Shown here one piece after another: positions 1-64,000 of a DNA stretch of 64,000 bases (positions are counted from its first letter, which is position 1; every line of letters starts with the position of its first letter). Under the pieces are notes generated by a model. That model was not told where the DNA came from, ran no database searches, and saw only the letters and a program-made list of their open reading frames with translations. The stretch spans positions 94,854 through 158,853 of the forward strand of contig JBBIRK010000002.1 in assembly GCA_037441845.1 (NCBI GenBank). Reading direction: 5' to 3'. A program made the translations under genes and the position numbers. This DNA is from Candidatus Zixiibacteriota bacterium (GTDB taxonomy: Bacteria > Zixibacteria > MSB-5A5 > UBA10806 > 4484-95).

Positions 1-923
1 CGTCCCGTACTTCAATCGAATTATCAGGCAACTCGATTGTATAACGGTAATGACCGGAGTAGTATATGGAGTAGCGCATATGGACAATTCGTCAATCAGC
101 CGATTAACTCGATTCCCTGAAACGAATGGACCCGATACTCTTTTTCTTGCGCCTTGCCCGTGACCGAAATTCTATAACATGCGTTGCCGGAAAAAGCGGA
201 TTCGACGATGACTCGGCTTTTGGCATCGCAACAAAAAAATCGCCGCCAAAGGACGATTCCTGAACTGCTGTAAAAATGGGGATCGGCCTCTGGCCGCCCG
301 GATTAAAATTCAGTCAAATCAGATAGACCCAGTTTGCTATTGACGTCTGCTGCCCTGTTTATGAAATCGCTTGCATAAAGAGCCTTTGCCATATGTTTCT
401 GCCCAATTCGGCCTTCGACGCTGCATGGTTAAGCGGCCGTAACTTATTATCATACATCTTGATACCCGAGCTGGCAACGACCCCGATTTTTCCTGCGACA
501 CACCTGTCTCATGGCACGCAAATTGCCCCTATCGAGGACAACAGGTTTTTGGGTCTTTGACAATGCGCGGGAGTGGTGTAGGCTGGACCCTTCCAGCCAC
601 CCCGAATGATTCGGGGCATCCCCCCTCCGCCACTCCTGCGCTTGAAAAAAATGGAGTGACTGATGTTCGTGTTCAACGAGGACAATTGTATCAAACCCAG
701 GCCATATATATTGCATGGCATGATTCTCGTTTTGATACTTACGGCGATCGTACTGATCCCGCTGAATTAAGCTCATTAAAATTCATACCCGTGCCGCCGC
801 CGTTCGTATCCGAGCGCTGACTCTTCAAATCCGCCGATTAAGTTCCGCCTGAAATCGCTCGAAAATATAATATGGCGCGAAACTTTACCGTCGCCACAGC
901 GATTTATTCAATGTAGGAAGAAA

Positions 924-1937
924 TTGATGAAAAATTCCGATTTCGATAAGTTCAAGCGCGGTTTTTTGGAAAATATTTTAGGCGCGGTGGGAAATACGCC
1001 GCTGGTGCGTCTTACCAATTTAGCCCCGAAAAACGGTGTCGAGATCTACGTCAAACCGGAGTTTCTCAATCCCGGCGGTTCGATTAAAGACCGAATGGCT
1101 CTCTACATAATCGAGAAAGCCGAGCGCGAGGGGCGGCTGAAACCGGGCGGCACCATAGTGGAAAACACCTCCGGCAACACCGGGGTCGGGTTGGCCATCA
1201 TCGCCGCGGTGAAAGGTTATCGCACCATATTCACCATACCCGATAAAATGTCTACCGACAAAATCAACATGCTCAAAGCGTTCGGCGCCGAGGTTGTGAT
1301 CACCCCCACGGATGTCCCGGCCGATTCGCCGCAGAGTTATTACTCCATGGCGCGCAAGATCGCCGCCGAAACACCGAATTCGCTTTACGTAAATCAATAT
1401 CACAACCCGGATAATATTGAGGCCCACTACACTCTAACCGGACCGGAGATTTATGCACAAACCAATGGCAAAATCGATTATTTCGTGGCCGGTATCGGCA
1501 CCGGCGGCACGCTTTCCGGAGCCGGGCGATACCTTAAAGAAAAAATCCCCGGCATCAAAGTGATCGCCGTGGATCCAATCGGCTCGATCTATTACGACTA
1601 TTTCAAACATGGCAAAATGATCCAGCCTCATGTTTATAAGGTCGAAGGGATCGGTGAGGACATGCTGGCGGAGGCGATGGATTTCTCGGTCGTCGATGAC
1701 ATAATTCAAGTGAACGACCGCGATTGTTTTTTCACCGCCCGCGAGCTCACCCGCCGCGAGGGATTGTTCGCCGGCGGTTCCTCGGGTGCGGCCGTCTGGG
1801 CCTCGCTGAAATTGGCGGGGACAATCAGGGCCCCGGCCACGATCGTCACCGTTCTCCCCGATTCCGGCAACCGTTACCTGTCGAAAATATTCAGCGACGA
1901 TTGGATGAAAGCCAACGGCTTCCTGTCAAATGGCTGA
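924..1937 (+). CDS. PLP-dependent cysteine synthase / cystathionine beta-synthase family enzyme (Trp-synthase beta superfamily)
   Basis: 337 aa. N-terminus GNTPLVRL and SIKDRMAL (PLP lysine motif), and glycine-rich GNTG and GTGGT loops typical of CysK/CysM/CBS. It overlaps the downstream PLP lyase gene by 8 nt. Confidence 0.8.
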   Translation: MMKNSDFDKFKRGFLENILGAVGNTPLVRLTNLAPKNGVEIYVKPEFLNPGGSIKDRMALYIIEKAEREGRLKPGGTIVENTSGNTGVGLAIIAAVKGYRTIFTIPDKMSTDKINMLKAFGAEVVITPTDVPADSPQSYYSMARKIAAETPNSLYVNQYHNPDNIEAHYTLTGPEIYAQTNGKIDYFVAGIGTGGTLSGAGRYLKEKIPGIKVIAVDPIGSIYYDYFKHGKMIQPHVYKVEGIGEDMLAEAMDFSVVDDIIQVNDRDCFFTARELTRREGLFAGGSSGAAVWASLKLAGTIRAPATIVTVLPDSGNRYLSKIFSDDWMKANGFLSNG

Positions 1938-3111
1938 AGGAAATAATTCGATGAGCGACAAGCGACAACGATTCGAAACCAAGGCGATTCACGCCGGCCA
2001 GCCGCCGGATCCCGCAACCGGCGCGGTAACCGTGCCGATATATCAAACCTCGACTTACGTGCAAACCGGGCCCGGCGAACACAAAGGATACGAGTATTCG
2101 CGAACCGACAACCCGACCCGTCGCGCATTCGAGGAATGTATCGCCGGCCTCGAGGAGGGACGATTCGGAATCGCTTTCGGATCGGGAATGGCGGCGATCA
2201 GCACCTGCATGAACTTGCTAAAAAGCGGCGATCACGTGGTTTGCTCCGATGACGTCTATGGCGGCACTTTCAGAATTTTCGACAAAGTATATCGTCAATA
2301 TGGCCTCGAATTCAGCTATGTCGATACCTCCGACAACGCCGCCGTCGAATCGGCTCTGACCGGAAAGACCCGCATGATATGGGTCGAGACCCCCACCAAC
2401 CCGATGCTGAAAATCACCGATATTGCCGCCGTGGCCGAACTTGCCCATAAGCGCCGGCTGATTTTCTGCGTCGATAACACTTTCATGTCGCCTTATTTCC
2501 AGAGGCCGCTTTCGCTGGGGGCGGACATCGTCGTGCATTCGACCACCAAATATCTGGGCGGCCATTCGGACATCGTCGGCGGCTGTATCGTAACCTCGAA
2601 CTCCGAATTCCACGACCGCCTTCGTTTCTGCCAAAACGCCGTGGGCGCGGTGCCCGGGCCGATGGATTGTTTTTTGGCCCTGCGAGGATTGAAAACGCTG
2701 GCGGTGCGTATGGAACGCCATGAACAAAACAGCCGCAAGATCGCCGCATACCTTCAAGGCAAAAAAGAAATCAAACGATTGTATTATCCGGGCTTGAAAA
2801 CGCATCCCGGGCACGAGCTCCATTCCCGGCAGGCGACAGGTTACGGAGCGATTATCTCGTTCGATCTGGGCGATGACCTGAAAACGGCGGTGGCATTTCT
2901 GAAATCGCTGCGCCTTTTCTCTCTGGCCGAATCGCTGGGGGGAGTAGAATCTTTGGCGGAGCACCCGGCGATCATGACTCATGCCTCGGTCGAACCGGAA
3001 ACCCGACGCAAGCTCGGCATCACCGATGGTTTCATCAGGTTGTCGGTCGGGATCGAACATTGCGATGACCTTTTAGAGGACCTCGAAAACGGTTTCGCGG
3101 CCATAAGTTGA
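1930..3111 (+). CDS. Cys/Met-metabolism PLP enzyme (cystathionine gamma-lyase / gamma-synthase family)
   Basis: 393 aa. The translation has ETKAIHAG, TVPIYQTSTY and HSTTKYLGGHSD (PLP-lysine region), as in MetB/MetC/MccB. Translationally coupled to the upstream CysK/CBS-like gene. Confidence 0.85.
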   Translation: MAEGNNSMSDKRQRFETKAIHAGQPPDPATGAVTVPIYQTSTYVQTGPGEHKGYEYSRTDNPTRRAFEECIAGLEEGRFGIAFGSGMAAISTCMNLLKSGDHVVCSDDVYGGTFRIFDKVYRQYGLEFSYVDTSDNAAVESALTGKTRMIWVETPTNPMLKITDIAAVAELAHKRRLIFCVDNTFMSPYFQRPLSLGADIVVHSTTKYLGGHSDIVGGCIVTSNSEFHDRLRFCQNAVGAVPGPMDCFLALRGLKTLAVRMERHEQNSRKIAAYLQGKKEIKRLYYPGLKTHPGHELHSRQATGYGAIISFDLGDDLKTAVAFLKSLRLFSLAESLGGVESLAEHPAIMTHASVEPETRRKLGITDGFIRLSVGIEHCDDLLEDLENGFAAIS

Positions 3112-3176
3112 CCATATCGAAAAATCAGCCTCCTTGACAATCGACGCTCGTGCGGTTTAATTTACACTGAAGATCC

Positions 3177-3926
3177 ATGGAATACCGAAAAGTCGATCTG
3201 ATGGCGATCGGGGCGCATCCCGATGACGTGGAGGTGGGGTGCGGCGGCCTGCTCATAAAAATGGCCGATCGGGGATACGCCACAGGTCTCGTTTACTTGA
3301 CTCGCGGCGAAATGGGCACCGGCGGCACTCCGGAAATCCGACGGCAGGAAGCCGAGGAAGCGGCGGCGATCATGGGGGCGCCGATCCTGGCCACGTTCGA
3401 TTTCGGCGATTGCCGGGTAACCGACAATTACGAGGCGCGCCTTGCGGTGGCTCAGTTGATCCGGCGCCATCGGCCGCGTATCGTTCTTGCACCCTACTGG
3501 CAGGGCGGCCATGGCAAACGCCAGGGACATCCCGATCATCTGGCCGCCGGTCAGATAGCCATAAACGCCGCCAATTACGCCACGTTCAAGAAACTGCCGA
3601 TACCCGAACCGATCTATAAAATCGGGGCCATGTATCACTATTTTCTGCCGCCTGAAGTCCCACCCACGTTCGTAGTCGATATCACAGCTCAATTCGATCG
3701 CTGGATGGCGGCCTTGAAAGCCCATCGCTCGCAATTCCTCAACCCCGAAAAAGACCGCGATTATATCTGGAGCCTAGAATCGATGGCTCGCGCCGCCGGA
3801 CATCTTATCGGGGCCAAATACGCCCAAGCCTTCGGTATCGGCGAACCGCTGAAAATCGAGGATATCTTCTGCCTCGTCGGCACCTGCAACCGAATCCCCG
3901 ACCGGCCCGAACCTGCGAACGATTAG
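3177..3926 (+). CDS. PIG-L/LmbE family N-acetylglucosaminyl deacetylase (BshB1-like)
   Basis: 249 aa. It has AHPDDVEVGCGG, a conserved HPDH motif and overall colinearity with my recollection of bacillithiol BshB1 and the LmbE family. Confidence 0.7.
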   Translation: MEYRKVDLMAIGAHPDDVEVGCGGLLIKMADRGYATGLVYLTRGEMGTGGTPEIRRQEAEEAAAIMGAPILATFDFGDCRVTDNYEARLAVAQLIRRHRPRIVLAPYWQGGHGKRQGHPDHLAAGQIAINAANYATFKKLPIPEPIYKIGAMYHYFLPPEVPPTFVVDITAQFDRWMAALKAHRSQFLNPEKDRDYIWSLESMARAAGHLIGAKYAQAFGIGEPLKIEDIFCLVGTCNRIPDRPEPAND

Positions 3927-4122
3927 CGATTTTTTGCCGCCGCTCACTTATCCGAGCATCATTGCGATACATCCATTATTTAAGTTGATCGACGTAAGTA
4001 AATTGAACGGCTGGACTCGTTATAACCGGAAGACTAATCGTAACATGTATAATATCAATAAATTACAATATTTTTAATGATTTATTTGATTTTTGCCGAC
4101 TTTTCTGGTAAAAGGCTGAGAA

Positions 4123-4587
4123 ATGATCGTCGAGCCCAACGACAAATACTTCATGCAGATGGCGATCGCCGAAGCCGAGCGCGCTGCGGTCGAGGGCGAA
4201 GTACCGGTGGGCTGCGTGATCGTGCACGAGGGGATGGTGATCGGCAAAGGGCATAACCGCACCGAGGCGCTCTGCGACCCGACCGCCCACGCGGAGATTT
4301 TGGCGATCACCGCCGCCGCCAATCAGTTGGAAACCTGGCGGTTGGAAAACTGCACCGCCTATTGCACGCTCGAACCCTGCCCTATGTGCGCCGGAGCGCT
4401 GGTATTGGCGCGGGTGAGGCGATTGGTTTTCGGTGCCAAAGATCCCAAATTCGGCGCTTGCATGTCGCTTTACAATATACCCCAGGATATCCGCCTTAAT
4501 CACCAACTCGAGGTCATTCCGGGTATCATGGAAGAAAAAATCGGCGAACTAATGAAGACTTTTTTCAAGACGGTAAGAAGCAGATGA
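4123..4587 (+). CDS. tadA: tRNA adenosine(34) deaminase
   Basis: 154 aa. HAEILAI and TLEPCPMCAGAL zinc-binding CDA motifs, and the typical length. Confidence 0.9.
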   Translation: MIVEPNDKYFMQMAIAEAERAAVEGEVPVGCVIVHEGMVIGKGHNRTEALCDPTAHAEILAITAAANQLETWRLENCTAYCTLEPCPMCAGALVLARVRRLVFGAKDPKFGACMSLYNIPQDIRLNHQLEVIPGIMEEKIGELMKTFFKTVRSR

Positions 4588-5033
4588 TAGGACGCGATTC
4601 GCAAAACGAGATTATCGGCCGGTCGGCTTCGATAGGTCTGGGAATCATCATGTCGGCGAACGTTTCCTGCGTGCTTGTGGGATATTTTATCGCAGGGAAA
4701 ACCACCGCGGCGATGTCGCTCGAACTTATCGTGCCGATTCTCTATGCGCTGGCGCTGGCCGATATCGGCGCCGGATTCATAGTCAAGAGTATGCTGTTGA
4801 AACCTCTCTATTCTCTGACCGCTTCCGTCGATTGGGAGGTTATCGGCAAAGTAATTACCAAAACCTCGATCGTGTTGGCGGCATTGTGCTCCGCCCCACC
4901 TCTTTATGGCTTATTGCTTGTTTTATTGGGAGGAGAATACAATCACCTGATCGGTTTTGTGATCATCAGCTTGGTGGGGTTCATGCTTCTGCGTCCGCGC
5001 GTCCGGGATCTCGAGAAAATTCGGCAAGTCTGA
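4584..5033 (+). CDS. Hypothetical integral membrane protein
   Basis: 149 aa with four predicted hydrophobic helices. Overlaps the tadA stop by 4 nt. No recognisable motif. Confidence 0.45.
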   Translation: MIGRDSQNEIIGRSASIGLGIIMSANVSCVLVGYFIAGKTTAAMSLELIVPILYALALADIGAGFIVKSMLLKPLYSLTASVDWEVIGKVITKTSIVLAALCSAPPLYGLLLVLLGGEYNHLIGFVIISLVGFMLLRPRVRDLEKIRQV

Positions 5034-5091
5034 ACTCTTATTGCCGATAAAAACTCTTTTGTAAGCCTGCCAAATCTATTATAATTGCGCC

Positions 5092-5176
5092 GGAGAGGTG
5101 CCGGAGTGGCCGAACGGGGCGGTCTCGAAAACCGTTGAGCCGCAAGGCTCCCAGGGTTCGAATCCCTGCCTCTCCG
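5092..5176 (+). tRNA. tRNA-Ser (anticodon CGA)
   Basis: Cloverleaf read by hand. Acceptor GGAGAGG pairs with CCTCTCC. Anticodon loop is CTCGAAA. A long variable arm is followed by the T-arm GGTTCGAATCC. Near-identical architecture to E. coli tRNA-Ser(CGA). CCA is not encoded. Confidence 0.85.
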
Positions 5177-5303
5177 TTTTGTTTGCCGTTCATGCGATTC
5201 TGCTCCCCGACTGGAGCAAAACTCTTGGAAAATTCGTTTATAACGATATATTATATAGGTTAACAGGGTCATTCGCCCTGCGCGGATAACTTCAGCCTGT
5301 TTC

Positions 5304-7007
5304 ATGAGCGGAATGGAAGGAATTATGACCGGAAAAATCTGGCGGAAAATGATATTTATCGCGATCCTGCTGGCAGCCGTATCGACCTACGCTTTTACCC
5401 CCTCCGGCCTGCTCGAAATCCACTACATCAACGTCGGCTGGGGCACCGCTGTCCTGGTGATCGGTCCCGACGGCACCAGAATCCTGATGGACGGCGGAAG
5501 ACCCGGAACCGGCACCGCTCATGTCGTCCCCTACATGCAATCGATTGATCTTCTGCCCGCCGACGGATTGACCTATATGATCGCCAGCCATCAACATTCC
5601 GACCATATCGCGGGATTGACCGAGGTCATCGACCGCGGCTACGACGTGCAACAGGCGATCTATTACAACGGAAGCCCCTACAGCACCAGCTACGTAACCG
5701 CTTTCCGAAACGCCGCAGCCACTACCACCGCCGGACCGATCCGGCCGATGCCGATAGGCACTGTCATTCAGCTCGGCGACAGCGCCACAGCGACCTGTGT
5801 ATGCGTGAACGGCACGGTCATCGGCCATGGTTTCGTCCCCGGTTCGCAGGCCGACGAAAACGACAGGTCTATCGGGATATTGATAAAATACGGCGATTTC
5901 GATTACCTTTTCGCAGGCGATCTGGGCGGCGGCGAAAACGACCAAGCCTGCACCGGCAGAAGCACCGATCAGGTCAATGTCGAGACTCATCTTGCGCAAG
6001 CGATCGTGCCCGGCGGCGAGTACCCGTTGGTAAGCTCATATGGCGTCGAGATTCTTCATATCAATCACCATGGAAGCGAAAGCTCCACCAACGCCGATTA
6101 CATGAATATTCTTACTCCGCGTTTCGCCTGTATCGCGGTCGGTTCCGGTCAATCGGCCGATTATATGTTCCCCCGCCGAGATGTCGTCGACAACGTCCTG
6201 CGCGCCTTGGGCTATTGTATCACCGCCCCTGCGGCGACGGTATTGCAAAACGAGGAAGGTAATCCCGCAGGCTCCCAGACCAGCTACAACGGCTATTGCG
6301 TCGGCGACATCATAATAAAGACCTCCGGCGAATATACCTATATTGTCGATGGCAGCGGCCGGGTGACCCAGGGACCCGACGAAAGAGCGCTACTGGGATT
6401 GCCGCTGACCATACCGTTCGACGAACCCCCGCCTGCTCCTGTGGTTCACGTAGTTTCTCCCAACGGCGGCGAGACCTGGATCGAAGGGTCCCGACAAATA
6501 ATCAGCTGGACGGTTGCCGATTCGAGCGGCGCCGCATCATACGCTATAGATTATTCGACCAATATGGGAATAGAGTGGTTGCCGGTCCAGCCGCGCACTT
6601 CCGGCAATCCTCAAACATTCACCTGGACCGTACCGCCGACGCCGTCGCCCGACTGTGTGGTGAGAATCACCGCCTGGAACAACAGCGATCATTACGGCAG
6701 CGACGTCTCCGATGCCAATTTCGTGATCGTCGAGGCTCCCGATTGCCGTTACCTCCTCGGCGACGTCAACGGCGACAGCTCGGTCATCGGCGGCGATATA
6801 ACTTTCGGGGTAAGATATTTCAAGGGATTCGGATCGCCGCCACCCGACAGTTGTTATCTCGACTCTACATCAAGCTGGCTTTATGTAGCCGGCGATGTCA
6901 ACGGTAATTGCGAATTCCGGGGATCGGACATGACCCGCCTGGTATCGTATTTCAAAGGCTTGGCCGAATTGAGTTACTGCCCCTTTTTCCCGCCGCCTTT
7001 GCGATAG
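5304..7007 (+). CDS. Secreted MBL-fold metallo-hydrolase with Ig-like middle domain and C-terminal dockerin type I module
   Basis: 567 aa. Signal peptide. HQHSDH (HxHxDH) metallo-beta-lactamase motif. Two DVNGD(S/N) calcium-binding dockerin repeats at the C-terminus. Confidence 0.7.
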   Translation: MSGMEGIMTGKIWRKMIFIAILLAAVSTYAFTPSGLLEIHYINVGWGTAVLVIGPDGTRILMDGGRPGTGTAHVVPYMQSIDLLPADGLTYMIASHQHSDHIAGLTEVIDRGYDVQQAIYYNGSPYSTSYVTAFRNAAATTTAGPIRPMPIGTVIQLGDSATATCVCVNGTVIGHGFVPGSQADENDRSIGILIKYGDFDYLFAGDLGGGENDQACTGRSTDQVNVETHLAQAIVPGGEYPLVSSYGVEILHINHHGSESSTNADYMNILTPRFACIAVGSGQSADYMFPRRDVVDNVLRALGYCITAPAATVLQNEEGNPAGSQTSYNGYCVGDIIIKTSGEYTYIVDGSGRVTQGPDERALLGLPLTIPFDEPPPAPVVHVVSPNGGETWIEGSRQIISWTVADSSGAASYAIDYSTNMGIEWLPVQPRTSGNPQTFTWTVPPTPSPDCVVRITAWNNSDHYGSDVSDANFVIVEAPDCRYLLGDVNGDSSVIGGDITFGVRYFKGFGSPPPDSCYLDSTSSWLYVAGDVNGNCEFRGSDMTRLVSYFKGLAELSYCPFFPPPLR

Positions 7008-7051
7008 CTATGGGCATAGTTATCGATTGACTCGTTCACGGCGAAATCTAT

Positions 7052-8011
7052 TCATTTTCGAAGCCGCGCGAGTTTTTCTTTGGCTTTGGCGATATCCTGA
7101 TTATAAATAATCGGAGCGGTGTTGATGAAATCCTCCAGATAGGTGATCGCCATACCCGTATCGCCCACCAATTCGTAAAGATATCCGAGTTGAAGTTTCG
7201 CGGCCGCGAATTCCGGCGCCACCGACAGACAATCGTAAAAATCGGATATCGCCCTCTGGTAATTCCCCTGCTGGAAATTCACCATCCCCAGATTATAATG
7301 CAATTCGGGCGAATCGCCGCCGCTTTTAATCGCCAGTGCCAGGTAGTAATTCGCCGAATCGAAATCGCCGATATCGGCCCAGTAAGCTCCCAGATTGACG
7401 AATATCTCGGGAAATTGCGCCCCACAGCTCAATGCCGATTTGTAACTCGCTCCGGCATTTTCGATGTCGCCCAAATAGTCGTAGGCGACTCCGATATCGT
7501 AAAAAACGCCTGCCGAATCTTTCGTCGCGGCCAGCGCGTGGTTAAGGTCGCTTAACATCAGCTCGTAATTGGCGAAAATCTCGTGAAGGTAAGCCCTGGC
7601 CCTCCAAGCCTCGGCCAGCGTGGAATCGCGATCGATCGCCGAATTGTAATTGCTCATGGCCAGAGCCAGATTATCCTGATAATCGTAATATCTTCCCCAC
7701 AAAAAATACACCATCGCCGATGACGAATCGATCGCCTGAGCCAGCTTCAAATATGTTTCCGCCTGAGCGAAATTGCCTTGCTCGATAAATATCTCGATAA
7801 GCTTTAACCGAGATTCCATATCGCTCGGGTCGGCTTCAGCCCGCTTCAGCAATCGGTCCAGGCTGTCGGGATCGCCGGCGTTTCCTGCAGCCGCCAACAA
7901 GACGAAGATAATTATGTTTGACAATGCTTTTGCCATTTGCCACGCCGCACGAACGGAATTATCGCTTTCCCTATGGCTTTTCCTGCGGACCACAACAACC
8001 GGCCGCTTCAA
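7052..8011 (-). CDS. Tetratricopeptide-repeat (TPR) protein, likely secreted
   Basis: Multiple 34-aa TPR-like repeats (repeated AxxYxxLG and AxxxY patterns). The hydrophobic signal-like segment begins at the internal Met at 7936, which is an alternative start. The start at 8011 would overlap the cysS stop by 4 nt. Confidence 0.6.
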   Translation of the reverse strand: MKRPVVVVRRKSHRESDNSVRAAWQMAKALSNIIIFVLLAAAGNAGDPDSLDRLLKRAEADPSDMESRLKLIEIFIEQGNFAQAETYLKLAQAIDSSSAMVYFLWGRYYDYQDNLALAMSNYNSAIDRDSTLAEAWRARAYLHEIFANYELMLSDLNHALAATKDSAGVFYDIGVAYDYLGDIENAGASYKSALSCGAQFPEIFVNLGAYWADIGDFDSANYYLALAIKSGGDSPELHYNLGMVNFQQGNYQRAISDFYDCLSVAPEFAAAKLQLGYLYELVGDTGMAITYLEDFINTAPIIYNQDIAKAKEKLARLRK

Positions 8012-9405
8012 ATTTTCCTTTTCCAGCGCACACCCGATGGCGTATCCTCGAGGATTATCCCCATGCCGTCCAGAATTTTCCTTATGCGATCCGACTCGGC
8101 GTAATTTTTCGCCCGGCGGGCTTCCTGTCGCTTCCGGATCAACTCCTCAATCTCCGAATCGAGCGCTTGCTCTTGGACATAAACGACCCCGAGCACGCCG
8201 TCGATCCGGCGCAGCACCTTTTGCAAATACGCCGAGTCTTCGACCGTGATCCGCCGGCGCGCTTTGATCGAATTTATCTCGCGGATAAAATCGAATACCG
8301 CCCCCAGCGCCGGCGAAATGTTAAGATCGTCGTCCATGGCCGTCTCGAATTCCCGCAGCCCATTGTCCGCGGCCGCCTGCACCTCGGGATTAAGGCCGGT
8401 TCCGTTTCCCTCGGCTATACTGTCACGAAAATCACGCATACGCGCAATCGCCCCCGCGGCCGCCGCCAGCGAATCGGCGGTGAAATTCAGCTGCTGCCGG
8501 TAATGAGTGGCCAAGAGAAGATAACGTATCGCCAGCGGATTGTGCCCCTTGTCGACCAAGTCCTGGATAGTAAAGAAATTCCCCTCCGACTTGGCCATCT
8601 TTCTGCCCTCGACTATGAGATGCTCGCAGTGCAGCCAGTAATTGACGAATTTGACGCCGTTTGCGGCCTCTGATTGGGCGATTTCATTTTCGTGGTGCGG
8701 GAAAATGTTATCGACGCCGCCGGTATGGATATCGAACGACCGCCCCAGATATTTCATGCTCATCGCCGAACACTCGATATGCCACCCGGGACGACCGCGT
8801 CCCAGCTCGGTGTCCCAATAAACATCGCCATCGTCTTCCGACCAGGCTTTCCAGAGGGCGAAATCCGAGGCGGTTTCTTTCGCATATTCGTCCGAATCGA
8901 CTCGCGCTCCTTCGATCAGTTGATCCAGTTTCATATGGGAAAGCGAACCATAACGGGGAAAAGAGGAAACTCGATAGTAAATGGAACCGGCCGACTCATA
9001 AGCATGTCCCTTTGCCATCAGGGACTTTATCATGGCCACCATCTCCGGGATATGCTCGGTCGCCCTCGGATATACTTCGGCGCGCTCGATATTGAGCTGA
9101 TCGATATCCCTGAAAAAGATATCGATGAACTGCCGGGTATGCTCGTTAAGCGAAACGCCGCGCGCCCTCGAGTCACGGATCGTCTTGTCATCGACGTCGG
9201 TCAGATTCATCACCTGAGTAACCCGATACCCCTTGAACTTCAAATACCTCCGTAAAATATCCTCAAAAACGTAGGCTCGGAAATTCCCGATATGAGCGGG
9301 AGCATAGACGGTAGGACCGCAGGTATACATCCGAACATGACCTTCCTCCAGCGGCTTGAACTCCTCGCGGGAACGGCTGTAAGTATTGAAAAACACGAGC
9401 GGCAT
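8008..9405 (-). CDS. cysS: Cysteine--tRNA ligase
   Basis: 465 aa. HIGN (HIGH-type) motif in CGPTVYAPAHIGN, KMSKS-type KMAKSEGN, and class I aaRS architecture. Confidence 0.9.
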   Translation of the reverse strand: MPLVFFNTYSRSREEFKPLEEGHVRMYTCGPTVYAPAHIGNFRAYVFEDILRRYLKFKGYRVTQVMNLTDVDDKTIRDSRARGVSLNEHTRQFIDIFFRDIDQLNIERAEVYPRATEHIPEMVAMIKSLMAKGHAYESAGSIYYRVSSFPRYGSLSHMKLDQLIEGARVDSDEYAKETASDFALWKAWSEDDGDVYWDTELGRGRPGWHIECSAMSMKYLGRSFDIHTGGVDNIFPHHENEIAQSEAANGVKFVNYWLHCEHLIVEGRKMAKSEGNFFTIQDLVDKGHNPLAIRYLLLATHYRQQLNFTADSLAAAAGAIARMRDFRDSIAEGNGTGLNPEVQAAADNGLREFETAMDDDLNISPALGAVFDFIREINSIKARRRITVEDSAYLQKVLRRIDGVLGVVYVQEQALDSEIEELIRKRQEARRAKNYAESDRIRKILDGMGIILEDTPSGVRWKRKI

Positions 9406-9406
9406 A

Positions 9407-10477
9407 TCAGACCCGGCTTAATCCTTTTACTGTTTTCGCATCGAGCTTTTTGATAATCGTGGTCAGAAGACGCACCAGATTTTCGAAATCGTCGTGATGA
9501 ATCATACTGGTATGGCTGTGAATGTATCTGGTGGCAACCCCCATATAAATGCAAGGCACCCCGCTGCGCGATATGTGTATCCTTCCGCCGTCGGTGCCGC
9601 CGCGCGCCAGAGCGGTGAGATGATACGGTATTTTGGCCGATTCGGCGGCGTCAATCACCAGGTCCCGCAGTCTCCGATTGGGAATCATACTGCCGTCGAA
9701 AACCGCGATCGAGGGTCCCGAACCCATTTTCGCCTTGCTGTATTTTTCGGCACCGGGACCGTCGGCGGCAAGCGATACATCAGCCACGAACGCCACATCG
9801 GGATTGACCGCATAAGCGGCGGTGCCGGCCCCGCGAAGACCGACTTCTTCCTGCACCGTGCCGACCGCGAAAACCGTATTGGGATGTTTGACCCCTTTCA
9901 GCGAATTCAACACGGCCACCGCCGCGGCGATCCCGATTCTATTGTCGAACGCCTTGTTCAGAAATACTTTGGGATCGTGCATTCGAGTGAAACTGCAATC
10001 GGGCACGATAGGGTCTCCGGGTCTTATGCCGATTTTATTGATATCGGTTTTTTTGGTGACGCCTATATCGATATACATATCTTCTATTTCGATAACTTTC
10101 TTCCTTTCTTCCTCCTTGAGAATGTGCGGCGGCTTGGAACCGATGACTCCCAGAACGTCTCCCTTGCGCGTCTTTATTATGACTCTCTGGGCCAAAGCCA
10201 CGTGTCCCCACCAACCTCCTAGCGGAAGAAACTTGATATACCCCTCATCGGTGATTTCCTTGACCATGAATCCGATTTCGTCGAGATGTCCGGCGATCAT
10301 GACCCGGGGAGAATCCGATGTTCCTTTCTTGCGTGCGATTACGCTTCCGAGCTTGTCCGAGGTTATTTCGTCGGCTCCCTTCAAATGGGCGATCATCACG
10401 CGGGCCGCTTCATCCTCGAAACCTGGCACCCCGTGCGCGTTGGTGAGATCGGCCAGGAGTTTTTCGTACTTGTTCAA
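9407..10477 (-). CDS. M42 family glutamyl aminopeptidase (FrvX/CelM-like)
   Basis: 356 aa. GHLDEIGFMV, and the overall M42 pattern with metal-binding His/Asp/Glu positions. Confidence 0.8.
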   Translation of the reverse strand: MNKYEKLLADLTNAHGVPGFEDEAARVMIAHLKGADEITSDKLGSVIARKKGTSDSPRVMIAGHLDEIGFMVKEITDEGYIKFLPLGGWWGHVALAQRVIIKTRKGDVLGVIGSKPPHILKEEERKKVIEIEDMYIDIGVTKKTDINKIGIRPGDPIVPDCSFTRMHDPKVFLNKAFDNRIGIAAAVAVLNSLKGVKHPNTVFAVGTVQEEVGLRGAGTAAYAVNPDVAFVADVSLAADGPGAEKYSKAKMGSGPSIAVFDGSMIPNRRLRDLVIDAAESAKIPYHLTALARGGTDGGRIHISRSGVPCIYMGVATRYIHSHTSMIHHDDFENLVRLLTTIIKKLDAKTVKGLSRV

Positions 10478-10489
10478 TTTCCACCTCCA

Positions 10490-11215
10490 TCAGGAAAATA
10501 GTATCGTCTCGATCTCACCGAGCTTTACGATGCAGTAATCAGGCTTGATATCCACATTGTAATTACGGCGAGGGTGATATTTCCAAACCGTTGCGAATCC
10601 GGCAGCCGCCGCACCGACTATATCGACATCGGGGCGATCGCCCACGAACAGGATTCGGTCTGCCGTGAGATCCGCCGATTTTCTTGCCCGCTCGAAAATT
10701 TCCGGCGCCGGTTTGCGGATCCCGACCGCCGACGAGAAAATAGTAAAATCGAAATAATCGCTCAACCCGAAACGTTCCAATTCCCGCTTATGGAAACTTT
10801 CGGGGAAAATGGTATTCGAAAGCAAACCGATTTCGATGCCGGCCACTTTCAGCGAATCCAGCACTTCATCGGCATCATCGATAAGCGTGATTTGCTCCGT
10901 TATCGGTTGATAATATCTTTCCACGAACCGCTCGATCATACCGTCCCGCGACGTTATATCCAGACTCTCAAGCGATCTTGACGTCAGTTCATGCAGCTCG
11001 AGCTCACGGAAATCCGGCCGCTCGTTATCCAGAAGGTGGCGCAAAGCCGCACCGAAAAGCGGGCCGATCTCCTCCGCCGGCGGAATATCCGGATAAGCTT
11101 CTTTCAAAACCGGATAAGCGTTGAGAAATCCTTTTTGGCCGAGCCGGATCCAATCCTGATTTTCGTATTCGATGAGCGTCCCGCCCAAATCGAAAATGAC
11201 CGCATCGAATTTCAT
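10490..11215 (-). CDS. HAD-superfamily hydrolase
   Basis: Motif I is DLGGT in FDAVIFDLGGTLI. C-terminal motif is GDRPDVDI. Start placed at the internal ATG 11213-11215, which overlaps the ddl stop (ATGA). The longer ORF-track N-terminus lies inside the ddl coding region. Confidence 0.75.
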   Translation of the reverse strand: MKFDAVIFDLGGTLIEYENQDWIRLGQKGFLNAYPVLKEAYPDIPPAEEIGPLFGAALRHLLDNERPDFRELELHELTSRSLESLDITSRDGMIERFVERYYQPITEQITLIDDADEVLDSLKVAGIEIGLLSNTIFPESFHKRELERFGLSDYFDFTIFSSAVGIRKPAPEIFERARKSADLTADRILFVGDRPDVDIVGAAAAGFATVWKYHPRRNYNVDIKPDYCIVKLGEIETILFS

Positions 11216-12252
11216 CGCCTTTTCCTTTCGAAATCGGCGATTCCCAGTATGCAGATTTTTTCGAGCAGCTGCGGAAATTCTATCCCCGCGGCGCGCGCCG
11301 CCATCGGCACCAACGAGGTCTCGGTCATTCCCGGAAGGGTGTTGACCTCGAAACAAAATATCCGTCCGTCATCTGTCAATCGGCAATCGACCCTGCCGAA
11401 ACCGGAGCAGCCGATCGCCCGGAACGCTTTCAACCCGACTTTTTGAATCTCCTGTTGCGTTTTTTCGGGCAGTTCCGGGGGGCAAACCTTTCGGGTTTTC
11501 CCCTTGACATATTTATGCTCATAATCGTAAAGCCCTTCGCCGGCGATTATTTCCACCACCGGCAACGGCAAATCACCCAGGATACTTACAGTGAAGTCGC
11601 GTCCCGGAATGTAGCGCTCGAATAAAAGGCGCCGGTCATGGGCGAACCCGGTTTTCAAAGCCGCCCCTATTTCCGATCTCGATGAGATTTTCGAAAGCCC
11701 CACCGATGATCCTTGACAATTAGGCTTGACTATCGCCGGGTAACCGAACGTGGTGACGATCCGCTCATGAATTTCCTCGACAGTCGGGTTCGCTTCCTTT
11801 TCCGCCACGAAATCATCGGGAACGCCGATCCCCTCGGAACGAAACACCTGCTTGGCCAGAAATTTATCCATGGCCAGCGCCGAGGCCAGCGTTCCGGAAC
11901 CGGTGTATGGTATATCAAGCAGGTCCATGACGGCTTGAATGGTTCCGTCCTCGCCATAACCGCCGTGAAGAATATTGAACACCACATCGGCGGTGCGGAC
12001 ATCATCCCTGCCGATAATGGCGTAGGCCGCGGCGCTCGGGCGTCTCCGTAGATCTTCCAAATCGGGGGGCTGTTCCTTGATCGCAGCTATGCCCGCCAGC
12101 TGGTCATCGGTCATCGGCGAGCCATCACCGCCGGTATCGAACGCGATCACCGAATGACCGGCGGAGCGCAACTCGGATACCACGGCCGCCCCGGAAGCCA
12201 GCGAAACATCTCTTTCGGCGGAATTACCGCCCATCAAAACTACTATTTTCAT
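11212..12252 (-). CDS. ddl: D-alanine--D-alanine ligase
   Basis: 346 aa. N-terminus VLMGGNSAERDVSLASG and an ATP-grasp fold pattern. Confidence 0.85.
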   Translation of the reverse strand: MKIVVLMGGNSAERDVSLASGAAVVSELRSAGHSVIAFDTGGDGSPMTDDQLAGIAAIKEQPPDLEDLRRRPSAAAYAIIGRDDVRTADVVFNILHGGYGEDGTIQAVMDLLDIPYTGSGTLASALAMDKFLAKQVFRSEGIGVPDDFVAEKEANPTVEEIHERIVTTFGYPAIVKPNCQGSSVGLSKISSRSEIGAALKTGFAHDRRLLFERYIPGRDFTVSILGDLPLPVVEIIAGEGLYDYEHKYVKGKTRKVCPPELPEKTQQEIQKVGLKAFRAIGCSGFGRVDCRLTDDGRIFCFEVNTLPGMTETSLVPMAARAAGIEFPQLLEKICILGIADFERKRR

Positions 12253-12860
12253 TTTCGCAAAATCCTTTTGTTTCGATAGATAATCAGCAAAAATAGTATA
12301 ACGGCAAGGCTGATTATTATGAGCATTATATTATAAGTTTTTATTAATTCAACGAGTTTCAGCCAGTTCGATTTCGCCGCATACATCAAGCCCAAAAGCG
12401 ATAGGTTCCATATAGCGAAACTCGCCAGCGTCAGCAGAATCATGCGCGCCGGTGAAACCCCGCCGATACCGGCCGCCAGCGCGATCAGCGACCGCACTCC
12501 CGCGATAAAACGGGAAAATAACAAAATCAGCGATCCCCAGCGGGCGAACAACCGCTCGATTTTTTGCAGATTACGCACGTTAACGAAACTTTTCCCGCCG
12601 TGAATGAAATATCCCCTTCCTTTCGCCCGGCCCAAATAATAGAGAATGATCGCCCCCACGAGTCCGCCTGCCACCGAAAATGCAAACAGCTGAATGTAGC
12701 CGACTTCCCCGCGACCCGCAAGAAAAGCCCCGGCGAGGATAATAAAATCGCCCGGCAAAGGCGGAAAAAAATTCTCCAGCAGCGACCCCAGCAAAACAGC
12801 CGCATAAATATAATAGGCGCCGTGGGAGCTCAAATAAACGATAATTTGATCGTAGTTCAT
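12249..12860 (-). CDS. DedA/VTT-domain membrane protein
   Basis: Start chosen at the internal Met (MNYDQ...). Conserved LENFFPPLPGD-like segment and the G-rich DedA core. The ORF-track start at 12935 is the alternative. Confidence 0.65.
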   Translation of the reverse strand: MNYDQIIVYLSSHGAYYIYAAVLLGSLLENFFPPLPGDFIILAGAFLAGRGEVGYIQLFAFSVAGGLVGAIILYYLGRAKGRGYFIHGGKSFVNVRNLQKIERLFARWGSLILLFSRFIAGVRSLIALAAGIGGVSPARMILLTLASFAIWNLSLLGLMYAAKSNWLKLVELIKTYNIMLIIISLAVILFLLIIYRNKRILRK

Positions 12861-12972
12861 GCGCCTTTTCTCAAAGTAGAGAATACTGTTTCGTCTTTCA
12901 TCGCTTTCATGCCATCGCGTTCGCTTCGACTGCACGGATTCGGTGGTAAAAGCCGCTGAACATTCCTTTTAT

Positions 12973-14013
12973 TCAAAGTATCAGCATGGCATCGCCGTAG
13001 CTGTAAAATCTATAATCTCCTGCGATCGCCTCGTTATAAGCTTTCAGTATCAGCTCCCTCCCCGCCAACGCCGAGACCAACAACAACAAAGTCGATTTGG
13101 GCAAATGGAAATTCGTCAGAAGGCAATTTATCGTTTTGAATTCGTAAGGCGGATAGATATAGATTCCCGTGGCTTTGTTTCTGGCCGGTTCTATTCTCTT
13201 TTTTTCATCGCTCCATGATGACTCCAGCGCCCGAACCGTGGTCGTGCCGACCGCAATCACTCTGCGGCCTTCGGCTTTTGCACGGTTAATCGAATCGGCG
13301 GTGCTTACTTCTATCGTATAATATTCGGTTTCCATTTTGTGTCGAGCGGCGTCTTGAACCGTAATCGGCCTGAATGTGCCCAGTCCGGGGTGAAGCGTTA
13401 TATGCACGATTTCGATTCCTCTTCTCGCGATTTCATCCAACAATTCCTTCGTGAAATGAAATCCGGCGGTAGGGGCGGCTGCCGCACCGATCCGGCTCGC
13501 ATAAACCGTCTGATAAGTTGACTTGTCGGCCTCTTCCGCCGGTCGGTTTATATAGGGCGGCAACGGCACCTCGCCGTGTTCCCAAATCAACGCCATCACG
13601 TCGCCTTCGCCTTTCAAAGTTATCCGGCGCCCGCCGTAATCCGTTCTTTCTCCGACAATCGCCGCAAGCTTGCCTCCGGCCAAAATCACCTCCGCGCCCG
13701 GTTTCAGCCGCTTTCCGGGCTTTACCAAAGCCTCCCATTCCTGATCGTTCGAACGCCGCAGCAGGAATATCTCGACCCGGCCGCCGCTTCCTTTCCTCGA
13801 TCCGATAAGCCTGGCCGGAAATACCTTGGAATCGTTCAATACCAACAGATCGCCGCTTTTCAGGTATTCCACGATATCGCCGAACCGCCTATGCTCGATG
13901 CTTCCTTTCTGCTTATCGATAACCATAAGTTTCGATGAGCTGCGGGGAGTCGCCGGATAAAGAGCGATCCTTCCGGGAGGAAGACCATAATCATACAGGG
14001 CAAGATCGATCAT
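12973..14013 (-). CDS. queA: S-adenosylmethionine:tRNA ribosyltransferase-isomerase
   Basis: 346 aa. N-terminus DYxLP and LVLNDSKVFPARL, and the C-terminal GTTTVRALES motif. Confidence 0.9.
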   Translation of the reverse strand: MIDLALYDYGLPPGRIALYPATPRSSSKLMVIDKQKGSIEHRRFGDIVEYLKSGDLLVLNDSKVFPARLIGSRKGSGGRVEIFLLRRSNDQEWEALVKPGKRLKPGAEVILAGGKLAAIVGERTDYGGRRITLKGEGDVMALIWEHGEVPLPPYINRPAEEADKSTYQTVYASRIGAAAAPTAGFHFTKELLDEIARRGIEIVHITLHPGLGTFRPITVQDAARHKMETEYYTIEVSTADSINRAKAEGRRVIAVGTTTVRALESSWSDEKKRIEPARNKATGIYIYPPYEFKTINCLLTNFHLPKSTLLLLVSALAGRELILKAYNEAIAGDYRFYSYGDAMLIL

Positions 14014-14210
14014 CTGCGAAAGCGCCGGACGAAAAAAAAGCCGAGGAATATGATTATGGTAAAAAGCAGAAGCGAGCCGACCGGGATAATGACCAACGTT
14101 CTGCCCCGGTTAACCGCGAAATCACCGGGTATGCAGCCGAAAATCCCTATCGCTCGGCCCACGTAGATAAGGATTCCCATGGCTATTAAAAAAACCCCGC
14201 CGAAAAGCAA
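14010..14210 (-). CDS. DUF2905-like small membrane protein
   Basis: 66 aa with two TM helices and a central PGD-x-RG-x-T motif, as in DUF2905. Overlaps the queA stop. Confidence 0.5.
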   Translation of the reverse strand: MLFGGVFLIAMGILIYVGRAIGIFGCIPGDFAVNRGRTLVIIPVGSLLLFTIIIFLGFFFVRRFRR

Positions 14211-14233
14211 TGATTTGCTAAAATCGAATTTGA

Positions 14234-15265
14234 TTACAGCAACCTTTCCTGCGGGTTTCCGTTCGTGTCGTCTCGGTTCAGGCCGAGATGCCGGTAGGCC
14301 GCTTGTCCTACCATACGGCCGCGGCGGGTTCGTTGGAGAAATCCGATCGTCAGAAGAAAAGGCTCGACCATCTCTTCGAGCGTATCGGTTTCTTCATTGA
14401 GCGTGGCCGCCAGCGCCTCGATACCGACCGGACCTCCCGAGTAAAAATTGATAATCGTCAACAGAAATTTGCGGTCGAGCATATCGAGACCGAGCGCATC
14501 TATCCCCTCCATCTCGAGCGCCCCGTTCACCGCCGCCAGATCGATCTCCCCGCTTCCTTTCACTTGCGAAAAATCGCGTACGCGGCGGAGCAGCCGATTG
14601 GCGATTCTTGGCGTCCCTCGGCTCCTTTTCGCCAATTCCCGGCAGGCGTCATCGGCTATTTTTATTTCCAGCAGTCCAGCCGAGCGCCGAATCACGCGCG
14701 CCAGCTCGTCCTCGGGATAAAAATCTATATGATGAAATATCCCGAAACGGCTGCGCAGCGGTGCACTCAACATCCCCGCCCTGGTGGTGGCGCCTATCAG
14801 CGTGAATCTCTTGAGTGGCATGTTTATTATTCGGGCGAACGCCCCTTTATCCACCACGAAGTCGATCTTGAAATCCTCCATCGCCGGATAGAGAAACTCC
14901 TCCACCGCCGGCGATAAGCGATGAATCTCGTCGATAAACAGCACGTCCCCATCGTTCAAATTGGTCAAAATCCCCATCAGATCGCCGGAGCGCTGCAACG
15001 ACGGCCCCGACGAAGAAACGAGTTTCGTCCCCAGTTCATTGGCGATAATGTGCGCCAGAGTCGTTTTGCCAAGCCCTGGCGGCCCATAAAACAAGACATG
15101 CTCATGGGCCTCACCCCGCCCCTTGGCCGCCGCCAGCGATACCGTCAACTTCTCGACCACCTTGGCTTGACCGATATACTCGGTCAGCCTGGTCGGCCGA
15201 AGGCTTACCATGATTTTCTCTTCTTCGAGAGAATAAGCGGTTGGGGCGACTATTCTTTCACGCAT
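14234..15265 (-). CDS. ruvB: Holliday junction branch migration DNA helicase
   Basis: 343 aa. Walker A GPPGLGKTT, and the RuvB-specific N and C domains. Confidence 0.92.
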   Translation of the reverse strand: MRERIVAPTAYSLEEEKIMVSLRPTRLTEYIGQAKVVEKLTVSLAAAKGRGEAHEHVLFYGPPGLGKTTLAHIIANELGTKLVSSSGPSLQRSGDLMGILTNLNDGDVLFIDEIHRLSPAVEEFLYPAMEDFKIDFVVDKGAFARIINMPLKRFTLIGATTRAGMLSAPLRSRFGIFHHIDFYPEDELARVIRRSAGLLEIKIADDACRELAKRSRGTPRIANRLLRRVRDFSQVKGSGEIDLAAVNGALEMEGIDALGLDMLDRKFLLTIINFYSGGPVGIEALAATLNEETDTLEEMVEPFLLTIGFLQRTRRGRMVGQAAYRHLGLNRDDTNGNPQERLL

Positions 15266-15915
15266 CAGTTACTTTTCCCGGTTTGCTGCCAGGAACCCTG
15301 CGACTGCCTGAATATCTGTTCGAGCAGCTCCTCTGACGATTTGAAACTCTTGCCGGCCGCAAATGCGCGTTCTATCATCGCCTGGGCCTCGCTCTGACGG
15401 TATTGCAGATGAAGCAAAATCTGAAGCACTTCGGCGGCGAAATCTGGTTGTTTCGGCGCCGCCGAGAGCGGCTCGTCGTCGCGCATCAGCGCGAATTTGG
15501 CGACTTTTCCCTTGAGCTCGGCGATAATTTTCTCGGCCATCCGCGGCCCCACTCCAGGCAATTCCGACAATTTCTTGGAGTTTTCCGACTCTATGGCCCG
15601 GGCGATTACGTTTATGGGCAATACCAACGATCTTATGGCTTTTTTTACACCCAACCCGCTGACTCCGGTGAGCAGCTGGAAAAATTCACGCTGAACCGGA
15701 TCGGCGAATCCCACCAACCTCGGATATTGATTGCCTACGGCCGCTCCTTCGATATAATAGATAGTGTAAATTTCGATTTCCGCGTTATTGCCTTTTTGGC
15801 GAAGCAAATCGATCAGGCCCGATGGAACCATGATTTCATAGGAAATACCGCCGGCCTCGAGCAACACCCATTCATTGCCGGTTTCTTTCAATGTACCTTT
15901 TATCCTGGAAATCAT
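15265..15915 (-). CDS. ruvA: Holliday junction DNA helicase subunit RuvA
   Basis: Start at the internal Met (MISRIKG...), the canonical RuvA N-terminus. Helix-hairpin-helix region present. The extended ORF-track N-terminus overlaps ruvC. Confidence 0.88.
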   Translation of the reverse strand: MISRIKGTLKETGNEWVLLEAGGISYEIMVPSGLIDLLRQKGNNAEIEIYTIYYIEGAAVGNQYPRLVGFADPVQREFFQLLTGVSGLGVKKAIRSLVLPINVIARAIESENSKKLSELPGVGPRMAEKIIAELKGKVAKFALMRDDEPLSAAPKQPDFAAEVLQILLHLQYRQSEAQAMIERAFAAGKSFKSSEELLEQIFRQSQGSWQQTGKSN

Positions 15916-15919
15916 CTTC

Positions 15920-16474
15920 TTAGGCCCTGCGGCCGTTTTCGGCGGTAAGATGATTGAAATGACAAAGTGCCACGGCCAAAGCATCGGCGACATCCGGCGG
16001 TTCCGGCGTCTTTTCGAGATCAAGGCGGATGCGGGTCATCTTTTGCATCTGGATTTTGGACGCCCGGCCGTTTCCGGTCAATGCCTTCTTCACCTGCGTC
16101 GCCCCATAACTTTTCACCGGAATATTCAGCGATGCCGCGCAGAGCAAAACCGCCCCTCGGGCATGGCCCATTATAATCGCGGTTCTCGGATGACGATAGT
16201 GCGAATAAAGGTCTTCTATCACCACTACCGCCGGTTTGTATTCGCGGAAAACCTCGCGCAATCCATCGTAGATTTCCGCCAAACGTGCCTCCAAGGGATT
16301 ATTGCGATGAGAACGAATCACTCCGGCTTCCCGCACTATCGCCGAATTATTCTTCACCTCGAGTACTCCATAGCCGGTCGTCCCCAGCCCGGGATCGATC
16401 CCTATAATGAGTTTGTCGATTCTTCGGGTCCGACCGCGGTTCGATTCGGATCGATTCATGAGTTGGTCAATCAT
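15920..16474 (-). CDS. ruvC: Crossover junction endodeoxyribonuclease
   Basis: 184 aa. IGIDPGLGTTGYGV with the catalytic Asp, and an RNase H-like fold. Confidence 0.88.
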   Translation of the reverse strand: MIDQLMNRSESNRGRTRRIDKLIIGIDPGLGTTGYGVLEVKNNSAIVREAGVIRSHRNNPLEARLAEIYDGLREVFREYKPAVVVIEDLYSHYRHPRTAIIMGHARGAVLLCAASLNIPVKSYGATQVKKALTGNGRASKIQMQKMTRIRLDLEKTPEPPDVADALAVALCHFNHLTAENGRRA

Positions 16475-17226
16475 TAATTCGAAAGCTGTTCCAGCAGTTT
16501 CTCGTCGATATCGAAATTGGCATATACTTTCTGAATATCATCGTGCTCTTCGAGCGATTCGTAGAGCTTGATCATCTGCTCGGCTTCCTTGCCCTCGATC
16601 TTGACATTGGTCTGAGGGATCATGGTGAGCTCGGCCGTGGCTATCGGCACGCCGTTGCGCTCCAGCGCACCCCTGACCTTCTCGAAATCGTTGAATTCCG
16701 TGTAGATTTCGTAAACCTGATTATCGTCGGCGGAGAAGTCGCTGGCGCCGCTCTCTATGGCAAGGTCCATCAGCTTCTCCTCCGATGCCTTGTCTTTGTC
16801 AACCGTGATATATCCCCTCTTATGGAACATCCAGCCTACGCAGCCGGCCTCTCCAAGATTGCCTCCATGGCGCGTGAATATGTGACGCACTTCGGCGACC
16901 GTGCGGTTTTTATTGTCCGTCTGCGCCAAAACCAACACCGCAACGCCTCCCGGACCATAACCTTCGTAATAAACCTCTTCATATGACGCCCCCGGCAGCT
17001 CCCCGGTACCTTTCAAAATCGCACGCTTGATATTGTCGGCGGGCATGTTGATCGCCTTGGCCGCATTGACTGCCGCCCGCAGCCGGGCATTGGCCTCAGG
17101 ATCGCCGCCTCCCTGGCGTGCCGCCACAGTTATCTCTTTGATCACCTTGGTGAACATGGCGCCGCGCTGGGCGTCAAGCTTCCCTTTTTTCCGCTTGATC
17201 GTTGACCATTTACTATGACCAGACAT
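16474..17226 (-). CDS. yebC: YebC/PmpR family transcriptional regulator
   Basis: 250 aa. [16 protein letters not shown]-terminus, diagnostic of this family. Confidence 0.9.
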
Positions 17227-17432
17227 AATTCCTCCGAAAATAATGCAATTGCTATATTCTAATAAGATGCCGTCCGCTATGCAAGGAGATAAAGCTCCAA
17301 TACAGGCATTATCCGGCCAAACCGACCCATCAATGTCCGCCCAGGGCGAATTAACCTCTGGACTGTCGCTCCTATCTGTCTTATAAGTTAATGAAAACGA
17401 TAAATTAAGGCAATGACCTTGCGGACAAAGGA

Positions 17433-18419
17433 TTGATTATGACTTTGATACTGAATCGCGATGATGTCATTAAAGCGCTCGATATGCGGGCGTGCATGGA
17501 GCGAGTGGAGATGGCTTTCGCCGAGCTGGCGGAGGGAACGGCCGTCCTTCCTCTCAGAATAAATATCACTCCCCCCGATGGACTGGCGCTTTATATGCCT
17601 GCATACCTGAAAAAAATGGGCGCCCTCGCCTGTAAAGTGGTCACTGTTTACAAGAATAACCCCGAAAAATACTCGCTTCCGACCACTATCGGCAAAGTCC
17701 TGCTTCAAGAACCAGCGACGGGCGAGGTGGTATGTATCATGGATGGCGGCTACCTTACAGCGGTTAGAACCGGAGCGGCAAGCGGTGTCGCCACCAAATA
17801 TCTGGCTCGAAAAAAACACAACGGCATAGCCGGTATTTTCGGGGCGGGGGTTCAGGCGAAAATGCAATTATGGGCGGTTTCACTTGCCGCCGGTTTAGCC
17901 AAAGCGTTCGTTTACGACATCTCCAAAGAGGCTGCTTCCCGCTTCAAAACGGAGATGACGGACCGTTTGAACATTGAAATCGAAATCGCCCAGACAGCTG
18001 ATACGTTACTTGAGAAAGCCGATATAATCTGCACCGCCACATCGTCTTCCACACCGCTTTTCGATGGAACGAAAATCCGGCCGGGAACCCATATAAACGG
18101 CATCGGCAGCCATACGCCCAAAGCCCGCGAACTCGACTCGGCCGCAATAAAACGAGCGCTGATAATCGCCGATTCCTACGATGCCTGCCTTAACGAGGCC
18201 GGCGACATCATGCTGCCGATTCAAGAGAGTGCTATCGACAGACAACATTTGAAAGCGGAGCTCGGCGAAATAATCACCGGCAAGAAACCAGGGCGGCAAA
18301 ACGAAAACGAAATCACCATATTCAAGTCGAACGGCCTCGCCATTCAAGACGCCGCCGCCGCCAAATTGGTTTTCGAAAACGCCAAAAAAATGGGGCTGGG
18401 CCGCGAAATTTCGATTTAA
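17433..18419 (+). CDS. Ornithine cyclodeaminase / mu-crystallin family protein
   Basis: 328 aa. Rossmann GxGxQA (GAGVQAK) at the expected position, and OCD-family N-terminal conservation. Confidence 0.75.
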
Positions 18420-18634
18420 TCGACGGACGATATGAAACGGTCTCAAGCTCGACTAACTTGCTGCGGAATATCTCAAGAAAAAGGCAGTGCAGGCGTTCGA
18501 TATTCTCCAATGGAGAGCACCCCGGGTCGATGGCGCCGAATACGTCGCCCTGACTCTCCCACTCCAGCCGGCACGGTCAAGATAATATGACATCGGCGAC
18601 GGACATGCCGTGTGCGCGGCGTCAAAAACCGCCC

Positions 18635-18991
18635 TTAACCTTTTATCATCACCAGCAGCATCTTGATTTTTTCGATCGCCTGGAGCGCATGGGGGATATT
18701 AGCAGGCATGATCACGAATTGCCCGGCGTTATAGGTCGATTTTTGCCCGCCGATCGTTATCTCCGCGGCGCCGTCGAGAACCAGCACGAAAGCATCGAAC
18801 GGGGCCGAATGCTCGCTTAACCCCTGCCCTTTATCGAATGAAAATAGGGTGATATTCCCCGTATCTTTCTTGATAAGAGTCTTGCTCACCACCGATCCGG
18901 GCGAATAATCGATGGCGGCGGCTATACCCGAATTTTTTCCTAAAGTATCTTTATAGAGTTCATTGTTGTGCCCTTTCCATTCATTCGCCAT
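18635..18991 (-). CDS. Cupin-domain protein
   Basis: About 118 aa from the internal Met (MANEW...). Cupin two-motif pattern (G..H..P.. ... G..V..P...H). Last gene of the Rieske/cytochrome operon. Confidence 0.6.
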   Translation of the reverse strand: MANEWKGHNNELYKDTLGKNSGIAAAIDYSPGSVVSKTLIKKDTGNITLFSFDKGQGLSEHSAPFDAFVLVLDGAAEITIGGQKSTYNAGQFVIMPANIPHALQAIEKIKMLLVMIKG

Positions 18992-19004
18992 CGATTCCGC
19001 CTCC

Positions 19005-19640
19005 TTATTTTTTCGCCCTTTCGGCTTGTGCTTTCCGGCAACGATCGACCGCCTCCGATAATTCGCGCGCATTCGCCGAGTTTTTTTCGATCAACATCTC
19101 ACACAGATTCAGAAGCGCCGGAATCTCTTTCAGCAATAAACCGTAATCCATCTCCACCGCCGCGGGAAGACGAATCAATCGGTGATAGGCAGCCAGCAAA
19201 TACAAAAGGCTTTCCCGCCAGGCGGCGTCGATAGAGCCTCCGATCAACCGATATGTCTGTTGCCGGACCCAACGGCAGCGCGAGGTCCTGTCCTGCCACC
19301 CTTGATAGAACTCCGGTTTCAGGCTGGGCAGCGATACCTCGCTCAATATGTCAAGCAGCTCCAACAGGCTGAGGCGCTGCCTTTCTTCCCAGCGGGAGTC
19401 GCGTTCGGTTTCCACGGCCGGGGCTCCCTCATGCAGATAATCCTGCATCCAAAAATCGAATGCGTCGCGGCCGGGCTGCAGCCGCAGATAAGCCAGCAAG
19501 GCGACCGCATGCCAACCCCAGCAAAGGACGCCTTTTAACGATAGCGGATTGCCGGTCGTGCTTTTCTCCAATTCGTGGGCGGCTCGGCGAAGGCTGTCCA
19601 GGGCGTTTTCGGCCGGACTTATTTTTTCGGACATCGGCAA
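19005..19640 (-). CDS. Hypothetical cytoplasmic protein (operon partner of the cytochrome complex)
   Basis: 211 aa with no recognisable motif. It lies 8 nt downstream of the octaheme cytochrome gene on the same strand. Confidence 0.5.
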   Translation of the reverse strand: MPMSEKISPAENALDSLRRAAHELEKSTTGNPLSLKGVLCWGWHAVALLAYLRLQPGRDAFDFWMQDYLHEGAPAVETERDSRWEERQRLSLLELLDILSEVSLPSLKPEFYQGWQDRTSRCRWVRQQTYRLIGGSIDAAWRESLLYLLAAYHRLIRLPAAVEMDYGLLLKEIPALLNLCEMLIEKNSANARELSEAVDRCRKAQAERAKK

Positions 19641-19647
19641 CTCCCCC

Positions 19648-21243
19648 TTACTGATTATATCTTTGCTTATACGAACTGCGGAGCGCCTCGGCCTCCTTTG
19701 GCGATAATCCCATCAGCCAAAGATGTTCGTCTTGGGTGAGGAACTCCTCGATTTTCCTTTGGTATTTCGCTTTCAAAGCCGGGCTCTTCAGCTCAGCCGT
19801 CTTTACCACCTCGGGAAGGAATTCCGTATAGAAATGCTTGGATACTTCATACATTCCGTGCCAGTGGGTATAGTCCGGCCCCATCATACTCGCCCCATGG
19901 CGCGCCCGCCTGCCTTCGTGATGCCAGAGTTCGTAGAATATCCATTGCAGGTCATGCTCGAAAGGCGCATCCGCTTTCAGAGCACCGTCCGCCAAAAGCT
20001 CATTCATGAATTGCTGCGCCGGCCTGGCGAACTTGTCGTTGTAAAGCGTGACCAAATCGTCATATTGCTTATAGAAATTATCGACATAGGTGTCATTATG
20101 GCAATTCAAACAGACGCCCTTCATGCTCTCCCGCCGGTCCTTCCAGGTGATTATTTTCGCCACAGCGCGTTCCACCTCGCGATTGACCAGCTTTTCGTTT
20201 TCCACGAACTTTTCGATCGTCTTCACCTTATCCCCGATTGCCGGCAACGCTCTGCCTTCGGGGTAATCTTCTTTGAATCCATCCTCGTAAATCACCAAAT
20301 TCAATTTGGTGCTGATGACCGGCCTCAAGGTCCAGCTTATCCTTTCCCCCACGTCGTGCGAATTGCCCACGGCTATCCCTTGCGGCGTCATGTAGCTTGA
20401 AATATGGCAGGTGGCGCAGGTGGGAGCGGCCGAGTAATCCCGCCCGAGAACCCAATCGCCGTCCTTGTCGAGCGCCATTCGATCGCGATTGGCGTAAAAT
20501 GCGATTCCATGCTTGGATTCGTTGTAGATTTCGATTTGCGGATGATCGGGACCCATGTGGCATTTGCCGCAATTCTCCGGCGATCGCGACAATTTCGCCT
20601 GGAAAGCGTGCCGCGAGTGACAAGCATGACACGACCCTTTCGATCCATCGGGATTCAATCTCCCCATGCCGCTGTTGGGCCAGGTGTTCGGATCGATGAC
20701 CGGCTTGTTTTCCTTGCCCGTCCTCAGGATCTCGCCGTTATCGTCGCGGGCGAATTTGACGATCGCCCCGTGGCATTGCCAGCAGCCGTTGACCGCATCG
20801 GCGATATTTCCCGGCTTGCCGGCCACTTTCTCAGCCAATACGTTGTCGAGGCTGGCTAAAATCTCCCCTGCGCGGGCGTGATGACTCTTGGAAAATTCGT
20901 CGTATTCACGGCTGTGACATTTCGCGCAATCGATCGGCGTAACCAAAGCCGATATATACACACCCTCATGCTGCCAGGCGTCGATATCGGTCTTTTGCGC
21001 GCTATGGCAATCGATACAGCCGACACCCAGTTGAGCATGGCGCGATATTTCCCATTCTTGAACCAGCGCCGGTGCGTCTTTGCGATGGCAATCGATACAG
21101 CCCTTATTGGCTCCAGTGATCACCGGCGTCTCGCCGGCTTCTATCCGATGCCGGCGTGATTCTTGATAGGCGACCAGAAGCAACGCCGCCAGAAAGAAAA
21201 CCGAAAGTATCGCCACCACGTATCTTTTGGCATTAAGAGTCAT
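19648..21243 (-). CDS. Octaheme c-type cytochrome, HAO-like (hydroxylamine oxidoreductase / octaheme nitrite reductase superfamily), N-terminally membrane anchored
   Basis: 531 aa. Eight CXXCH motifs: CIDCH, CIDCH, CAKCH, CWQCH, CHACH, CGKCH, CATCH and CLNCH. N-terminal hydrophobic anchor. Helical C-terminal third. Confidence 0.8.
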   Translation of the reverse strand: MTLNAKRYVVAILSVFFLAALLLVAYQESRRHRIEAGETPVITGANKGCIDCHRKDAPALVQEWEISRHAQLGVGCIDCHSAQKTDIDAWQHEGVYISALVTPIDCAKCHSREYDEFSKSHHARAGEILASLDNVLAEKVAGKPGNIADAVNGCWQCHGAIVKFARDDNGEILRTGKENKPVIDPNTWPNSGMGRLNPDGSKGSCHACHSRHAFQAKLSRSPENCGKCHMGPDHPQIEIYNESKHGIAFYANRDRMALDKDGDWVLGRDYSAAPTCATCHISSYMTPQGIAVGNSHDVGERISWTLRPVISTKLNLVIYEDGFKEDYPEGRALPAIGDKVKTIEKFVENEKLVNREVERAVAKIITWKDRRESMKGVCLNCHNDTYVDNFYKQYDDLVTLYNDKFARPAQQFMNELLADGALKADAPFEHDLQWIFYELWHHEGRRARHGASMMGPDYTHWHGMYEVSKHFYTEFLPEVVKTAELKSPALKAKYQRKIEEFLTQDEHLWLMGLSPKEAEALRSSYKQRYNQ

Positions 21244-21271
21244 TTCAATATCTCCTTCCGTTCGGTCTTGG

Positions 21272-22330
21272 TCATGCTAAACTCTCCCACACGGTCAGCA
21301 CCAGGAAAAGCAAGAATACGATCACCCCTATAACCACCGTGAATATTTCACTTAACTTGAACTTGCGCGAAAGCCATTGTTCGATGAAAGGCCAGAAAAA
21401 GATCCCGCCCATAATCAACATCGTGGCCACCACCGACACTTTAAGCGAGGTCATTTTCAGAAGTCGAAAATTGAAATAAAAAAACCATTCGGGTTTGATA
21501 TGCGCGGGCGTCACCGCGGGATCGGCCGGTTCCCCGAGTCCTGCGGGAAACACCAGCGCGAATATGGTCAATATGTACATCAACAATACCCCGATCGCCA
21601 GCTCGGTCGTTACGTGATCCGGCCAGAAACGGAAATGGCTCTGTTCCGCTGTCACCGATTCGCCCTCGAACCGCAGCTCCGTAACCCCCTGAAGTCGAAT
21701 CAATAAAATATGCAAAGCCAGCAATATGAACATAACCGTCGGCAACACCCCTATATGCAAGATATAAAACCGCGTTAGAGTATTTTCTCCTACCACGGGG
21801 CCGCCCCTCAGAAAATAAGCCACAGTCGACCCGATTAGCGGAATCGCCTCGGCCAGGTTGCAGGCCACGGTCGCGCCCCAGAAACTTTGCTGCTGGAAAA
21901 TCAACGAATAGCCGGTGAATCCGAAGGTCACGGTGGTGAGCAACAGGGCGACACCTATCAGCCAGTTCAATTGCCTCGGATGACGATAGGCGCCGGTCAA
22001 AAATACCCTGAGCATATGCAACAGAACCGCCACGATCATGAAATTCGCCGACCATTTATGCAGCGAACGGATAAACCAGCCGAATCGGATTTCATGGGTA
22101 ATCGTGGCCACGGTTTGATAGGCGTATTCCGCCGAGGGCACATAGTAAAATGTCAGCGCGATACCGGTGATCACCTGGACGATGAATAAATACAAAACCG
22201 TGCCGCCCAGGCAGAACCACCACTTTTTCAAATGATATGGAACCGGCTCGGCTCCCGCATGTCGCAAGAGCTCCCAGTCGAACGGAAACATCTCCTTCAG
22301 CGAGGTTACGATTTTTCTCGGCGACCTCAT
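21272..22330 (-). CDS. Cytochrome b (fused b6/subunit-IV type) of a Rieske/cyt b complex
   Basis: 352 aa. About 8 TM helices. The cytochrome b heme-ligand His pattern (HxxR...H) is visible as HKWSANFMIVAVLLHMLR, and a second His pair follows (YILHIG, LALHILL). A PEWF Qo-site motif is present. Confidence 0.85.
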   Translation of the reverse strand: MRSPRKIVTSLKEMFPFDWELLRHAGAEPVPYHLKKWWFCLGGTVLYLFIVQVITGIALTFYYVPSAEYAYQTVATITHEIRFGWFIRSLHKWSANFMIVAVLLHMLRVFLTGAYRHPRQLNWLIGVALLLTTVTFGFTGYSLIFQQQSFWGATVACNLAEAIPLIGSTVAYFLRGGPVVGENTLTRFYILHIGVLPTVMFILLALHILLIRLQGVTELRFEGESVTAEQSHFRFWPDHVTTELAIGVLLMYILTIFALVFPAGLGEPADPAVTPAHIKPEWFFYFNFRLLKMTSLKVSVVATMLIMGGIFFWPFIEQWLSRKFKLSEIFTVVIGVIVFLLFLVLTVWESLA

Positions 22331-22833
22331 ACTTTTCCCCCGACGCTGACATCGTCCACCTCGATATAAACGACACCGCTCGTCTCATCTACGGTGACGA
22401 CCACTTCGTCAAGTCTTTGTCCGGCGTCGCCCGGAGGACCGGCGATCGCTTTTCCGCTCGGGTCGAAAACTCCGTTGTGACAAGGGCAGAAAAACCGGCT
22501 GTTTTCTTCTTCCCAATGGACACTGCAGCCCAAATGCGGACAGCGCGAACTGAATGCTTTGAATCCGGATTCATCGCGCTTGACAAGGATTACTTTCCCT
22601 TGAAGGTCGTAAAATTGCCTTACCTTGCCCACTTCATATTGATCTATATTGCCGGCGAAAAGCTTGCGTTTCTTGACCCCGGTCCGTTGAGGCATCAGAA
22701 ACAACGCACCCTGAACTCCCAACAAACCGTAGCTTAAGAGTATTCCCGCCCCGGCCAAAAGCGAGGCCAACCACTGGCGCCGATTAAGCGGCTTCGATTC
22801 TTCCATATCGTGACCTCCGGAAAACGCCCGCAT
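22327..22833 (-). CDS. Rieske [2Fe-2S] protein with twin-arginine signal
   Basis: CPHLGC ... CPCHNG Rieske boxes. NRRQWL Tat motif. Overlaps the cyt b start by 4 nt. Alternative start at 22806. Confidence 0.88.
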   Translation of the reverse strand: MRAFSGGHDMEESKPLNRRQWLASLLAGAGILLSYGLLGVQGALFLMPQRTGVKKRKLFAGNIDQYEVGKVRQFYDLQGKVILVKRDESGFKAFSSRCPHLGCSVHWEEENSRFFCPCHNGVFDPSGKAIAGPPGDAGQRLDEVVVTVDETSGVVYIEVDDVSVGGKV

Positions 22834-22953
22834 TTTCGGGCTTTGGCGATCTTTGTAGTTTATTCGAGATCATTCAGCTCTATCATTTTCAGCCGCCTTC
22901 GTGGAACTAATGCAACCGCTTGTGATATTGTATTATTTCCTATCGCTAAGTCT

Positions 22954-22967
22954 TTGACTTAAGTCAA
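22954..22967. promoter_or_regulatory. Perfect 14-bp palindrome TTGACTTAAGTCAA (Crp/Fnr-family type site) upstream of the Rieske operon
   Basis: The palindrome is read directly from the sequence. Its spacing is TTGAC-N4-GTCAA, like the FNR/Crp consensus TTGAT-N4-ATCAA. It lies between the crp/fnr stop and the Rieske start. Confidence 0.5.
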
Positions 22968-22973
22968 TCTTTC

Positions 22974-23648
22974 TCATTTTTCTCCGCGGGCCAACATTTC
23001 GAGCGCCGCCGGATTCAGCACTCGAATTGCGCTCCTCTCCACCCTTATAACCCCGGCCGTGCTCAATTTTCTAAGATTGCGGGAAAGCGTTTCGCCGACC
23101 GTGCCCAGTTTTTTCGCCCACTCCGATTTAGTCATATCCAATTTTATGATGTTTCCACCGCCGGCACGGCATCTTTCGATCAAACTCGCCGCTATTCTTG
23201 CGGACACATCTTTCAAGGCAAGATTGTCGATCAATTGGCTCATTATCCGAAGGTGGCTGCAGAGCGCCTGAATCATCTTCAATCCGACCGCCGGCGATTT
23301 CGCCAGAAGCCGCAAAAATGCGTCGCGCGGACAAAACAGCACTACCGAATCCGCCTGTGCGATACAATTGGCCGGATACTGCCGCCCGTCGAACATCGCG
23401 ACCTCCCCGAAAATCTCCCCCGACTGCGCCAATCGGATAATGACCTCACGACCTTCCGCCGACGACTTGAATATCCTCACCTTGCCATCGAGCAAAACAA
23501 AAAACCCGGTCGCTTCGTCCCCCTCCATGAAAAGCATCTGGCCGCGCGACAACCTTCGAACGGACGTGGCATGGGCGAGATTTGCCAATTCCTTTTTCTC
23601 CAATCCGGCGAATAGATGGCAGTTTTCCAGGAGAGTCGTTGTCCTCAT
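22974..23648 (-). CDS. Crp/Fnr family transcriptional regulator
   Basis: 224 aa. cNMP-binding domain with GEIFGE, and a C-terminal HTH TRQDLANYLG-type region. No N-terminal 4-Cys cluster, so it is not a classical FNR. Confidence 0.8.
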   Translation of the reverse strand: MRTTTLLENCHLFAGLEKKELANLAHATSVRRLSRGQMLFMEGDEATGFFVLLDGKVRIFKSSAEGREVIIRLAQSGEIFGEVAMFDGRQYPANCIAQADSVVLFCPRDAFLRLLAKSPAVGLKMIQALCSHLRIMSQLIDNLALKDVSARIAASLIERCRAGGGNIIKLDMTKSEWAKKLGTVGETLSRNLRKLSTAGVIRVERSAIRVLNPAALEMLARGEK

Positions 23649-23705
23649 CCGTATCTTTATAAATCATATTTGTATCGGTTTCCAGCATTTTATTATAGCG
23701 ACAGA

Positions 23706-23735
23706 AATAAAAAAACCCGGGGCGGTTACCCCGGG
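23706..23735 (-). terminator. Rho-independent terminator downstream of T9SS paralog 1
   Basis: 7-bp GC stem CCCGGGG/CCCCGGG with a 6-nt loop, followed by a U-run on the minus strand. Confidence 0.7.
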
Positions 23736-23758
23736 CTACCCCACGGCAATAAGCGTGT

Positions 23759-24646
23759 TTATTTTAGCAGCATCATCTCCCTGGTTTGAACGAAATCCCC
23801 AGCGCTTAACCTATAAAAATACGCCCCCGAGGGAACCGGCTCGCCCGAATCGTTGGTACCATTCCACGAAAATGTGTGAGTTCCCGCCCCCAATGTCCCC
23901 GAGTAAATGGTATTTATTTTTTGTCCAAGAAGATTGAACACTTCGAGCGACACCCGACCCGATTGCGGTATGAGAAATTCTATGTTCGTAGTAGGATTGA
24001 ATGGATTCGGAAAATTCTGCTTCAAAATATAGTCGGTCGGCAAACCCGACACGTCGTCTATCCCGGTTCCCACACCGTAATTGAACGAACCCGGCACGAT
24101 TCTCGGCGTGAAACTGTTCGCGCCGTCCGGCATACCGAAATTGGCGCTTCCCGCGCGCCGATCGCGGGTAGTATCTATGGTCACTATCTGCCTGACCGCA
24201 GTCGGCCTGATCTTGAAAATCATTTCCATGCCGACCACTCGTTGCAATCCTGTATAAAGCGGCGGATTATCCGGTCCGCCCAGATCGGACCAGCCGATTA
24301 TGCTGGCGAAATTGCTGTCCTGGCTGATTCTATACCAAGTGTCATCCCAGCCGCTGAACGCCTCACGCCAAAGTATCGAGTCAAGATAAATCTGGTCATC
24401 GGTCGACGTCCACATCGTGGGCAACGTGAAATCGCTCACCGAGTCATCGGTCACGAAATTAACTTCGACCACCACTCGCGACCAGTTTCCCGGATTATAA
24501 GGGACGTAAATGCCGCTTTGATAAATGACCGTATCCGGAACCCCCGGATCCACTGCATATGCCGATAGGGCCAGCATGGCAACCATTAAAGAGACTACTG
24601 CTGATGCTTTCATCGAGGAAACCTCCCTGCTATGGCTAATGCCCAA
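23759..24646 (-). CDS. Secreted protein of unknown function with T9SS C-terminal sorting domain (paralog 1 of 4)
   Basis: 295 aa. Signal peptide. Shares a conserved N-terminal domain of about 150 aa with the next three genes. C-terminus NFPNPFNP...SGAYFYRL...MMLLK is a type-A T9SS CTD. Confidence 0.75.
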   Translation of the reverse strand: MGISHSREVSSMKASAVVSLMVAMLALSAYAVDPGVPDTVIYQSGIYVPYNPGNWSRVVVEVNFVTDDSVSDFTLPTMWTSTDDQIYLDSILWREAFSGWDDTWYRISQDSNFASIIGWSDLGGPDNPPLYTGLQRVVGMEMIFKIRPTAVRQIVTIDTTRDRRAGSANFGMPDGANSFTPRIVPGSFNYGVGTGIDDVSGLPTDYILKQNFPNPFNPTTNIEFLIPQSGRVSLEVFNLLGQKINTIYSGTLGAGTHTFSWNGTNDSGEPVPSGAYFYRLSAGDFVQTREMMLLK

Positions 24647-25005
24647 AGCATGATATTATTTTCATTAACCATCCTTGTCAAAAATCGTTCCCAAAATCAA
24701 ATTGATTGTGGCCATGCCTACCCATTCGGCAAGTATGGGAACTTTCCCATAATCGTCGCGATAACTTGATTTTCATGAACGAAATATCATTCAGATGCAT
24801 TCCTTGCCGCCGTTTAATTCAATCTACCAGGCTTGTGATTGCTTGATTAATTTAAGGGATAGCACGGCCGTTTTTCTTAATTTCAGTAAAACTTATGAAA
24901 ATCGGTGCAGTCTGTGCGAATAATTTCGTAGCTCGGAAACGAAAACGCCGCTCATCGATGCCATCAGAATCGAATTCGATTTATCAGCCAAAGATATGCT
25001 GGTTT

Positions 25006-25863
25006 TCAGCGAAGCAGAATCATCGTTTTTGTCTCAACGAAACCGCCGGCGGTTAACCGATAGAAATAAACCCCCGAGGGCATCACGGCGCCGGATTCGT
25101 TGCGGCCGTCCCAACGAACGGTGTAGAAACCTGCCTCCCGCTTCCCCCCGACAAGAGTGATTACTTTCTGACCCAGAAGGTTATATATCTCGAGCGCAAC
25201 CTCGGCGGATATCGGCAACTGGAAATCTATACTCGTCTCTGGATTGAACGGATTAGGATAATTCCGGCCAAGCGCGAATTCCTCGGGCAGCGGGCTATCC
25301 TCGCCATCAACACCCGTCGGATACTGATATCTGATAAAACCGCTTCTGAATGCGGGCACGAACGAATACCATCCGTGGGGACCTCCGAAATCTATCGCCC
25401 CGTTTATCGGATCGGTAGTGGTATCGATAACTACGAACTGCTGGCATTCGGCTCCTTGAAGTATCACGAAACGGAGATCCATCCCCCATAACCTTTGCCC
25501 ATTGGTCAATAGCGGCGGATTATCGTCTCCGCCGATATCGGCGAAAGCTATTTGCCTCAGCAAGTTTTGGGCTAACAAAAGAGTATCGTAACAATCATCC
25601 CATTCGGTAAACGTCTCCCGCCAAACCGTACGTCCCGGAAAAATCCTGCCGTCCGTCGAGGTCCAGCGCAGCGGCAGATTCACCCAGACGATCGAATCAT
25701 CGGTGACGAACCATACGTGCACGTAAACCGTGCCGCCGTTAGGCATGCATTCAACGTTAATAGTGTCTATTATGACGCTGTCTCGCGCCCCCGGATCCTG
25801 CGCATAGGCAGCCAAGGTCAATCCGATTATCATCACCATCGCCACATACATTAATTTATTCAT
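25006..25863 (-). CDS. Secreted T9SS-sorted protein, paralog 2 of 4
   Basis: Start at the internal Met with signal peptide (MNKLMYVAMVMI...). Conserved DPGARDSVIIDT...FVTDDS...GGDDNPPLL...WGMDLRF core. C-terminal NYPNPFNP...VYFYRL...MILLR CTD. Confidence 0.75.
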   Translation of the reverse strand: MNKLMYVAMVMIIGLTLAAYAQDPGARDSVIIDTINVECMPNGGTVYVHVWFVTDDSIVWVNLPLRWTSTDGRIFPGRTVWRETFTEWDDCYDTLLLAQNLLRQIAFADIGGDDNPPLLTNGQRLWGMDLRFVILQGAECQQFVVIDTTTDPINGAIDFGGPHGWYSFVPAFRSGFIRYQYPTGVDGEDSPLPEEFALGRNYPNPFNPETSIDFQLPISAEVALEIYNLLGQKVITLVGGKREAGFYTVRWDGRNESGAVMPSGVYFYRLTAGGFVETKTMILLR

Positions 25864-25984
25864 TGGCGCTCCTTGCCGGATTATTATAGCATTCCCTAAA
25901 AGGTCAATATCCCTCGATGGAGTTCCATCCAATTGTCTTACAACGTTATTTTAATCTCCCCTTAAGGAGATTGTCAAGCGCAAT

Positions 25985-26015
25985 AAAAAAACACCACGCC
26001 GAATTCGACGTGGTG
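25985..26015 (-). terminator. Rho-independent terminator of paralog 3 (identical copy at 27053-27084)
   Basis: CACCACG/CGTGGTG stem followed by a 7-nt U-run on the minus strand. Confidence 0.7.
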
Positions 26016-26392
26016 TTGAGGTTGATCGTAATCGCCGGGCTATCGATTCAAAAGCCCCCGCCATCATTCCTCAGCGAAGCATTATCATCTTGTTGGTCTT
26101 GACGAAATCGCCGGCCGTCATCCGATAAAAATATACTCCCGACGGCACCAAGTCACCCGAATCGTTGGTCCCGTTCCAACGCACCGTATGATAACCCGCC
26201 TCACGATAGTCCGATACCAACGTCTTAACCTTCTGACCCAGCAGATTGTAAACTTCCAACGTTACATTGGTGGCCGAGGGCAGCCGGAATTCGATATTGG
26301 TCTCCGGATTGAACGGGTTGGGATAATTCTGCATCAAGGCGATCTCCGTAGGCAACGCCGTCGGCGTATCTCCGATACCTGTGGCACCGCCG
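25985..26392. repeat. About 408-bp near-identical direct repeat, copy A (3' end of paralog 3 plus terminator)
   Basis: Hand alignment: one mismatch (ccgatacc versus ccaatacc) against 27054-27462. Confidence 0.85.
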
Positions 26393-26925
26393 TACCTGAG
26401 AAATCCTCTCTTTAGAGCCGGCACGAAATCATAGTCGCCGCGCGGCCCGCCGAAACCCACCGTGCCGTTTCTCGGGTCCCTAACGGTATCGACCCAGACG
26501 AATTGCGGCGTCGCACCCGGGAATATCACGAACCGCAAATCCATTCCCCAGAGCCTTTGGCCGGCGGTTAGCAATGGGGGATTATCAGCGCCGCCTACAT
26601 CGGCAAAAGCGACCTGTCGTAATAGACGTTCGGCGACGAGCAGCGTATCGTATCGCTCGTCCCACTGATTAAAAACTTCGCGCCAAACCGTGTGCCCCGG
26701 AATTATAAGATTATCCGGCGATGTCCATGTGATAGGCAGATTGACGAACATAATCGAATCATCGGTGACGAAATAGACATGGATATAACGGGTTCCTCCG
26801 CCGGGCAACAAATCCACGTTTACCGTGTCGATGATCAAACTATCGCGGGCGCCCGGATCCTGGGCATCGGCGATAGCAGCCGCCGCAAGCACAATTGCCA
26901 AAATTATGCTATACCATTTCCTCAT
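26071..26925 (-). CDS. Secreted T9SS-sorted protein, paralog 3 of 4
   Basis: 284 aa. About 85% identical to paralog 4 over the N-terminal 175 aa, and 100% identical over the C-terminal ~105 aa. Confidence 0.8.
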   Translation of the reverse strand: MRKWYSIILAIVLAAAAIADAQDPGARDSLIIDTVNVDLLPGGGTRYIHVYFVTDDSIMFVNLPITWTSPDNLIIPGHTVWREVFNQWDERYDTLLVAERLLRQVAFADVGGADNPPLLTAGQRLWGMDLRFVIFPGATPQFVWVDTVRDPRNGTVGFGGPRGDYDFVPALKRGFLRYGGATGIGDTPTALPTEIALMQNYPNPFNPETNIEFRLPSATNVTLEVYNLLGQKVKTLVSDYREAGYHTVRWNGTNDSGDLVPSGVYFYRMTAGDFVKTNKMIMLR

Positions 26926-27052
26926 CTTTGGCTCCTTTCCAAGAAATTACAAGGAAACTACATCCGCCTTTGATATTCCCCGTTGTATATCATCATAATA
27001 TATAACTATATTAGTTTATAATCCGCTTCATAAAACTGTCAAGAAGAATCGA

Positions 27053-27084
27053 AAAAAAACACCACGCCGAATTCGACGTGGTGT
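27053..27084 (-). terminator. Rho-independent terminator of paralog 4
   Basis: Identical hairpin and U-run to the 25985-26015 copy. Confidence 0.7.
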
Positions 27085-27462
27085 TGAGGTTGATCGTAAT
27101 CGCCGGGCTATCGATTCAAAAGCCCCCGCCATCATTCCTCAGCGAAGCATTATCATCTTGTTGGTCTTGACGAAATCGCCGGCCGTCATCCGATAAAAAT
27201 ATACTCCCGACGGCACCAAGTCACCCGAATCGTTGGTCCCGTTCCAACGCACCGTATGATAACCCGCCTCACGATAGTCCGATACCAACGTCTTAACCTT
27301 CTGACCCAGCAGATTGTAAACTTCCAACGTTACATTGGTGGCCGAGGGCAGCCGGAATTCGATATTGGTCTCCGGATTGAACGGGTTGGGATAATTCTGC
27401 ATCAAGGCGATCTCCGTAGGCAACGCCGTCGGCGTATCTCCAATACCTGTGGCACCGCCGTA
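27054..27462. repeat. About 408-bp near-identical direct repeat, copy B (3' end of paralog 4 plus terminator)
   Basis: See copy A. Confidence 0.85.
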
Positions 27463-27993
27463 TCTCAGGTAACCTTTCTTAACCACCGGCCGGAACGACC
27501 AATTGCCGTTGGGACCGCCGAAATCGATCGAACCGTTTATGGGGTCGCGGGTCGTATCGACCCAAACGAACTGCGGCACCGCACCCGGGAATATCACGAA
27601 ACGCAAATCCATTCCCCAAAGCCGCTGTCCGTTGGTCAAAAGCGGCGGATTATCGCTTCCACCGATATCAGCCCAGGCCACATGCCGAAGCAATCTCTGG
27701 GCAACCAACAGCGTGTCAAAATGATCGTCCCACTGAGTGAAGACCTCGCGCCAAACCGTGTGGCCGGGTATGATAAGATTATCCGGCGATGTCCAAGTTA
27801 TAGGCAGATTTACGAACATAATCGAATCATCGGTGACGAAATAGACATGGACATAACGGGTTCCTCCACCCGGTAACAAATCCACGTTAATCGTGTCGAT
27901 GATGACCGTGTCGCGTATGCCTGGATCCTGGGCAAATGCCCCAAAAGCCATCAACAGCACAAGCCCGGCCGCAACAAAAACCAACCTCTTCAT
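27139..27993 (-). CDS. Secreted T9SS-sorted protein, paralog 4 of 4
   Basis: 284 aa. Signal peptide, conserved core domain and identical CTD. AT-rich promoter region upstream (27994-28176). Confidence 0.8.
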   Translation of the reverse strand: MKRLVFVAAGLVLLMAFGAFAQDPGIRDTVIIDTINVDLLPGGGTRYVHVYFVTDDSIMFVNLPITWTSPDNLIIPGHTVWREVFTQWDDHFDTLLVAQRLLRHVAWADIGGSDNPPLLTNGQRLWGMDLRFVIFPGAVPQFVWVDTTRDPINGSIDFGGPNGNWSFRPVVKKGYLRYGGATGIGDTPTALPTEIALMQNYPNPFNPETNIEFRLPSATNVTLEVYNLLGQKVKTLVSDYREAGYHTVRWNGTNDSGDLVPSGVYFYRMTAGDFVKTNKMIMLR

Positions 27994-28176
27994 GATAGGC
28001 TCCTATTGGTTAAAGTTAAACAAAAGATTCTTTCGCAGCTAAACCCCTAATCCCAACCGAAAAGCTGGGATTACATACTATCAATTATGTAAATATTATA
28101 CTTCGTTTTGAAATTATGTCAAGTATTTTTTAAGTCAAAAAATTATAATAAATTAGAGGATGTTGAATACCCACTG

Positions 28177-29553
28177 CTAAGATTGCGCTATCGGTTCTTT
28201 TTCCTGCAAACCATACTTTTTAATCTTTTCGAAAAGAGTCGTATAGTCCACTTTCAGGATTTCCGCCGCTTTGCGCTTGTTGCCCCGCGTCTGCGCCAGC
28301 ACCCGCTTGATAAGCCCCTTTTCGGCTTCAGCTTGCGCCAGAGCGCCGACCTCTTTGAGTCCCGCCCCTTCACGTAACCTTATCTCCGCCGTCGATGGCA
28401 GTCGGATCGCCAGATGCTCGGGAGTGATGATGTTTCCGCTGCATAAGATTATGGCTCTCTCGATCGTGTTTTCCAGCTCCCGAACATTACCCGGCCAATG
28501 GTATTTCTCGAGCAATGCCAACGAATCTTTGGAAAGCCTCTTGGTCTTTTTATTCATCTCCCGGCAATATTTATCGATAAAATAGGTTGCCAGATGAGGG
28601 ATATCCTCGGTGCGCTCCCGCAAGGGTGGTATCGTTATCGGAAATACCGAAAGCCGATAATATAAATCTTCCCTGAATTTCTTGGCGGCTATCGCTTCCT
28701 TGAGATCGACGTTCGAGGCCGCGATCAGCCTGACATCGACCGAAATTACCTTCGTTCCCCCGAGGCGCTCGAAATTCTTCTCCTGAAGCACTCTCAGCAG
28801 TTTGGCTTGAAGCGCGATATCGAGGTCGCCGACTTCGTCGAGAAAGATCGAACCTCCGTTGGCGATCTCGAATTTCCCCATCTTCCGGGCAACCGACCCG
28901 GTATAAGCCCCCCGCTCCGATCCGAATAACTCGTTTTCGAGCAATTCATGGGGTATGGCGGCGCAGTTTATAGTCACATAGGGCCCTTTACTTCGATTCG
29001 ACAATTGATGTATCGCCCGGGCGAATAGCTCTTTGCCGGTGCCCGATTCGCCAAGAAAAAGAACCGTCGTATCCGATTCGGCCACCTTGCGCGCAAGACT
29101 GGAAACTTCCTTTATCTTCTCCGAAACCCCGATAATCTCCCCGAACCCGTGATTCAGCTCCTCGCGCAACAGGCTGTTTTCCGCCACCAGCCGACGATTT
29201 TCGAGCGCCCTCTTGATAATCACGGAAAGATGATCGGTATCGAACGGTTTGGTTAAAAAATCAAACGCCCCCAAGCGCATGGCTTCCACCGCGGTCTCGA
29301 TCGTACCGAAAGCGGTCATGACAATCACCGGAGCCTCAGGGTCATGCTCTTTAACTTGAGATAATACTTCGATTCCATCAAGAGAAGGCAGCTTCAGGTC
29401 CGTTAGAATGACATCGAACCGCTTTTCTTTGACCTTTTCCAGCCCGGCTTTGCCGTCGCTGACCGCCTCCACCTCATACCCCTCGGATTCGAGTGTGGCC
29501 GCCAGCATCCTCTGCATGCTGTCTTTATCTTCAATAACCAGAACTGAAGGCAT
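28177..29553 (-). CDS. Sigma-54-dependent response regulator (NtrC family: REC, AAA+ sigma-54 activation, Fis-type HTH)
   Basis: 458 aa. Receiver Asp in DVILTDLKLP. Walker A GESGTGKE. A GAFTGA-like (ESELFGHEKGAFTGA-type) region. C-terminal HTH. Confidence 0.9.
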   Translation of the reverse strand: MPSVLVIEDKDSMQRMLAATLESEGYEVEAVSDGKAGLEKVKEKRFDVILTDLKLPSLDGIEVLSQVKEHDPEAPVIVMTAFGTIETAVEAMRLGAFDFLTKPFDTDHLSVIIKRALENRRLVAENSLLREELNHGFGEIIGVSEKIKEVSSLARKVAESDTTVLFLGESGTGKELFARAIHQLSNRSKGPYVTINCAAIPHELLENELFGSERGAYTGSVARKMGKFEIANGGSIFLDEVGDLDIALQAKLLRVLQEKNFERLGGTKVISVDVRLIAASNVDLKEAIAAKKFREDLYYRLSVFPITIPPLRERTEDIPHLATYFIDKYCREMNKKTKRLSKDSLALLEKYHWPGNVRELENTIERAIILCSGNIITPEHLAIRLPSTAEIRLREGAGLKEVGALAQAEAEKGLIKRVLAQTRGNKRKAAEILKVDYTTLFEKIKKYGLQEKEPIAQS

Positions 29554-29607
29554 ATTTACACCTGTATGCGGTATATCGGCAGATTTTGGGCGGCTCTTAA
29601 GCTGCGT

Positions 29608-30249
29608 TCAGGGTTTGCAGTTGCGGCAGGGCGAAAGACCCCGGCGTAAGGCCTGGTCACGGTCGTCTATTTTCACGATTTTACGCCGTTCCACATTTTT
29701 CATGGAGGTGCACAGGGGACGATGAAAGCGAAACGAGCCTTTTATCTGGCAATAGTAAGCTTCAGCCTTCGGCGGCTTCAGCGACCAAATGCCCAGATGC
29801 TCATCCATAGCCAGATTCTGAAGGTTGAGATATCTATCGCGCAAGTGGGCGTTATCGTCGAAAAGATACAAATACCCCAGTCCTGCCCGCAAAATCCTGG
29901 CGCCCACATTGATAGTATCGACGAACACCTCCGCCAGAAGTCGCCCGTAGCGGTCTCCCTTGCCGGTCATTTTAAGCGAAACCTGTTTGTTCAAAATCAG
30001 GTCGCTTAAAAAAGCCGTGGCTGCCGCGTAGAGCGTTTCTCCCTGCTCCGGCGTATCAATCCCCGAAATCCGGATCTTTGCGCCGTCGGACATCATAAAT
30101 GTATCGCCGTCGATAATCCGCGCCACTACGGTTTCGGTCGTTTGGGGCTGGGGCGATTCCTGCTTCTGCGAACATGAATACGCCAGCAACACCGCCAGAA
30201 TCAGCGGTATCGAGAAGCGCCGCAGAATCGATAAACCTGATGAGGTCAT
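29608..30249 (-). CDS. Secreted thermonuclease (SNase-like) fused to a C-terminal Ada-type zinc-binding domain
   Basis: 213 aa. Signal peptide. SNase core IIDGDTF...IRISGIDTPE...GRLLAEV. C-terminal FHRPLCTS...LSPCRNCKP resembles the Ada N-terminal Cys4 metal-binding fold. Confidence 0.65.
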   Translation of the reverse strand: MTSSGLSILRRFSIPLILAVLLAYSCSQKQESPQPQTTETVVARIIDGDTFMMSDGAKIRISGIDTPEQGETLYAAATAFLSDLILNKQVSLKMTGKGDRYGRLLAEVFVDTINVGARILRAGLGYLYLFDDNAHLRDRYLNLQNLAMDEHLGIWSLKPPKAEAYYCQIKGSFRFHRPLCTSMKNVERRKIVKIDDRDQALRRGLSPCRNCKP

Positions 30250-30968
30250 CGTTTCGTCAACCTGTATATCGCTGCTATTCCTCCGAGCAGGTCTTCATAG
30301 CCGCCCTCCAGTCCGCCCTGGCTCAGCCGCCGCAGCGCCTCCGGCTGTGAATAAAAAATCCGCAGCGAGGCCGGCAGATAGCGATAGGCGTATTTCTTCC
30401 GGGTGAAAAGGCGCGACAATAAAGGTATAATTTTATAGAAATAAATATAGAACAAGCGCGCATAAATTTTCCTGCGCGGGTGGGCGACATCCAGTAGCGA
30501 AACCTTGCCGCCGCTGCGGAGAACGGAATCAAGCTCGAGCGCGAAACTTTCCAGACGGCTCAGGTTTCTCAAAGAAAATCCGCTGATCGCTCCATCGAAC
30601 ACCGCCGGTTTGAACGGCAAATGATCGGCATCGGCGATAACGTAAAAAACCGCCCGGCCATTTCCCGATTCTATCCCCTTTAGTTTGTCGATCGCGATCC
30701 GAAGCATTCGCGGAGACAGATCCGTCAACACAACCGTGCCGGTGAAATCGCGGGCCCCCAAAAGCTCTTTGGCCATATCCCCGGTTCCCGCGCAGATATC
30801 GAGAACCAACGAATCGCCCCTGTGCGGCCTCACCGCGCGTCTTCGAAATACGCCGTCAAGACCGAACGAAATCACCCTATTGAGCAGATCGTAACGATCG
30901 CTTATATCCTCGAACATTCTGACGATGAACTGTTTTTTCGTCGATTTCGGCGGTATCGGTGATTCCAT
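30246..30968 (-). CDS. Class I SAM-dependent methyltransferase, UbiE/MenG family (demethylmenaquinone/ubiquinone methyltransferase-like)
   Basis: 240 aa. N-terminus VRMFEDISDRYDLLNRVISFG is diagnostic of UbiE/MenG. SAM motif I LDICAGTGD. Confidence 0.8.
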   Translation of the reverse strand: MESPIPPKSTKKQFIVRMFEDISDRYDLLNRVISFGLDGVFRRRAVRPHRGDSLVLDICAGTGDMAKELLGARDFTGTVVLTDLSPRMLRIAIDKLKGIESGNGRAVFYVIADADHLPFKPAVFDGAISGFSLRNLSRLESFALELDSVLRSGGKVSLLDVAHPRRKIYARLFYIYFYKIIPLLSRLFTRKKYAYRYLPASLRIFYSQPEALRRLSQGGLEGGYEDLLGGIAAIYRLTKR

Positions 30969-31012
30969 GACGTTCCTGAAATATGCGGATTAACGAGGAA
31001 ATAGGTCGGGCG

Positions 31013-32062
31013 CTAAAAAGCCCGATTGATCATGAATTCGGTCATTTCATTGATTATAACGCATTGTTGTCGATCTATATCTTTCTCGATACTCGCGAAA
31101 ACGGCTCGGGCGTTGGTCGCCAGCTCGACCGAAGTTTTTATCGCGCTTTCTATCGATCCGTAGCGCCGAATCAGCTTCATCATTTCATTGATATCCTCGG
31201 CGCTTTTTTCGTGGCGGGGCATATCGAGCGTGCGGATCAGAAATCTCCTTTCTTCCGGCGATGCCTTTTCCATGAGATCGATCGTGATCAACGTCCGTTT
31301 TCCTTCCCAAAGATCGCCGAGGATTTCTTTGCCGTATTTTTTTTCGTCGCCGGCGAGATTTAGCACGTCGTCTTGAATCTGAAAAGCAACGCCCACCTCG
31401 GAGCCGAACCTGAAAATCGTTTCTTTATGCCGACCATCGGCGCCGGCTATCAGCGCCCCGGTCCAGGCCGGGGTTATACAGGTGTACCAGGCCGTTTTCC
31501 GCCTGCACATATTGAAATAATCGTCACGGGTGAGATCCCAGCGCTTGTTTTTCACCCACGACAATTCGATATGCTGCCCCGCGGTGGTCTCGCTGTACAT
31601 GTGCAAAAACTGCTCGATCACGTCGAGCGCGGCTTTATCCCCCATCACCTTGCGGTTGTTGGCCAGAAATTCCCACATCTTGCCGGCCAGCGCGTCGCCG
31701 GCATTGAGCGCAAGCGGTATGCCGTGCTTGACATGAAGCGCCGGCAGCCCCCTGCGCAATTCCGAACCGTCCTCGATATCGTCGTGGATCACGATCCAAT
31801 TCTGAAACAATTCGAGAGCGGCGGCGGTGTTGAGCGCCTTCTCCTCCGATCCGCCGAAAGCACGGCAGAATATCAGCAATATCGATGGTCTCAGCCCTTT
31901 GCCGATTCGGCTCGGATAATCCTTCATCATTTCATACAGGCTGCCTATTTCGGGAATCTCATGATCGCTGGGAAGATTGGCGAATATGAATTCATTGACG
32001 AGAGTTTTGTATTTTTGAAGGGTTTGTTCGAACAGGGTCATGAGGGGAATTTTAGGCCGCAC
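31013..32062 (-). CDS. Polyprenyl diphosphate synthase (trans-isoprenyl diphosphate synthase family)
   Basis: 349 aa. First aspartate-rich motif HDDIEDGSELRRG. Second motif FQIQDDVLN. Confidence 0.8.
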   Translation of the reverse strand: MRPKIPLMTLFEQTLQKYKTLVNEFIFANLPSDHEIPEIGSLYEMMKDYPSRIGKGLRPSILLIFCRAFGGSEEKALNTAAALELFQNWIVIHDDIEDGSELRRGLPALHVKHGIPLALNAGDALAGKMWEFLANNRKVMGDKAALDVIEQFLHMYSETTAGQHIELSWVKNKRWDLTRDDYFNMCRRKTAWYTCITPAWTGALIAGADGRHKETIFRFGSEVGVAFQIQDDVLNLAGDEKKYGKEILGDLWEGKRTLITIDLMEKASPEERRFLIRTLDMPRHEKSAEDINEMMKLIRRYGSIESAIKTSVELATNARAVFASIEKDIDRQQCVIINEMTEFMINRAF

Positions 32063-32116
32063 ACCCCAAAAGTCAACCGCTTTTTGCCGTCGAGCAATCG
32101 ACCGATCGTGATCCGA

Positions 32117-34270
32117 TCACCCTCGTGCAGGATTGGAAATCCCCTTCTCCTGCGCTTTCACGGACCCGGATAAAACTGTATCGAGCAGCGATTTTATTTT
32201 GCCCATTTCAAACGGCTTCGCCAATATCGCATCGAGCCCACCCTTGGCCGCGGTTTCCTCATCGATTTGATTTCCCCATCCGGAAATCATGATAACCGGA
32301 ATCTCAGGGCGTAATTCCTTGCAGATCCGCGTCACGTCCCAGCCGCTCAGACCGGGCATACCCAAATCGGTGATCACCAGATCGAAAGGTTGCTGGCGGA
32401 ACAATTCCACCCCGCGGTCGCCGGACGATGCCGAACACACCTGATGTCCCAGATATTCGAGCATATCGGAAACGACTTCCCTGATATTATCGTCGTCATC
32501 GATCAACAGGATACGCGCCTTATGCACTTCCTTGACCGCAGGCTGTTGCTTTTCCTCTTTGGCTATTTCTTTGGCCAACGGAATCGTGATAATGATGGTC
32601 GTTCCCACGCCAACTTTGGAACTGACGTCGATTTCGCCCTTGTGCCTGCCGATCACGCCGTAGGCAACCGACATCCCCATCCCCGTCCCCTGCTTTCCCT
32701 TGGTGGTGAAAAACGGGAAAAAGATCCGTTTGAGAGTGGCTTCATCCATGCCGATACCGTTATCCTCGATCCGGACCACGGCGTTCTGTTCACGGCTGAT
32801 AGCCTCGATACGGATTACGCCGCCTTTCGCCAGAGCATCGACCGAGTTCAAAATAAGATTGGAGAACGCCTCGACCAGTTCAGAGGAGTTCCCGAGAATC
32901 GGTAAACGAGGTTCATGCTCGTAACGCAGCTCGATAACTGTCCCCACCTTCTGGCATTCGTCTTTCCATCGAGGACGGGTCATCTCGATCGAGTCTTGAA
33001 TGACCCGCACCAGATCGATCATTTCGTAACCGCTGCCCGAGGATACCCGCGTGAAATTCTGCATCCGCTGAACCGTCTTGGCGCCCGCCAGCGTGACTTT
33101 CTCGATCTGCCTCAGATGCTCGGCGATCTGATCGTCTTTGACCACACGCAACAACAGCTGAGTGCGGCCGAGAATGGTCCCGAGAATGTTATTGAAATCG
33201 TGCGCCACCCCACCGGCCATTTCGCCCAATGCCCGTAGTTTCTCGGTCATTATCAATTGCTCCTGCGTATTGGCCAACTCCTGATAAGCTTTCTCCAGGC
33301 TCTCGTACAGTTTGGCGTTTTCGATCGCATCGGCGGTTTGGCGGGCGAATATGGTCAATATATCGAGATCCTCCTGCTTGAATACTTTGCAGCGATACGA
33401 ACGCAACGTAATGACCCCGATAACTTCCCCGGACCAGGTGAGAGGAGCACAGATCAAAGATTCGGGATCGTCGGGCGTCCCCGGAACCTGTATAGCGCGG
33501 GGATCGACATGACTTTGATTGGAAATCAGCCCGATCCCCGACTTGGCTACCAGGCCGGTCAAGCCCTCGCCCACTTTCAAGCGTATCCTGGCGATCTGCT
33601 CGGAATGCTTGGGATCTATGGTCACCAGCGGAGACAAAATGCCGCTTTTTTTATCGAGTATAAAAATCGAACCGCCGTCCGCCCCTACAATATCCATAGA
33701 GAGACGAACCGCTTTTTCCAGAACTTCTTTATAGTTCAGCGAGGAATAGATTGCAGTGGAAAGCTCAAGCAACGCCGCCAGCTTGGCATTCGATTCTTTA
33801 CCCTTGTCTTCCTTCAACGACAGCTTGAGCGAAAGCGCAGTCTGTTCGGTGATCAAAGCCGCCTTATCGAACGTATTTATCGTATAATCCTGCGGCGTCT
33901 TCTCCCACCCCCAAACCAGAAAACCGCAGCCATGCGATTCCATGTCGAAAGGAACCGCCAGCACATTGCGACATTTGAGTTTCCTGCGAAATACGGCCAC
34001 CGGAAGAAAGTCGTCGCGGTCGAAAATGGGCAAAGTGCCATCGGCCTCGCGGCAGGTCCTGCGTTTCAGGCAAGACTCACGAGCTGCGGCCCTGATTTCA
34101 CTCAGCAGTTCTCCAATTTCCAAATTATCGGGTTTTTCGTTGATGAACAACTGACCGTTCTGGAAATCAGAGTCGAATATGACCAGCGCGAAATAATCGG
34201 CCGCAAGAATACGAAGCGCCCTCGTGGAAACCGCATTGAAGATGGAAATGACCGTATCTTTATCCGGCAT
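32117..34270 (-). CDS. Hybrid sensor histidine kinase/response regulator with tandem GAF domains
   Basis: 717 aa. GAF region. HisKA H-box AHDFNNIL. HATPase N/G boxes (NLILNSVDA, GTGMGM). C-terminal REC domain. Confidence 0.85.
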   Translation of the reverse strand: MPDKDTVISIFNAVSTRALRILAADYFALVIFDSDFQNGQLFINEKPDNLEIGELLSEIRAAARESCLKRRTCREADGTLPIFDRDDFLPVAVFRRKLKCRNVLAVPFDMESHGCGFLVWGWEKTPQDYTINTFDKAALITEQTALSLKLSLKEDKGKESNAKLAALLELSTAIYSSLNYKEVLEKAVRLSMDIVGADGGSIFILDKKSGILSPLVTIDPKHSEQIARIRLKVGEGLTGLVAKSGIGLISNQSHVDPRAIQVPGTPDDPESLICAPLTWSGEVIGVITLRSYRCKVFKQEDLDILTIFARQTADAIENAKLYESLEKAYQELANTQEQLIMTEKLRALGEMAGGVAHDFNNILGTILGRTQLLLRVVKDDQIAEHLRQIEKVTLAGAKTVQRMQNFTRVSSGSGYEMIDLVRVIQDSIEMTRPRWKDECQKVGTVIELRYEHEPRLPILGNSSELVEAFSNLILNSVDALAKGGVIRIEAISREQNAVVRIEDNGIGMDEATLKRIFFPFFTTKGKQGTGMGMSVAYGVIGRHKGEIDVSSKVGVGTTIIITIPLAKEIAKEEKQQPAVKEVHKARILLIDDDDNIREVVSDMLEYLGHQVCSASSGDRGVELFRQQPFDLVITDLGMPGLSGWDVTRICKELRPEIPVIMISGWGNQIDEETAAKGGLDAILAKPFEMGKIKSLLDTVLSGSVKAQEKGISNPARG

Positions 34271-37200
34271 GGCTGTATTCCACTCCGTATATGCTTAATC
34301 TGCCGACCAGGGTATTGAAACGATCCTGATCCGAAGGCATCCCTTTCAAATAAAACGTTTCTTTCCAATCGGCGCCGAATCCGCTTGTTCGCGATTTATC
34401 CGAAATCACCGAGATAATCGGCAAATTCCAGTATTCGACCTTCAACTGCTTAATCAGGTTCGACGCTTCGCCGCCGAACGAATCGATATCGACCAGAACA
34501 GCGCGGATCGATTTCGTCTTGAGCAACCGCCCAAGGCTTTTTATATCCGCAGCTTTTTCGCCGCGATTGCCCGACTGTAAGATCAATCTCGATATATTTT
34601 CGCAAAACGATTCGGACCCGCTCAAAATGGCGAAAACGAGCCCGCCGCCCATAATTCGTGATTCCGTGAACTTGGGCAAAACTATATTGAATGTCGTCCC
34701 CTTGCCCGGGTCGCTTTCAACCGTTATTTCACCGCCATGTCCCTTGATAATCGCATCGACCATGGTCAAACCGAGTCCGGTTCCGCTCCGGCCCTTAGTC
34801 GTGAAGAAAGGATCGAATATTCTTTTGACCACTTGGGGCTCCATGCCGGACCCGTTGTCCGAAACCGATATTCTAATTTCGTGATCGCCGGCTTCGGCGG
34901 CGACTTCGATTTTACCCGCTTTTTCGATAGCGTCGGCGGCGTTCAAGATCAGGTTGTTGAACACCTCGATCATCTGCGTCCGATCGCCTTTCGCCCGAAG
35001 ATCGCCGCCGAATTTCGTGGAAATCTCGATCGATTTGCGGCAACCGGGATCCTCCCAGCGCGAACGAGCCATTTCGATCGAATCGTTTATTATCTCCTTG
35101 AGATTTAACTGCGTAAATATCGCTTCACTCTTGTTCTTGGCGAATTCGTTTATCCGCGATAAAATGTTGACGCCGTCGGTCGCTGATTTCTCGATCACAT
35201 TCAACCCTTTGATTATCGTTTCTTCGGGAAGCGTCCCTTTTTCCGCCAGCCCATGGCGAAGAAGTTGCGCCCGCCCGACCACGGCCGCCAAAATGTTCTT
35301 GAAATCGTGCGCGATGCCAGCCGCCACCTCGCCCAAGGCTTTCAACTTCTCGGCCTGTATCAATTTCTCTTGGGTTTCGTTCAGTCTGATATAAGCGTCT
35401 TTGACCTCACCGTAAAGCTGGGCGTTATTGAGAGCGATTTCGAGATGCGCCGAAACATCTCTCAACAAATCCTTATCCTGCTTGCTGAACCCCTCGGCTC
35501 TGGTATTGCCCACGATAAGGAATCCCTTGATGGCGCCCCGCTGCCTGATCGGGCAGATCGCCAGATGATTGATCCCCCGCGAAAGAAATCCATCGCGCGC
35601 CCTGACTGCGGTTTCCAAACCTCCCGCAGGCACGAACAGCGACTCGCCGGACGCCAGCACCTTCTCGAATTCGGCCTTAAGGCTTTCGGCGTCGATCACA
35701 CCGCCCGCGCCATGGGAATCGCCGCTTTTTACCATATACTCGGAATGAACCGCATAACCGGTCTCGCTCCTGATTACCAGAACCGACATGTTGAAGTCGG
35801 TTAATTCCGACATCGTCTTTGCGATCCGATGAAACAGCTCGTCTATTTCGAGCGTGGCCGAGATCGCTTGATATATGCGATCGACCAACGCCAGCCGGTT
35901 TGCCTTCTCCAAAATCCCGCGATACAGCTTGATATTGCTGATCGCCACCGCCAAAAATTCGGCGAAAGTCTGTATCGTGGAAACATCGATGGCAGAAAAC
36001 GAACTCAGACGCCGATCGTTCAAATCGAGGACGCCGAAAAAGTCGTAACCGGCTATCAACGGCAGGCAGAAACGCGACTTTATACCTTCGATTGAATCGG
36101 TCTCCTGTGCGGCTCGCTTTTCATCGGCAAGTATATTCGACATCTGCAGAGCCGCCTTGCCCACCAGGCCCTCGCCCATTTGGAAACTTGTCCCAGGTTC
36201 ATACCCGTCGCCGTAGCGGCAACTCTGTTTTACCAAACTCAAAGCTCCGTTTTCGGTGGGCATGAATACGGCCGCATGATCGAAACCGAATCCCTCGGTC
36301 AATCCTTTCACCGCCTCCTCGAGTAACTGACCTTCGTCCAGCACTCCCGAAAGCCGTTTCACCAGCCCATTGATCAGAGCCAGCTTTTGCATCCTTTCTT
36401 TTTCGAGCTGTTTCAGTTTGATTTTTTCGTAAGCCGCCGCTACCTGATCCGCAATCGATGCCAGCAGATCTTCCTCACGCTTACCGAATGCGTATTTCTG
36501 ACGCGACTCCACATCGAGAACACCCACTACGATACCGTTGAGGATCACGGGGACTGCCAGTTCCGAGGCCGTATTGCCGGTGGAAACGACGAATCGATCG
36601 TCTTTGCTCACGTCCCCCACATTGATTATTTTGCCGGTGGCCGCCGCGAATCCGGTTATCCCCTCCTTGCCTATCGCCAGCCTTTTTCCGAATTCGATCT
36701 TTGGACAATCACCGGTCATCGAGGTCAGGCAAAGCTCGTCCGTGGCGAAATCCCTCGTGAAAAACGAACAAGTCGAAAAATTGAAATTTTCCGAAATCGC
36801 CTTAAGCACCTTTTCGAAAAACGGAATCAGATCAAGATCGGAATTCAACGCCTGCCCCACGTCGAACATGGTCTTGATTTGGGCGACCTTGTCGGTGACC
36901 ATCAGATAAAGCCTGGCGTTGGCGATCGCCGCCGCCGCCTGAGCCACCAGCGCCGCACTAAGATCAACCACCTCATTATCCAAACGGGCCCGTTCGGCCG
37001 TCCTCTGCTCGACCATGATAAGAATTCCGGTCAACTTTCCGGCATGCTTCAACGGCGCTATCAACGTCTTGGCGCTTCCCTTGATTTTAAGCACCGCGGC
37101 GTGGCTATCGGGAATTTTGGCGATCTCCTCGGCCTCGAGCAGAATCGGCGATCCCAACATCACCACTTCTTGCAGCCACGCCATATCGTCCACGTTCAAC

Positions 37201-38213
37201 TTCCGCTCCTCGGGGGCGAATATCTCGCCTCCGCGTTCGGAATAATAGGTCTGCACATACATTTCTTTGCCGGAATCCGAATTCAGCATGACATAGCTGA
37301 AACTGCAACCGAACGCTTGCCCGAGATACGTCACCAAAACCCGACAAACTTCATCGAGCTCGAGCGACGACGATATGGCAAGCGAGGTGTTCACCAGCAT
37401 CGCGTTTTTCTTGTTTTCCTTTTCGATCAAGCGTTCTTTATGATGGTTTTCGTAGAACCATCCGGCGGCGATCCCGATAAAATCAAGTTTCGGAAAAAAG
37501 GCTTCCCGGTTCGTCGGAATGCGCTTATGGGCGAAAATAAGGATTCCGGCGAACTGGCGGTTAGGCATCAGCGGCACCAGCCAGGCCGCGCTGTATTCCT
37601 TGAACATGGCGGCGACCGGCGATGGCAATTGTCTTGGGTCATCATAATAACGCGGCACTTCATAACGGGAAATTTCTTTCATCAAACCTTCGGGGTCTAT
37701 CGTCAGACGATCGGACGGCTCGTATGCGAGATTGTTGAACCCTTTCAAGGACAACTTGCCGTTCTGATCCAGAACGAACGCAGCCGCAGCATCGAACCCG
37801 AGATGTTCGCAGGCGAGCCCGAGAAGGTGGCAATAGCCGGCGACGAATGTTTTATCCTCGCCTATGTTGTCTTTGATCAGCTGAAAAAGATGTATGACTC
37901 CGGTGCCGATTCCGCTGGTGGTGCCGGGCCTGAACTCTATTCCGATCGCATCGGTCGAATTGCCTGCCTCGCCTTCTTCATTCGTCGATCTATGCAATCT
38001 GCCGAGAATCCTATCGACCGCCGAATAAAGTATCGCCCCCAGAGCGATCCCGAGCGGCAGATAAATCAAATCCGCTCGCCTTAAACCCGTTTCCGTGCCT
38101 AATACCGCGCAGCCGAGGATAAGGAGGATAATGCCGAATGAGCGTATCGGCATAGTCCAATTCCGAAACGGACCGCCGGCAAGCGATTGCGAAACATCTT
38201 TCCCCCTAAGCAT
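34260..38213 (-). CDS. Large multi-GAF membrane sensor histidine kinase with degenerate C-terminal receiver-like domain
   Basis: 1317 aa. N-terminal TM helices. At least four GAF-like segments. H-box AHDFKNIL. HATPase GTGLGL. About 170-aa C-terminal extension. Confidence 0.8.
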   Translation of the reverse strand: MLRGKDVSQSLAGGPFRNWTMPIRSFGIILLILGCAVLGTETGLRRADLIYLPLGIALGAILYSAVDRILGRLHRSTNEEGEAGNSTDAIGIEFRPGTTSGIGTGVIHLFQLIKDNIGEDKTFVAGYCHLLGLACEHLGFDAAAAFVLDQNGKLSLKGFNNLAYEPSDRLTIDPEGLMKEISRYEVPRYYDDPRQLPSPVAAMFKEYSAAWLVPLMPNRQFAGILIFAHKRIPTNREAFFPKLDFIGIAAGWFYENHHKERLIEKENKKNAMLVNTSLAISSSLELDEVCRVLVTYLGQAFGCSFSYVMLNSDSGKEMYVQTYYSERGGEIFAPEERKLNVDDMAWLQEVVMLGSPILLEAEEIAKIPDSHAAVLKIKGSAKTLIAPLKHAGKLTGILIMVEQRTAERARLDNEVVDLSAALVAQAAAAIANARLYLMVTDKVAQIKTMFDVGQALNSDLDLIPFFEKVLKAISENFNFSTCSFFTRDFATDELCLTSMTGDCPKIEFGKRLAIGKEGITGFAAATGKIINVGDVSKDDRFVVSTGNTASELAVPVILNGIVVGVLDVESRQKYAFGKREEDLLASIADQVAAAYEKIKLKQLEKERMQKLALINGLVKRLSGVLDEGQLLEEAVKGLTEGFGFDHAAVFMPTENGALSLVKQSCRYGDGYEPGTSFQMGEGLVGKAALQMSNILADEKRAAQETDSIEGIKSRFCLPLIAGYDFFGVLDLNDRRLSSFSAIDVSTIQTFAEFLAVAISNIKLYRGILEKANRLALVDRIYQAISATLEIDELFHRIAKTMSELTDFNMSVLVIRSETGYAVHSEYMVKSGDSHGAGGVIDAESLKAEFEKVLASGESLFVPAGGLETAVRARDGFLSRGINHLAICPIRQRGAIKGFLIVGNTRAEGFSKQDKDLLRDVSAHLEIALNNAQLYGEVKDAYIRLNETQEKLIQAEKLKALGEVAAGIAHDFKNILAAVVGRAQLLRHGLAEKGTLPEETIIKGLNVIEKSATDGVNILSRINEFAKNKSEAIFTQLNLKEIINDSIEMARSRWEDPGCRKSIEISTKFGGDLRAKGDRTQMIEVFNNLILNAADAIEKAGKIEVAAEAGDHEIRISVSDNGSGMEPQVVKRIFDPFFTTKGRSGTGLGLTMVDAIIKGHGGEITVESDPGKGTTFNIVLPKFTESRIMGGGLVFAILSGSESFCENISRLILQSGNRGEKAADIKSLGRLLKTKSIRAVLVDIDSFGGEASNLIKQLKVEYWNLPIISVISDKSRTSGFGADWKETFYLKGMPSDQDRFNTLVGRLSIYGVEYSHAG

Positions 38214-38218
38214 ACGAA

Positions 38219-40348
38219 TCAGGTCCTGGCTACCCTGTCCATGATTCTTTTCGCCTCGGAATATTGGTCGGATACTTTGTGAATTTTACGAGCGCTTTTG
38301 GCGATCATGTCGAGAAATCTATCGAGCTCTTCTTTTTCGATCTTTTCCCGGTTTCTGATATATTCGCACGAGGCCATGATTCCGGCCAGTGCGCCGTTGA
38401 TGCGGCTGGGAAATTCCCGCCAGGCCTCGAGAACATTCCCTCCCGAATCCCCAAGACGATTTAGCGTCGGAACCGATTCCGGCGCAGCCATTCTCGCTTT
38501 TTCCCTCCCGGCGGATTCGAGTTTCCATAAATAAAGCGAAATTGCGGTCGTCAGCAGCGAGGCATAAACCAATTCCTGTTGGCCGAGCGAATCGCGGGCG
38601 GCTTTACGATTTTCACCGATCGTGATTACGCCGATGACCCGATCGTCGACCGTCAACGGAAGAATCAAACATTGGTTTATCCCCGATGGCAAAAGCAGCC
38701 TTTTTTCGACGGCGGAAATTTTCATCGACTTGTCCCAATCGCTGACCAAAAGCGGCCGCCCCGATTTCATCACCCGATCATGGGCCTCCAAACCCGAAAG
38801 CGGCAGAGCCGCGATGCTTTTTTCGTCCCATTCGAGGTGTCGTCGCTGATACAAGGCCGCCGTAACCAACCTGTCGTGGGCCTTATCGAGCATCATTATT
38901 CTGGCGAATGTGGCCGGCGTTTTCTCGGCGATAATCCTGGCCAGTTCTTTCAACGGATTAAGGTCGCTTTTCCCTTTCGCTATCGTCTCGAGCGAGTATT
39001 TGACGGCTCCTATCTTATCGAAAGTCTCCGCGCTCAGCGTATTCAGTTTTTCCTTCAGAATTATCCCCGAAAGCACCGCAACCACCGCCTCGATCGCCAG
39101 CGAATCGTTGATCCCGAAGGTGTGCTCGCCTTTAAGGGATATCGCCACCGCGCCCAGAGTCTCACCGGAAATCGTAATCGGCGCATAATAGGAACTTCCC
39201 CGCGGAATATCCTTTGATGTGGAACGCAGCAACTCGGCGTCTCGGGGAAGCATAAGACTTCGGCGTGCCGCCATGACCCATCTCACCGGCAGATAACGAT
39301 CTGCCTCGAAATATCCCTTTTCGATTATCAGCCGCCCCCCGGATTGCAGATTGAAATCGAGCTGCTGGATTGGCCCGTTCCCTTCGAGGAATATGCTTAA
39401 TGTTTCGAACCGAACGAAACTTTTCAGCAATCGGGCCAATCGGATCGCCTGGGTGTTGAAATTGTCATCGGCCCGCGATGACTTCAAGATTACCGCCATA
39501 AAGTCCCGCAGCGATGTCAGCGACACCATCGATCGCATCAACCCGTCACGGTAGAACGTAATCCCCAAATTGGCCGCGACTACTTCGATTGTCCTGATTT
39601 CCTCTTGCGAAAATACCCGCGGATGATTGGTGAAAAAAGTCAATACGCCGATCCGACGCGTTCCGAAATCTATCGGCAGCGAAATAATCTCGACCACCGG
39701 ACCCGCAGTCGTTTCATAAACGATTCCGTCGTCGAGACCGCCCTCGCGGTCCAACTGGAATATCTCCCCTTTCTTGAAAACGGTGGCGATCATGCCGCTT
39801 TCTGCATAGGCCAATGCTTTCCGCGTTTTCTCGGCCAACCCCACCGAGGAATACAACTCAATTTTATTGGCCGTGTTCATCATGTGCAACGAGGCCGCCT
39901 GAAATCCGAGCAAATCGATGACCTCGGTTATGATTCTGCCGAAAGTCGCCGGCGACGCATCGCCGTGAACCGAGGCTTTGGAGATGAATTCATGCAGCTT
40001 AAGCGATTTCGCTTTCTTATCGAGTCGAATCGATATGGAAAATACATAGGGCAGCCAGAGCGCCATTCCCCAAATCAAGGCCGCGCCGCCGCCCAAATAT
40101 CCCACCACCGACTCCAATAAAAATATCAACCACGATTTTTGATAACCGATCCCTAACACACCGATACTTCCAAAAAGTCCGACAAGCGCGCCGAAAAGCA
40201 ATAACCCAGCGCCCATCCCCATCAGCAGCACCGCCCGCGGACGATAGGCAAGCGCGCCCGCCTTTAGTTTTCTGAATGCCAGAATCGCGGCCAATAAAGC
40301 CAATACCAATATAAGCTTTTGTTGTGCAAGCAGCATAATTCGCTCCAT
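38219..40348 (-). CDS. Multi-TM GAF-domain sensor protein without recognisable kinase catalytic domain
   Basis: 709 aa. About 6 N-terminal TM helices and multiple GAF-like segments. No H-box or HATPase motif found by eye. Confidence 0.65.
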   Translation of the reverse strand: MERIMLLAQQKLILVLALLAAILAFRKLKAGALAYRPRAVLLMGMGAGLLLFGALVGLFGSIGVLGIGYQKSWLIFLLESVVGYLGGGAALIWGMALWLPYVFSISIRLDKKAKSLKLHEFISKASVHGDASPATFGRIITEVIDLLGFQAASLHMMNTANKIELYSSVGLAEKTRKALAYAESGMIATVFKKGEIFQLDREGGLDDGIVYETTAGPVVEIISLPIDFGTRRIGVLTFFTNHPRVFSQEEIRTIEVVAANLGITFYRDGLMRSMVSLTSLRDFMAVILKSSRADDNFNTQAIRLARLLKSFVRFETLSIFLEGNGPIQQLDFNLQSGGRLIIEKGYFEADRYLPVRWVMAARRSLMLPRDAELLRSTSKDIPRGSSYYAPITISGETLGAVAISLKGEHTFGINDSLAIEAVVAVLSGIILKEKLNTLSAETFDKIGAVKYSLETIAKGKSDLNPLKELARIIAEKTPATFARIMMLDKAHDRLVTAALYQRRHLEWDEKSIAALPLSGLEAHDRVMKSGRPLLVSDWDKSMKISAVEKRLLLPSGINQCLILPLTVDDRVIGVITIGENRKAARDSLGQQELVYASLLTTAISLYLWKLESAGREKARMAAPESVPTLNRLGDSGGNVLEAWREFPSRINGALAGIMASCEYIRNREKIEKEELDRFLDMIAKSARKIHKVSDQYSEAKRIMDRVART

Positions 40349-40652
40349 AGCCCCCGAACGGATTCAGGTATGGTTTCCCACTAAATTTATTATCGGTTAT
40401 GCAGCATCGAATATTAAGATTACGGGCCGTTTTTGCCGGCAGCATTTATCATTTTATAGAGAGAAATAACCCGCGATACATGATGTTCAATATAGACGTT
40501 GATTTCCACTATAGGAATATCGCCGGATTCGCAGCCCAGCGGACTTATCTTGATTTTTAGGGCTTCTCCGATGTCATTCGGCTTGACCTCCTACGGCAAT
40601 AGTAATATGATGAACCGTCTTTGGTAACGGCCGATAGCCCGAAGGAGGATAA

Positions 40653-42599
40653 ATGCCGGAAAAAAACAATGATTTCCAGCCTTACATCAAAGCCGATCAG
40701 CAGGTCCCCGAAATCACATTCAGAGCCGTCCTGTTGGGGGCCATTCTGTCCGGCGTCTTCGGAGTCGCCAACGCCTACTTGGGCCTCAAAGTGGGCATGA
40801 CAGTGTCCGCATCCATACCGGCCGCGGTGATCTCCATGGCGGTATTGCGGGGCCTGTTGAAAAAAGGAACCGTCCTTGAAAACAATATCGTGCAAACCAT
40901 CGGTTCATCAGGCGAATCGCTGGCTGCCGGTATAATTTTCACCATTCCCGCTTTTTTCATTTGGAACGCCCAAGGACTGATCAGCCACGAGGTCGGCCGT
41001 TGGCAGATATTTATGCTTTCCATTCTCGGCGGTTCTATGGGTATTCTGGCCATGATACCGTTGCGCCGCTACCTTGTGCATCGCGAACACGGCAAGCTGG
41101 CGTTCCCCGAGGGAACCGCTTGTGCCGAGATAATTCAGGCGGGCGATACGGGCGGAGTCAAGGCACGGCAGGTATTCATCGGCATGGCCGCGGGAGCCGT
41201 TTATAAGATATTCATGTCGCTGGCGCGGCTCTGGCCGGAGGTGCCGTCGGTTAATCTGTTTTGGGGGGAGGGCAAGAAAGGCCTGCCCGGGGCGAACGTG
41301 GGCATCGACGCCACCCCGGCATTGTTGGGCGTCGGCTATATTATCGGACCACGAATCGCCTCTTATATGTTCGGGGGCGCCGTGCTCGGATATCTGGGAA
41401 TCGCACCGTTGCTTGCCTATATAGGCCAACAGGCCCCCGATATCATAATCTCGCCGGCGACGATTCCGCTAAGTAAACTCGACCCGGCCGGATTGCGCGG
41501 GAATTACATAAAATACATCGGCGTCGGAGCGGTTGTTCTCGGCGGTTTCGTATCGTTGATAAAATCGATCCCGGTGATCATCTCTTCGTTCGCCGCCGGC
41601 ATCTCCCAGATGTTTCGCGGCAAGGGCGATTCGTCAGGAGCATCCCGCACCGATCGCGACCTGCCGCTGAATCTGGTGGTGATCGGCTTGCTGATAATCG
41701 CAGTGGTCATCTGGCTGATGCCCGGAACCGAGCTGGATCTTCTCGGCGCCGCCTTGGCCGTTATTTTCGGCTTCTTTTTCATCGTCGTGGCCGCCCGCAT
41801 AGTGGGTATCGTGGGGTCGTCATCCTCGCCGGTTTCCGGAATGACTCTTGCTACGTTGTTCGCCACTTGCATGATATTCCTCGCGTTCGGAATAAGCGGC
41901 GCCACCGGTATGATCGCCGCCATGTACGTCGGCGCGGTAGTCTGTATCGCCGTCTGCATGTCGGGAGATATCGCTCAAGACCTGAAAACCGGATATCTGC
42001 TCGGCGCCACGCCCCGAAGCCAACAAATAATGGAATTCGTAGGCTTGATCATCCCGGCGATTATAATGGGCGCCGTGCTGGCTTTGTTCAACGATGCCTT
42101 CGGCTTCGTGAAGGATGCCGCCCATCCCGAACCGATGCTGGCGCCGCAAGCCAATGTGATGGCGGCGGTTGTTCAGGGAGTCATGCACGGCGATCTGCCT
42201 TGGATACCGATCGTCTGCGGCATCATGCTTGCCGCCGCGATCGAAATAATAGGGGTAAGCTCCCTTCCTTTCGCAATCGGCTTGTATCTTCCACTTGACC
42301 TTTCGACGCCGATCATGGCTGGTGGAATTCTAGCAAGCTTGATCAAACACCGCTATAACGGTTCCGATTCATTCAAGACCAAAAACGAAAGCGGCGTGTT
42401 ATTCGCCTCGGGGTTGGTGGCCGGCGATGCCTTGATCGGAGTTGCGGTGGCCGGTCTTGTGGCGGCCTTCTCCGGTTATCGGGCGTTTTACGAAGGCTAC
42501 GAACAGTCGGCGGTTTTGGGTGAGATCGGTCCGACGATTTCGATCGTTTGTTTCCTTCTCCTGATCGGATTCTTCTGGCACCGTATCAGGCGAAGCTGA
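40653..42599 (+). CDS. OPT-family oligopeptide transporter
   Basis: 648 aa, about 16 TM helices. N-terminal ITFRAVLLG...NAYLGLKVGMT signature of the OPT superfamily. GAAGGAG RBS upstream. Confidence 0.85.
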   Translation: MPEKNNDFQPYIKADQQVPEITFRAVLLGAILSGVFGVANAYLGLKVGMTVSASIPAAVISMAVLRGLLKKGTVLENNIVQTIGSSGESLAAGIIFTIPAFFIWNAQGLISHEVGRWQIFMLSILGGSMGILAMIPLRRYLVHREHGKLAFPEGTACAEIIQAGDTGGVKARQVFIGMAAGAVYKIFMSLARLWPEVPSVNLFWGEGKKGLPGANVGIDATPALLGVGYIIGPRIASYMFGGAVLGYLGIAPLLAYIGQQAPDIIISPATIPLSKLDPAGLRGNYIKYIGVGAVVLGGFVSLIKSIPVIISSFAAGISQMFRGKGDSSGASRTDRDLPLNLVVIGLLIIAVVIWLMPGTELDLLGAALAVIFGFFFIVVAARIVGIVGSSSSPVSGMTLATLFATCMIFLAFGISGATGMIAAMYVGAVVCIAVCMSGDIAQDLKTGYLLGATPRSQQIMEFVGLIIPAIIMGAVLALFNDAFGFVKDAAHPEPMLAPQANVMAAVVQGVMHGDLPWIPIVCGIMLAAAIEIIGVSSLPFAIGLYLPLDLSTPIMAGGILASLIKHRYNGSDSFKTKNESGVLFASGLVAGDALIGVAVAGLVAAFSGYRAFYEGYEQSAVLGEIGPTISIVCFLLLIGFFWHRIRRS

Positions 42600-42743
42600 C
42601 CCGCGCGGCGAGCCAAATCAACGTCTCGGCCGAAACTCGAACAAGCCTTGGGCGTAAGCTTGCATTTGAAACGCGGGGCGACCAGTCATGAAAAAAACCC
42701 GGCCTTGCGACCGGGTTTCGCCGTAAATAGAATTTCGGTTTAT

Positions 42744-44084
42744 CTATTCACCGCCGCTCATCTGCTCATCGACGATCGTCGGAGTCACGAAAATCACGAG
42801 GTCCTGATTCTGAACCTCTTTTTTATTGTAACTGAACAGATAACCTAAAATCGGAATGTCTTTCAGTATGGGCAGCCCGACCCGCAACGATAGTTCCTCC
42901 TGCTTGGTCAGACCACCTATCACCGCCGTTTGCCCGTTGTCGACCACCACGTTGGTCTCGGCGTTTTGCGTGTTGATGATGACCCCGTTGGGATCGAACG
43001 TATAAGAGCTGCGTTCGGGCTTCAGATGAAGCAGTATCCGGTTTTCGCTGGTGATATGAGGGGTCACCCGCAACTGGATCCCCACGTCGTAGAATACTAT
43101 TATGGTGTTCCCCGAGGGATCGAATTGTTTGATCGGGATTTTCTGACCCATCTGAATAAACGCTTCGATATTATCCACAGTCGTAACTTCGGGATGGGCT
43201 ATCACCTTCACCTTGTTGCTCGATTCCGCCATCTTCAGAAGCGCATTGAACCGCAAGTGATCCTTCACCGCCGAAATCTGGAAATCACCTATGGGAGTGC
43301 TTGACATCGTCTGGGTGGTGCCCTGGCTGTAATCGTGCTCCGGTGTGAACTCGTCCGGATCGGAACCATCATAAGTGGGAGTTGGGAATCCGCGGTCGGA
43401 AATCACTCTCCAGTCGAGCCCGATCTCGCGCAGAGTCCTCGATTCCACTTCGAGCAGCTGCGCCGAAATTTTGATCTGCTTGGTCTCCCGGTCCAGCACC
43501 TGTATCAATTCCTCGGCGCGATCGAGATTGTCGGGCAGATCGCGCAGGATCAGTGAGTTGGTGCGCTCATCGACCGCCACCGTTCCACGCGGCGAAAGCA
43601 ATCCTTGAACCGCCTTGGTCAAGTCCTTGGCCACGTTGTATTTGACCTTGACGATCCTGGTGCGGAGATTTTTCAACGATGCCTGCTCGGCGTTATGCTG
43701 TTCCAGCGCCCGCTTTTCCGCGAAATAGTCCTCGGAACGCACCACCCTTATATAATCCTCGGTTTCCACACCTACCAAACCGTAGGTCTCGAGTATGATA
43801 TCCAGCGCTTGCCGCCAGGTCACATCCGACAGTCTCATCGTCACCTCGGCCTCCACTTTCGGCGAAACCACAATGTTTTTGCCGCTGTAGGCGGACAAAT
43901 ACATCATCACCGAGGTGATATCGGCGTTGTTGAGCGAAAGCGTTTTTATCAGGCGGTTTTCCTCCGTCGTCGCGGATGTCCCGATTTCCGGCGTCTGGCT
44001 GAACAGGGTACCGCCGCCCGCAAGGAAAATGACCGTGCCCAGCGTCGTTGCCAGAATCGTTAGGATAATTCTCATATTTTTCAT
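42744..44084 (-). CDS. pilQ: Type IV pilus secretin
   Basis: 446 aa. Signal peptide. Secretin C-domain (VVDNGQTAVIGGL...GLPILKDIPILGYLF...VTPTIV). Confidence 0.85.
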   Translation of the reverse strand: MKNMRIILTILATTLGTVIFLAGGGTLFSQTPEIGTSATTEENRLIKTLSLNNADITSVMMYLSAYSGKNIVVSPKVEAEVTMRLSDVTWRQALDIILETYGLVGVETEDYIRVVRSEDYFAEKRALEQHNAEQASLKNLRTRIVKVKYNVAKDLTKAVQGLLSPRGTVAVDERTNSLILRDLPDNLDRAEELIQVLDRETKQIKISAQLLEVESRTLREIGLDWRVISDRGFPTPTYDGSDPDEFTPEHDYSQGTTQTMSSTPIGDFQISAVKDHLRFNALLKMAESSNKVKVIAHPEVTTVDNIEAFIQMGQKIPIKQFDPSGNTIIVFYDVGIQLRVTPHITSENRILLHLKPERSSYTFDPNGVIINTQNAETNVVVDNGQTAVIGGLTKQEELSLRVGLPILKDIPILGYLFSYNKKEVQNQDLVIFVTPTIVDEQMSGGE

Positions 44085-44097
44085 GGCCAGGTGCTCC

Positions 44098-45216
44098 TTA
44101 TCTTAATTCCGGTAACTTCAGGTTTAAGGCAACCGTACGTGTCCAACCATATTCGGTTATCTGAAAGATCGCCTTGTCGGATTGAACCGAAACGAGGTGA
44201 CCGTTTTTGACCGGATCGTTTACCCGCAATATATATCCGTTTCCTTCGGCATCCTCGAACAACGCCTGATTCCCTTCGTCTTCCACGAGAATTCCGACCA
44301 GCGTAAGATTCTCGACCGCCGGAAGTCTTCCCGCCCCCGCTTTGGCTGATCCCTGCCCCGCCAGCGATTTGAACGGATCCCTATCGAGACCCGGCTCATA
44401 ATTGGCCACTTTCCGTTCGTACATGACCTCGATAGGCAACCCCATTACGGGAGTTTCGCGCGACTGCGGAGGCGATGCTGCGACCTGGACCTTTTTCTCG
44501 GCCGATTTCGTTTCGGTCGAAGCCGGCGTCTCACCCCATTTCGGCGCTGTTGCCGCGGCCTTTTTGCCTATAGTGGAATCTTCAGCCGATTTTTGTTCGA
44601 CTGAAACCGCTGGCTTCTCGACTGGTTTTTCCTTAGGTTTCTCCTCCGGCGTTTTCGCGCTAGAAACGGCAGTCGGCTTTTTCTGCTCTTTTTCGGCCGC
44701 CGCCCCGATTACGATCGGTTCAACCTTGGCCTTAACTTCCGATTCCACCGGCTCTTCCGAAACCTCGTCTTCGCCGACCCGTGCGGTGGTCGCGGCCGCT
44801 CGCGCCTGCCAAACCGCAAAACTCTTCTCTTCCGCAACAGCAGGTAATTTAATCCTTATGCCGTTCGGCAGATCCTCGACGGCATATTCAGTCGGATGAT
44901 TGATATCGAAAACCACGCGGGTAACCAGCTCGGGCTTGTTCTGATATTGGCTGGTTCTGACCCCGCCGATAGTTGCCATCGGTAGCGGCCCGAAATTCTT
45001 TTTCGACCAACTATTGAGCGTATTCTGCAGATCGACCACGATTCTCTCGGGTGGCGATTCGGGTATGAAATGCGCATATCGACATTTGCCCGAGAGAATG
45101 ATATCGGCCAGAACAGTATCTCCGTATTTCGAGATGGCGATATTCTCGAGCGTGGTCTGCGCCAGGCCGGTCGAAACGGCGGCTAAGAGTGAAACAAGAC
45201 CAACCATTATTTTCAT
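44098..45216 (-). CDS. pilP: PilP-like pilus assembly lipoprotein with N-terminal AMIN domain and long Lys/Glu/Pro-rich linker
   Basis: 372 aa. N-terminal AMIN-like beta domain, a low-complexity linker of about 150 aa, and a C-terminal PilP domain. Position between pilO and pilQ. Confidence 0.7.
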   Translation of the reverse strand: MKIMVGLVSLLAAVSTGLAQTTLENIAISKYGDTVLADIILSGKCRYAHFIPESPPERIVVDLQNTLNSWSKKNFGPLPMATIGGVRTSQYQNKPELVTRVVFDINHPTEYAVEDLPNGIRIKLPAVAEEKSFAVWQARAAATTARVGEDEVSEEPVESEVKAKVEPIVIGAAAEKEQKKPTAVSSAKTPEEKPKEKPVEKPAVSVEQKSAEDSTIGKKAAATAPKWGETPASTETKSAEKKVQVAASPPQSRETPVMGLPIEVMYERKVANYEPGLDRDPFKSLAGQGSAKAGAGRLPAVENLTLVGILVEDEGNQALFEDAEGNGYILRVNDPVKNGHLVSVQSDKAIFQITEYGWTRTVALNLKLPELR

Positions 45217-45821
45217 TTGGGCTCACCTCCCGCGATGGCAACGGTCTCCCTGGCGTTATATGATATAAGTTTGAAATTCGCCGTCAGCACATGGTCTTTG
45301 CGCCGCATGCTTTTGCTCTGGGTCGTTCCTTGCGATTGGTCGATTGCGGTTATCTGCAAATCGCTGATCGCGACTATGAAAGGCAGGTTGGCCACCCGCG
45401 CCAGAAATTCTCCGAGCCCGTCGTAGGTGGCGCTCAGCTCGATCAAATACGGATTGCCGATAAAATATTCGCCGGTCACTGCCGCCTGTGGTGTGATACT
45501 GAGCACCGCCGTATTCGACAGCTGGGCGGCGATATGCAGCTGCGAAATAAACTCCTCGTCGCGCTTGGTCTCCGGCAGATACATCCGGACGCTGTTAAAA
45601 CGTTTCAGAAGCGCATCATAATCGGACTGCAACGTTTCCAGCGTGGCGGCTTTCTGCTCCACGGCATGCAGCCGGGTCAATATCTGCTCCAGACGCGTTT
45701 TCTTGACCGCCAGGTCCTGGGAGTATGGAGTATAGAATTTTTCGTACCAAACGTAAACGAGCGCCAGAAATGCAATTATGATTAAAATCAGAATCTGATT
45801 CTTGGGGTCTTTAAAATCCAT
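45213..45821 (-). CDS. pilO: Type IV pilus assembly protein PilO
   Basis: 202 aa. Single N-terminal TM, coiled coil, PilO-type periplasmic domain. Operon position. Confidence 0.75.
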   Translation of the reverse strand: MDFKDPKNQILILIIIAFLALVYVWYEKFYTPYSQDLAVKKTRLEQILTRLHAVEQKAATLETLQSDYDALLKRFNSVRMYLPETKRDEEFISQLHIAAQLSNTAVLSITPQAAVTGEYFIGNPYLIELSATYDGLGEFLARVANLPFIVAISDLQITAIDQSQGTTQSKSMRRKDHVLTANFKLISYNARETVAIAGGEPK

Positions 45822-45865
45822 ACATCCCTCCCACAGGACTAAAAGACCGAGTCAGCTATTTTATG

Positions 45866-46588
45866 TCAAAAAGCGGTGCCGGCTGCTGCCTTCCCCGGCG
45901 GCATCCCGCCTTCGGTCGATCCCTGCTTGGTCTCCTCCAGAATTAGATTGCCGTTTATGTTGAATTCGTATGCTTCCGCGTTTTTCTCCTCGACCAGCCT
46001 GATGCTCGTCAACTCGACATTAGCCAGATACGGCGAATTTTTCAGCCGGGCGATAAAGGTGGCGATACTGTTCAAAGAAAACGACTTCCCCTTGATCGCG
46101 GCCCGTATCGGCTGCGCCATAGGCGGGGCCGCCTGGGCTTCCTTGGCCGGTTTCGTCGATTCATCCCCCGACATCGACTGCTGCCGCGGCAACTGCGTCG
46201 GTGCCTCGGCGATCAGCTGCTTGAATTCATTCAACCATAGATAATCGGTTACCCGCGATCCGAGGTCGGAAAGCAGATCTATATAAACCGTGCGGTTGCG
46301 GTCCAGAAAGTTGATCGCCGACATGCGCGTCAGTATTGCGCTTTTTAAGGCGTTCAGGCTGTCTATTTTGGCGGTCTGAGGTGTGAATCTCTCGGCCTCG
46401 GCTTCGTATTTCTTGATGGTGTCGGCAACCTTCCCTGCCGGCATAATCTGGAAAAAGACCGTATAAGCCGCCAGTATCAATAGCAGACCGAACCCGCCGA
46501 TCAAAACGTAAACGGCGTTCTTCTCGAGCGCCAATTTGAATTTTCGCTTCTGATACTCTTTTGGCAGCAGATTAATTTCTATCATCAC
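45866..46588 (-). CDS. pilN: Type IV pilus assembly protein PilN
   Basis: 240 aa. INLLP N-terminal motif (MMIEINLLPKE), single TM. Confidence 0.8.
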   Translation of the reverse strand: MMIEINLLPKEYQKRKFKLALEKNAVYVLIGGFGLLLILAAYTVFFQIMPAGKVADTIKKYEAEAERFTPQTAKIDSLNALKSAILTRMSAINFLDRNRTVYIDLLSDLGSRVTDYLWLNEFKQLIAEAPTQLPRQQSMSGDESTKPAKEAQAAPPMAQPIRAAIKGKSFSLNSIATFIARLKNSPYLANVELTSIRLVEEKNAEAYEFNINGNLILEETKQGSTEGGMPPGKAAAGTAF

Positions 46589-47634
46589 ACCCTCCTGGCC
46601 GCCAAACCTATCGCCACCGCCAGAAGCGGCGCGACTTTCTCCGGCTGAAATTCCACGAACATCTCCGGATCGTATTCGATATTACGCAGCGGATTGAAAA
46701 TTTCTATGGGGATCGAAAGTTTCATCTGCAGTATCTCGGGCAAAAATGGAATCAGAGCGCCTCCGCCCGAAAGTACGATCAAATCGATTCTATCGGCCGC
46801 CGATGAGCTCTTGAAATACGATATGGCCACTTCCATACCGGCGATCAGCTCCTCCGATGCGGTCACTATGGTCGCTTTGAACATGTCCTGGTCCACCGAT
46901 GTGTCCAGGTCGCCGCGAAGGCATTTGGCGGTCATTTCCTGATTGAAACGAAACTCCTTCGAGATGGCGTCGAATATCAGCCGCGTCCCGTTGGATACGT
47001 CGCGCGTCGAATGATAAAGCCCGTCCCGCAAAAAGGTCATTGTGGTGTTGTCAAGACCCAGATCGACCAGCGCGATCACTTTGGTGGGATCGATATCGTA
47101 ATTTATTTCGTAGGCGTTCAGGATTGCGAATGCGTCCGTATCCACGACCACCGGCTTCAGTCCGGCATCCACTATGAGATCAATGAAACTTTTCAAAAAC
47201 TCGTTGCGGGCGGCCACCAACAAAATCTCCATTTTGTTGGTCTCGGGATCCTCGCGAATAATATGATAGTCGAGCGTAACGTCTTCGACATCGAACGGCG
47301 CACGCTGCTCGGCCTCGAAAAGTATAGCCTGCTCCGCCTCCGCGCCGGTCTTTCTGTCCATTATGATTTTATCGGTGAGTACGCCGTGGCCCGAAATCGA
47401 GGTGACGACTTCTTTTAGCTTAGGATCCGCCTGATCTATTAACGATTGAATATCGAATATCACCGCATCCCGGTCCTTGATCTCCTCGGCGTTGATCACT
47501 CCCAGCGGCAGCTCCTTCAACGCAAGCGCTTTCAGGGCGTAGCCGCCGCCCCGCCGGGCAAGCTTGACTAACTTGATCGAATTGGCGCCGATATCCAGAC
47601 CGGCCGCTAATTTAGTTTTTCTTCCGAAGGCCAT
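46585..47634 (-). CDS. pilM: Type IV pilus assembly ATPase-like protein PilM
   Basis: 349 aa. Actin-like fold with GLDIGANSIKLV at the N-terminus. Confidence 0.85.
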   Translation of the reverse strand: MAFGRKTKLAAGLDIGANSIKLVKLARRGGGYALKALALKELPLGVINAEEIKDRDAVIFDIQSLIDQADPKLKEVVTSISGHGVLTDKIIMDRKTGAEAEQAILFEAEQRAPFDVEDVTLDYHIIREDPETNKMEILLVAARNEFLKSFIDLIVDAGLKPVVVDTDAFAILNAYEINYDIDPTKVIALVDLGLDNTTMTFLRDGLYHSTRDVSNGTRLIFDAISKEFRFNQEMTAKCLRGDLDTSVDQDMFKATIVTASEELIAGMEVAISYFKSSSAADRIDLIVLSGGGALIPFLPEILQMKLSIPIEIFNPLRNIEYDPEMFVEFQPEKVAPLLAVAIGLAARRV

Positions 47635-47918
47635 AGCCGCCTCTTTGACAATTGTTGCTTTTCAAGATAGAACGGAACCTATTACAATCACCCTATACTG
47701 TCAAGGACTTTTAGAAGCCCTGAATCCATCTGTCAAGGATAATATCGTCCGTTCAAACCAAAAGTTAACTTGCGACACCAAAAAATGAAAAGCCCTTCAC
47801 ACCGTCCCTCGCCGCCTTCCCATAACGATTCCGACCGCCCCCGCGAAAACCGGCCGCAAATATCTCCGATGTTAACTATACTTAACAATACGGTGGGTTC
47901 CGATTCCCTCGATCCCCG

Positions 47919-48410
47919 CTACTGCAAGGTGGCCCGGCCCGTCGAGGCCAGCACGCTTATCGTATACAAACGGCCTTGATAAGCGTCTTTTACCTGAATC
48001 GAACCGGAAACCGAGGCCGAACCGCTTGGATAAAAGACCACGCAATCGCCAGCGAAAGACGAAGCGTCGTAGTTGATCCCTTGAGACATCACCTGGCTGC
48101 GTTCGATCACCGAGTCGGCCCCGTCCTCATAAGTGGCGTTGGCGGGATTGCTGATATCGGCGAATAAAACCGCCTGTCTGGCGCCCGAATCGAAATAAAC
48201 ACCGAATTGGCGGTTCTCGGCGACGGCTTTGCTTCTGGCTATTCTGAGGTAGTTGAGGTTCGCTCGGGCGTCAGCCCGCAGTTTCAATCGCGGCATCACC
48301 ATCAAAAATCCCGGCACCGCCATGGCCGAAATAACCCCCACGATGACCAGAATCACCATCATCTCCATCATCGTGTAACCGCATCTCTTGTTGATTCGAC
48401 TTATCAGCAT
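47919..48410 (-). CDS. Prepilin-type pseudopilin, GspH/FimT-like
   Basis: Internal-Met start. Prepilin cleavage/methylation motif G-YTMMEMMVILVIVG. GspH/FimT-type domain. Confidence 0.7.
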   Translation of the reverse strand: MLISRINKRCGYTMMEMMVILVIVGVISAMAVPGFLMVMPRLKLRADARANLNYLRIARSKAVAENRQFGVYFDSGARQAVLFADISNPANATYEDGADSVIERSQVMSQGINYDASSFAGDCVVFYPSGSASVSGSIQVKDAYQGRLYTISVLASTGRATLQ

Positions 48411-48555
48411 TTGCGCCTTCCCAACGTTTATCGATCCCGGCCGCCCGGGCAGTATCGCCGACTCACAGATACGCTCCACCCGCGCTATTCTATTTTCGGC
48501 AGCTTCGAGACCTTTATTTAGCCCTCCCCAAAAAACAATCGAAAACAAAGGAAAC

Positions 48556-49056
48556 TCACCGCAAAGCGAAATTCATGGAGGCGAACCGCCTTCCATTCAA
48601 TTCGTTGTCCTTGCCCGAGTCGGCTGTCGATCTCACGATCAGCTCGATTTTGATCGAATCGCCCGGTGCCATAGAGCAACGAAACGACTCGACCGTGGCA
48701 CATACCGGTATCTGTCTGCCGCCTTTGGCCTCCATGAAGATCCCCTGATATTGCCCCTGACCCAGATAATAACTCACCTGATCCACTCCGTCGAATATGG
48801 TCAACGTATCCGATAAAAAACCCGATCGGACCGCGATTTTATCCGATCTCTTTCCATCGGCGGCGGCCGCTTCCTCAAGCCGATCTCGGATTCGACTCAT
48901 GGCGATGGAAAGGCAATTGTTATCTTGGCCTGACCAAGCCGGCGCATCGAGGTTAGCTTTTTCCCGTCCGGTCCGATTGGCGATCGCGGTGGCGATCACG
49001 GATACCATAATCAATCCAATCAGCAATCTGGCGGCTGTTTGCGATAAAAAAACCAT
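48556..49056 (-). CDS. Hypothetical membrane-anchored protein upstream of pseudopilin/pilM
   Basis: 166 aa, N-terminal TM helix, no recognisable motif. Possible minor pilus or assembly component by position only. Confidence 0.4.
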   Translation of the reverse strand: MVFLSQTAARLLIGLIMVSVIATAIANRTGREKANLDAPAWSGQDNNCLSIAMSRIRDRLEEAAAADGKRSDKIAVRSGFLSDTLTIFDGVDQVSYYLGQGQYQGIFMEAKGGRQIPVCATVESFRCSMAPGDSIKIELIVRSTADSGKDNELNGRRFASMNFALR

Positions 49057-49307
49057 AGTTCACCTTTTCCGGCAACGCAAGAAAAATGCCCGGCTGGAAA
49101 AATTTGCGCTTATTCATCTAATCCTCGGGCAATCGCTTAAATGCCTTCGGACAGGCGCTTGTTAAACCGCTTCAAGCCGCATATATTTTATGGGATTATA
49201 TTGACTGATTATGGGAAATTTCCCATACCGGCGATTCCGGCGTGAAAGCCTCTCCGGCGAACATCAACCGCGCAATTTCAGACGATACGATTCGAACGGC
49301 ATGGCCG

Positions 49308-51341
49308 TCACTTGAGCAGAGTCATCGAACGGGTTAAAATCCGGCTATCGTGCCTAAGGCGATAGAAATAGATTCCGGACGCCGCGGGCCGGCCCTCGTC
49401 ATCGGTCCCATCCCAGGAGAAGTTATACGTTCCCTCCCCCAATGGTCCGGCGAAAACCGATTTTACCAGCCGTCCGCTTATATCGAATACGGCGATATAG
49501 GCGTTTCCGATCTCCGGAACGCTGACGCAAAACGACGTAGCCCCATTGAACGGATTCGGGAAATTCCGACCCAGCGAAACGGATCGTGGTTTGAATCCGC
49601 CGTCCTCTATAGAGGATTCTTGTCGCGCATGTTTGACAATCCAGTTATTCGGATCGAAAACCATCCCCGTCGGCTCGAACGGCAAATCGATTTGAAATGT
49701 CTCGGATTCTTGGCTGTTGAACACGGTCAACAACGTATCGTTGGAATTACCCTCGACTAATAATTGAATCGGCATGCTGAACACCGTGGAATTCGTTTGG
49801 GTCTGCACGATATCCAGAACCATCCGCCATCCTTGGCCGTTCGGATAGGAGTGATACGAATAGCCGTATTCGGGATAACCTTGTTCGTATATCCATTCGT
49901 GGAAAAAATAATCCAAATCGACCCCGGCGACCGTTTCCACTGCGTCGCGGAAATCCTCGGTGCTGGCGTTTCCATAGGCATAAAGGTCGGCGTAATGCAG
50001 GAACGCCTCGAAAAAATGATCGTCGCCCACGATACCGCGCAGCATATGCAATACCAGCGCCCCTTTGATATATTCGGCGAGATTGAAATAGTAGTCGGGA
50101 TCGAAAAGCGGAAAGCGCCCCACATGTTCGTCATAGTAAAAATAGGTGTTCATATATGATTGAATCCGTGAGTCGTAGGCTTGTCGTCCGTTCCGATATT
50201 CCGCATAAAGCGCCTCGGCGTAAGTGGCGAACCCCTCGTTCAGCCAGATATGCCGGAAATCCGACATGGTGACCATATCCCCCCACCACTGGTGAGCCAG
50301 CTCGTGGGCGATCCCGTATTCGCTTGCGCGGTTGCCGTTTATCCATGACCGGTTTATCGTGGTCATCGTTTGATGCTCCATGCCGCCGTATTGGAACGGC
50401 TGAACCGCAACCATGCCGTAGCTGTCGAAAGGATAGGCGCCGAAATAATTATTGAACGCTTCCATCATGAGCGGCACCGCGGCGAAATCATAGGCCGCCG
50501 CCGCCGAATCCTCGGGATAGACAAAGTAGGTGCAGGATATCGAATCACCGAGGCCGTCCGGAACGTTCACCTCCCAGACCGTATAGTCGCCGACTCCGAG
50601 GCAGATAAGATAGGTCGTTATTTGATGCGGTTCGCGATAGTGAAAAGTGGTGTATCCGCCGATCGTATCGATCGCCAGCAATGTGCCGTTCGATGCCACC
50701 TCGATACCTATCGGCACCCGGCAACTGATATCCGCGGTCGCCTTGTCCCAGGGCTCGTCGAAACAGGGGAACCACCAGCGGGCGTCATACGGCTCGGCCA
50801 TCGTATATGAATTACGCGGGTAAAAATAAAATCCCCGTTGCTGGGCGACATCGTGGAAATAAACCGAAAATGCGAAAGTGTCACCCGGCGGATATGCCGA
50901 GGGCAGAGTTATCGTCAGCGATGAATCACCGCGCACAAAAGCCAGGGGTGCCCCTGAATCGCTTTTTGCCGAATCCGCGGTCAGATGCATCATATGCAGC
51001 GTAACTTGACTTAAATTCGCCTGATTGGAAACAGCCGTCAATCTCACAAAACCGGCGAAATTTCCCGATAAGTACGGCACATCCATGTAAATGTCATAGT
51101 GCACGGCATCGAACGCGTGCGCCGAATCGAACATGACGCGCGGGGCGAGCCATTCGGGTTTCTCCGGCCGCAGCACGAACTGCCAGGGATCGATACCGCC
51201 AGTACATCCCGAACCGACACAGCCCCAAACATCGCCCCAAAAGAGAAACAACACCGATACGACAGCGGCGATCACCGACGATCGACATCCTGCGATAGCC
51301 GCGATCGATCGTGTCATTTTCTTGACATGTGCAAATTCCAT
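49308..51341 (-). CDS. M1-family zinc aminopeptidase (aminopeptidase N-like) with T9SS C-terminal sorting domain
   Basis: 677 aa. GGMEH (GAMEN-type exopeptidase motif). HELAHQWWG...NEGFATY (HEXXH-X18-E). C-terminal NFPNPFN...GIYFYRL...MTLLK. Confidence 0.85.
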   Translation of the reverse strand: MEFAHVKKMTRSIAAIAGCRSSVIAAVVSVLFLFWGDVWGCVGSGCTGGIDPWQFVLRPEKPEWLAPRVMFDSAHAFDAVHYDIYMDVPYLSGNFAGFVRLTAVSNQANLSQVTLHMMHLTADSAKSDSGAPLAFVRGDSSLTITLPSAYPPGDTFAFSVYFHDVAQQRGFYFYPRNSYTMAEPYDARWWFPCFDEPWDKATADISCRVPIGIEVASNGTLLAIDTIGGYTTFHYREPHQITTYLICLGVGDYTVWEVNVPDGLGDSISCTYFVYPEDSAAAAYDFAAVPLMMEAFNNYFGAYPFDSYGMVAVQPFQYGGMEHQTMTTINRSWINGNRASEYGIAHELAHQWWGDMVTMSDFRHIWLNEGFATYAEALYAEYRNGRQAYDSRIQSYMNTYFYYDEHVGRFPLFDPDYYFNLAEYIKGALVLHMLRGIVGDDHFFEAFLHYADLYAYGNASTEDFRDAVETVAGVDLDYFFHEWIYEQGYPEYGYSYHSYPNGQGWRMVLDIVQTQTNSTVFSMPIQLLVEGNSNDTLLTVFNSQESETFQIDLPFEPTGMVFDPNNWIVKHARQESSIEDGGFKPRSVSLGRNFPNPFNGATSFCVSVPEIGNAYIAVFDISGRLVKSVFAGPLGEGTYNFSWDGTDDEGRPAASGIYFYRLRHDSRILTRSMTLLK

Positions 51342-51359
51342 CGCCGCAATTTTCCCCCG

Positions 51360-54300
51360 CTATTTCACCAAAGTGACCGCCTTGGTGCTCGCATACGATC
51401 CCGCTTTCGCCCGGACGAAATATACCCCGGATCCGACCGGCTCGCCTTCGTCGTTTCTTCCGTCCCAAAGAATCCGATTATAACCGGCCTCGACCTCCCC
51501 TAAATCGAGCCGCCTGATCGCTCTTCCCAAAACGTCGTAAATGTCGATTTGCACTTTCTGCTTCGCCGACATCTGCAGCACGATCCGCGCCTGTGAATTG
51601 AAAGGATTCGGATAGATCCCCTCTATCGAAAACGCCGTCGGAACCGCATCGCCCTTATCTGCGATTGCGGTGGGCGCAGCCACGGCCAACGCCACATTAT
51701 CAATAAGCATGCCGAAACTGGAACCGCTCTCGTCGGATAAGAAACGGAAACCGAAATAAACCTCGCCGCCCGTTATACCGCAGAATTCGGACAGATCGAC
51801 CTCGAAATTCCGCCACTGACTCGCTCCTGACAAGCCGGCCAGACGTGTCCAAGGTCCGTTCGGATTCCGCGCCGCCACCACGAAACAACTGTCGCCGTTC
51901 GCCAACAAATAACGAGTGCGAAAACTCAATGAGGCGCTGTCGTAGCGAGTGAAATCGTAATGTATCCGATTTCGAATCAAAGCGTCCATGTTGTTTGGGT
52001 AGTTCCCCTCGCCGGTTCTCAAAGAGTGCGGCGATTGATACCCCTGACCATCGACTATCACCCAGCCCGGAAAGACATGATACCAACTCAAGTTGCCGTT
52101 TTCGAAATCATCGACCAACTCTTGCGAACTTATGGCGAAAGCGTAATACCCCGCCGAGGGCGCGACGGCCCGGTTATGCAAATATGCGTTATCACGGCAG
52201 TAGAACCGATAGAATACGGTGTCCCCCAAGAAAAGCGTCCGCGCCGGCACCAGAGAGTTTAAGATAAAAGCGCCGGCGGAGTCGGAATAGGGCACGGCGA
52301 TCGTATCCTCGGTTTCGGCGTTTATGCGGAACACCAGCGCGCCGCTGCCGTTATCGATACCGTGTACATCGGTGGCTCGAAATATGAACGGCCCGAACGG
52401 CCCATTCAGCCTCACGCTGTTGCGAGGCAGAAACACCATTTCGATCTGAGGAGCTATTGTATCATATCCGACATAGAACGAATGTTGCACCGCCGGAGCC
52501 TCCGTCGGGTTTGTCCCCCGAAAACCGAGATTATCGACAGCCTCTATATAATAACTGACCGTAGTCCCGAATCGCTGGGCTGGGATGCTGCCGAACCATT
52601 CGGCGCCGCCGCCGTTGGTCATCGCCGAAGTAAAAGAATCGCCGCCGATAAAATAATGGATTTCCACCCGTCCCTGATCGAAAGCGTTTACTCCGCTTAT
52701 CAACGCCGTCAACTGATAGGCATTGAGCGAATCCTCGGTATCGGTCAGCGGCGCATGGCTGATATCGATTTGAATTCCGGGACCGATGCCGTGAAGATTT
52801 CCGAAACTGTAATAGATCTCATAAGCGTGGGGCGTTCCGTTGTCGATATTGCCGTCGTCGTCATCGGTGACCAAAACATCCCAGAAATAGCTCTCGAAAT
52901 CCGGAGCGTAGCCGTACTTGGCGAAATGCCACAAAGTTTCAGCGTAACCGAAACGCGCCGCCAACAATTCGCGCAGATCCCAGAGGGCGCCCGCTATTAT
53001 CTGACCGTCGTTGTGCGATTCGCCGTTCCAGTGTATCGGGTAACGGCGGTTGTTGTCGACCGTCCGCAAATATGTCCCGGGGCCGAAAAAGCCGCGACCT
53101 ATCAGCGGCTGGCCGGTCACTATCGCCGCCAGAAAGTCGGAAAAACCCTCGTGCATGGCCCCGTTGGGATCCTCAGCTCCGCCGGCGTCATATTGAAGAT
53201 TGGTCAGGCCGTGACCATACTCATGATGTATCACGTCCGCGATCTGAGCGATATTGGGACAGCCGCCTCCCTCGCGGTAAAAATTGATCGATCTGTCGGT
53301 CCGCGAATAATAAGCGTTGCAGCTGCCGTCGACATTCACCCGGCAAATCATCTGAAAATCCATCGCCGTCAGATTCGGATCCAAGTCCTTGATATAATCA
53401 TGCACTTCCTGACCATGATAGAATGCGTTCCTCTGGGGCAACGTGGAGTTGCCGTCGTTCCAGAGAATCTGAATGCTGTCTCCGGGATTTACCGATGCGG
53501 TAAAAAATGCGTTACTGCCGTTGCTGTTTATCACCCTCATGAACGGGCCCCGTAAATATGCGTCGAGCTCGACCGATCCCGGACCGGAAACATCGAAACC
53601 GAATTGGCCGCCGGAGTCGGAGGTGTCGATAATATCATTATTAGCGTATATGTAAGTATTGGCGAATCCTTCATTGATCTGATTCTCATAAGGATTGCTC
53701 GGCTGAATCAAACCGCCTACGTCGCCGGAAATCCTTTCATACGGTATAATGTTCTCTCTCCAAACGACCTCGCGGGTACGAGCATCGATAAACGCCCGCC
53801 ACTCGGCAACGGGTGAAACGGTGTATATCTCGAACATCCAGCAAAGGCGGTATTCGATTCTCGAATCGAAAATCAAAGGAAGCACCACCAGTTTCGATTC
53901 CGTTATCTTGTCGGTTTCGGGGTCGAATGCGATTCCGCCGGTGGCGGTCGATCGGCAAACCGCTTCGTCCAGTGCGGGAAAGTGATCTATCGCAATGCCC
54001 GGGAACAACTCTCCTCTGGCGAAAAACACCGTTCCGCCAGGACTAACCCTCAAACCGAGATGGCTCCCCCATACATCTATCCCTTGATATGTTTGCTTGA
54101 ATTCGAAATAATGAGATTTGCCCAAAACCTGCCGCGATGACAGAAATCTGAACTCCTTCGGATCGATTCCGGCGAATTCGGCGCGGAACCGGCCGATAAA
54201 TTCCGCGATCAGCTCGGTTGCATTCCCGATTCCGACGGCGGTGCGGTAATTCGTCGATAAGGCCCTCGGAGTACCCGATTGGACATTAATTCTATAAATC

Positions 54301-54452
54301 TCCCCGAAATCGGCCGACCTCGTGTCCACGCCGGGCGCGGCTGTTTGTGAATGCAACCCCGGCCTGACCACCGTTCCCGGCATCTCTCCGGCGAAATCCA
54401 GCGCCGAAAGAGGCGCTGCACTAAGCAATATCAACATGACGATAATGTACAT
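51360..54452 (-). CDS. Large secreted zincin metalloprotease (M36 fungalysin / M4-like, with FTP propeptide-like region) and T9SS C-terminal sorting domain
   Basis: 1030 aa. HEYGHG zinc motif and downstream EGFSD (Glu-containing third-ligand motif). N-terminal FTP/PepSY-like segment. C-terminal YPNPFN...GVYFVRA...VTLVK. Confidence 0.7.
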   Translation of the reverse strand: MYIIVMLILLSAAPLSALDFAGEMPGTVVRPGLHSQTAAPGVDTRSADFGEIYRINVQSGTPRALSTNYRTAVGIGNATELIAEFIGRFRAEFAGIDPKEFRFLSSRQVLGKSHYFEFKQTYQGIDVWGSHLGLRVSPGGTVFFARGELFPGIAIDHFPALDEAVCRSTATGGIAFDPETDKITESKLVVLPLIFDSRIEYRLCWMFEIYTVSPVAEWRAFIDARTREVVWRENIIPYERISGDVGGLIQPSNPYENQINEGFANTYIYANNDIIDTSDSGGQFGFDVSGPGSVELDAYLRGPFMRVINSNGSNAFFTASVNPGDSIQILWNDGNSTLPQRNAFYHGQEVHDYIKDLDPNLTAMDFQMICRVNVDGSCNAYYSRTDRSINFYREGGGCPNIAQIADVIHHEYGHGLTNLQYDAGGAEDPNGAMHEGFSDFLAAIVTGQPLIGRGFFGPGTYLRTVDNNRRYPIHWNGESHNDGQIIAGALWDLRELLAARFGYAETLWHFAKYGYAPDFESYFWDVLVTDDDDGNIDNGTPHAYEIYYSFGNLHGIGPGIQIDISHAPLTDTEDSLNAYQLTALISGVNAFDQGRVEIHYFIGGDSFTSAMTNGGGAEWFGSIPAQRFGTTVSYYIEAVDNLGFRGTNPTEAPAVQHSFYVGYDTIAPQIEMVFLPRNSVRLNGPFGPFIFRATDVHGIDNGSGALVFRINAETEDTIAVPYSDSAGAFILNSLVPARTLFLGDTVFYRFYCRDNAYLHNRAVAPSAGYYAFAISSQELVDDFENGNLSWYHVFPGWVIVDGQGYQSPHSLRTGEGNYPNNMDALIRNRIHYDFTRYDSASLSFRTRYLLANGDSCFVVAARNPNGPWTRLAGLSGASQWRNFEVDLSEFCGITGGEVYFGFRFLSDESGSSFGMLIDNVALAVAAPTAIADKGDAVPTAFSIEGIYPNPFNSQARIVLQMSAKQKVQIDIYDVLGRAIRRLDLGEVEAGYNRILWDGRNDEGEPVGSGVYFVRAKAGSYASTKAVTLVK

Positions 54453-54754
54453 CGAACCCTCGTTTCGAAATTATTTTCCCATTGTCGTAATATAGCGATT
54501 TTTGCATTTTGTCCAATCATTATTAATACCGGGAAATCCATTTCGATCCCGCCTGTCAATTTAACAAAAATCCTCAGCCGGCTGTTTCCATTGATTATGG
54601 GCGTCGATGGTTATGACGAAATTTCACCGCGGCCGGATTAGCGCGGGCGCCTCTTCGCCGTTCGAGCCGCCGTTTGCCGTTCGGCGTAAAGTGGCGCGTA
54701 AATCTGACGATAACTTTCATGTAGATAGTGGGGAAACCATAACCGGGAGTCCTT

Positions 54755-56839
54755 ATGATTATATGCGAAAATTGCGGCGCCGTAAACCTGTTCGATGGGG
54801 CCACCAATTGCAAAAAATGCCATGAACCTCTGGTCGCCAAAGCCTCGGCATCGCCCGTCCCCCGAACATTCGGGATACAGAGCGCATCCGAAGAAAGTGA
54901 AGTCTCCCCGACTGCGGCCAGCGCCGCCGAAACTTACGACAAAACCGCGGCCATCGGCGCTCCAGAAAGCCCGGCCGCAGAATCGCATCCGGATTTCGAT
55001 ATAAAAGAGGTCGATTTCGATTCGAGGCATGACGACCTGGCGATCGCCCAACCTGCCGATCAGGAAAATCCCGAAAAGAAAGAAGAAAACCTCGTCCCCG
55101 AAACCATACAGAAAGAACTTACTCTGTATCGCGACGATGAGATGCAGGTGAGGATGGAGCACACGGCCGACGGCCCGGCCATCACTCTCACCGGCAAACT
55201 CGACTATGCCGAAAGCGAACCGCAAGAAATCGAAAAACCCGAGTCGATCATACCCGCCATTAGCGATGACGACCTGGCCCTGAAAAATACCGAAGATCAG
55301 TCGGTTACCAAAAAGATAATCATCAACCCCCAGATCGAAAAGCGTGCCAGAATCGAACCGCAACCCAGAGAAATGGTCACGGCCGATGAGCAGCCGCAAG
55401 AAGAAAAACAATCGGTCGAAAAACCCAGCGCCGAATTTCTGAAAAAACTGTCCGGCGAACAGATCAAGACCAGAGCCGTCGCCTTTTTCGAGGGTAACTC
55501 CGTGCGCTTCAGCGGCGTAAAACTATCCAACGGCGACCGAATAATCCTCAACGAAAAAGAATTCGAACTAATTCATAAAAAAACCAACAAGAAACCTCTT
55601 TACTCCCTGATCGCCGGCGCATTATTGATTTTCTTCGCAGCATCGGCTTATCTCATGACCCGGACTCCGACCGACGGCCGGATCGTAGGCACGGCCAGGG
55701 ATCAGCTCACCGGCCAGATTTTGCCGTCGGTGAATGTAACCATAAAGGAGCTCGGCAGAACCGCCCAGGTCAACCAGGCCGGCTTCTTCGTTTTCGAAAA
55801 AATTCCCGAGGGAATTTACACCATCGAATGCGCCGCCTTCGGATATCAGCCGATCAGCGACCGCTTGACCGTTCTGAAAAATAAGACGAGCACAACCAAT
55901 TTGATATTCCGGCGACCGGAAAACGAACCGACTGCGGACAATTCCGCCCCCGGACAGCAATCGAATTCGACATCGGAAACGAAAACTCTACCCCTTCGTC
56001 TCAGCGCCACCCCTTCCGAGGCGAAAATTTATGTGGACGGAAGACTCGTGGGAACCGGCACTGCGGACACGCGGCTTCCCTCCGGCAGGCACAAAATTTC
56101 GATAAAATATGCCGGCTACAAGGAATATTCACAAACGTTCGAGCTGGCCGAGACAGGACCTAAATCGCTCAATATCATGCTCGAAAAACTTCCTGCCGCG
56201 GCGCCGCCCAAAAGCGACCTCGAAATCGCCGCCGACCTCGAAAGCCAAAGTAATTTCGATAAAGCATTGGAAAAATACCAGGCTATCCTGCGCAAAAACC
56301 CTAATGACGTGTCCGCGCTGCTCGGCCAGGCCAGATGTTACCGGGCGGTCGGGAACACCGAATACGCCCTGTCATCGTACCTGAAAGCCTCGAAAAGCGC
56401 CTCGGACAAAGGCGATACCGACAAACAATTGATCGCCTTGGGCGGAGTCCTCCAAATTAACCCGAACTACCTGACCGCCCTCTACAGCCGCGGCAATATC
56501 TATTTCAATCGCGGAGATTATGCCGCCGCTATCGCCGATTTCAGCAAAGTCATAAACATCGATCCGCGCCATCTCAATGCCCATTACAAACTCGCCGAAT
56601 CTTATCACAAATCGGGCAATTTCGCTTCTGCGCTCGAGGCCTACGAACAAACGCTGAAAATCAATTTCGCCGATGCCAAACCTTATGCCTACATGGCCGA
56701 AATCTATCTGGCCATGGGAGATATCAAGAACACGCGAAAATACTTCGACAAATTCGAAAAAGGCGCAGACATCTCCACCAAAAACAAGTTCGCCTCCGAC
56801 CCGGAATGGCTGAAAGTAAAACAAGCTATCGCCAGATAA
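54755..56839 (+). CDS. Membrane-anchored protein with N-terminal zinc ribbon, CarboxypepD_reg-like and PEGA domains and C-terminal TPR repeats
   Basis: 694 aa. CENCG...CKKCH zinc ribbon, a TM helix at about residue 290, GRIVGTARD...GIYTIE (carboxypeptidase-regulatory-like beta sandwich), a PEGA-like segment, then TPR repeats. Confidence 0.6.
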   Translation: MIICENCGAVNLFDGATNCKKCHEPLVAKASASPVPRTFGIQSASEESEVSPTAASAAETYDKTAAIGAPESPAAESHPDFDIKEVDFDSRHDDLAIAQPADQENPEKKEENLVPETIQKELTLYRDDEMQVRMEHTADGPAITLTGKLDYAESEPQEIEKPESIIPAISDDDLALKNTEDQSVTKKIIINPQIEKRARIEPQPREMVTADEQPQEEKQSVEKPSAEFLKKLSGEQIKTRAVAFFEGNSVRFSGVKLSNGDRIILNEKEFELIHKKTNKKPLYSLIAGALLIFFAASAYLMTRTPTDGRIVGTARDQLTGQILPSVNVTIKELGRTAQVNQAGFFVFEKIPEGIYTIECAAFGYQPISDRLTVLKNKTSTTNLIFRRPENEPTADNSAPGQQSNSTSETKTLPLRLSATPSEAKIYVDGRLVGTGTADTRLPSGRHKISIKYAGYKEYSQTFELAETGPKSLNIMLEKLPAAAPPKSDLEIAADLESQSNFDKALEKYQAILRKNPNDVSALLGQARCYRAVGNTEYALSSYLKASKSASDKGDTDKQLIALGGVLQINPNYLTALYSRGNIYFNRGDYAAAIADFSKVINIDPRHLNAHYKLAESYHKSGNFASALEAYEQTLKINFADAKPYAYMAEIYLAMGDIKNTRKYFDKFEKGADISTKNKFASDPEWLKVKQAIAR

Positions 56840-56939
56840 AAACGGCAGTCCCCCGAATTACGCCGGAAGCGGGCCGCTTCCGGTTTTTTTATTTTGACTT
56901 TTCCGGCCGCGCCATCATATTCCCGATTCAGGAACCGAT

Positions 56940-57644
56940 ATGCGTCAAACGGAAAATCCGAACGACCGATCCCGGAGGCAACCGCCGCCCATGCAGAAAT
57001 TGCTGCTGGCGGTCTTTCTGATAATTTACCCGGCCGTTCATTTTATCCTGAATCGAATCAGTCCTCCCTCGCCACAGAACGTGGAATCGAGAATAATCGA
57101 CATCTATCTGCCCGCTTTATTCCTCCAACTGCTCGTATTCGCCTCGATTTACCTGGCGCTGAAAATCAATTGCGAAAATCTGGCGTCCGTCGGTTTGAGA
57201 AAACGAGACCTTACATTAGCCAATCTCGCAATCGGGCTGCTTTTTCTTCTGGGCTCGGTCTTGTTTCTCAACGTCTTGGCCTCGGTGATCAGCCGCCACA
57301 CCAACTACGACCCGGCTGCAGTAAACTTCGTCTTGCCGCGCAGTCCGGCCGAACGAATCGTCTGGATCATCATCGCCGTCGGAGCGGGCATATCCGAGGA
57401 AATCTGTTTCCGCGGCTTTATAATCACCCGGCTTGGCCAAATGACCGGCTCGATTTGGCCCGGCGTATTCGTGGGATCGCTGAGTTTCGGCGTTAGCCAC
57501 GGCTATCAGGGCGGCGGCGGCGTGATTTTAATTTCGGTTTACGGTTTACTTTTCGCCCTGTTGTTCGTCGCCAGAGGGTCGCTGGTGCCGTGCATTATCG
57601 CTCACTCGTTGCAGGATATTATGGCCTCTTTCGGCGCAACATGA
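56940..57644 (+). CDS. CPBP family intramembrane glutamic endopeptidase (CAAX protease/Abi-like)
   Basis: 234 aa. Motif 1 EEICFRG, motif 2 FGVSHG, motif 3 HSLQD, and multiple TM helices. Confidence 0.75.
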   Translation: MRQTENPNDRSRRQPPPMQKLLLAVFLIIYPAVHFILNRISPPSPQNVESRIIDIYLPALFLQLLVFASIYLALKINCENLASVGLRKRDLTLANLAIGLLFLLGSVLFLNVLASVISRHTNYDPAAVNFVLPRSPAERIVWIIIAVGAGISEEICFRGFIITRLGQMTGSIWPGVFVGSLSFGVSHGYQGGGGVILISVYGLLFALLFVARGSLVPCIIAHSLQDIMASFGAT

Positions 57645-57774
57645 CGTGTACAAATAGTTCTTCTTTACAATCGACCGGAGTTTGATTACTTTATGCCCAT
57701 TAAAATTCCATCGGTCCTGATCAAAAAGGTTCGATTTTGGGAAAAGCGGGGCAAAACCACAAGGAGATATTACG

Positions 57775-59163
57775 ATGCTACCCAATAGTTCTTTCGAATT
57801 CATGCCGGAACCGTATCGCACCAAATCGATCGAAAAGATACGCCTTCTGCCGCGGCCCGAAAGGATCAAATGCCTCGAGGCCGCGCGCTACAACATTTTC
57901 AAAATCCGAGCCGCCGATATCTTTATCGACCTATTGACCGATTCGGGAACCTCGGCGATGAGCGATAATCAGTGGGCCGGACTTATGGTCGGCGACGAAT
58001 CGTATGCCTGCTGCCGAAATTTCTATACGTTCGAAGAAACCGTTCATCGTATCACCGGCCTGAAACACGTAATCCCCGTGCACCAGGGAAGGGTGGCTGA
58101 AAACATATTGTTTTCGAACGTTCTCGAACCGGGCGATTATGTCCCCTCCAACACCCATTTCGATACCACCCGTGCCAATATAGAACACCATCGGGCGACC
58201 GCGGTCGATCTGGTTTGTCCTGCCGGACGCAATCCATCGATCGACGTTCCGTTCAAGGGAAATATCGACCTCGATCAGGTGGAGGACCTGATAAAAAAGG
58301 TCGGACCATCGAAAATCCCGCTCGGCATGCTGACCGTAACCAATAACGCCGGCGGCGGTCAGCCGGTGTCGCTCGCCAATATCCGTGCTTACAGTCAGCT
58401 TTTGCACCGCTATGGGATACCGTTTTATATCGATGCCTGCCGCTATGCCGAAAACTGTTATTTCATAAAACATCGTGAGCCCGGACAGGGTGGAAGGTCC
58501 ATCGAGGAGATCGCCGCCGAAATGTTTTCCTATGCCGATGGCTGCACCATGTCGGCTAAGAAGGACGGCCTGGCCAATATCGGCGGATTTTTGGCCACCA
58601 ACGATGACGATCTGGCCGTCAAGCTGAGGAACATGTTGATCTTGATCGAGGGATTCCCGACCTATGGCGGCTTGGCCGGCCGCGACCTCGAGGCGATCGC
58701 CCGCGGCCTTATCGAGGCCCTCGATGAAGATTATCTCGCCTACAGAATCAACCAGGTGCGTATGTTCGGAGAAATGTTGACGAGTGCGGGAATCCCGATC
58801 GTGCAGCCTCCCGGGGGCCATGCCATTTTCATCGATGTCAACTCCTTTTTACCTGATTTTCCGCGCGACCGCTATCCCGGTTGGGCTTTGACTGTGGCTT
58901 TGTATAGAGAGGGCGGAGTCAGGGCGGTCGAGGTCGGCGGCGTCATGCTCGGTCGCCGGCCCGATGGCAACGAAAAATATCCGGAAATGGAACTGGTGAG
59001 ATTGGCCGTCCCGCGCCGGGTTTATTCGATGGCGCACCTGGGTTATGTGACCTCGATATTCAAGCTGATAGCGGATAAAAAAGATCTGGTCAGGCCCCTG
59101 CGCATAATCTACCAGCCCGCCGTCCTACGCCACTTCACTGCCGAATTCGAGGAAATCGGATAA
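57775..59163 (+). CDS. tnaA: Tryptophanase / tyrosine phenol-lyase family beta-eliminating lyase
   Basis: 462 aa. N-terminus PEPYRTKSIE...DLLTDSGT...VHQGRVAENILF. PLP-Lys region SAKKDGLANIGG. Confidence 0.8.
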   Translation: MLPNSSFEFMPEPYRTKSIEKIRLLPRPERIKCLEAARYNIFKIRAADIFIDLLTDSGTSAMSDNQWAGLMVGDESYACCRNFYTFEETVHRITGLKHVIPVHQGRVAENILFSNVLEPGDYVPSNTHFDTTRANIEHHRATAVDLVCPAGRNPSIDVPFKGNIDLDQVEDLIKKVGPSKIPLGMLTVTNNAGGGQPVSLANIRAYSQLLHRYGIPFYIDACRYAENCYFIKHREPGQGGRSIEEIAAEMFSYADGCTMSAKKDGLANIGGFLATNDDDLAVKLRNMLILIEGFPTYGGLAGRDLEAIARGLIEALDEDYLAYRINQVRMFGEMLTSAGIPIVQPPGGHAIFIDVNSFLPDFPRDRYPGWALTVALYREGGVRAVEVGGVMLGRRPDGNEKYPEMELVRLAVPRRVYSMAHLGYVTSIFKLIADKKDLVRPLRIIYQPAVLRHFTAEFEEIG

Positions 59164-59222
59164 GGGCGATTCGGTCATATCGCCATACCCTCGGCTTTCG
59201 AGACTTCACCGATCGCCGCGTG

Positions 59223-60461
59223 TCAAGTCTTGCTTCCATTCGCCGTTTTTCTCGGATCGGGTACTTTCAATAGAATAATCGTCCCCGCCGTCACCATCAG
59301 AAACATTGCGCCGACCGCTATCCGATATTTAATGGCGCCCAGCGATTGCAGGGCGTAAATTATCGCCCCCCAGATTATCGGGCCGATCACCGCCGCCATC
59401 CGCCCCGACAACGAAAACAGCCCGAAATACTCCCCCAGCTTTTTGTCATCGTTGACCAGACCGATAAGCAACGGCCTCTCGGCGGTCCAGAACCCGCCCA
59501 ATGCGCACCCGGCGATCAAGCCCCAAACGAAAAGCACTCCCCTACCCGGAAAAACAACTATTCCCGCCAAAGCAATCATCCAAAAAACCGCTGAGGCTAT
59601 CAGCATTATGCGGGCTCCGTATTTTTGCGTAAAAAATCCCCAAATCAACGATCCCACTGCGGTGAAAAAGGTCACCACGATCAAGAAAAAGGTCACTTCG
59701 TCCAGACCGACCCCACCGATCGTCCTATCACCCATTCCGGCCGCATTTATCAAATAAACCGCCATGAAAAGTATGATCGTTTCGACCGCCTCGATTATGA
59801 AAAAACGGCCGACCAAAAGCCTGATCATGCCCGGTATTCGGCCGGCCCGCCGTAGAGACGCCGCCAATCCCAAAGTCGCCGAATCCGAAGCGGCGGTTTT
59901 GATTCCGGAATTGTCATAATCTTTCACCCAGACGAAAGTGGGGATCGAAAACAAAAAGAAAAGCAAGGCGGTCCAGAAATAAGGAAAATCGATCACCCGG
60001 TTCAATGTCGCCACCAGAAACAGGCCGGTGATACTGCCGCAATACCCCAGCGAAACCCCCAAACCCGAAATAAACGCCAGCTTGTCCGGAGGTGCGACCG
60101 CCGGCAGAAGCGCATTGTAATATACCAGAGCGGCTTCATAGCAAAAAATGGCCGACCCGAAAAATGCCAGTGAAATTGTCAGGTTGCCGGTGGCGCCAAG
60201 CATAATCGTCAACAAACAGCATATCAAGGTGAAAATCACCAATGGCTGCTTCCTTCGATTATGCCGATCCGCCAACGCCCCCAAAACCGGCATCGTGAAA
60301 GCCACCAGAACCATAGCCGAGGATCGAGCTATCCCCACGGAAAGATCGGATCCTCCAAGAGTGTTGATAGCGAATATCGGAAAATACCGCGATACCACGT
60401 TCATCGAGAACATGGTGTTGGCGAAATCATACCCCGCCCAACTCAATATCTTGCGATTCAT
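59223..60461 (-). CDS. MFS transporter
   Basis: About 412 aa from the internal Met (MNRKILSW...). 12 predicted TM helices and an R/K-rich loop between TM2 and TM3. Confidence 0.7.
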   Translation of the reverse strand: MNRKILSWAGYDFANTMFSMNVVSRYFPIFAINTLGGSDLSVGIARSSAMVLVAFTMPVLGALADRHNRRKQPLVIFTLICCLLTIMLGATGNLTISLAFFGSAIFCYEAALVYYNALLPAVAPPDKLAFISGLGVSLGYCGSITGLFLVATLNRVIDFPYFWTALLFFLFSIPTFVWVKDYDNSGIKTAASDSATLGLAASLRRAGRIPGMIRLLVGRFFIIEAVETIILFMAVYLINAAGMGDRTIGGVGLDEVTFFLIVVTFFTAVGSLIWGFFTQKYGARIMLIASAVFWMIALAGIVVFPGRGVLFVWGLIAGCALGGFWTAERPLLIGLVNDDKKLGEYFGLFSLSGRMAAVIGPIIWGAIIYALQSLGAIKYRIAVGAMFLMVTAGTIILLKVPDPRKTANGSKT

Positions 60462-60784
60462 TTCAAGCTCAGTATCAGCGCCGCTCCGATCGCGGCTCCG
60501 CAAAAATCCGCCGCCAGGTCTTTCCACGACGAATGTTCGCCCGGACGCCCGGCATCCATCACCTCTTTCAAACCGCCCAGCGAAAACGAAATGCAAAAAC
60601 CACCGGCGGCGGCGCTTTCGCCGCCGATACGAAAATGATTTTTAGCCACGAATCCGCAGGATACGCTCATGAAAGCCGAGATCGCCGCGTGTTCGAATTT
60701 ATCCGAACCCAGCCAACTATCGGCGGACTCCGCCCCTGCCGTCGCCGCTGAAAATAATTGAACAAGCACTATTATCGACGCCAT
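60458..60784 (-). CDS. Small secreted/lipoprotein-like protein, possibly DUF2279 (YfiM-like)
   Basis: About 108 aa from the internal Met. Signal peptide, DKFEH and SWKDL motifs. Weak assignment. Confidence 0.35.
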   Translation of the reverse strand: MASIIVLVQLFSAATAGAESADSWLGSDKFEHAAISAFMSVSCGFVAKNHFRIGGESAAAGGFCISFSLGGLKEVMDAGRPGEHSSWKDLAADFCGAAIGAALILSLK

Positions 60785-60885
60785 TCCGACTATCGATATT
60801 CCGCGGCGCGGCAAGCCGAGCGTTCGCGTTATCGACCGATCAACGTTTCTGAACGGTCTTTTCTTGGAAACGCGCCAACTTCTAT

Positions 60886-62823
60886 TTAATTCGAGAATTT
60901 CCAGTTGAATACCCACCAGACCGTGCCCGGCGGCATCGAGTATTCGCCCCAAAGTTTATAATCATTGCCGATAATAAAATCGAAAACATTGCTCCCGATC
61001 ACATGAAAATCGAACGACCCGTAACGAATCCCCGCCGCGCAATCGAGCACTGCGAAAGGCCCGTATTCAACATCGACGAAACCGTAGTAACAGCGGCGGC
61101 CGCAGTAACGCGCCTGCGCCTGCGCCGATAAATCGACATCCCGCAACGCCCCTTTCCAGATCACCTCGCTTTCCGCGAAACCAATAAAGGCCGGCGAATG
61201 CCGTTCCCCCCATTCGGTCGTCTTCGGAGAGTAAAGAAAAGATGTCATACCGGCCCGCGAATGAAGATACTCGCCGAGTCCGGTTTCAAAAGTCAGCGTG
61301 ATCACCGCCCGATCGTAATCTATCGCCGTCGGCCGAGCCGACCATATCCCGGAGGAATCGGTCAGCCGCCAGTAGCTGTCCCCGGTCACCTTCTCATACG
61401 AAACCGAGAAGTCCGATTTCAAAAACGCAAACGGATTCCAGCGACCGAAAAGCAACGCATAAAGCGTCGATTTCGCCGGCGCAGAAGTTACCGTCACGAT
61501 CCTGTATTCATCTATTTCCACCAATCCGGAATAGTTTACCGAAAACGTCGGCGTTCCGAAATAAACGGCATAAGGATCGTAATCCGAATCATGATATCCG
61601 CCGTGTATCCCGAAACCGACATCTTCTTCATTCCTTTCATAACCGATATCGACCGCCCCTGCCGTTCGGCCGGGATCGCTATTGCGCAAGCGCACAGCTA
61701 ATTCCAACCGATCGGCCGACGTCACGCGCAATGAATCGCAAGCGAATATCGAATATTGCTTGAGGGCTTTCGTATAAGCTCCTTGGCCGTATTGCCTTAG
61801 CTCTTTGTAGGCGAACGCCAGCCGTAACTTGTTCCGACCGCCGATGAAATCCACTCCCAAAGCGGCCATTTTCGTTTTATCCGCCGGCCAGGCTTTCGGC
61901 GAAATATAAAGGCCGCCGGCTTTCACCTCGTTCTTTTGATACAGCAGATCGGAAAACATCGTGACTTTCGCACCGCGATTATGTTCGTAATGCAATCGAT
62001 GCCTGATTATATCGCTTTTTGCTCTAAACGAGGGCGGCACGATCCGATCGAACTGCAGTATCCCTTGTTCCGATTTATTTTCATAAAAACCGTATTGGAA
62101 TTCCCCGACATTCCTGAAACTTCCGGCTAACGAACCCGATACACCGAATCCGTCGTAATCGGCCCCGCTGGTGTAATAGCTTCTTGACTTCTTGAAACCC
62201 ACGCAAAATGTTCCCGCCAGCCGGCTGCTGAAATTTCTGCTGAAACGCCAAGCCGTCCGCTCGTAGCCGTAGGGACCGCGGGCGACGGTTATGCTCGATG
62301 GGTTGTTCTGCGGCGGCCGGACCTGCGATCGGACCGAAAGAACCGTTCCCTGGGTCGTTAAATCGAGATGATTCAGCCGGGTCAATTCTACTTTCCCCGG
62401 ATTCTCGAACATAACTACATTCAAATCCGGCCCGCTTCTTTCGGGAACGAATAGTCCTTGCTGATAAAACGGCAAACCATCGACAACCACTCCCTGCCCG
62501 CCAAGTAAAATCGATTTGACCAGAATTTCCGGCTGACCCTCCGGACCATGCTGAAGCGGGAAGATGCCGCCCTCGAACCAAAGCAGATCGCCAAGCGTCT
62601 TGGCAAACGGCCGCTTCTTCGTCAGATCAAAATCCTCTCCGACCGGCTGCCGATCGTCTTTCTCCTGAGCAACCGTATCCATCGCGGCGGTGATTTCAGC
62701 CGAATCGGGAACCGCCAAAATCTCTTCGGAAGGCTCTTCGGTCGCGCCGATCCCCGCCAAAAATATCAGCCCGATATAGACCAGCACCCCGATCAATCGA
62801 GCAACGGATAAACCGCTTTCCAT
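60886..62823 (-). CDS. Putative outer-membrane beta-barrel protein (TonB-dependent-receptor-like plug segment)
   Basis: 645 aa. Signal peptide. A plug-like segment (VKSILLGGQGVVVDGLPFY). Alternating-hydrophobic beta-strand character and an aromatic-rich C-terminal region. Confidence 0.45.
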   Translation of the reverse strand: MESGLSVARLIGVLVYIGLIFLAGIGATEEPSEEILAVPDSAEITAAMDTVAQEKDDRQPVGEDFDLTKKRPFAKTLGDLLWFEGGIFPLQHGPEGQPEILVKSILLGGQGVVVDGLPFYQQGLFVPERSGPDLNVVMFENPGKVELTRLNHLDLTTQGTVLSVRSQVRPPQNNPSSITVARGPYGYERTAWRFSRNFSSRLAGTFCVGFKKSRSYYTSGADYDGFGVSGSLAGSFRNVGEFQYGFYENKSEQGILQFDRIVPPSFRAKSDIIRHRLHYEHNRGAKVTMFSDLLYQKNEVKAGGLYISPKAWPADKTKMAALGVDFIGGRNKLRLAFAYKELRQYGQGAYTKALKQYSIFACDSLRVTSADRLELAVRLRNSDPGRTAGAVDIGYERNEEDVGFGIHGGYHDSDYDPYAVYFGTPTFSVNYSGLVEIDEYRIVTVTSAPAKSTLYALLFGRWNPFAFLKSDFSVSYEKVTGDSYWRLTDSSGIWSARPTAIDYDRAVITLTFETGLGEYLHSRAGMTSFLYSPKTTEWGERHSPAFIGFAESEVIWKGALRDVDLSAQAQARYCGRRCYYGFVDVEYGPFAVLDCAAGIRYGSFDFHVIGSNVFDFIIGNDYKLWGEYSMPPGTVWWVFNWKFSN

Positions 62824-63326
62824 ACTCTCCCCATCAGAGGTTCCGCAAGGCCGAATATCAGACCGTTGGCCGCCATATGAACAAGCGAAAACGCTATCCC
62901 CGAATAAACCGCCGGTTTCAATGCGCCTATAGTCAATCCCCAGGCGGCGTTCGTCAACAGATCATACACGAACGTCAAAAAAACGCCGGTCGCCGCGCAA
63001 AACGTCATTCCGATCAGGCGCCGGTTATTGGCCAGAATTATTTTCCCGAATGCCGCGCCGGCCAATCCGAACAATAGATAGCCAACGATTTGAGCTATCC
63101 CCACCAAAAGAACCGTCTGCGGCCCGTTAGGATTGAACAGAATGTAAATCGTTCCGGCGATAAGAGGAACCGAAATACCTCCCCACAGACCCAAAAATAT
63201 CCCCGACAAGAAAAGGCAGAGTTCGAAAAACTTTACGTTGGGTATGCCGGCAAGCGGATATGTTATGGCCAGCGCCAGCGCCGACAACAGACCGGCGGCC
63301 GCTATCCTGCGTATTCGTTTTTTCAA
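62793..63326 (-). CDS. Small polytopic membrane protein (ECF-transporter S-component-like)
   Basis: 177 aa, five or six TM helices. Assignment by size and topology only. Confidence 0.4.
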   Translation of the reverse strand: MKKRIRRIAAAGLLSALALAITYPLAGIPNVKFFELCLFLSGIFLGLWGGISVPLIAGTIYILFNPNGPQTVLLVGIAQIVGYLLFGLAGAAFGKIILANNRRLIGMTFCAATGVFLTFVYDLLTNAAWGLTIGALKPAVYSGIAFSLVHMAANGLIFGLAEPLMGRVWKAVYPLLD

Positions 63327-63331
63327 AACCG

Positions 63332-64000
63332 TTATCTTATTATGGCGAATTTCCCCGAACCGCTCTTGCCGCCCGCCCTAATTTTTATGAAATAAACGCC
63401 GCCGGCGGGAACGCCGCCCGCAATGTTTTTTATATCCCAATTCAAGTAATGATATCCCGGCTGATTGGCGTTGACCACGACCTCTTGAATGTTTTCGAAC
63501 CGGTAAATCAGATCCCCGGAGACATTGAAAATCCTTATGTCTATATCCCCTTCATCGACCGTTTCGGACAGGAAATAACGCAGGGTCGCTTCCTCATGCA
63601 AATCGCCGATCAAAGGATTCGGATAAATATGCGCATAAACCTCACGCCGCGCCGCCAGGATATAAAAACTCACCAATTTGGCGTCGTAACCGCTGCTGTC
63701 GGAGGCTATTAACCGTATATTGAAAGTGGTCCCCACCCGATCTTCCGGCGCGCAGAATGTCAACCGGCCGGTTCCATCGCCTAAGTCGGAAAAAGACACT
63801 TCCGCCAGTGTGTCATCCGGACAGCTCAATATTATCGAATCGCCGTCCGCATCGACCGCGGATACCGCCAATGTCGTGCATGACCCCGCCTTTATCGATA
63901 TCTGCGCCGGCAAATCGGAAAGCAGCGGCGCGCCGCCGACCAGTAATGAATCATAAGCCACATGAATATGATATCCCGCCGGATCGTATCCCGGAGCCAG
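63332..64000 (-). CDS. Secreted protein with T9SS/FlgD-Ig-like C-terminal sorting domain (5'-partial, runs off window)
   Basis: C-terminus GVYFIKIRAGG...KFAIIR. The reading frame stays open to position 64000 with no start codon confirmed. Confidence 0.6.
   Translation of the reverse strand: MAPGYDPAGYHIHVAYDSLLVGGAPLLSDLPAQISIKAGSCTTLAVSAVDADGDSIILSCPDDTLAEVSFSDLGDGTGRLTFCAPEDRVGTTFNIRLIASDSSGYDAKLVSFYILAARREVYAHIYPNPLIGDLHEEATLRYFLSETVDEGDIDIRIFNVSGDLIYRFENIQEVVVNANQPGYHYLNWDIKNIAGGVPAGGVYFIKIRAGGKSGSGKFAIIR

Follow-up and report, generated by a model that had tools for sequence, protein, structure and literature searches.

The question raised by this locus is which reaction is carried out by a Rieske protein and a cytochrome b that are encoded in one operon with an octaheme cytochrome c. 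The locus was analysed within a stretch of 64,000 nucleotides (the window) from the genome of a Candidatus Zixiibacteriota bacterium. From the protein sequences, the operon would encode a proton-motive menaquinol:nitrite (hydroxylamine or NO) oxidoreductase in which an HAO-family octaheme replaces cytochrome f/c1; the probability of this reading is estimated as roughly 65%.

Gene organization and regulation

The list of open reading frames confirmed the tight minus-strand operon of five genes described in an earlier note on this DNA. The Rieske [2Fe-2S] subunit has a Tat-type signal anchor; its gene (22327..22833, minus strand, 168 aa) overlaps by 4 nt with that of a cytochrome b in which b6 and subunit IV are fused (21272..22330, minus strand, 352 aa). 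A gap of 28 nt separates the latter from the gene of the octaheme cytochrome c, an IhOCC/hao5-like member of the HAO family and the proposed terminal reductase (19648..21243, minus strand, 531 aa). After 7–13 nt it is followed by the gene of a 209-aa protein, an optional fourth member of the operon with no function assigned (19005..19640, minus strand), and 13 nt further by that of a cupin_2 protein, the last gene of the unit (18635..18991, minus strand, 118 aa, exact database match). The domain assignments of these genes agree with Pfam. The Rieske protein probably starts at Met10 (22806), the start annotated in a 94%-identical relative, and the 209-aa protein at the ATG at 19634, which gives a product identical to database protein P0121. 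The longest ORF of the cupin reaches 19072 and would overlap the preceding gene. The interval 19005–22833, to which the operon had been assigned, holds four of the five genes, and the cupin gene lies just outside.

A perfect FNR/CRP-type palindrome, TTGACTTAAGTCAA, was found at 22954..22967 upstream of the Rieske gene. Its center is about 41 nt 5' of the presumed transcription start, as counted from a TACAAT -10-like hexamer. For the relaxed FNR/CRP pattern, 1.2 matches were expected in the window and 5 were observed. The box recurs in identical or similar form upstream of the Rieske gene in the related loci L003, L002, L010 and L081/82, whereas no more than 3 of 26 other operons have one, at a background rate of 2.3%. 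The gene directly upstream (22974..23648, minus strand) encodes a CRP/FNR-family protein (Pfam cNMP_binding and HTH_Crp_2) with the recognition-helix motif E-T-L-S-R and without the N-terminal Cys cluster; the 94%-identical relatives have it as well, whereas it is not conserved in other phyla. In this lineage, the operon is probably regulated by this protein. The unit is bounded on its 5' side by a strong terminator-like hairpin at 23714..23737 (minus strand), which ends the upstream gene; a T-run follows its 10-bp stem, in which 7 pairs are G-C.

Rieske subunit and cytochrome b

The Rieske protein (Pfam Rieske, E 3e-11) contains the bc-type boxes CPHLGC and CPCH and the twin-arginine motif N-R-R-Q-W-L, as determined by a script motif check. 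In its box II, CPCHNGVF, Gly and Phe stand in place of Ser and Tyr. These two H-bond donors raise the potential of high-potential Rieske clusters, and their loss in yeast lowers it by about 130 and 65 mV; the cluster is, judging by the sequence, probably a low-potential one. The best solved match was Kuste4569 (9rk4) of the anammox R/b-3 complex (E 5.6e-13).

The cytochrome b matches Pfam Cytochrome_B and Cytochrom_B_C, and its best solved match was cytochrome b6 (E 2e-56). The heme-binding pairs His91/His105 and His192/His207 are kept, the second with the b6-type spacing. Cys40 within FCLGG corresponds to the heme ci attachment site of b6, and the Qo motif PEWF was detected by script at residue 280.

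Family and membrane anchor of the octaheme

The octaheme contains eight CXXCH motifs at residues 49, 76, 106, 154, 205, 225, 276 and 378, whereas a script scan of the full protein detected no CXXCK. It matches PF13447 (E 1e-22), and its closest solved relative is IhOCC (4qo5), with E values of 2e-43 in the single sequence and 2e-56 in the profile search. The matches to NeHAO (E 1.5e-19) and Kuenenia HAOr (6h5l, E 2.5e-19) were more distant. On these sequence matches the octaheme is a member of the HAO family, and an MtrA-, ONR- or OTR-like identity was rejected. The AlphaFold model of the octaheme had a poor heme core (pLDDT 64).

The membrane anchoring proposed in the earlier note was confirmed by an N-terminal transmembrane anchor (residues 1–36); among the 120 closest clusters, 112 share at least 50% identity in this segment. 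In the stand-alone orthologues, divergent ordinary signal peptides occupy the place of the anchor helix of the operon versions.

Distribution and synteny

Relatives of the octaheme were found in at least 593 species. The order Rieske–cytochrome b–octaheme is kept in 32–33 of the best 80 loci, which belong to about a dozen phyla, so the arrangement is not due to chance. The conserved core consists of these three genes. The HAO-family identity and the frequent synteny argue against the two objections raised in advance, that the octaheme belongs to an MtrA-like conduit family or that its homologues never adjoin Rieske/cytochrome b genes. The arrangement is not new in kind, and the view that it is rare outside anammox bacteria was not upheld: about a dozen non-anammox phyla carry it and a publication of 2017 describes this gene order in Caldithrix abyssi.

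The genes flanking the operons are unrelated between loci and no fixed partners were observed. Neither the window nor the surroundings of the operon in the loci examined contained nap, nar or nitrate/nitrite transporter genes, and nor, nos, amo and hzs genes were likewise absent from the vicinity of the operon. Stand-alone soluble orthologues are 64–77% identical to the octaheme. Relatives with 47–49% identity follow another putative quinol-dehydrogenase module, which was assigned from motifs and consists of an NrfH-like tetraheme protein, a protein with a Tat signal and a membrane protein of 400 aa. This indicates that the octaheme is a terminal module that receives its electrons from the quinol pool.

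The two small downstream genes had been considered to encode maturation or accessory subunits, and this was supported for neither. The 209-aa protein is all-helical and cytoplasmic and had no match in Pfam, NCBIfam, PDB or PADLOC; the database search returned 191 homologues, none of them named. Its gene occurs solely downstream of the octaheme in Rieske/cytochrome b-bearing operons, directly 3' of it in 11 genome loci and in L081/L082 and one gene later in L084, but is missing from about two thirds of the Rieske/cytochrome b-octaheme operons. The cupin (Pfam Cupin_2, E 6e-11) has no signal peptide, and its nearest solved structures are the uncharacterized cupins 3rns and 1yhf. It is not kept in other operons of this type; homologues with 55–59% identity adjoin stand-alone octahemes in three loci (L033, L046 and L058).

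Comparison with known systems

In C. abyssi, the genes Cabys_2558, Cabys_2557 and Cabys_2556 encode a Rieske protein, a cytochrome b and an epsilon-Hao, and adjoin a nap cluster (PMC5317091). The order is the same as in the window. The closest relatives of the window appear to be members of the FCB superphylum, to which Caldithrix belongs. C. abyssi reduces nitrate to ammonium and lacks NrfA, and its authors proposed electron transfer from quinol via Rieske/cytochrome b to the octaheme, which would reduce nitrite to ammonium in a possibly electrogenic reaction (PMC5317091). They counted Rieske/cytochrome b as part of the Nap cluster and considered NapM the likely mediator (PMC5317091); in contrast, no adjacent nap genes were observed in the window and the other loci examined.

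The likeness to anammox bacteria put forward in the earlier note was retained for the Rieske protein by its match to Kuste4569, but not for the octaheme, which is IhOCC/hao5-like. In the R/b-3 complex of Kuenenia stuttgartiensis (Kuste4569-4574), too, a b6f-like Rieske/cytochrome b is associated with an HAO-like octaheme, for which nitrite reduction has been proposed. [quoted passage not shown] The Ser and Tyr are present in its Rieske protein, which has a potential of +303 mV, and Kuste4574 is a close HAOr homologue from a different subclade than the window octaheme. The anammox comparison is an analogy only.

The alignment with IhOCC (Igni_0955, 4QO5) of Ignicoccus hospitalis covers the fourth to eighth CXXCH motifs. 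It includes the gap of about 50 residues that separates the fourth motif from the fifth and lies outside the NeHAO alignment. The C-terminal motif R-x-G-x-x-M-x-G-x-D-[YW]-T is common to both proteins. According to the available part of its published account, the archaeal IhOCC occurs in soluble and membrane fractions; that part does not mention linkage of Igni_0955 to a Rieske/cytochrome b complex. The hao5 proteins cluster independently of the main anammox HAO clade, HAO5A together with Ignicoccus (PMC7814187, PMC12758564). The Brocadia and Scalindua proteins, which are 64–71% identical to the octaheme, would belong to hao5. Unlike the window octaheme, these anammox orthologues are stand-alone genes with signal peptides and no adjoining Rieske/cytochrome b. 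Hao5B has been described as having no known function (Okubo et al., PMC7814187; PMC12758564).

Epsilon-Hao and HAOr (Kustc0457/0458, 6H5L) are reductive members of the HAO family without the Tyr cross-link; the former is listed as a dissimilatory nitrite reductase and the latter converts nitrite to NO (PMC8042395). Their partners are other carriers and a diheme protein, respectively, rather than Rieske/cytochrome b. With NrfHA/ONR the proposed system would share periplasmic multiheme nitrite reduction from the quinol pool, but the catalytic heme of NrfA/ONR is bound by CXXCK.

Catalytic pocket and direction of the reaction

D233-H234 of the octaheme was aligned to the distal-pocket Asp-His pair of NeHAO (D267-H268) and is invariant in 119–120 of 120 close orthologues. 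At the position of the NeHAO cross-link residue Tyr467, by which the direction of the chemistry was to be checked, Tyr was absent from every computed alignment; the aligned residue was Trp461 with three modes of MAFFT and His460 with hhalign in global mode, the alignment confidence of this loop being low. Since no Tyr is aligned there, the octaheme most likely works reductively. The P460-less IhOCC was classed as an octaheme nitrite reductase by Soares et al. (PMC9250108). A separate HAO/HDH subclade comprises the cross-linked enzymes, and for most of the non-anammox bacterial HAO homologues a reductive function is predicted (PMC9250108, PMC12758564).

The pocket motif GPDHP is identical to that of Kustc0458, in contrast to Asp-Val in IhOCC, and invariant Arg307 replaces Tyr334 of NeHAO. 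Both features are consistent with a one-electron octaheme that, within the same architecture, reduces nitrite to NO, as the cross-link-free Kuenenia HAOr does, or to hydroxylamine, in the service of denitrification or detoxification instead of ammonification; in Phycisphaerae, a role in place of NirK/NirS has been proposed for Hao-like octahemes. We consider this unlikely, as the closest characterized relative is IhOCC and not HAOr, the sole cultured carrier of the gene order produces ammonium and nor/nos genes were not found nearby.

The same Asp-His pair bears on whether the octaheme is catalytic at all. Multiheme cytochromes c stand in for c1 or f in several Rieske/cytochrome b complexes, anammox ones included, the Caldithrix authors weighed the complex as a donor to NapM, and the operon is without fixed partner genes; the octaheme could therefore be only an electron-exit subunit feeding other periplasmic reductases or carriers. 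The invariance of the pair makes this improbable. Moreover, the stand-alone soluble orthologues fit an enzyme rather than a docking subunit, and the characterized family members in the cited papers and the matched solved structures are all enzymes. The route from quinol to an extracellular acceptor, also suggested earlier, found no support.

A Tyr-cross-linked enzyme that oxidizes hydroxylamine or hydrazine and returns the electrons to the membrane complex is highly improbable. In its favor, the Asp-His pair is common to oxidative HAOs, and Tyr458 (Tyr in 115 of 120 close orthologues) lies in the loop with the cross-link Tyr of NeHAO. Against it, Tyr458 is 2–3 residues from the aligned Tyr467 position and is replaced by Phe in the other five and by Trp, Phe or His across the wider family, the cross-linked subclade is separate, the non-anammox homologues are mostly predicted reductive, amo/hzs genes were not found nearby, and Rieske/cytochrome b complexes oxidize quinol, so that reverse running would consume proton-motive force.

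Proposed mechanism

For the menaquinol:nitrite oxidoreductase we infer a complex built like cytochrome b6f or a menaquinol bc complex, with the octaheme in the place of cytochrome f/c1 and anchored to the membrane through an N-terminal helix of its own. HAO-family proteins have three C-terminal oligomerization helices and the oxidative HAOs are homotrimeric, whereas bc complexes are typically dimeric, which weighs against a simple joint stoichiometry; that AlphaFold3 did not dock Kuste4574 onto the anammox complex also counts against a joint complex. Quinol, probably menaquinol, would be oxidized at the Qo site (PEWF). The first electron would pass from the Rieske cluster through the N-terminal hemes of the octaheme to catalytic heme 4, where nitrite, or hydroxylamine or NO, would be reduced on the periplasmic side, most likely to ammonium, with NO as the alternative product. 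The second electron would return via hemes bL, bH and ci to the Qi site.

In this lineage, the operon is apparently under the control of a CRP/FNR-type regulator. Quinol oxidation of the NrfH type is not a Q-cycle; unlike in NrfH-type systems, nitrite reduction by the proposed complex would be coupled to proton-motive force via a Q-cycle.

Gene organization and regulation

Five closely spaced genes were found on the minus strand, as an earlier note on this DNA had described. The Rieske gene (22327-22833, minus strand; Pfam Rieske) overlaps by 4 nt with the cytochrome b gene (21272-22330, minus strand; Pfam Cytochrome_B and Cytochrom_B_C), which is followed after a 28-nt gap by the gene of a 531-aa octaheme cytochrome c (19648-21243, minus strand; Pfam Multi-haem_cyto, PF13447). 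The remaining two genes encode an unknown protein with no Pfam assignment (19005-19640, minus strand) and a cupin (18635-18991, minus strand; Pfam Cupin_2). The interval that the note gave for the operon covers the first four of these genes but leaves the cupin gene outside. According to the gene calls in a 94%-identical relative, the Rieske protein starts at Met10 (159 aa), and the unknown protein and the cupin are 209 and 118 aa long, respectively; exact database entries match the latter two lengths.

The operon is preceded by a CRP/FNR-family gene (22974-23648), and a strong terminator-like hairpin (23714-23737) closes the gene upstream. The interval that separates the Rieske gene from the CRP/FNR gene contains a perfect 14-bp FNR/CRP-type palindrome, TTGACTTAAGTCAA (22954-22967). 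Its centre is about 41 nt upstream of the transcription start presumed from a TACAAT hexamer. The E-x-x-S-R recognition motif is present in the CRP/FNR protein and the FNR-type N-terminal Cys cluster is absent. An identical box was detected upstream of the Rieske gene in the related Zixibacteriota locus L003, and near-identical boxes in the related loci L002 and L010. The FNR/CRP-type box recurs upstream of the operon in one Zixibacteriota, one FCB-group and one unclassified locus. Of 26 other operons, only 3 have such a box; it was therefore rejected as a general operon feature and is regarded as lineage-specific.

Several further genes of the surroundings were recorded. Four tandem paralogues of 284-308 aa, 46-84% mutually identical, lie directly upstream of the regulator (23759-27993). 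Their products are secreted and carry C-terminal sorting tails of the T9SS type (Por_Secre_tail/FlgD_ig in the relatives at locus L081), and three copies are present in 94%-identical relatives. Three consecutive large GAF-domain proteins of 717, 1317 and 709 aa are encoded at 32117-40348; a histidine-kinase ATPase domain is present in the 717- and 1317-aa proteins, and a receiver domain in the 717-aa protein as well. No Pfam match at E<=1e-5 was obtained for the ORFs 5304-7007 (plus strand, 567 aa) and 60886-62823 (minus strand, 645 aa).

Rieske protein and cytochrome b

Both proteins have the features of a b6f-like complex. The boxes CPHLGC and CPCH of the Rieske protein, disulfide cysteines included, were detected by script at residues 98 and 116, respectively. 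A twin-arginine motif, NRRQWL, followed by a hydrophobic stretch was found by script, corresponding to a Tat signal anchor.

The best solved match of cytochrome b was cytochrome b6 (E 2e-56), and residues 236-349 match subunit IV; the protein is therefore a fused b6/subunit-IV protein. The His pairs 91/105 and 192/207 are both kept, the second with b6-type spacing. Cys40 lies in FCLGG, aligned with YCLGG of b6, and PEWF is found at residue 280. Following established b6f knowledge, the FCLGG Cys is presumably the haem ci site, and the roles of the His pairs and of the PEWY-type Qo motif were assumed likewise. An ExtP/ExtQ selenite-operon cytochrome b was rejected, as the score was 227 bits against a cut-off of 290 and the ext context was missing.

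The best solved match of the Rieske protein was 9rk4, identified as Kuste4569 from the R/b-3 complex of Kuenenia (PMC12954380). In the box of Kuste4569, CPCHGSKY, Ser and Tyr form hydrogen bonds to the cluster, and the potential is +303 mV; in yeast, mutants at the Rieske Ser and Tyr positions had potentials lowered by about 130 and 65 mV, respectively (PMC12954380). Box II in the window is CPCHNGVF, with Gly and Phe at the Ser and Tyr positions of Kuste4569. These replacements make it reasonable to suppose a low-potential Rieske protein, matched to menaquinol.

Octaheme family membership

The haem criterion of the HAO family (PF13447) is eight CXXCH motifs carried by a single polypeptide of about 500-570 aa. 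The octaheme has eight CXXCH motifs in 531 aa, at residues 49, 76, 106, 154, 205, 225, 276 and 378 (script), and its PF13447 score was 81 bits vs the cut-off of 21.9. The profile comparison with solved structures resulted in E-values of 2e-56 for 4qo5, 7e-24 for 6h5l, 1.5e-19 for 1fgj and 2e-17 for 4n4j. The closest solved relative is the octaheme of Ignicoccus hospitalis (IhOCC, 4qo5), with a single-sequence E of 2e-43; next are Kustc0458 (of the Kuenenia enzyme HAOr), NeHAO, KsHOX and HDH. These results and the PF13447 match bear out the HAO-type character proposed earlier and place the octaheme in the HAO family. ONR, NrfA, OTR and MtrA-type identities were rejected: no CXXCK motif, which provides the catalytic-haem Lys ligand in ONR and NrfA, was found in the octaheme by script, and the NCBIfam matches were marginal only, that of NrfA being negligible (E 0.0035, 16 bits vs a cut-off of 595).

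D233-H234 of the octaheme aligned in a confident block with the distal-pocket residues D267-H268 of NeHAO. D233 and H234 are kept in 119 and 120 of 120 close orthologues, respectively, and IhOCC has Asp-Val in their place. The invariant Arg307 of the octaheme occupies the position of NeHAO Tyr334. The alignment with IhOCC had no interruption between the second and the seventh haem motif and covered the approximately 50 residues that separate the fourth motif from the fifth. A five-coordinate catalytic haem 4 is a further criterion of the family; the AlphaFold model of the octaheme, which is without haems, had pLDDT <50 through residues 201-301. A beta-rich insertion at residues 313-365, between haem motifs 7 and 8, was modelled confidently (pLDDT 83-93). 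It corresponds to a gap when aligned with NeHAO, lies outside the IhOCC alignment as well, and may serve for docking or represent a domain specific to the lineage.

Tyrosine cross-link

The mark of the oxidative (P460) enzymes HAO, HOX and HDH is a Tyr of the neighbouring subunit which is cross-linked to haem 4 (NeHAO Tyr467, KsHOX Tyr451). The presence of this cross-link had been named earlier as the point that decides the chemistry. Tyr467 is located in GGWTYTEGW of NeHAO, whose C-terminus was checked against 4fas, and the KsHOX equivalent in NQTYGNG. The loop of the octaheme in the cross-link region is G455-P-D-Y458-T-H460-W461-H-G463. No Tyr was found at the Tyr467 position of the octaheme by any of the alignment methods (three MAFFT modes and hhalign), the alignment of this loop being insecure. 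With MAFFT L-INS-i, G-INS-i and E-INS-i, the Tyr467 column contained Trp461 of the octaheme and Phe494 of IhOCC, with the same insecurity in the loop; across 63 C-terminal domains of the family aligned by MAFFT, the column held Trp in 43, Phe in 3 and Tyr in 1. The global mode of hhalign set Tyr467 opposite His460 with no confidence, and the hhalign comparison of the C-terminal domain with NeHAO and KsHOX was confident only at the first helix past haem 8, not at the Tyr loop.

Phe takes the place of the nearest Tyr of the octaheme, Y458, in 5 of 120 orthologues with an identity of 70% or more; more widely in the family, Trp, Phe or His is found at this position, Trp in IhOCC. A database search with a 101-aa NeHAO fragment for full-length Tyr-containing HAOs returned six short fragments only. 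P460 is absent in IhOCC and the cross-link arose within the HAO/HDH subclade (PMC9250108); the non-anammox bacterial HAO homologues are mostly predicted to be reductive (PMC12758564). Considering the alignments, the variation of Y458 and the literature, the Tyr cross-link is probably absent in the octaheme.

Distribution and synteny of the cassette

The octaheme family search resulted in 7,999 matches among 8,000 candidates scored, with more than 120 clusters at least 70% identical. Clustering at 50% identity gave 1,937 representatives at E<=1e-3. Relatives were present in at least 593 species genomes. Of the 80 best loci, the Rieske and cytochrome b genes were situated directly upstream of the octaheme gene, in the same order, in 32 and in one truncated locus; neither was beside the octaheme in 45, and 3 were too short for a decision. 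The linked loci belong to Zixibacteriota, Ignavibacteriota, Bacteroidota, an FCB-group MAG, KSB1, Latescibacterota, Gemmatimonadota, Acidobacteriota (including Thermoanaerobaculia and Holophagae), Binatia, Deltaproteobacteria/Syntrophobacterales, Anaerolineae and Planctomycetales. The statement of the earlier note that such a pairing is rare outside anammox bacteria is therefore wrong, as these phyla show and as the gene order published for Caldithrix abyssi confirms. The cassette of Rieske, cytochrome b and octaheme genes is far more widespread than that note supposed.

The genes flanking the cassette are unrelated between loci, and neither the window nor four related long contigs had nap, nar, nir or nor genes nearby; the cassette is therefore a self-contained three-gene unit. 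The phyla were intermixed in a rough NJ tree, which suggests horizontal transfer.

Residues 1-36 of the octaheme form a hydrophobic helix without a signal-peptidase site, whose sequence identity is 50% or more in 112 of the 120 closest clusters. The stand-alone orthologues of Verrucomicrobiota, Elusimicrobiota, Planctomycetota, Brocadia and Scalindua have ordinary divergent signal peptides. This anchor, conserved in sequence in the linked form only, gives the strongest indication obtained that the octaheme genuinely belongs to the complex as a subunit.

A third context was observed in Desulfobulbaceae and Desulfamplus (loci L075, L078 and L080; about 3200-5970), where octahemes 47-49% identical are encoded behind genes for a tetrahaem protein, a Tat-signal protein and a 400-aa membrane protein. 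Judged by their motifs only, these upstream genes look like NrfH, NrfC and NrfD, and the context suggests that the same type of terminal enzyme has been joined to alternative quinol-oxidising modules.

Conservation of the cupin was not observed in the other linked operons. Cupin homologues 55-59% identical were found beside stand-alone octahemes in two Verrucomicrobiota and one Elusimicrobiota locus (L033, 7594-7941; L046, 9328-9603; L058, 5510-5842); in L058, the cupin gene is directly upstream of the octaheme gene on the same strand. By our own estimate, with one copy per genome, about 0.1 such neighbours are expected by chance. These occurrences point to a cupin-octaheme link that is independent of Rieske/cytochrome b. 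The nearest solved structures of the cupin are uncharacterised cupins.

Other details of the related loci were noted. Two stand-alone octaheme paralogues per genome are present in an Ignavibacteria MAG (L034 and L040) and in Brocadia sapporoensis (L037 and L071), the latter pair matching the published hao5A/hao5B pair. In the complete-genome relative L083, a glutamate dehydrogenase gene (10600-11970) lies convergent to the octaheme gene at its 3' end. In another such relative, L084, the gene of a Fer4_5 (NapH-like) membrane iron-sulfur protein (10609-11688) lies between the octaheme gene and a homologue of the 209-aa protein gene.

Comparison with the anammox and Caldithrix systems

The R/b-3 complex consists of separate b6 and subunit IV proteins, an NAD(P) oxidoreductase and an extra hexa- or octahaem cytochrome c (PMC12954380). 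In contrast, the cytochrome b of the window is fused, and the operon is without the NAD(P) oxidoreductase and the second multihaem gene. The HAO of R/b-3, Kuste4574, is a close homologue of HAOr, whereas the octaheme of the window resembles IhOCC much more than it does HAOr. The likeness to anammox drawn earlier is a fair analogy, but the cassette is not equivalent to R/b-3: the cytochrome b is fused, subunits are missing and the HAO belongs to another clade. The Rieske, cytochrome b and octaheme set thus falls outside R/b-3.

The anammox proteins 64-71% identical to the octaheme are encoded by stand-alone genes, whereas the octaheme of the window is linked. These proteins would fit the hao5A/5B group, which is separate from the main clade of anammox HAOs. 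HAO5A groups with Ignicoccus, and hao5B has been described as being of unknown function (PMC7814187; PMC12758564).

A counterpart in gene order outside anammox bacteria is found in Caldithrix abyssi, which ammonifies nitrate without NrfA and carries the genes Cabys_2558, 2557 and 2556 (PMC5317091). By the description in that paper, these are Rieske, cytochrome b and HAO-type octaheme genes, in the same order as in the window. Its authors reported that the tyrosine is missing from the octaheme and proposed a possibly electrogenic flow from quinol via Rieske/cytochrome b to the octaheme (PMC5317091). The cassette is therefore a known kind of system, the concept of which has been published since 2017.

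Proposed function and significance

The gene content, motifs, family membership and synteny of the cassette were observed directly, and from them the best-supported reading is a three-subunit quinol:N-oxide oxidoreductase. We infer that the subunits associate physically, and likewise the direction in which electrons move, the substrate and its product, and the coupling to energy conservation. The octaheme would be the membrane-anchored c-type third subunit bound to Rieske/cytochrome b, as indicated by the gene adjacency in 32-33 of 80 loci and by the conserved anchor. Quinol would be oxidised at the Qo site of cytochrome b, one electron passing via the Rieske cluster to the octaheme and the second being recycled via the b and ci haems. 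The first haem motif, at residue 49, is 12 residues past the predicted anchor helix (residues 3-36), so haem 1 should be near the membrane surface. The electron would move onward to haem 4, where nitrite, hydroxylamine or NO would be reduced. N-oxide genes adjoining the operon were not found, which is a difficulty for the quinol:N-oxide reading, as is the insecurely aligned Tyr loop. HAO-type enzymes are likely trimers and bc-type cores dimers, and the stoichiometry is therefore not obviously matching.

A more far-reaching reading describes the cassette as a widespread, horizontally mobile, proton-motive quinol:nitrite oxidoreductase, forming a third respiratory route of nitrite ammonification beside NrfHA and ONR. 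Within it, the cassette would be missed by surveys based on nrfA and onr and could represent the membrane-bound ancestor of the anammox hao5 enzymes; the joining of a presumably trimeric HAO-type enzyme to a bc-type core that is dimeric would make a supercomplex of new structure. Taken jointly, these statements are tentative, with a probability of roughly one in three.

Should the complex function in the proposed way, HAO-type nitrite reduction would be coupled to a Q-cycle and energy would be conserved. NrfH-dependent ammonification proceeds without Q-cycle energy conservation. The carriers of the cassette belong to many uncultured phyla of soil, sediment and groundwater. A large genome survey of nitrate ammonifiers reportedly screened nrfA and onr only (PMC10716430), and the nitrogen-retention potential of the cassette-bearing lineages could therefore be underestimated. 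The cassette would also be a simple three-subunit model for the anammox HAO-linked Rieske/cytochrome b complex, and may help in understanding the function of anammox hao5.

Follow-up and report, generated by a model that had tools for sequence, protein, structure and literature searches.

A tandem array of T9SS cargo proteins with predicted, highly diverged cohesin-fold domains in an uncultured FCB-group bacterium

Introduction

Cohesins are the modules by which cellulosome-forming bacteria hold partner proteins on their surface. OlpA, OlpC and SdbA of Clostridium thermocellum are small proteins in which one cohesin is combined with a surface-anchoring module, in their case SLH repeats at a Gram-positive wall, and they keep proteins that bear dockerins directly at the cell surface, the role also proposed for the present proteins. 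Isolated cohesin folds also occur outside of cellulosomes, for example in Archaeoglobus fulgidus (2xdh); such non-cellulosomal cohesin-like modules, surveyed by Peer et al. in 2009 (cited in PMC8542988), often have no assigned partner. A scaffoldin-like protein of the Cloacimonadota ('Ca. Stygibacter') contains tandem cohesins together with a T9SS C-terminal sorting domain (CTD), from which surface attachment was inferred (PMC8542988). It is one polypeptide of 3,755 aa in which InterPro recognizes many cohesins and CBMs, and its MAG also encodes dockerin enzymes (PMC8542988).

The locus described here lies in a 64-kb stretch of DNA (the window) and contains four genes, here called c1 to c4; related loci are numbered L001–L012. 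The closest likeness is to OlpA, OlpC and SdbA, which are also small and also combine one cohesin with an anchor, and OlpA and OlpC are the best structural matches (3ul4_A and 4dh2), but there are several differences. First, the anchor is a T9SS type-A CTD, and the host is a diderm bacterium of the FCB group; a Pfam/NCBIfam scan gave no SLH match in c1–c4, whose C-termini are T9SS CTDs instead. Secondly, the identities are only 10–14%, the Pfam Cohesin family fails to detect c1–c4, and these have a GG-DNPPL-TNGQR loop of their own. Thirdly, no dockerin partner was found in the window or in the related loci. By analogy the locus may work like OlpA, OlpC and SdbA, although it does not belong to their family. 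The 'Ca. Stygibacter' protein similarly pairs cohesins with a T9SS CTD, also in a lineage of the FCB group that is uncultured, and the argument for surface attachment is the same in both cases; however, the present modules are encoded singly in four separate genes of ~285 aa, are too diverged for HMMs, and have no dockerins in the regions just named. The non-cellulosomal modules resemble them in being isolated cohesin folds, but lack both the T9SS tail and a conserved tandem paralogue array.

We propose that the array encodes small T9SS cargo proteins, whose mature part consists of one highly diverged module with a type-I-like cohesin fold, and that these modules provide surface docking for partner proteins, most probably dockerin-bearing ones; we put the probability of this reading at roughly 55%. 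That the partners are specifically of the dockerin type has slightly less than an even chance.

Gene organization and export signals

All four open reading frames are present in tandem on the minus strand:

27139..27993, minus strand: c1, signal peptide, predicted cohesin-fold domain and T9SS type-A CTD (ORF; 284 aa; TIGR04183 44.7 bits)
27460..27930, minus strand: predicted cohesin-fold domain of c1, residues 22–178 (AlphaFold2 model and Foldseek matches)
27142..27408, minus strand: T9SS type-A C-terminal sorting domain of c1 (Pfam and NCBIfam matches)
26071..26925, minus strand: c2, extra OG1-type paralogue in this genome only (284 aa; L002, L005/L006 and L011 have three-gene arrays without it)
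25006..25863, minus strand: c3, paralogue (285 aa, ATG at 25863; orthologues in L002, L005/L006 and L011)
23759..24613, minus strand: c4, divergent old paralogue lineage (284 aa, ATG at 24613)

The start codons of two genes were corrected, as lengths of 308 and 295 aa result from the use of upstream TTG codons; ATG starts are favored both by the Shine-Dalgarno sequences in front of them (AGGAG/GGGAGG) and by agreement with the N-termini of the orthologues, and the 308-aa TTG start of c3 is unlikely. A reading made previously from the sequence alone (the sequence-only reading) gave lengths of 284–308 aa; the reading frames stand, with corrected lengths of 284, 284, 285 and 284 aa for c1 to c4. 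The three other proteins share 84, 64 and 50% identity with c1 (tblastn E values 1e-33 to 1e-116), a paralogy far beyond chance, and the window contains no further copies of the N-terminal domain (N-domain). The shared plan of signal peptide, conserved N-domain and type-A CTD, recognized in that reading, is borne out by the reading frames, the identities and the HMM matches. The N-domain is ~160 aa long, and the motifs quoted for it fit c1–c3, with c4 departing from them (DPGVPDTVIYQS; GGPDNPPLYTGLQRVVGMEMIF).

The C-terminal ~89 aa of all four proteins match TIGR04183 (T9SS type A sorting domain) at residues ~201–281 with 38.0–44.7 bits (cutoff 23 bits), and also match Por_Secre_tail (PF18962; 22–33 bits) and FlgD_ig. 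The N-termini, inspected by eye, read as Sec signal peptides, with a basic n-region followed by a hydrophobic core and, before a conserved (Q/V)DPG, an AxA cleavage motif, the predicted cleavage sites being GAFA|QDPG, ADA|QDPG, AYA|QDPG and AYA|VDPG. Three other CTD-bearing T9SS cargo genes are located in the window, which suggests that the host has a T9SS pathway and that it is in use; no T9SS machinery genes (PorU/PorV/SprA/GldKLMN) were found among the window ORFs scanned.

Predicted fold of the N-terminal domain

The N-domains of c1–c4 have no Pfam or NCBIfam match even at E≤1, including to Pfam Cohesin (PF00963), and a profile search of PDB sequences with the N-domain family gave no match either. 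The domain is unrecognized in sequence libraries, as noted before, and these proteins are listed in public sources as 'hypothetical protein' or merely 'T9SS type A sorting domain-containing protein'. An AlphaFold2 model of the c1 N-domain, computed from an alignment of 59 sequences, has a pLDDT of 94.1 and a pTM of 0.87, and the top ~40 Foldseek matches to it in the PDB are all cohesins, at probability 1.0 and 10–14% identity. OlpA (3ul4_A) ranks first, with E 1.6e-8, probability 1.0 and TM scores of 0.69 (TMq) and 0.81 (TMt); next come ScaB, ScaC, CipA, OlpC and the non-cellulosomal Archaeoglobus cohesin (2xdh, E 4.5e-7). TM scores of the top cohesins are 0.64–0.71 when normalized to query length and reach 0.81 when normalized to target length, and type II cohesins rank lower than those of type I. 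The DSSP strand order of the model agrees with the nine-strand cohesin, a beta-sandwich of jelly-roll topology. On the basis of the model, the N-domain very probably has a highly diverged type-I-like cohesin fold; the prediction is of a known fold in variant form, not of a new one. The earlier view that it corresponds to no recognized fold does not survive this comparison; the known fold to which the domain maps with confidence is one for protein docking, rather than that of an enzyme or lectin, and it agrees with 'binding modules', one of the roles that had been listed for the family.

Relatives of the N-domain provide further links to cohesins. Pfam Cohesin matches a distant family member, P0063, with 38.3 bits (cutoff 24.1) within the region covered by the family profile, and P0092 and P0085 score 21–23 bits; Cohesin is the sole Pfam family that recurs over the 59 members (4/59 at E<1). 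Dockerin repeats are present in the same polypeptide in ~10 of the 126 family clusters (~8%), with Dockerin_1 confirmed by Pfam in P0085 (39.8 bits), P0107 (27.8) and P0092 (24.0), and this frequency points to a strong enrichment of dockerin fusions.

A different use of the same fold is a less probable alternative: the proteins could contain a cohesin-like beta-sandwich that is not for dockerins, acting as an adhesin, as a carbohydrate-, mineral- or protein-binding module, or as a self-associating surface coat exported by the T9SS. Dockerin-bearing genes were found neither in the 64-kb window nor in ~150 kb of related loci, and the sequence similarity of the family to true cohesins is marginal; hhalign of the family profile (A3) against a very shallow, four-sequence alignment of canonical cohesins (A5) gave a non-significant P=0.064 over 37 columns, with only beta1–3 aligned, in register. 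Cohesin-like folds with other roles, namely Clostridium perfringens cohesin-like modules and the CLIPPER adhesin domain, appear further down the Foldseek list, and an FN3-repeat T9SS protein is conserved beside the arrays of a second clade (see below). Moreover, the most invariant feature of the family, the loop D-x-GG-x-DNPPL-x-T-x-G-Q-R, is specific to it; we know of no counterpart in canonical cohesins, and the binding mode may thus differ. However, genuine dockerin-binding cohesins of type I supply the largest number of structural matches as well as the best ones, and the dockerin fusions likewise favor docking of dockerin-bearing partners.

Conservation and evolution of the array

The c1, c3 and c4 types form a conserved three-gene array in the same neighborhood in four relatives (L002, L005/L006 and L011), with orthologue identities of 90–93% for c1 (L002 and L005), 65–77% for c3 (L002, L005/L006 and L011) and 84–90% for c4 (L006 and L011). 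A second clade contains a pair of c1-type and c4-type genes next to the FN3-repeat T9SS protein, the c4-type partner in L004b sharing 56% N-domain identity. The sole extra copy is c2, which a tree of N-domains places with the c1 type; the three paralogue types, c1/c2, c3 and c4, are old, with 45–65% identity between them. Between orthologues and paralogues dN/dS is 0.03–0.15, and the array is under purifying selection. The 3′ parts of c1 and c2 are identical:

27053..27441, minus strand: identical tract of c1, 389 nt, 100% the same as 25985–26373 (covers the final 303 nt of the CDS and the terminator)
25985..26373, minus strand: c2 copy of the tract (its 3′ 389 nt equal c1)

This identity is the result of gene conversion, dS between c1 and c2 being 0 in the CTD and 0.90 in the N-domain.

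The sequence-only reading saw in the array a tandem expansion, specific to the lineage, of a surface or secreted family with no recognized fold, and named a decoy or variation system among the roles typical of such families. The genes are indeed tandem paralogues, the c1/c2 conversion tract is recent, and c2 is specific to this genome. However, the fold is known, and a survey of copy number and context finds c1, c3 and c4 as 1:1 syntenic orthologues in the four relatives, leaving c2 alone as an addition; there is no sign of diversifying selection, and conversion has spared the exposed domain, being limited to the sorting tail and terminator. The decoy or variation view is largely refuted and is very improbable.

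Proposed function

In the docking reading, a Sec signal peptide would bring each protein into the periplasm and be cut off after AxA, and the type-A CTD would take the protein through the T9SS. T9SS cargo normally loses its CTD and ends up either bound to the outer surface or released. The exposed ~160-aa beta-sandwich would then be a docking socket for partner proteins, the likeliest being those that carry dockerin or dockerin-like Ca-binding modules, by comparison with OlpA and OlpC of C. thermocellum, with the T9SS tail in place of their SLH anchor. The c1/c2, c3 and c4 types could represent distinct docking specificities; we infer these differences, as we do surface attachment and dockerin binding.

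Transcription and the adjacent regulator

Putative promoters and terminators are associated with the individual genes, and a regulatory gene is adjacent:

28095..28122, minus strand: c1 σ70-type promoter, TTGACA-N16-TATAAT, 12/12 match (position kept in L002, L005 and L011)
27013..27042, minus strand: c2 σ70-type promoter, TTGACA-N18-TAAACT, or TATAAA one base upstream (from sequence)
25948..25977, minus strand: c3 σ70-type promoter, TTGACA-N18-TAAAAT (TTGACA...ATAAAAT kept in L002 and L005)
24653..24697, minus strand: conserved regulatory block upstream of c4, TTTTGGGAACGATTTTTGACAAGGATGGTTAAT... (17-mer 100% conserved in L002, L006 and L011, with diverging flanks)
27058..27085, minus strand: intrinsic terminator after c1, 12-bp stem and T-run (from sequence)
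25990..26017, minus strand: intrinsic terminator after c2, same as that of c1 (from sequence)
23714..23737, minus strand: intrinsic terminator after c4, 10-bp stem and T-run (from sequence)
28177..29553, minus strand: NtrC-type σ54 enhancer-binding response regulator (Sigma54_activat 233 bits, Response_reg, HTH_8)

The σ70-type promoters of c1–c3 are conserved in the orthologues (TTGACA-N17-18-TAxAAT), and the core of the c4 block, GGGAAY-GAWWTTTG-N9-[G/C]TTWAW, is also found upstream of the clade-2 c4-type genes. Three readings fit this block: an ECF-σ-like GG(G)AAC-N17-GTT, an atypical σ54-like GG-N10-GA, and an overlapping σ70-like TTGACA-N17-TAATAT. With conserved promoters of their own and strong terminators, the genes appear to be transcribed independently, c1–c3 from σ70-type promoters and c4 from a conserved promoter that would be built differently. 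We speculate that the proteins are the sockets of a hitherto unnoticed cohesin-dockerin display system, anchored by the T9SS, in uncultured bacteria of the FCB group (MAGs labelled Zixibacteria or Ignavibacteria), in which three ancient cohesin types recruit different classes of dockerin-tagged exoproteins via the invariant GG-DNPPL-TNGQR loop, and c4 is switched on by an alternative σ factor. This extended version is doubtful; if true, it would represent a Gram-negative, modular, condition-dependent 'mini-cellulosome' that is invisible to current cohesin HMMs.

The regulator directly upstream on the same strand, whose assignment as a σ54 enhancer-binding protein is confirmed by Pfam and NCBIfam, raises the question of whether the array is a σ54 regulon unit under its control. 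The adjacency is kept in the four clade-1 relatives, and the c4 block has GG-N10-G(A/T) spacing and 5/7 bases of a −24 element. We nonetheless consider this unlikely. A search for σ54 promoters found no −24/−12 site before c1–c3, the best scores (8.5–9.5 of 15) being at or below the background mean of 10.05 per 210 nt, and conserved σ70 hexamers are present there instead, with terminators between the genes; upstream of c4 there is only a conserved GG-N10-GA, which is non-canonical in lacking the −12 GC, and an ECF-σ GGAAC-N17-GTT fits at least as well. Furthermore, adjacency is conserved in clade 1 only, no such regulator being encoded within 10 kb of the clade-2 arrays. The regulator is probably a neighbor and not the regulator of the array, and the GAF histidine kinases encoded upstream are its more plausible partners.

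Gene organization of the tandem array

The array consists of four consecutive minus-strand open reading frames:

27139-27993, minus strand: c1, 284 aa
26071-26925, minus strand: c2, 284 aa
25006-25863, minus strand: c3, 285 aa
23759-24613, minus strand: c4, 284 aa

The reading frames and their coordinates are as described in the sequence-only reading, with the exception of lengths of 308 and 295 aa, which arose from upstream TTG codons; ATG starts preceded by AGGAG or GGGAGG, and N-termini that agree with those of orthologues, give the revised lengths. The four genes are paralogous as proposed, with c2, c3, and c4 being 84, 64, and 50% identical to c1, and their conserved N-terminal domain of about 160 aa (the N-domain) is confined to these four places within the window, as seen by tblastn. 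Each product is organized as a signal peptide, a predicted cohesin-fold module, a short Gly/Thr/Pro linker, and a type-A T9SS sorting domain (CTD). Two features reported earlier are present in all four: the C-terminal CTD (TIGR04183, 38–45 bits against a cutoff of 23) and, by eye from the sequence, a Sec-type signal peptide with AxA directly before a conserved (Q/V)DPG. The motifs described for the conserved domain are exact in c1–c3, and c4 diverges more. In c1–c3 the predicted signal-peptidase cut between AxA and QDPG (window positions ∼27930, 26862, and 25800) leaves Gln at +1, as in most family members, with Val in the c4-type proteins. The 'Q-rule' describes N-terminal pyroglutamate in secreted proteins of the Bacteroidetes, and the predicted +1 Gln of c1–c3 matches it.

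The N-domain family

The N-terminal ∼175 aa of c1–c4 have no Pfam or NCBIfam match, even at E≤1, only the CTD being recognized, and a PDB sequence-profile search with the N-domain returned nothing significant. Word-indexed searches were too insensitive, a single domain recovering one relative among 5.8 billion clusters and an alignment recovering 18, so a HMMER profile had to be run exhaustively against 1.84 billion representatives; this yielded 126 clusters, 84 of them at E≤1e-10. The family comprises about 120 clusters at 50% identity, most of 265–295 aa and with the same architecture as c1–c4. Every member checked is annotated as hypothetical or merely as T9SS cargo, and public names are either 'hypothetical' or 'T9SS type A sorting domain-containing protein', in keeping with the earlier description of the family as uncharacterised. 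Five large proteins matched 7–9 times by the profile (P0073, P0095, P0101, P0122, and P0124) were suspected to be scaffoldins, but none matches Pfam Cohesin; four are built of SdrD_B or Big_2 repeats, and P0122 lacks any significant Pfam match. Their profile matches are spurious and cumulative, and all five were left out of the family.

Prediction of a cohesin fold

AlphaFold2 run on five sequences gave an unusable model (pLDDT 44), and the sole usable model came from a 59-sequence family alignment (pLDDT 94.1, pTM 0.87). When this model was compared with the PDB using Foldseek, the first ∼40 ranks were exclusively cohesins, with identities of 10–14% throughout. The top match is the type-I cohesin of OlpA (3ul4_A; E = 1.6e-8, probability 1.0, TM 0.69/0.81), and other type-I matches include ScaB, ScaC, CipA, and OlpC; a non-cellulosomal cohesin of Archaeoglobus is also present, and type II cohesins score more weakly. 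Thus, although sequence libraries are blind to the N-domain and its fold had been described as unrecognised, the predicted structure is that of a cohesin, and we place the probability of this assignment at roughly 90%.

The sequence tests are weaker. An hhalign comparison with a shallow canonical cohesin alignment was not significant (P = 0.064), with beta1–3 alone aligned, in register. Among distant members, however, Pfam Cohesin matches the representative P0063 with 38.3 bits (cutoff 24.1) within the region covered by the family profile and, at lower scores, P0092 and P0085; no Pfam family other than Cohesin, which occurs in four, recurs across the 59 aligned members. Dockerin repeats are fused to the N-domain in about 10 distant members, with Dockerin_1 confirmed by Pfam in P0085, P0107, and P0092. 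Homology to the cohesins is plausible from sequence, solely by way of the bridging members. From the Foldseek matches, the weak sequence tests, and these bridging members taken together, we refer to the N-domain as a highly diverged cohesin-fold module.

A nearly invariant, family-specific loop, GG-DNPPL-TNGQR, is a candidate functional site. Paralogue-specific positions are slightly over-represented on the presumed 8-3-6-5 face (12/30 versus 10/46), which is not a significant difference (Fisher p = 0.12), the assignment of strands to this face being taken from the canonical topology and not from coordinates.

Possible function and known analogues

In T9SS the CTD directs translocation across the outer membrane and is then cleaved, leaving the cargo surface-linked or released. 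An exposed cohesin-fold module could then serve as a docking socket for dockerin-type partners, perhaps with three specificity classes among the modules. No dockerin gene emerged when the window and ∼150 kb of related loci were scanned for dockerin motifs. OlpA and OlpC, which are single-cohesin anchoring proteins, share the module logic of c1–c4 and differ in the anchor. The other close analogue, inferred in Cloacimonadota, is a scaffoldin that joins tandem cohesins to a T9SS CTD (PMC8542988). We found no link between Zixibacteria and dockerins in the papers searched. The array is neither a new fold nor a new system; c1–c4 are a divergent, HMM-invisible cohesin subfamily, which conserved tandem arrays encode as small T9SS cargo.

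Cohesin–dockerin assembly is regarded as largely a trait of Firmicutes cellulosomes, and HMM-based surveys of metagenome-assembled genomes (MAGs) count cohesins by Pfam and InterPro models. A whole branch of cohesin-fold modules, delivered by T9SS as small single-module proteins from conserved arrays, is missed by these models. If they do bind dockerins, then surface organization of exoenzymes is under-called in uncultured FCB bacteria of sediments and digesters, and surface-display engineering would gain new orthogonal docking pairs from the modules; if the ligand is something else, the family gives access to a novel role for the cohesin fold.

Relatives and history of the array

Related array loci, with genes in order
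L002 (MAG labelled 'uncultured Ignavibacteria'): regulator 3′ end, c1, c3, c4 5′ end
L005: IspA, UbiE, SNase, regulator, c1, c3 (continuing)
L006: (continuing) c3, c4, Crp, Rieske, cytochrome b, multihaem cytochrome
L011 (complete view): histidine kinase, IspA, UbiE, SNase, regulator, c1, c3, c4, Crp, Rieske, cytochrome b

Identity matrices resolve the array genes into clean orthologous groups, and the arrays fall into two clades. Clade 1 (L002, L005, L006, and L011) has a three-gene array in the neighbourhood seen in the window. The c3 orthologues at L005 11007-11711 and L006 250-1104, from separate metagenome samples, are 100% identical over their shared part, so these contigs probably represent one organism and jointly rebuild a regulator-c1-c3-c4-Crp array. 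In clade 2 (L004, L007–L010, L012, and L003, which bears a Zixibacteria label) a c1-type and a c4-type gene form a conserved pair in another neighbourhood, flanked upstream by genes for an aldehyde:ferredoxin oxidoreductase, a 4Fe-4S protein, and a membrane protein, and downstream by a cupin gene and then a gene for an FN3-repeat T9SS protein. The latter, on the opposite strand and with its own CTD, is conserved (L004 4525-6087, L007 13012-14406, L012 13003-14514) and could be functionally tied to the two-gene arrays.

Because arrays are conserved in relatives, the tandem arrangement is old; it is not the lineage-specific expansion that had been suggested, and c2 alone is particular to this genome. 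In the N-domain tree c2 clusters with the c1 type, and the c1 and c2 N-domains are well diverged (dS 0.90). A 389-nt tract (25985-26373 in c2, 27053-27441 in c1), comprising the last 303 coding nt and the terminator, is 100% identical and has sharp edges; the sorting tail has thus undergone gene conversion recently. A second patch, within the N-domain (27734-27899 and 26666-26831), has ∼93% nucleotide identity against 62–70% in its flanks, suggesting mosaic or repeated conversion. The earlier proposal of a decoy or variation system is ruled out by purifying selection in all comparisons, with dN/dS of 0.03 (c1 and its L002 relative L002a), 0.10 (c3 and L002b), 0.10 (c4 and L004b of L004), and 0.15 (c1 and c2).

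Transcription of the array

Judging from their flanking signals, c1–c4 are each predicted to be a separate transcription unit. TTGACA-N16-18-TAxAAT promoters, perfect or nearly so, lie 5′ of c1, c2, and c3, with their position kept in orthologues, and strong hairpin-plus-T-run terminators lie 3′ of c1, c2, and c4. The following features bear on the σ54 dependence raised previously:

28177-29553, minus strand: σ54 enhancer-binding response regulator
32117-40348, minus strand: three large signalling proteins with GAF domains, encoded upstream of IspA, UbiE, SNase, and the regulator
24653-24697, minus strand: c4 element GGGAAY-GAWWTTTG-N9-[G/C]TTWAW, also at L002 ∼2607, L006 ∼1428, and L011 ∼8847
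512-527, plus strand: TGGCACGCAAATTGCC, the sole near-perfect σ54 -24/-12 site in the window (14.5/15)

The regulator is indeed upstream of the array, but it neighbours the array in clade 1 alone, and neither consensus nor weighted scans upstream of c1–c3 found a σ54 promoter above background. The GAF proteins, namely a hybrid histidine kinase that includes a receiver domain, a four-GAF histidine kinase of 1317 aa, and a GAF protein of 709 aa, are plausible sensory partners of the regulator, the kinases being more obvious partners for it than the array. The site at 512-527 precedes a PLP-dependent enzyme gene (924-1937) by ∼400 nt and makes a stronger candidate than the cohesin array for the target of a σ54 activator.

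Upstream of c4, four genomes share a 17-mer, TTGGGAACGATTTTTGA, with 100% identity, and its flanks drift. The core element is also found 5′ of clade-2 c4-type genes (L004, L007, L010, and L012), such that a conserved element lies 65–85 nt 5′ of c4-type genes in two clades. ECF-σ promoters have the consensus GGAAC-N17-GTT, and the c4 element resembles either a promoter of this type or an atypical σ54 site (GG-N10-GA/GT); no ECF σ gene is present within the window. c4 may be regulated unlike c1–c3.

Neighbouring genes

19648-23648, minus strand: Crp/FNR-family regulator, then Rieske protein, cytochrome b, and 531-aa multihaem cytochrome
42744-48548, minus strand: type IV pilus/type II secretion-like assembly cluster (PilM, PilN, PilO, an unassigned 372-aa ORF, secretin, GspH-like pseudopilin)
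49308-51341, minus strand: M1 aminopeptidase with T9SS CTD
51360-54452, minus strand: M36/fungalysin-like metallopeptidase with FTP propeptide and T9SS CTD
63332-63961, minus strand: small T9SS-CTD protein with no assigned function

The three additional CTD cargo genes suggest that T9SS exports a proteolytic exoproteome. The Crp–Rieske–cytochrome block follows directly downstream of the array, keeps its synteny in L006 and L011, and resembles a bc-type respiratory module.
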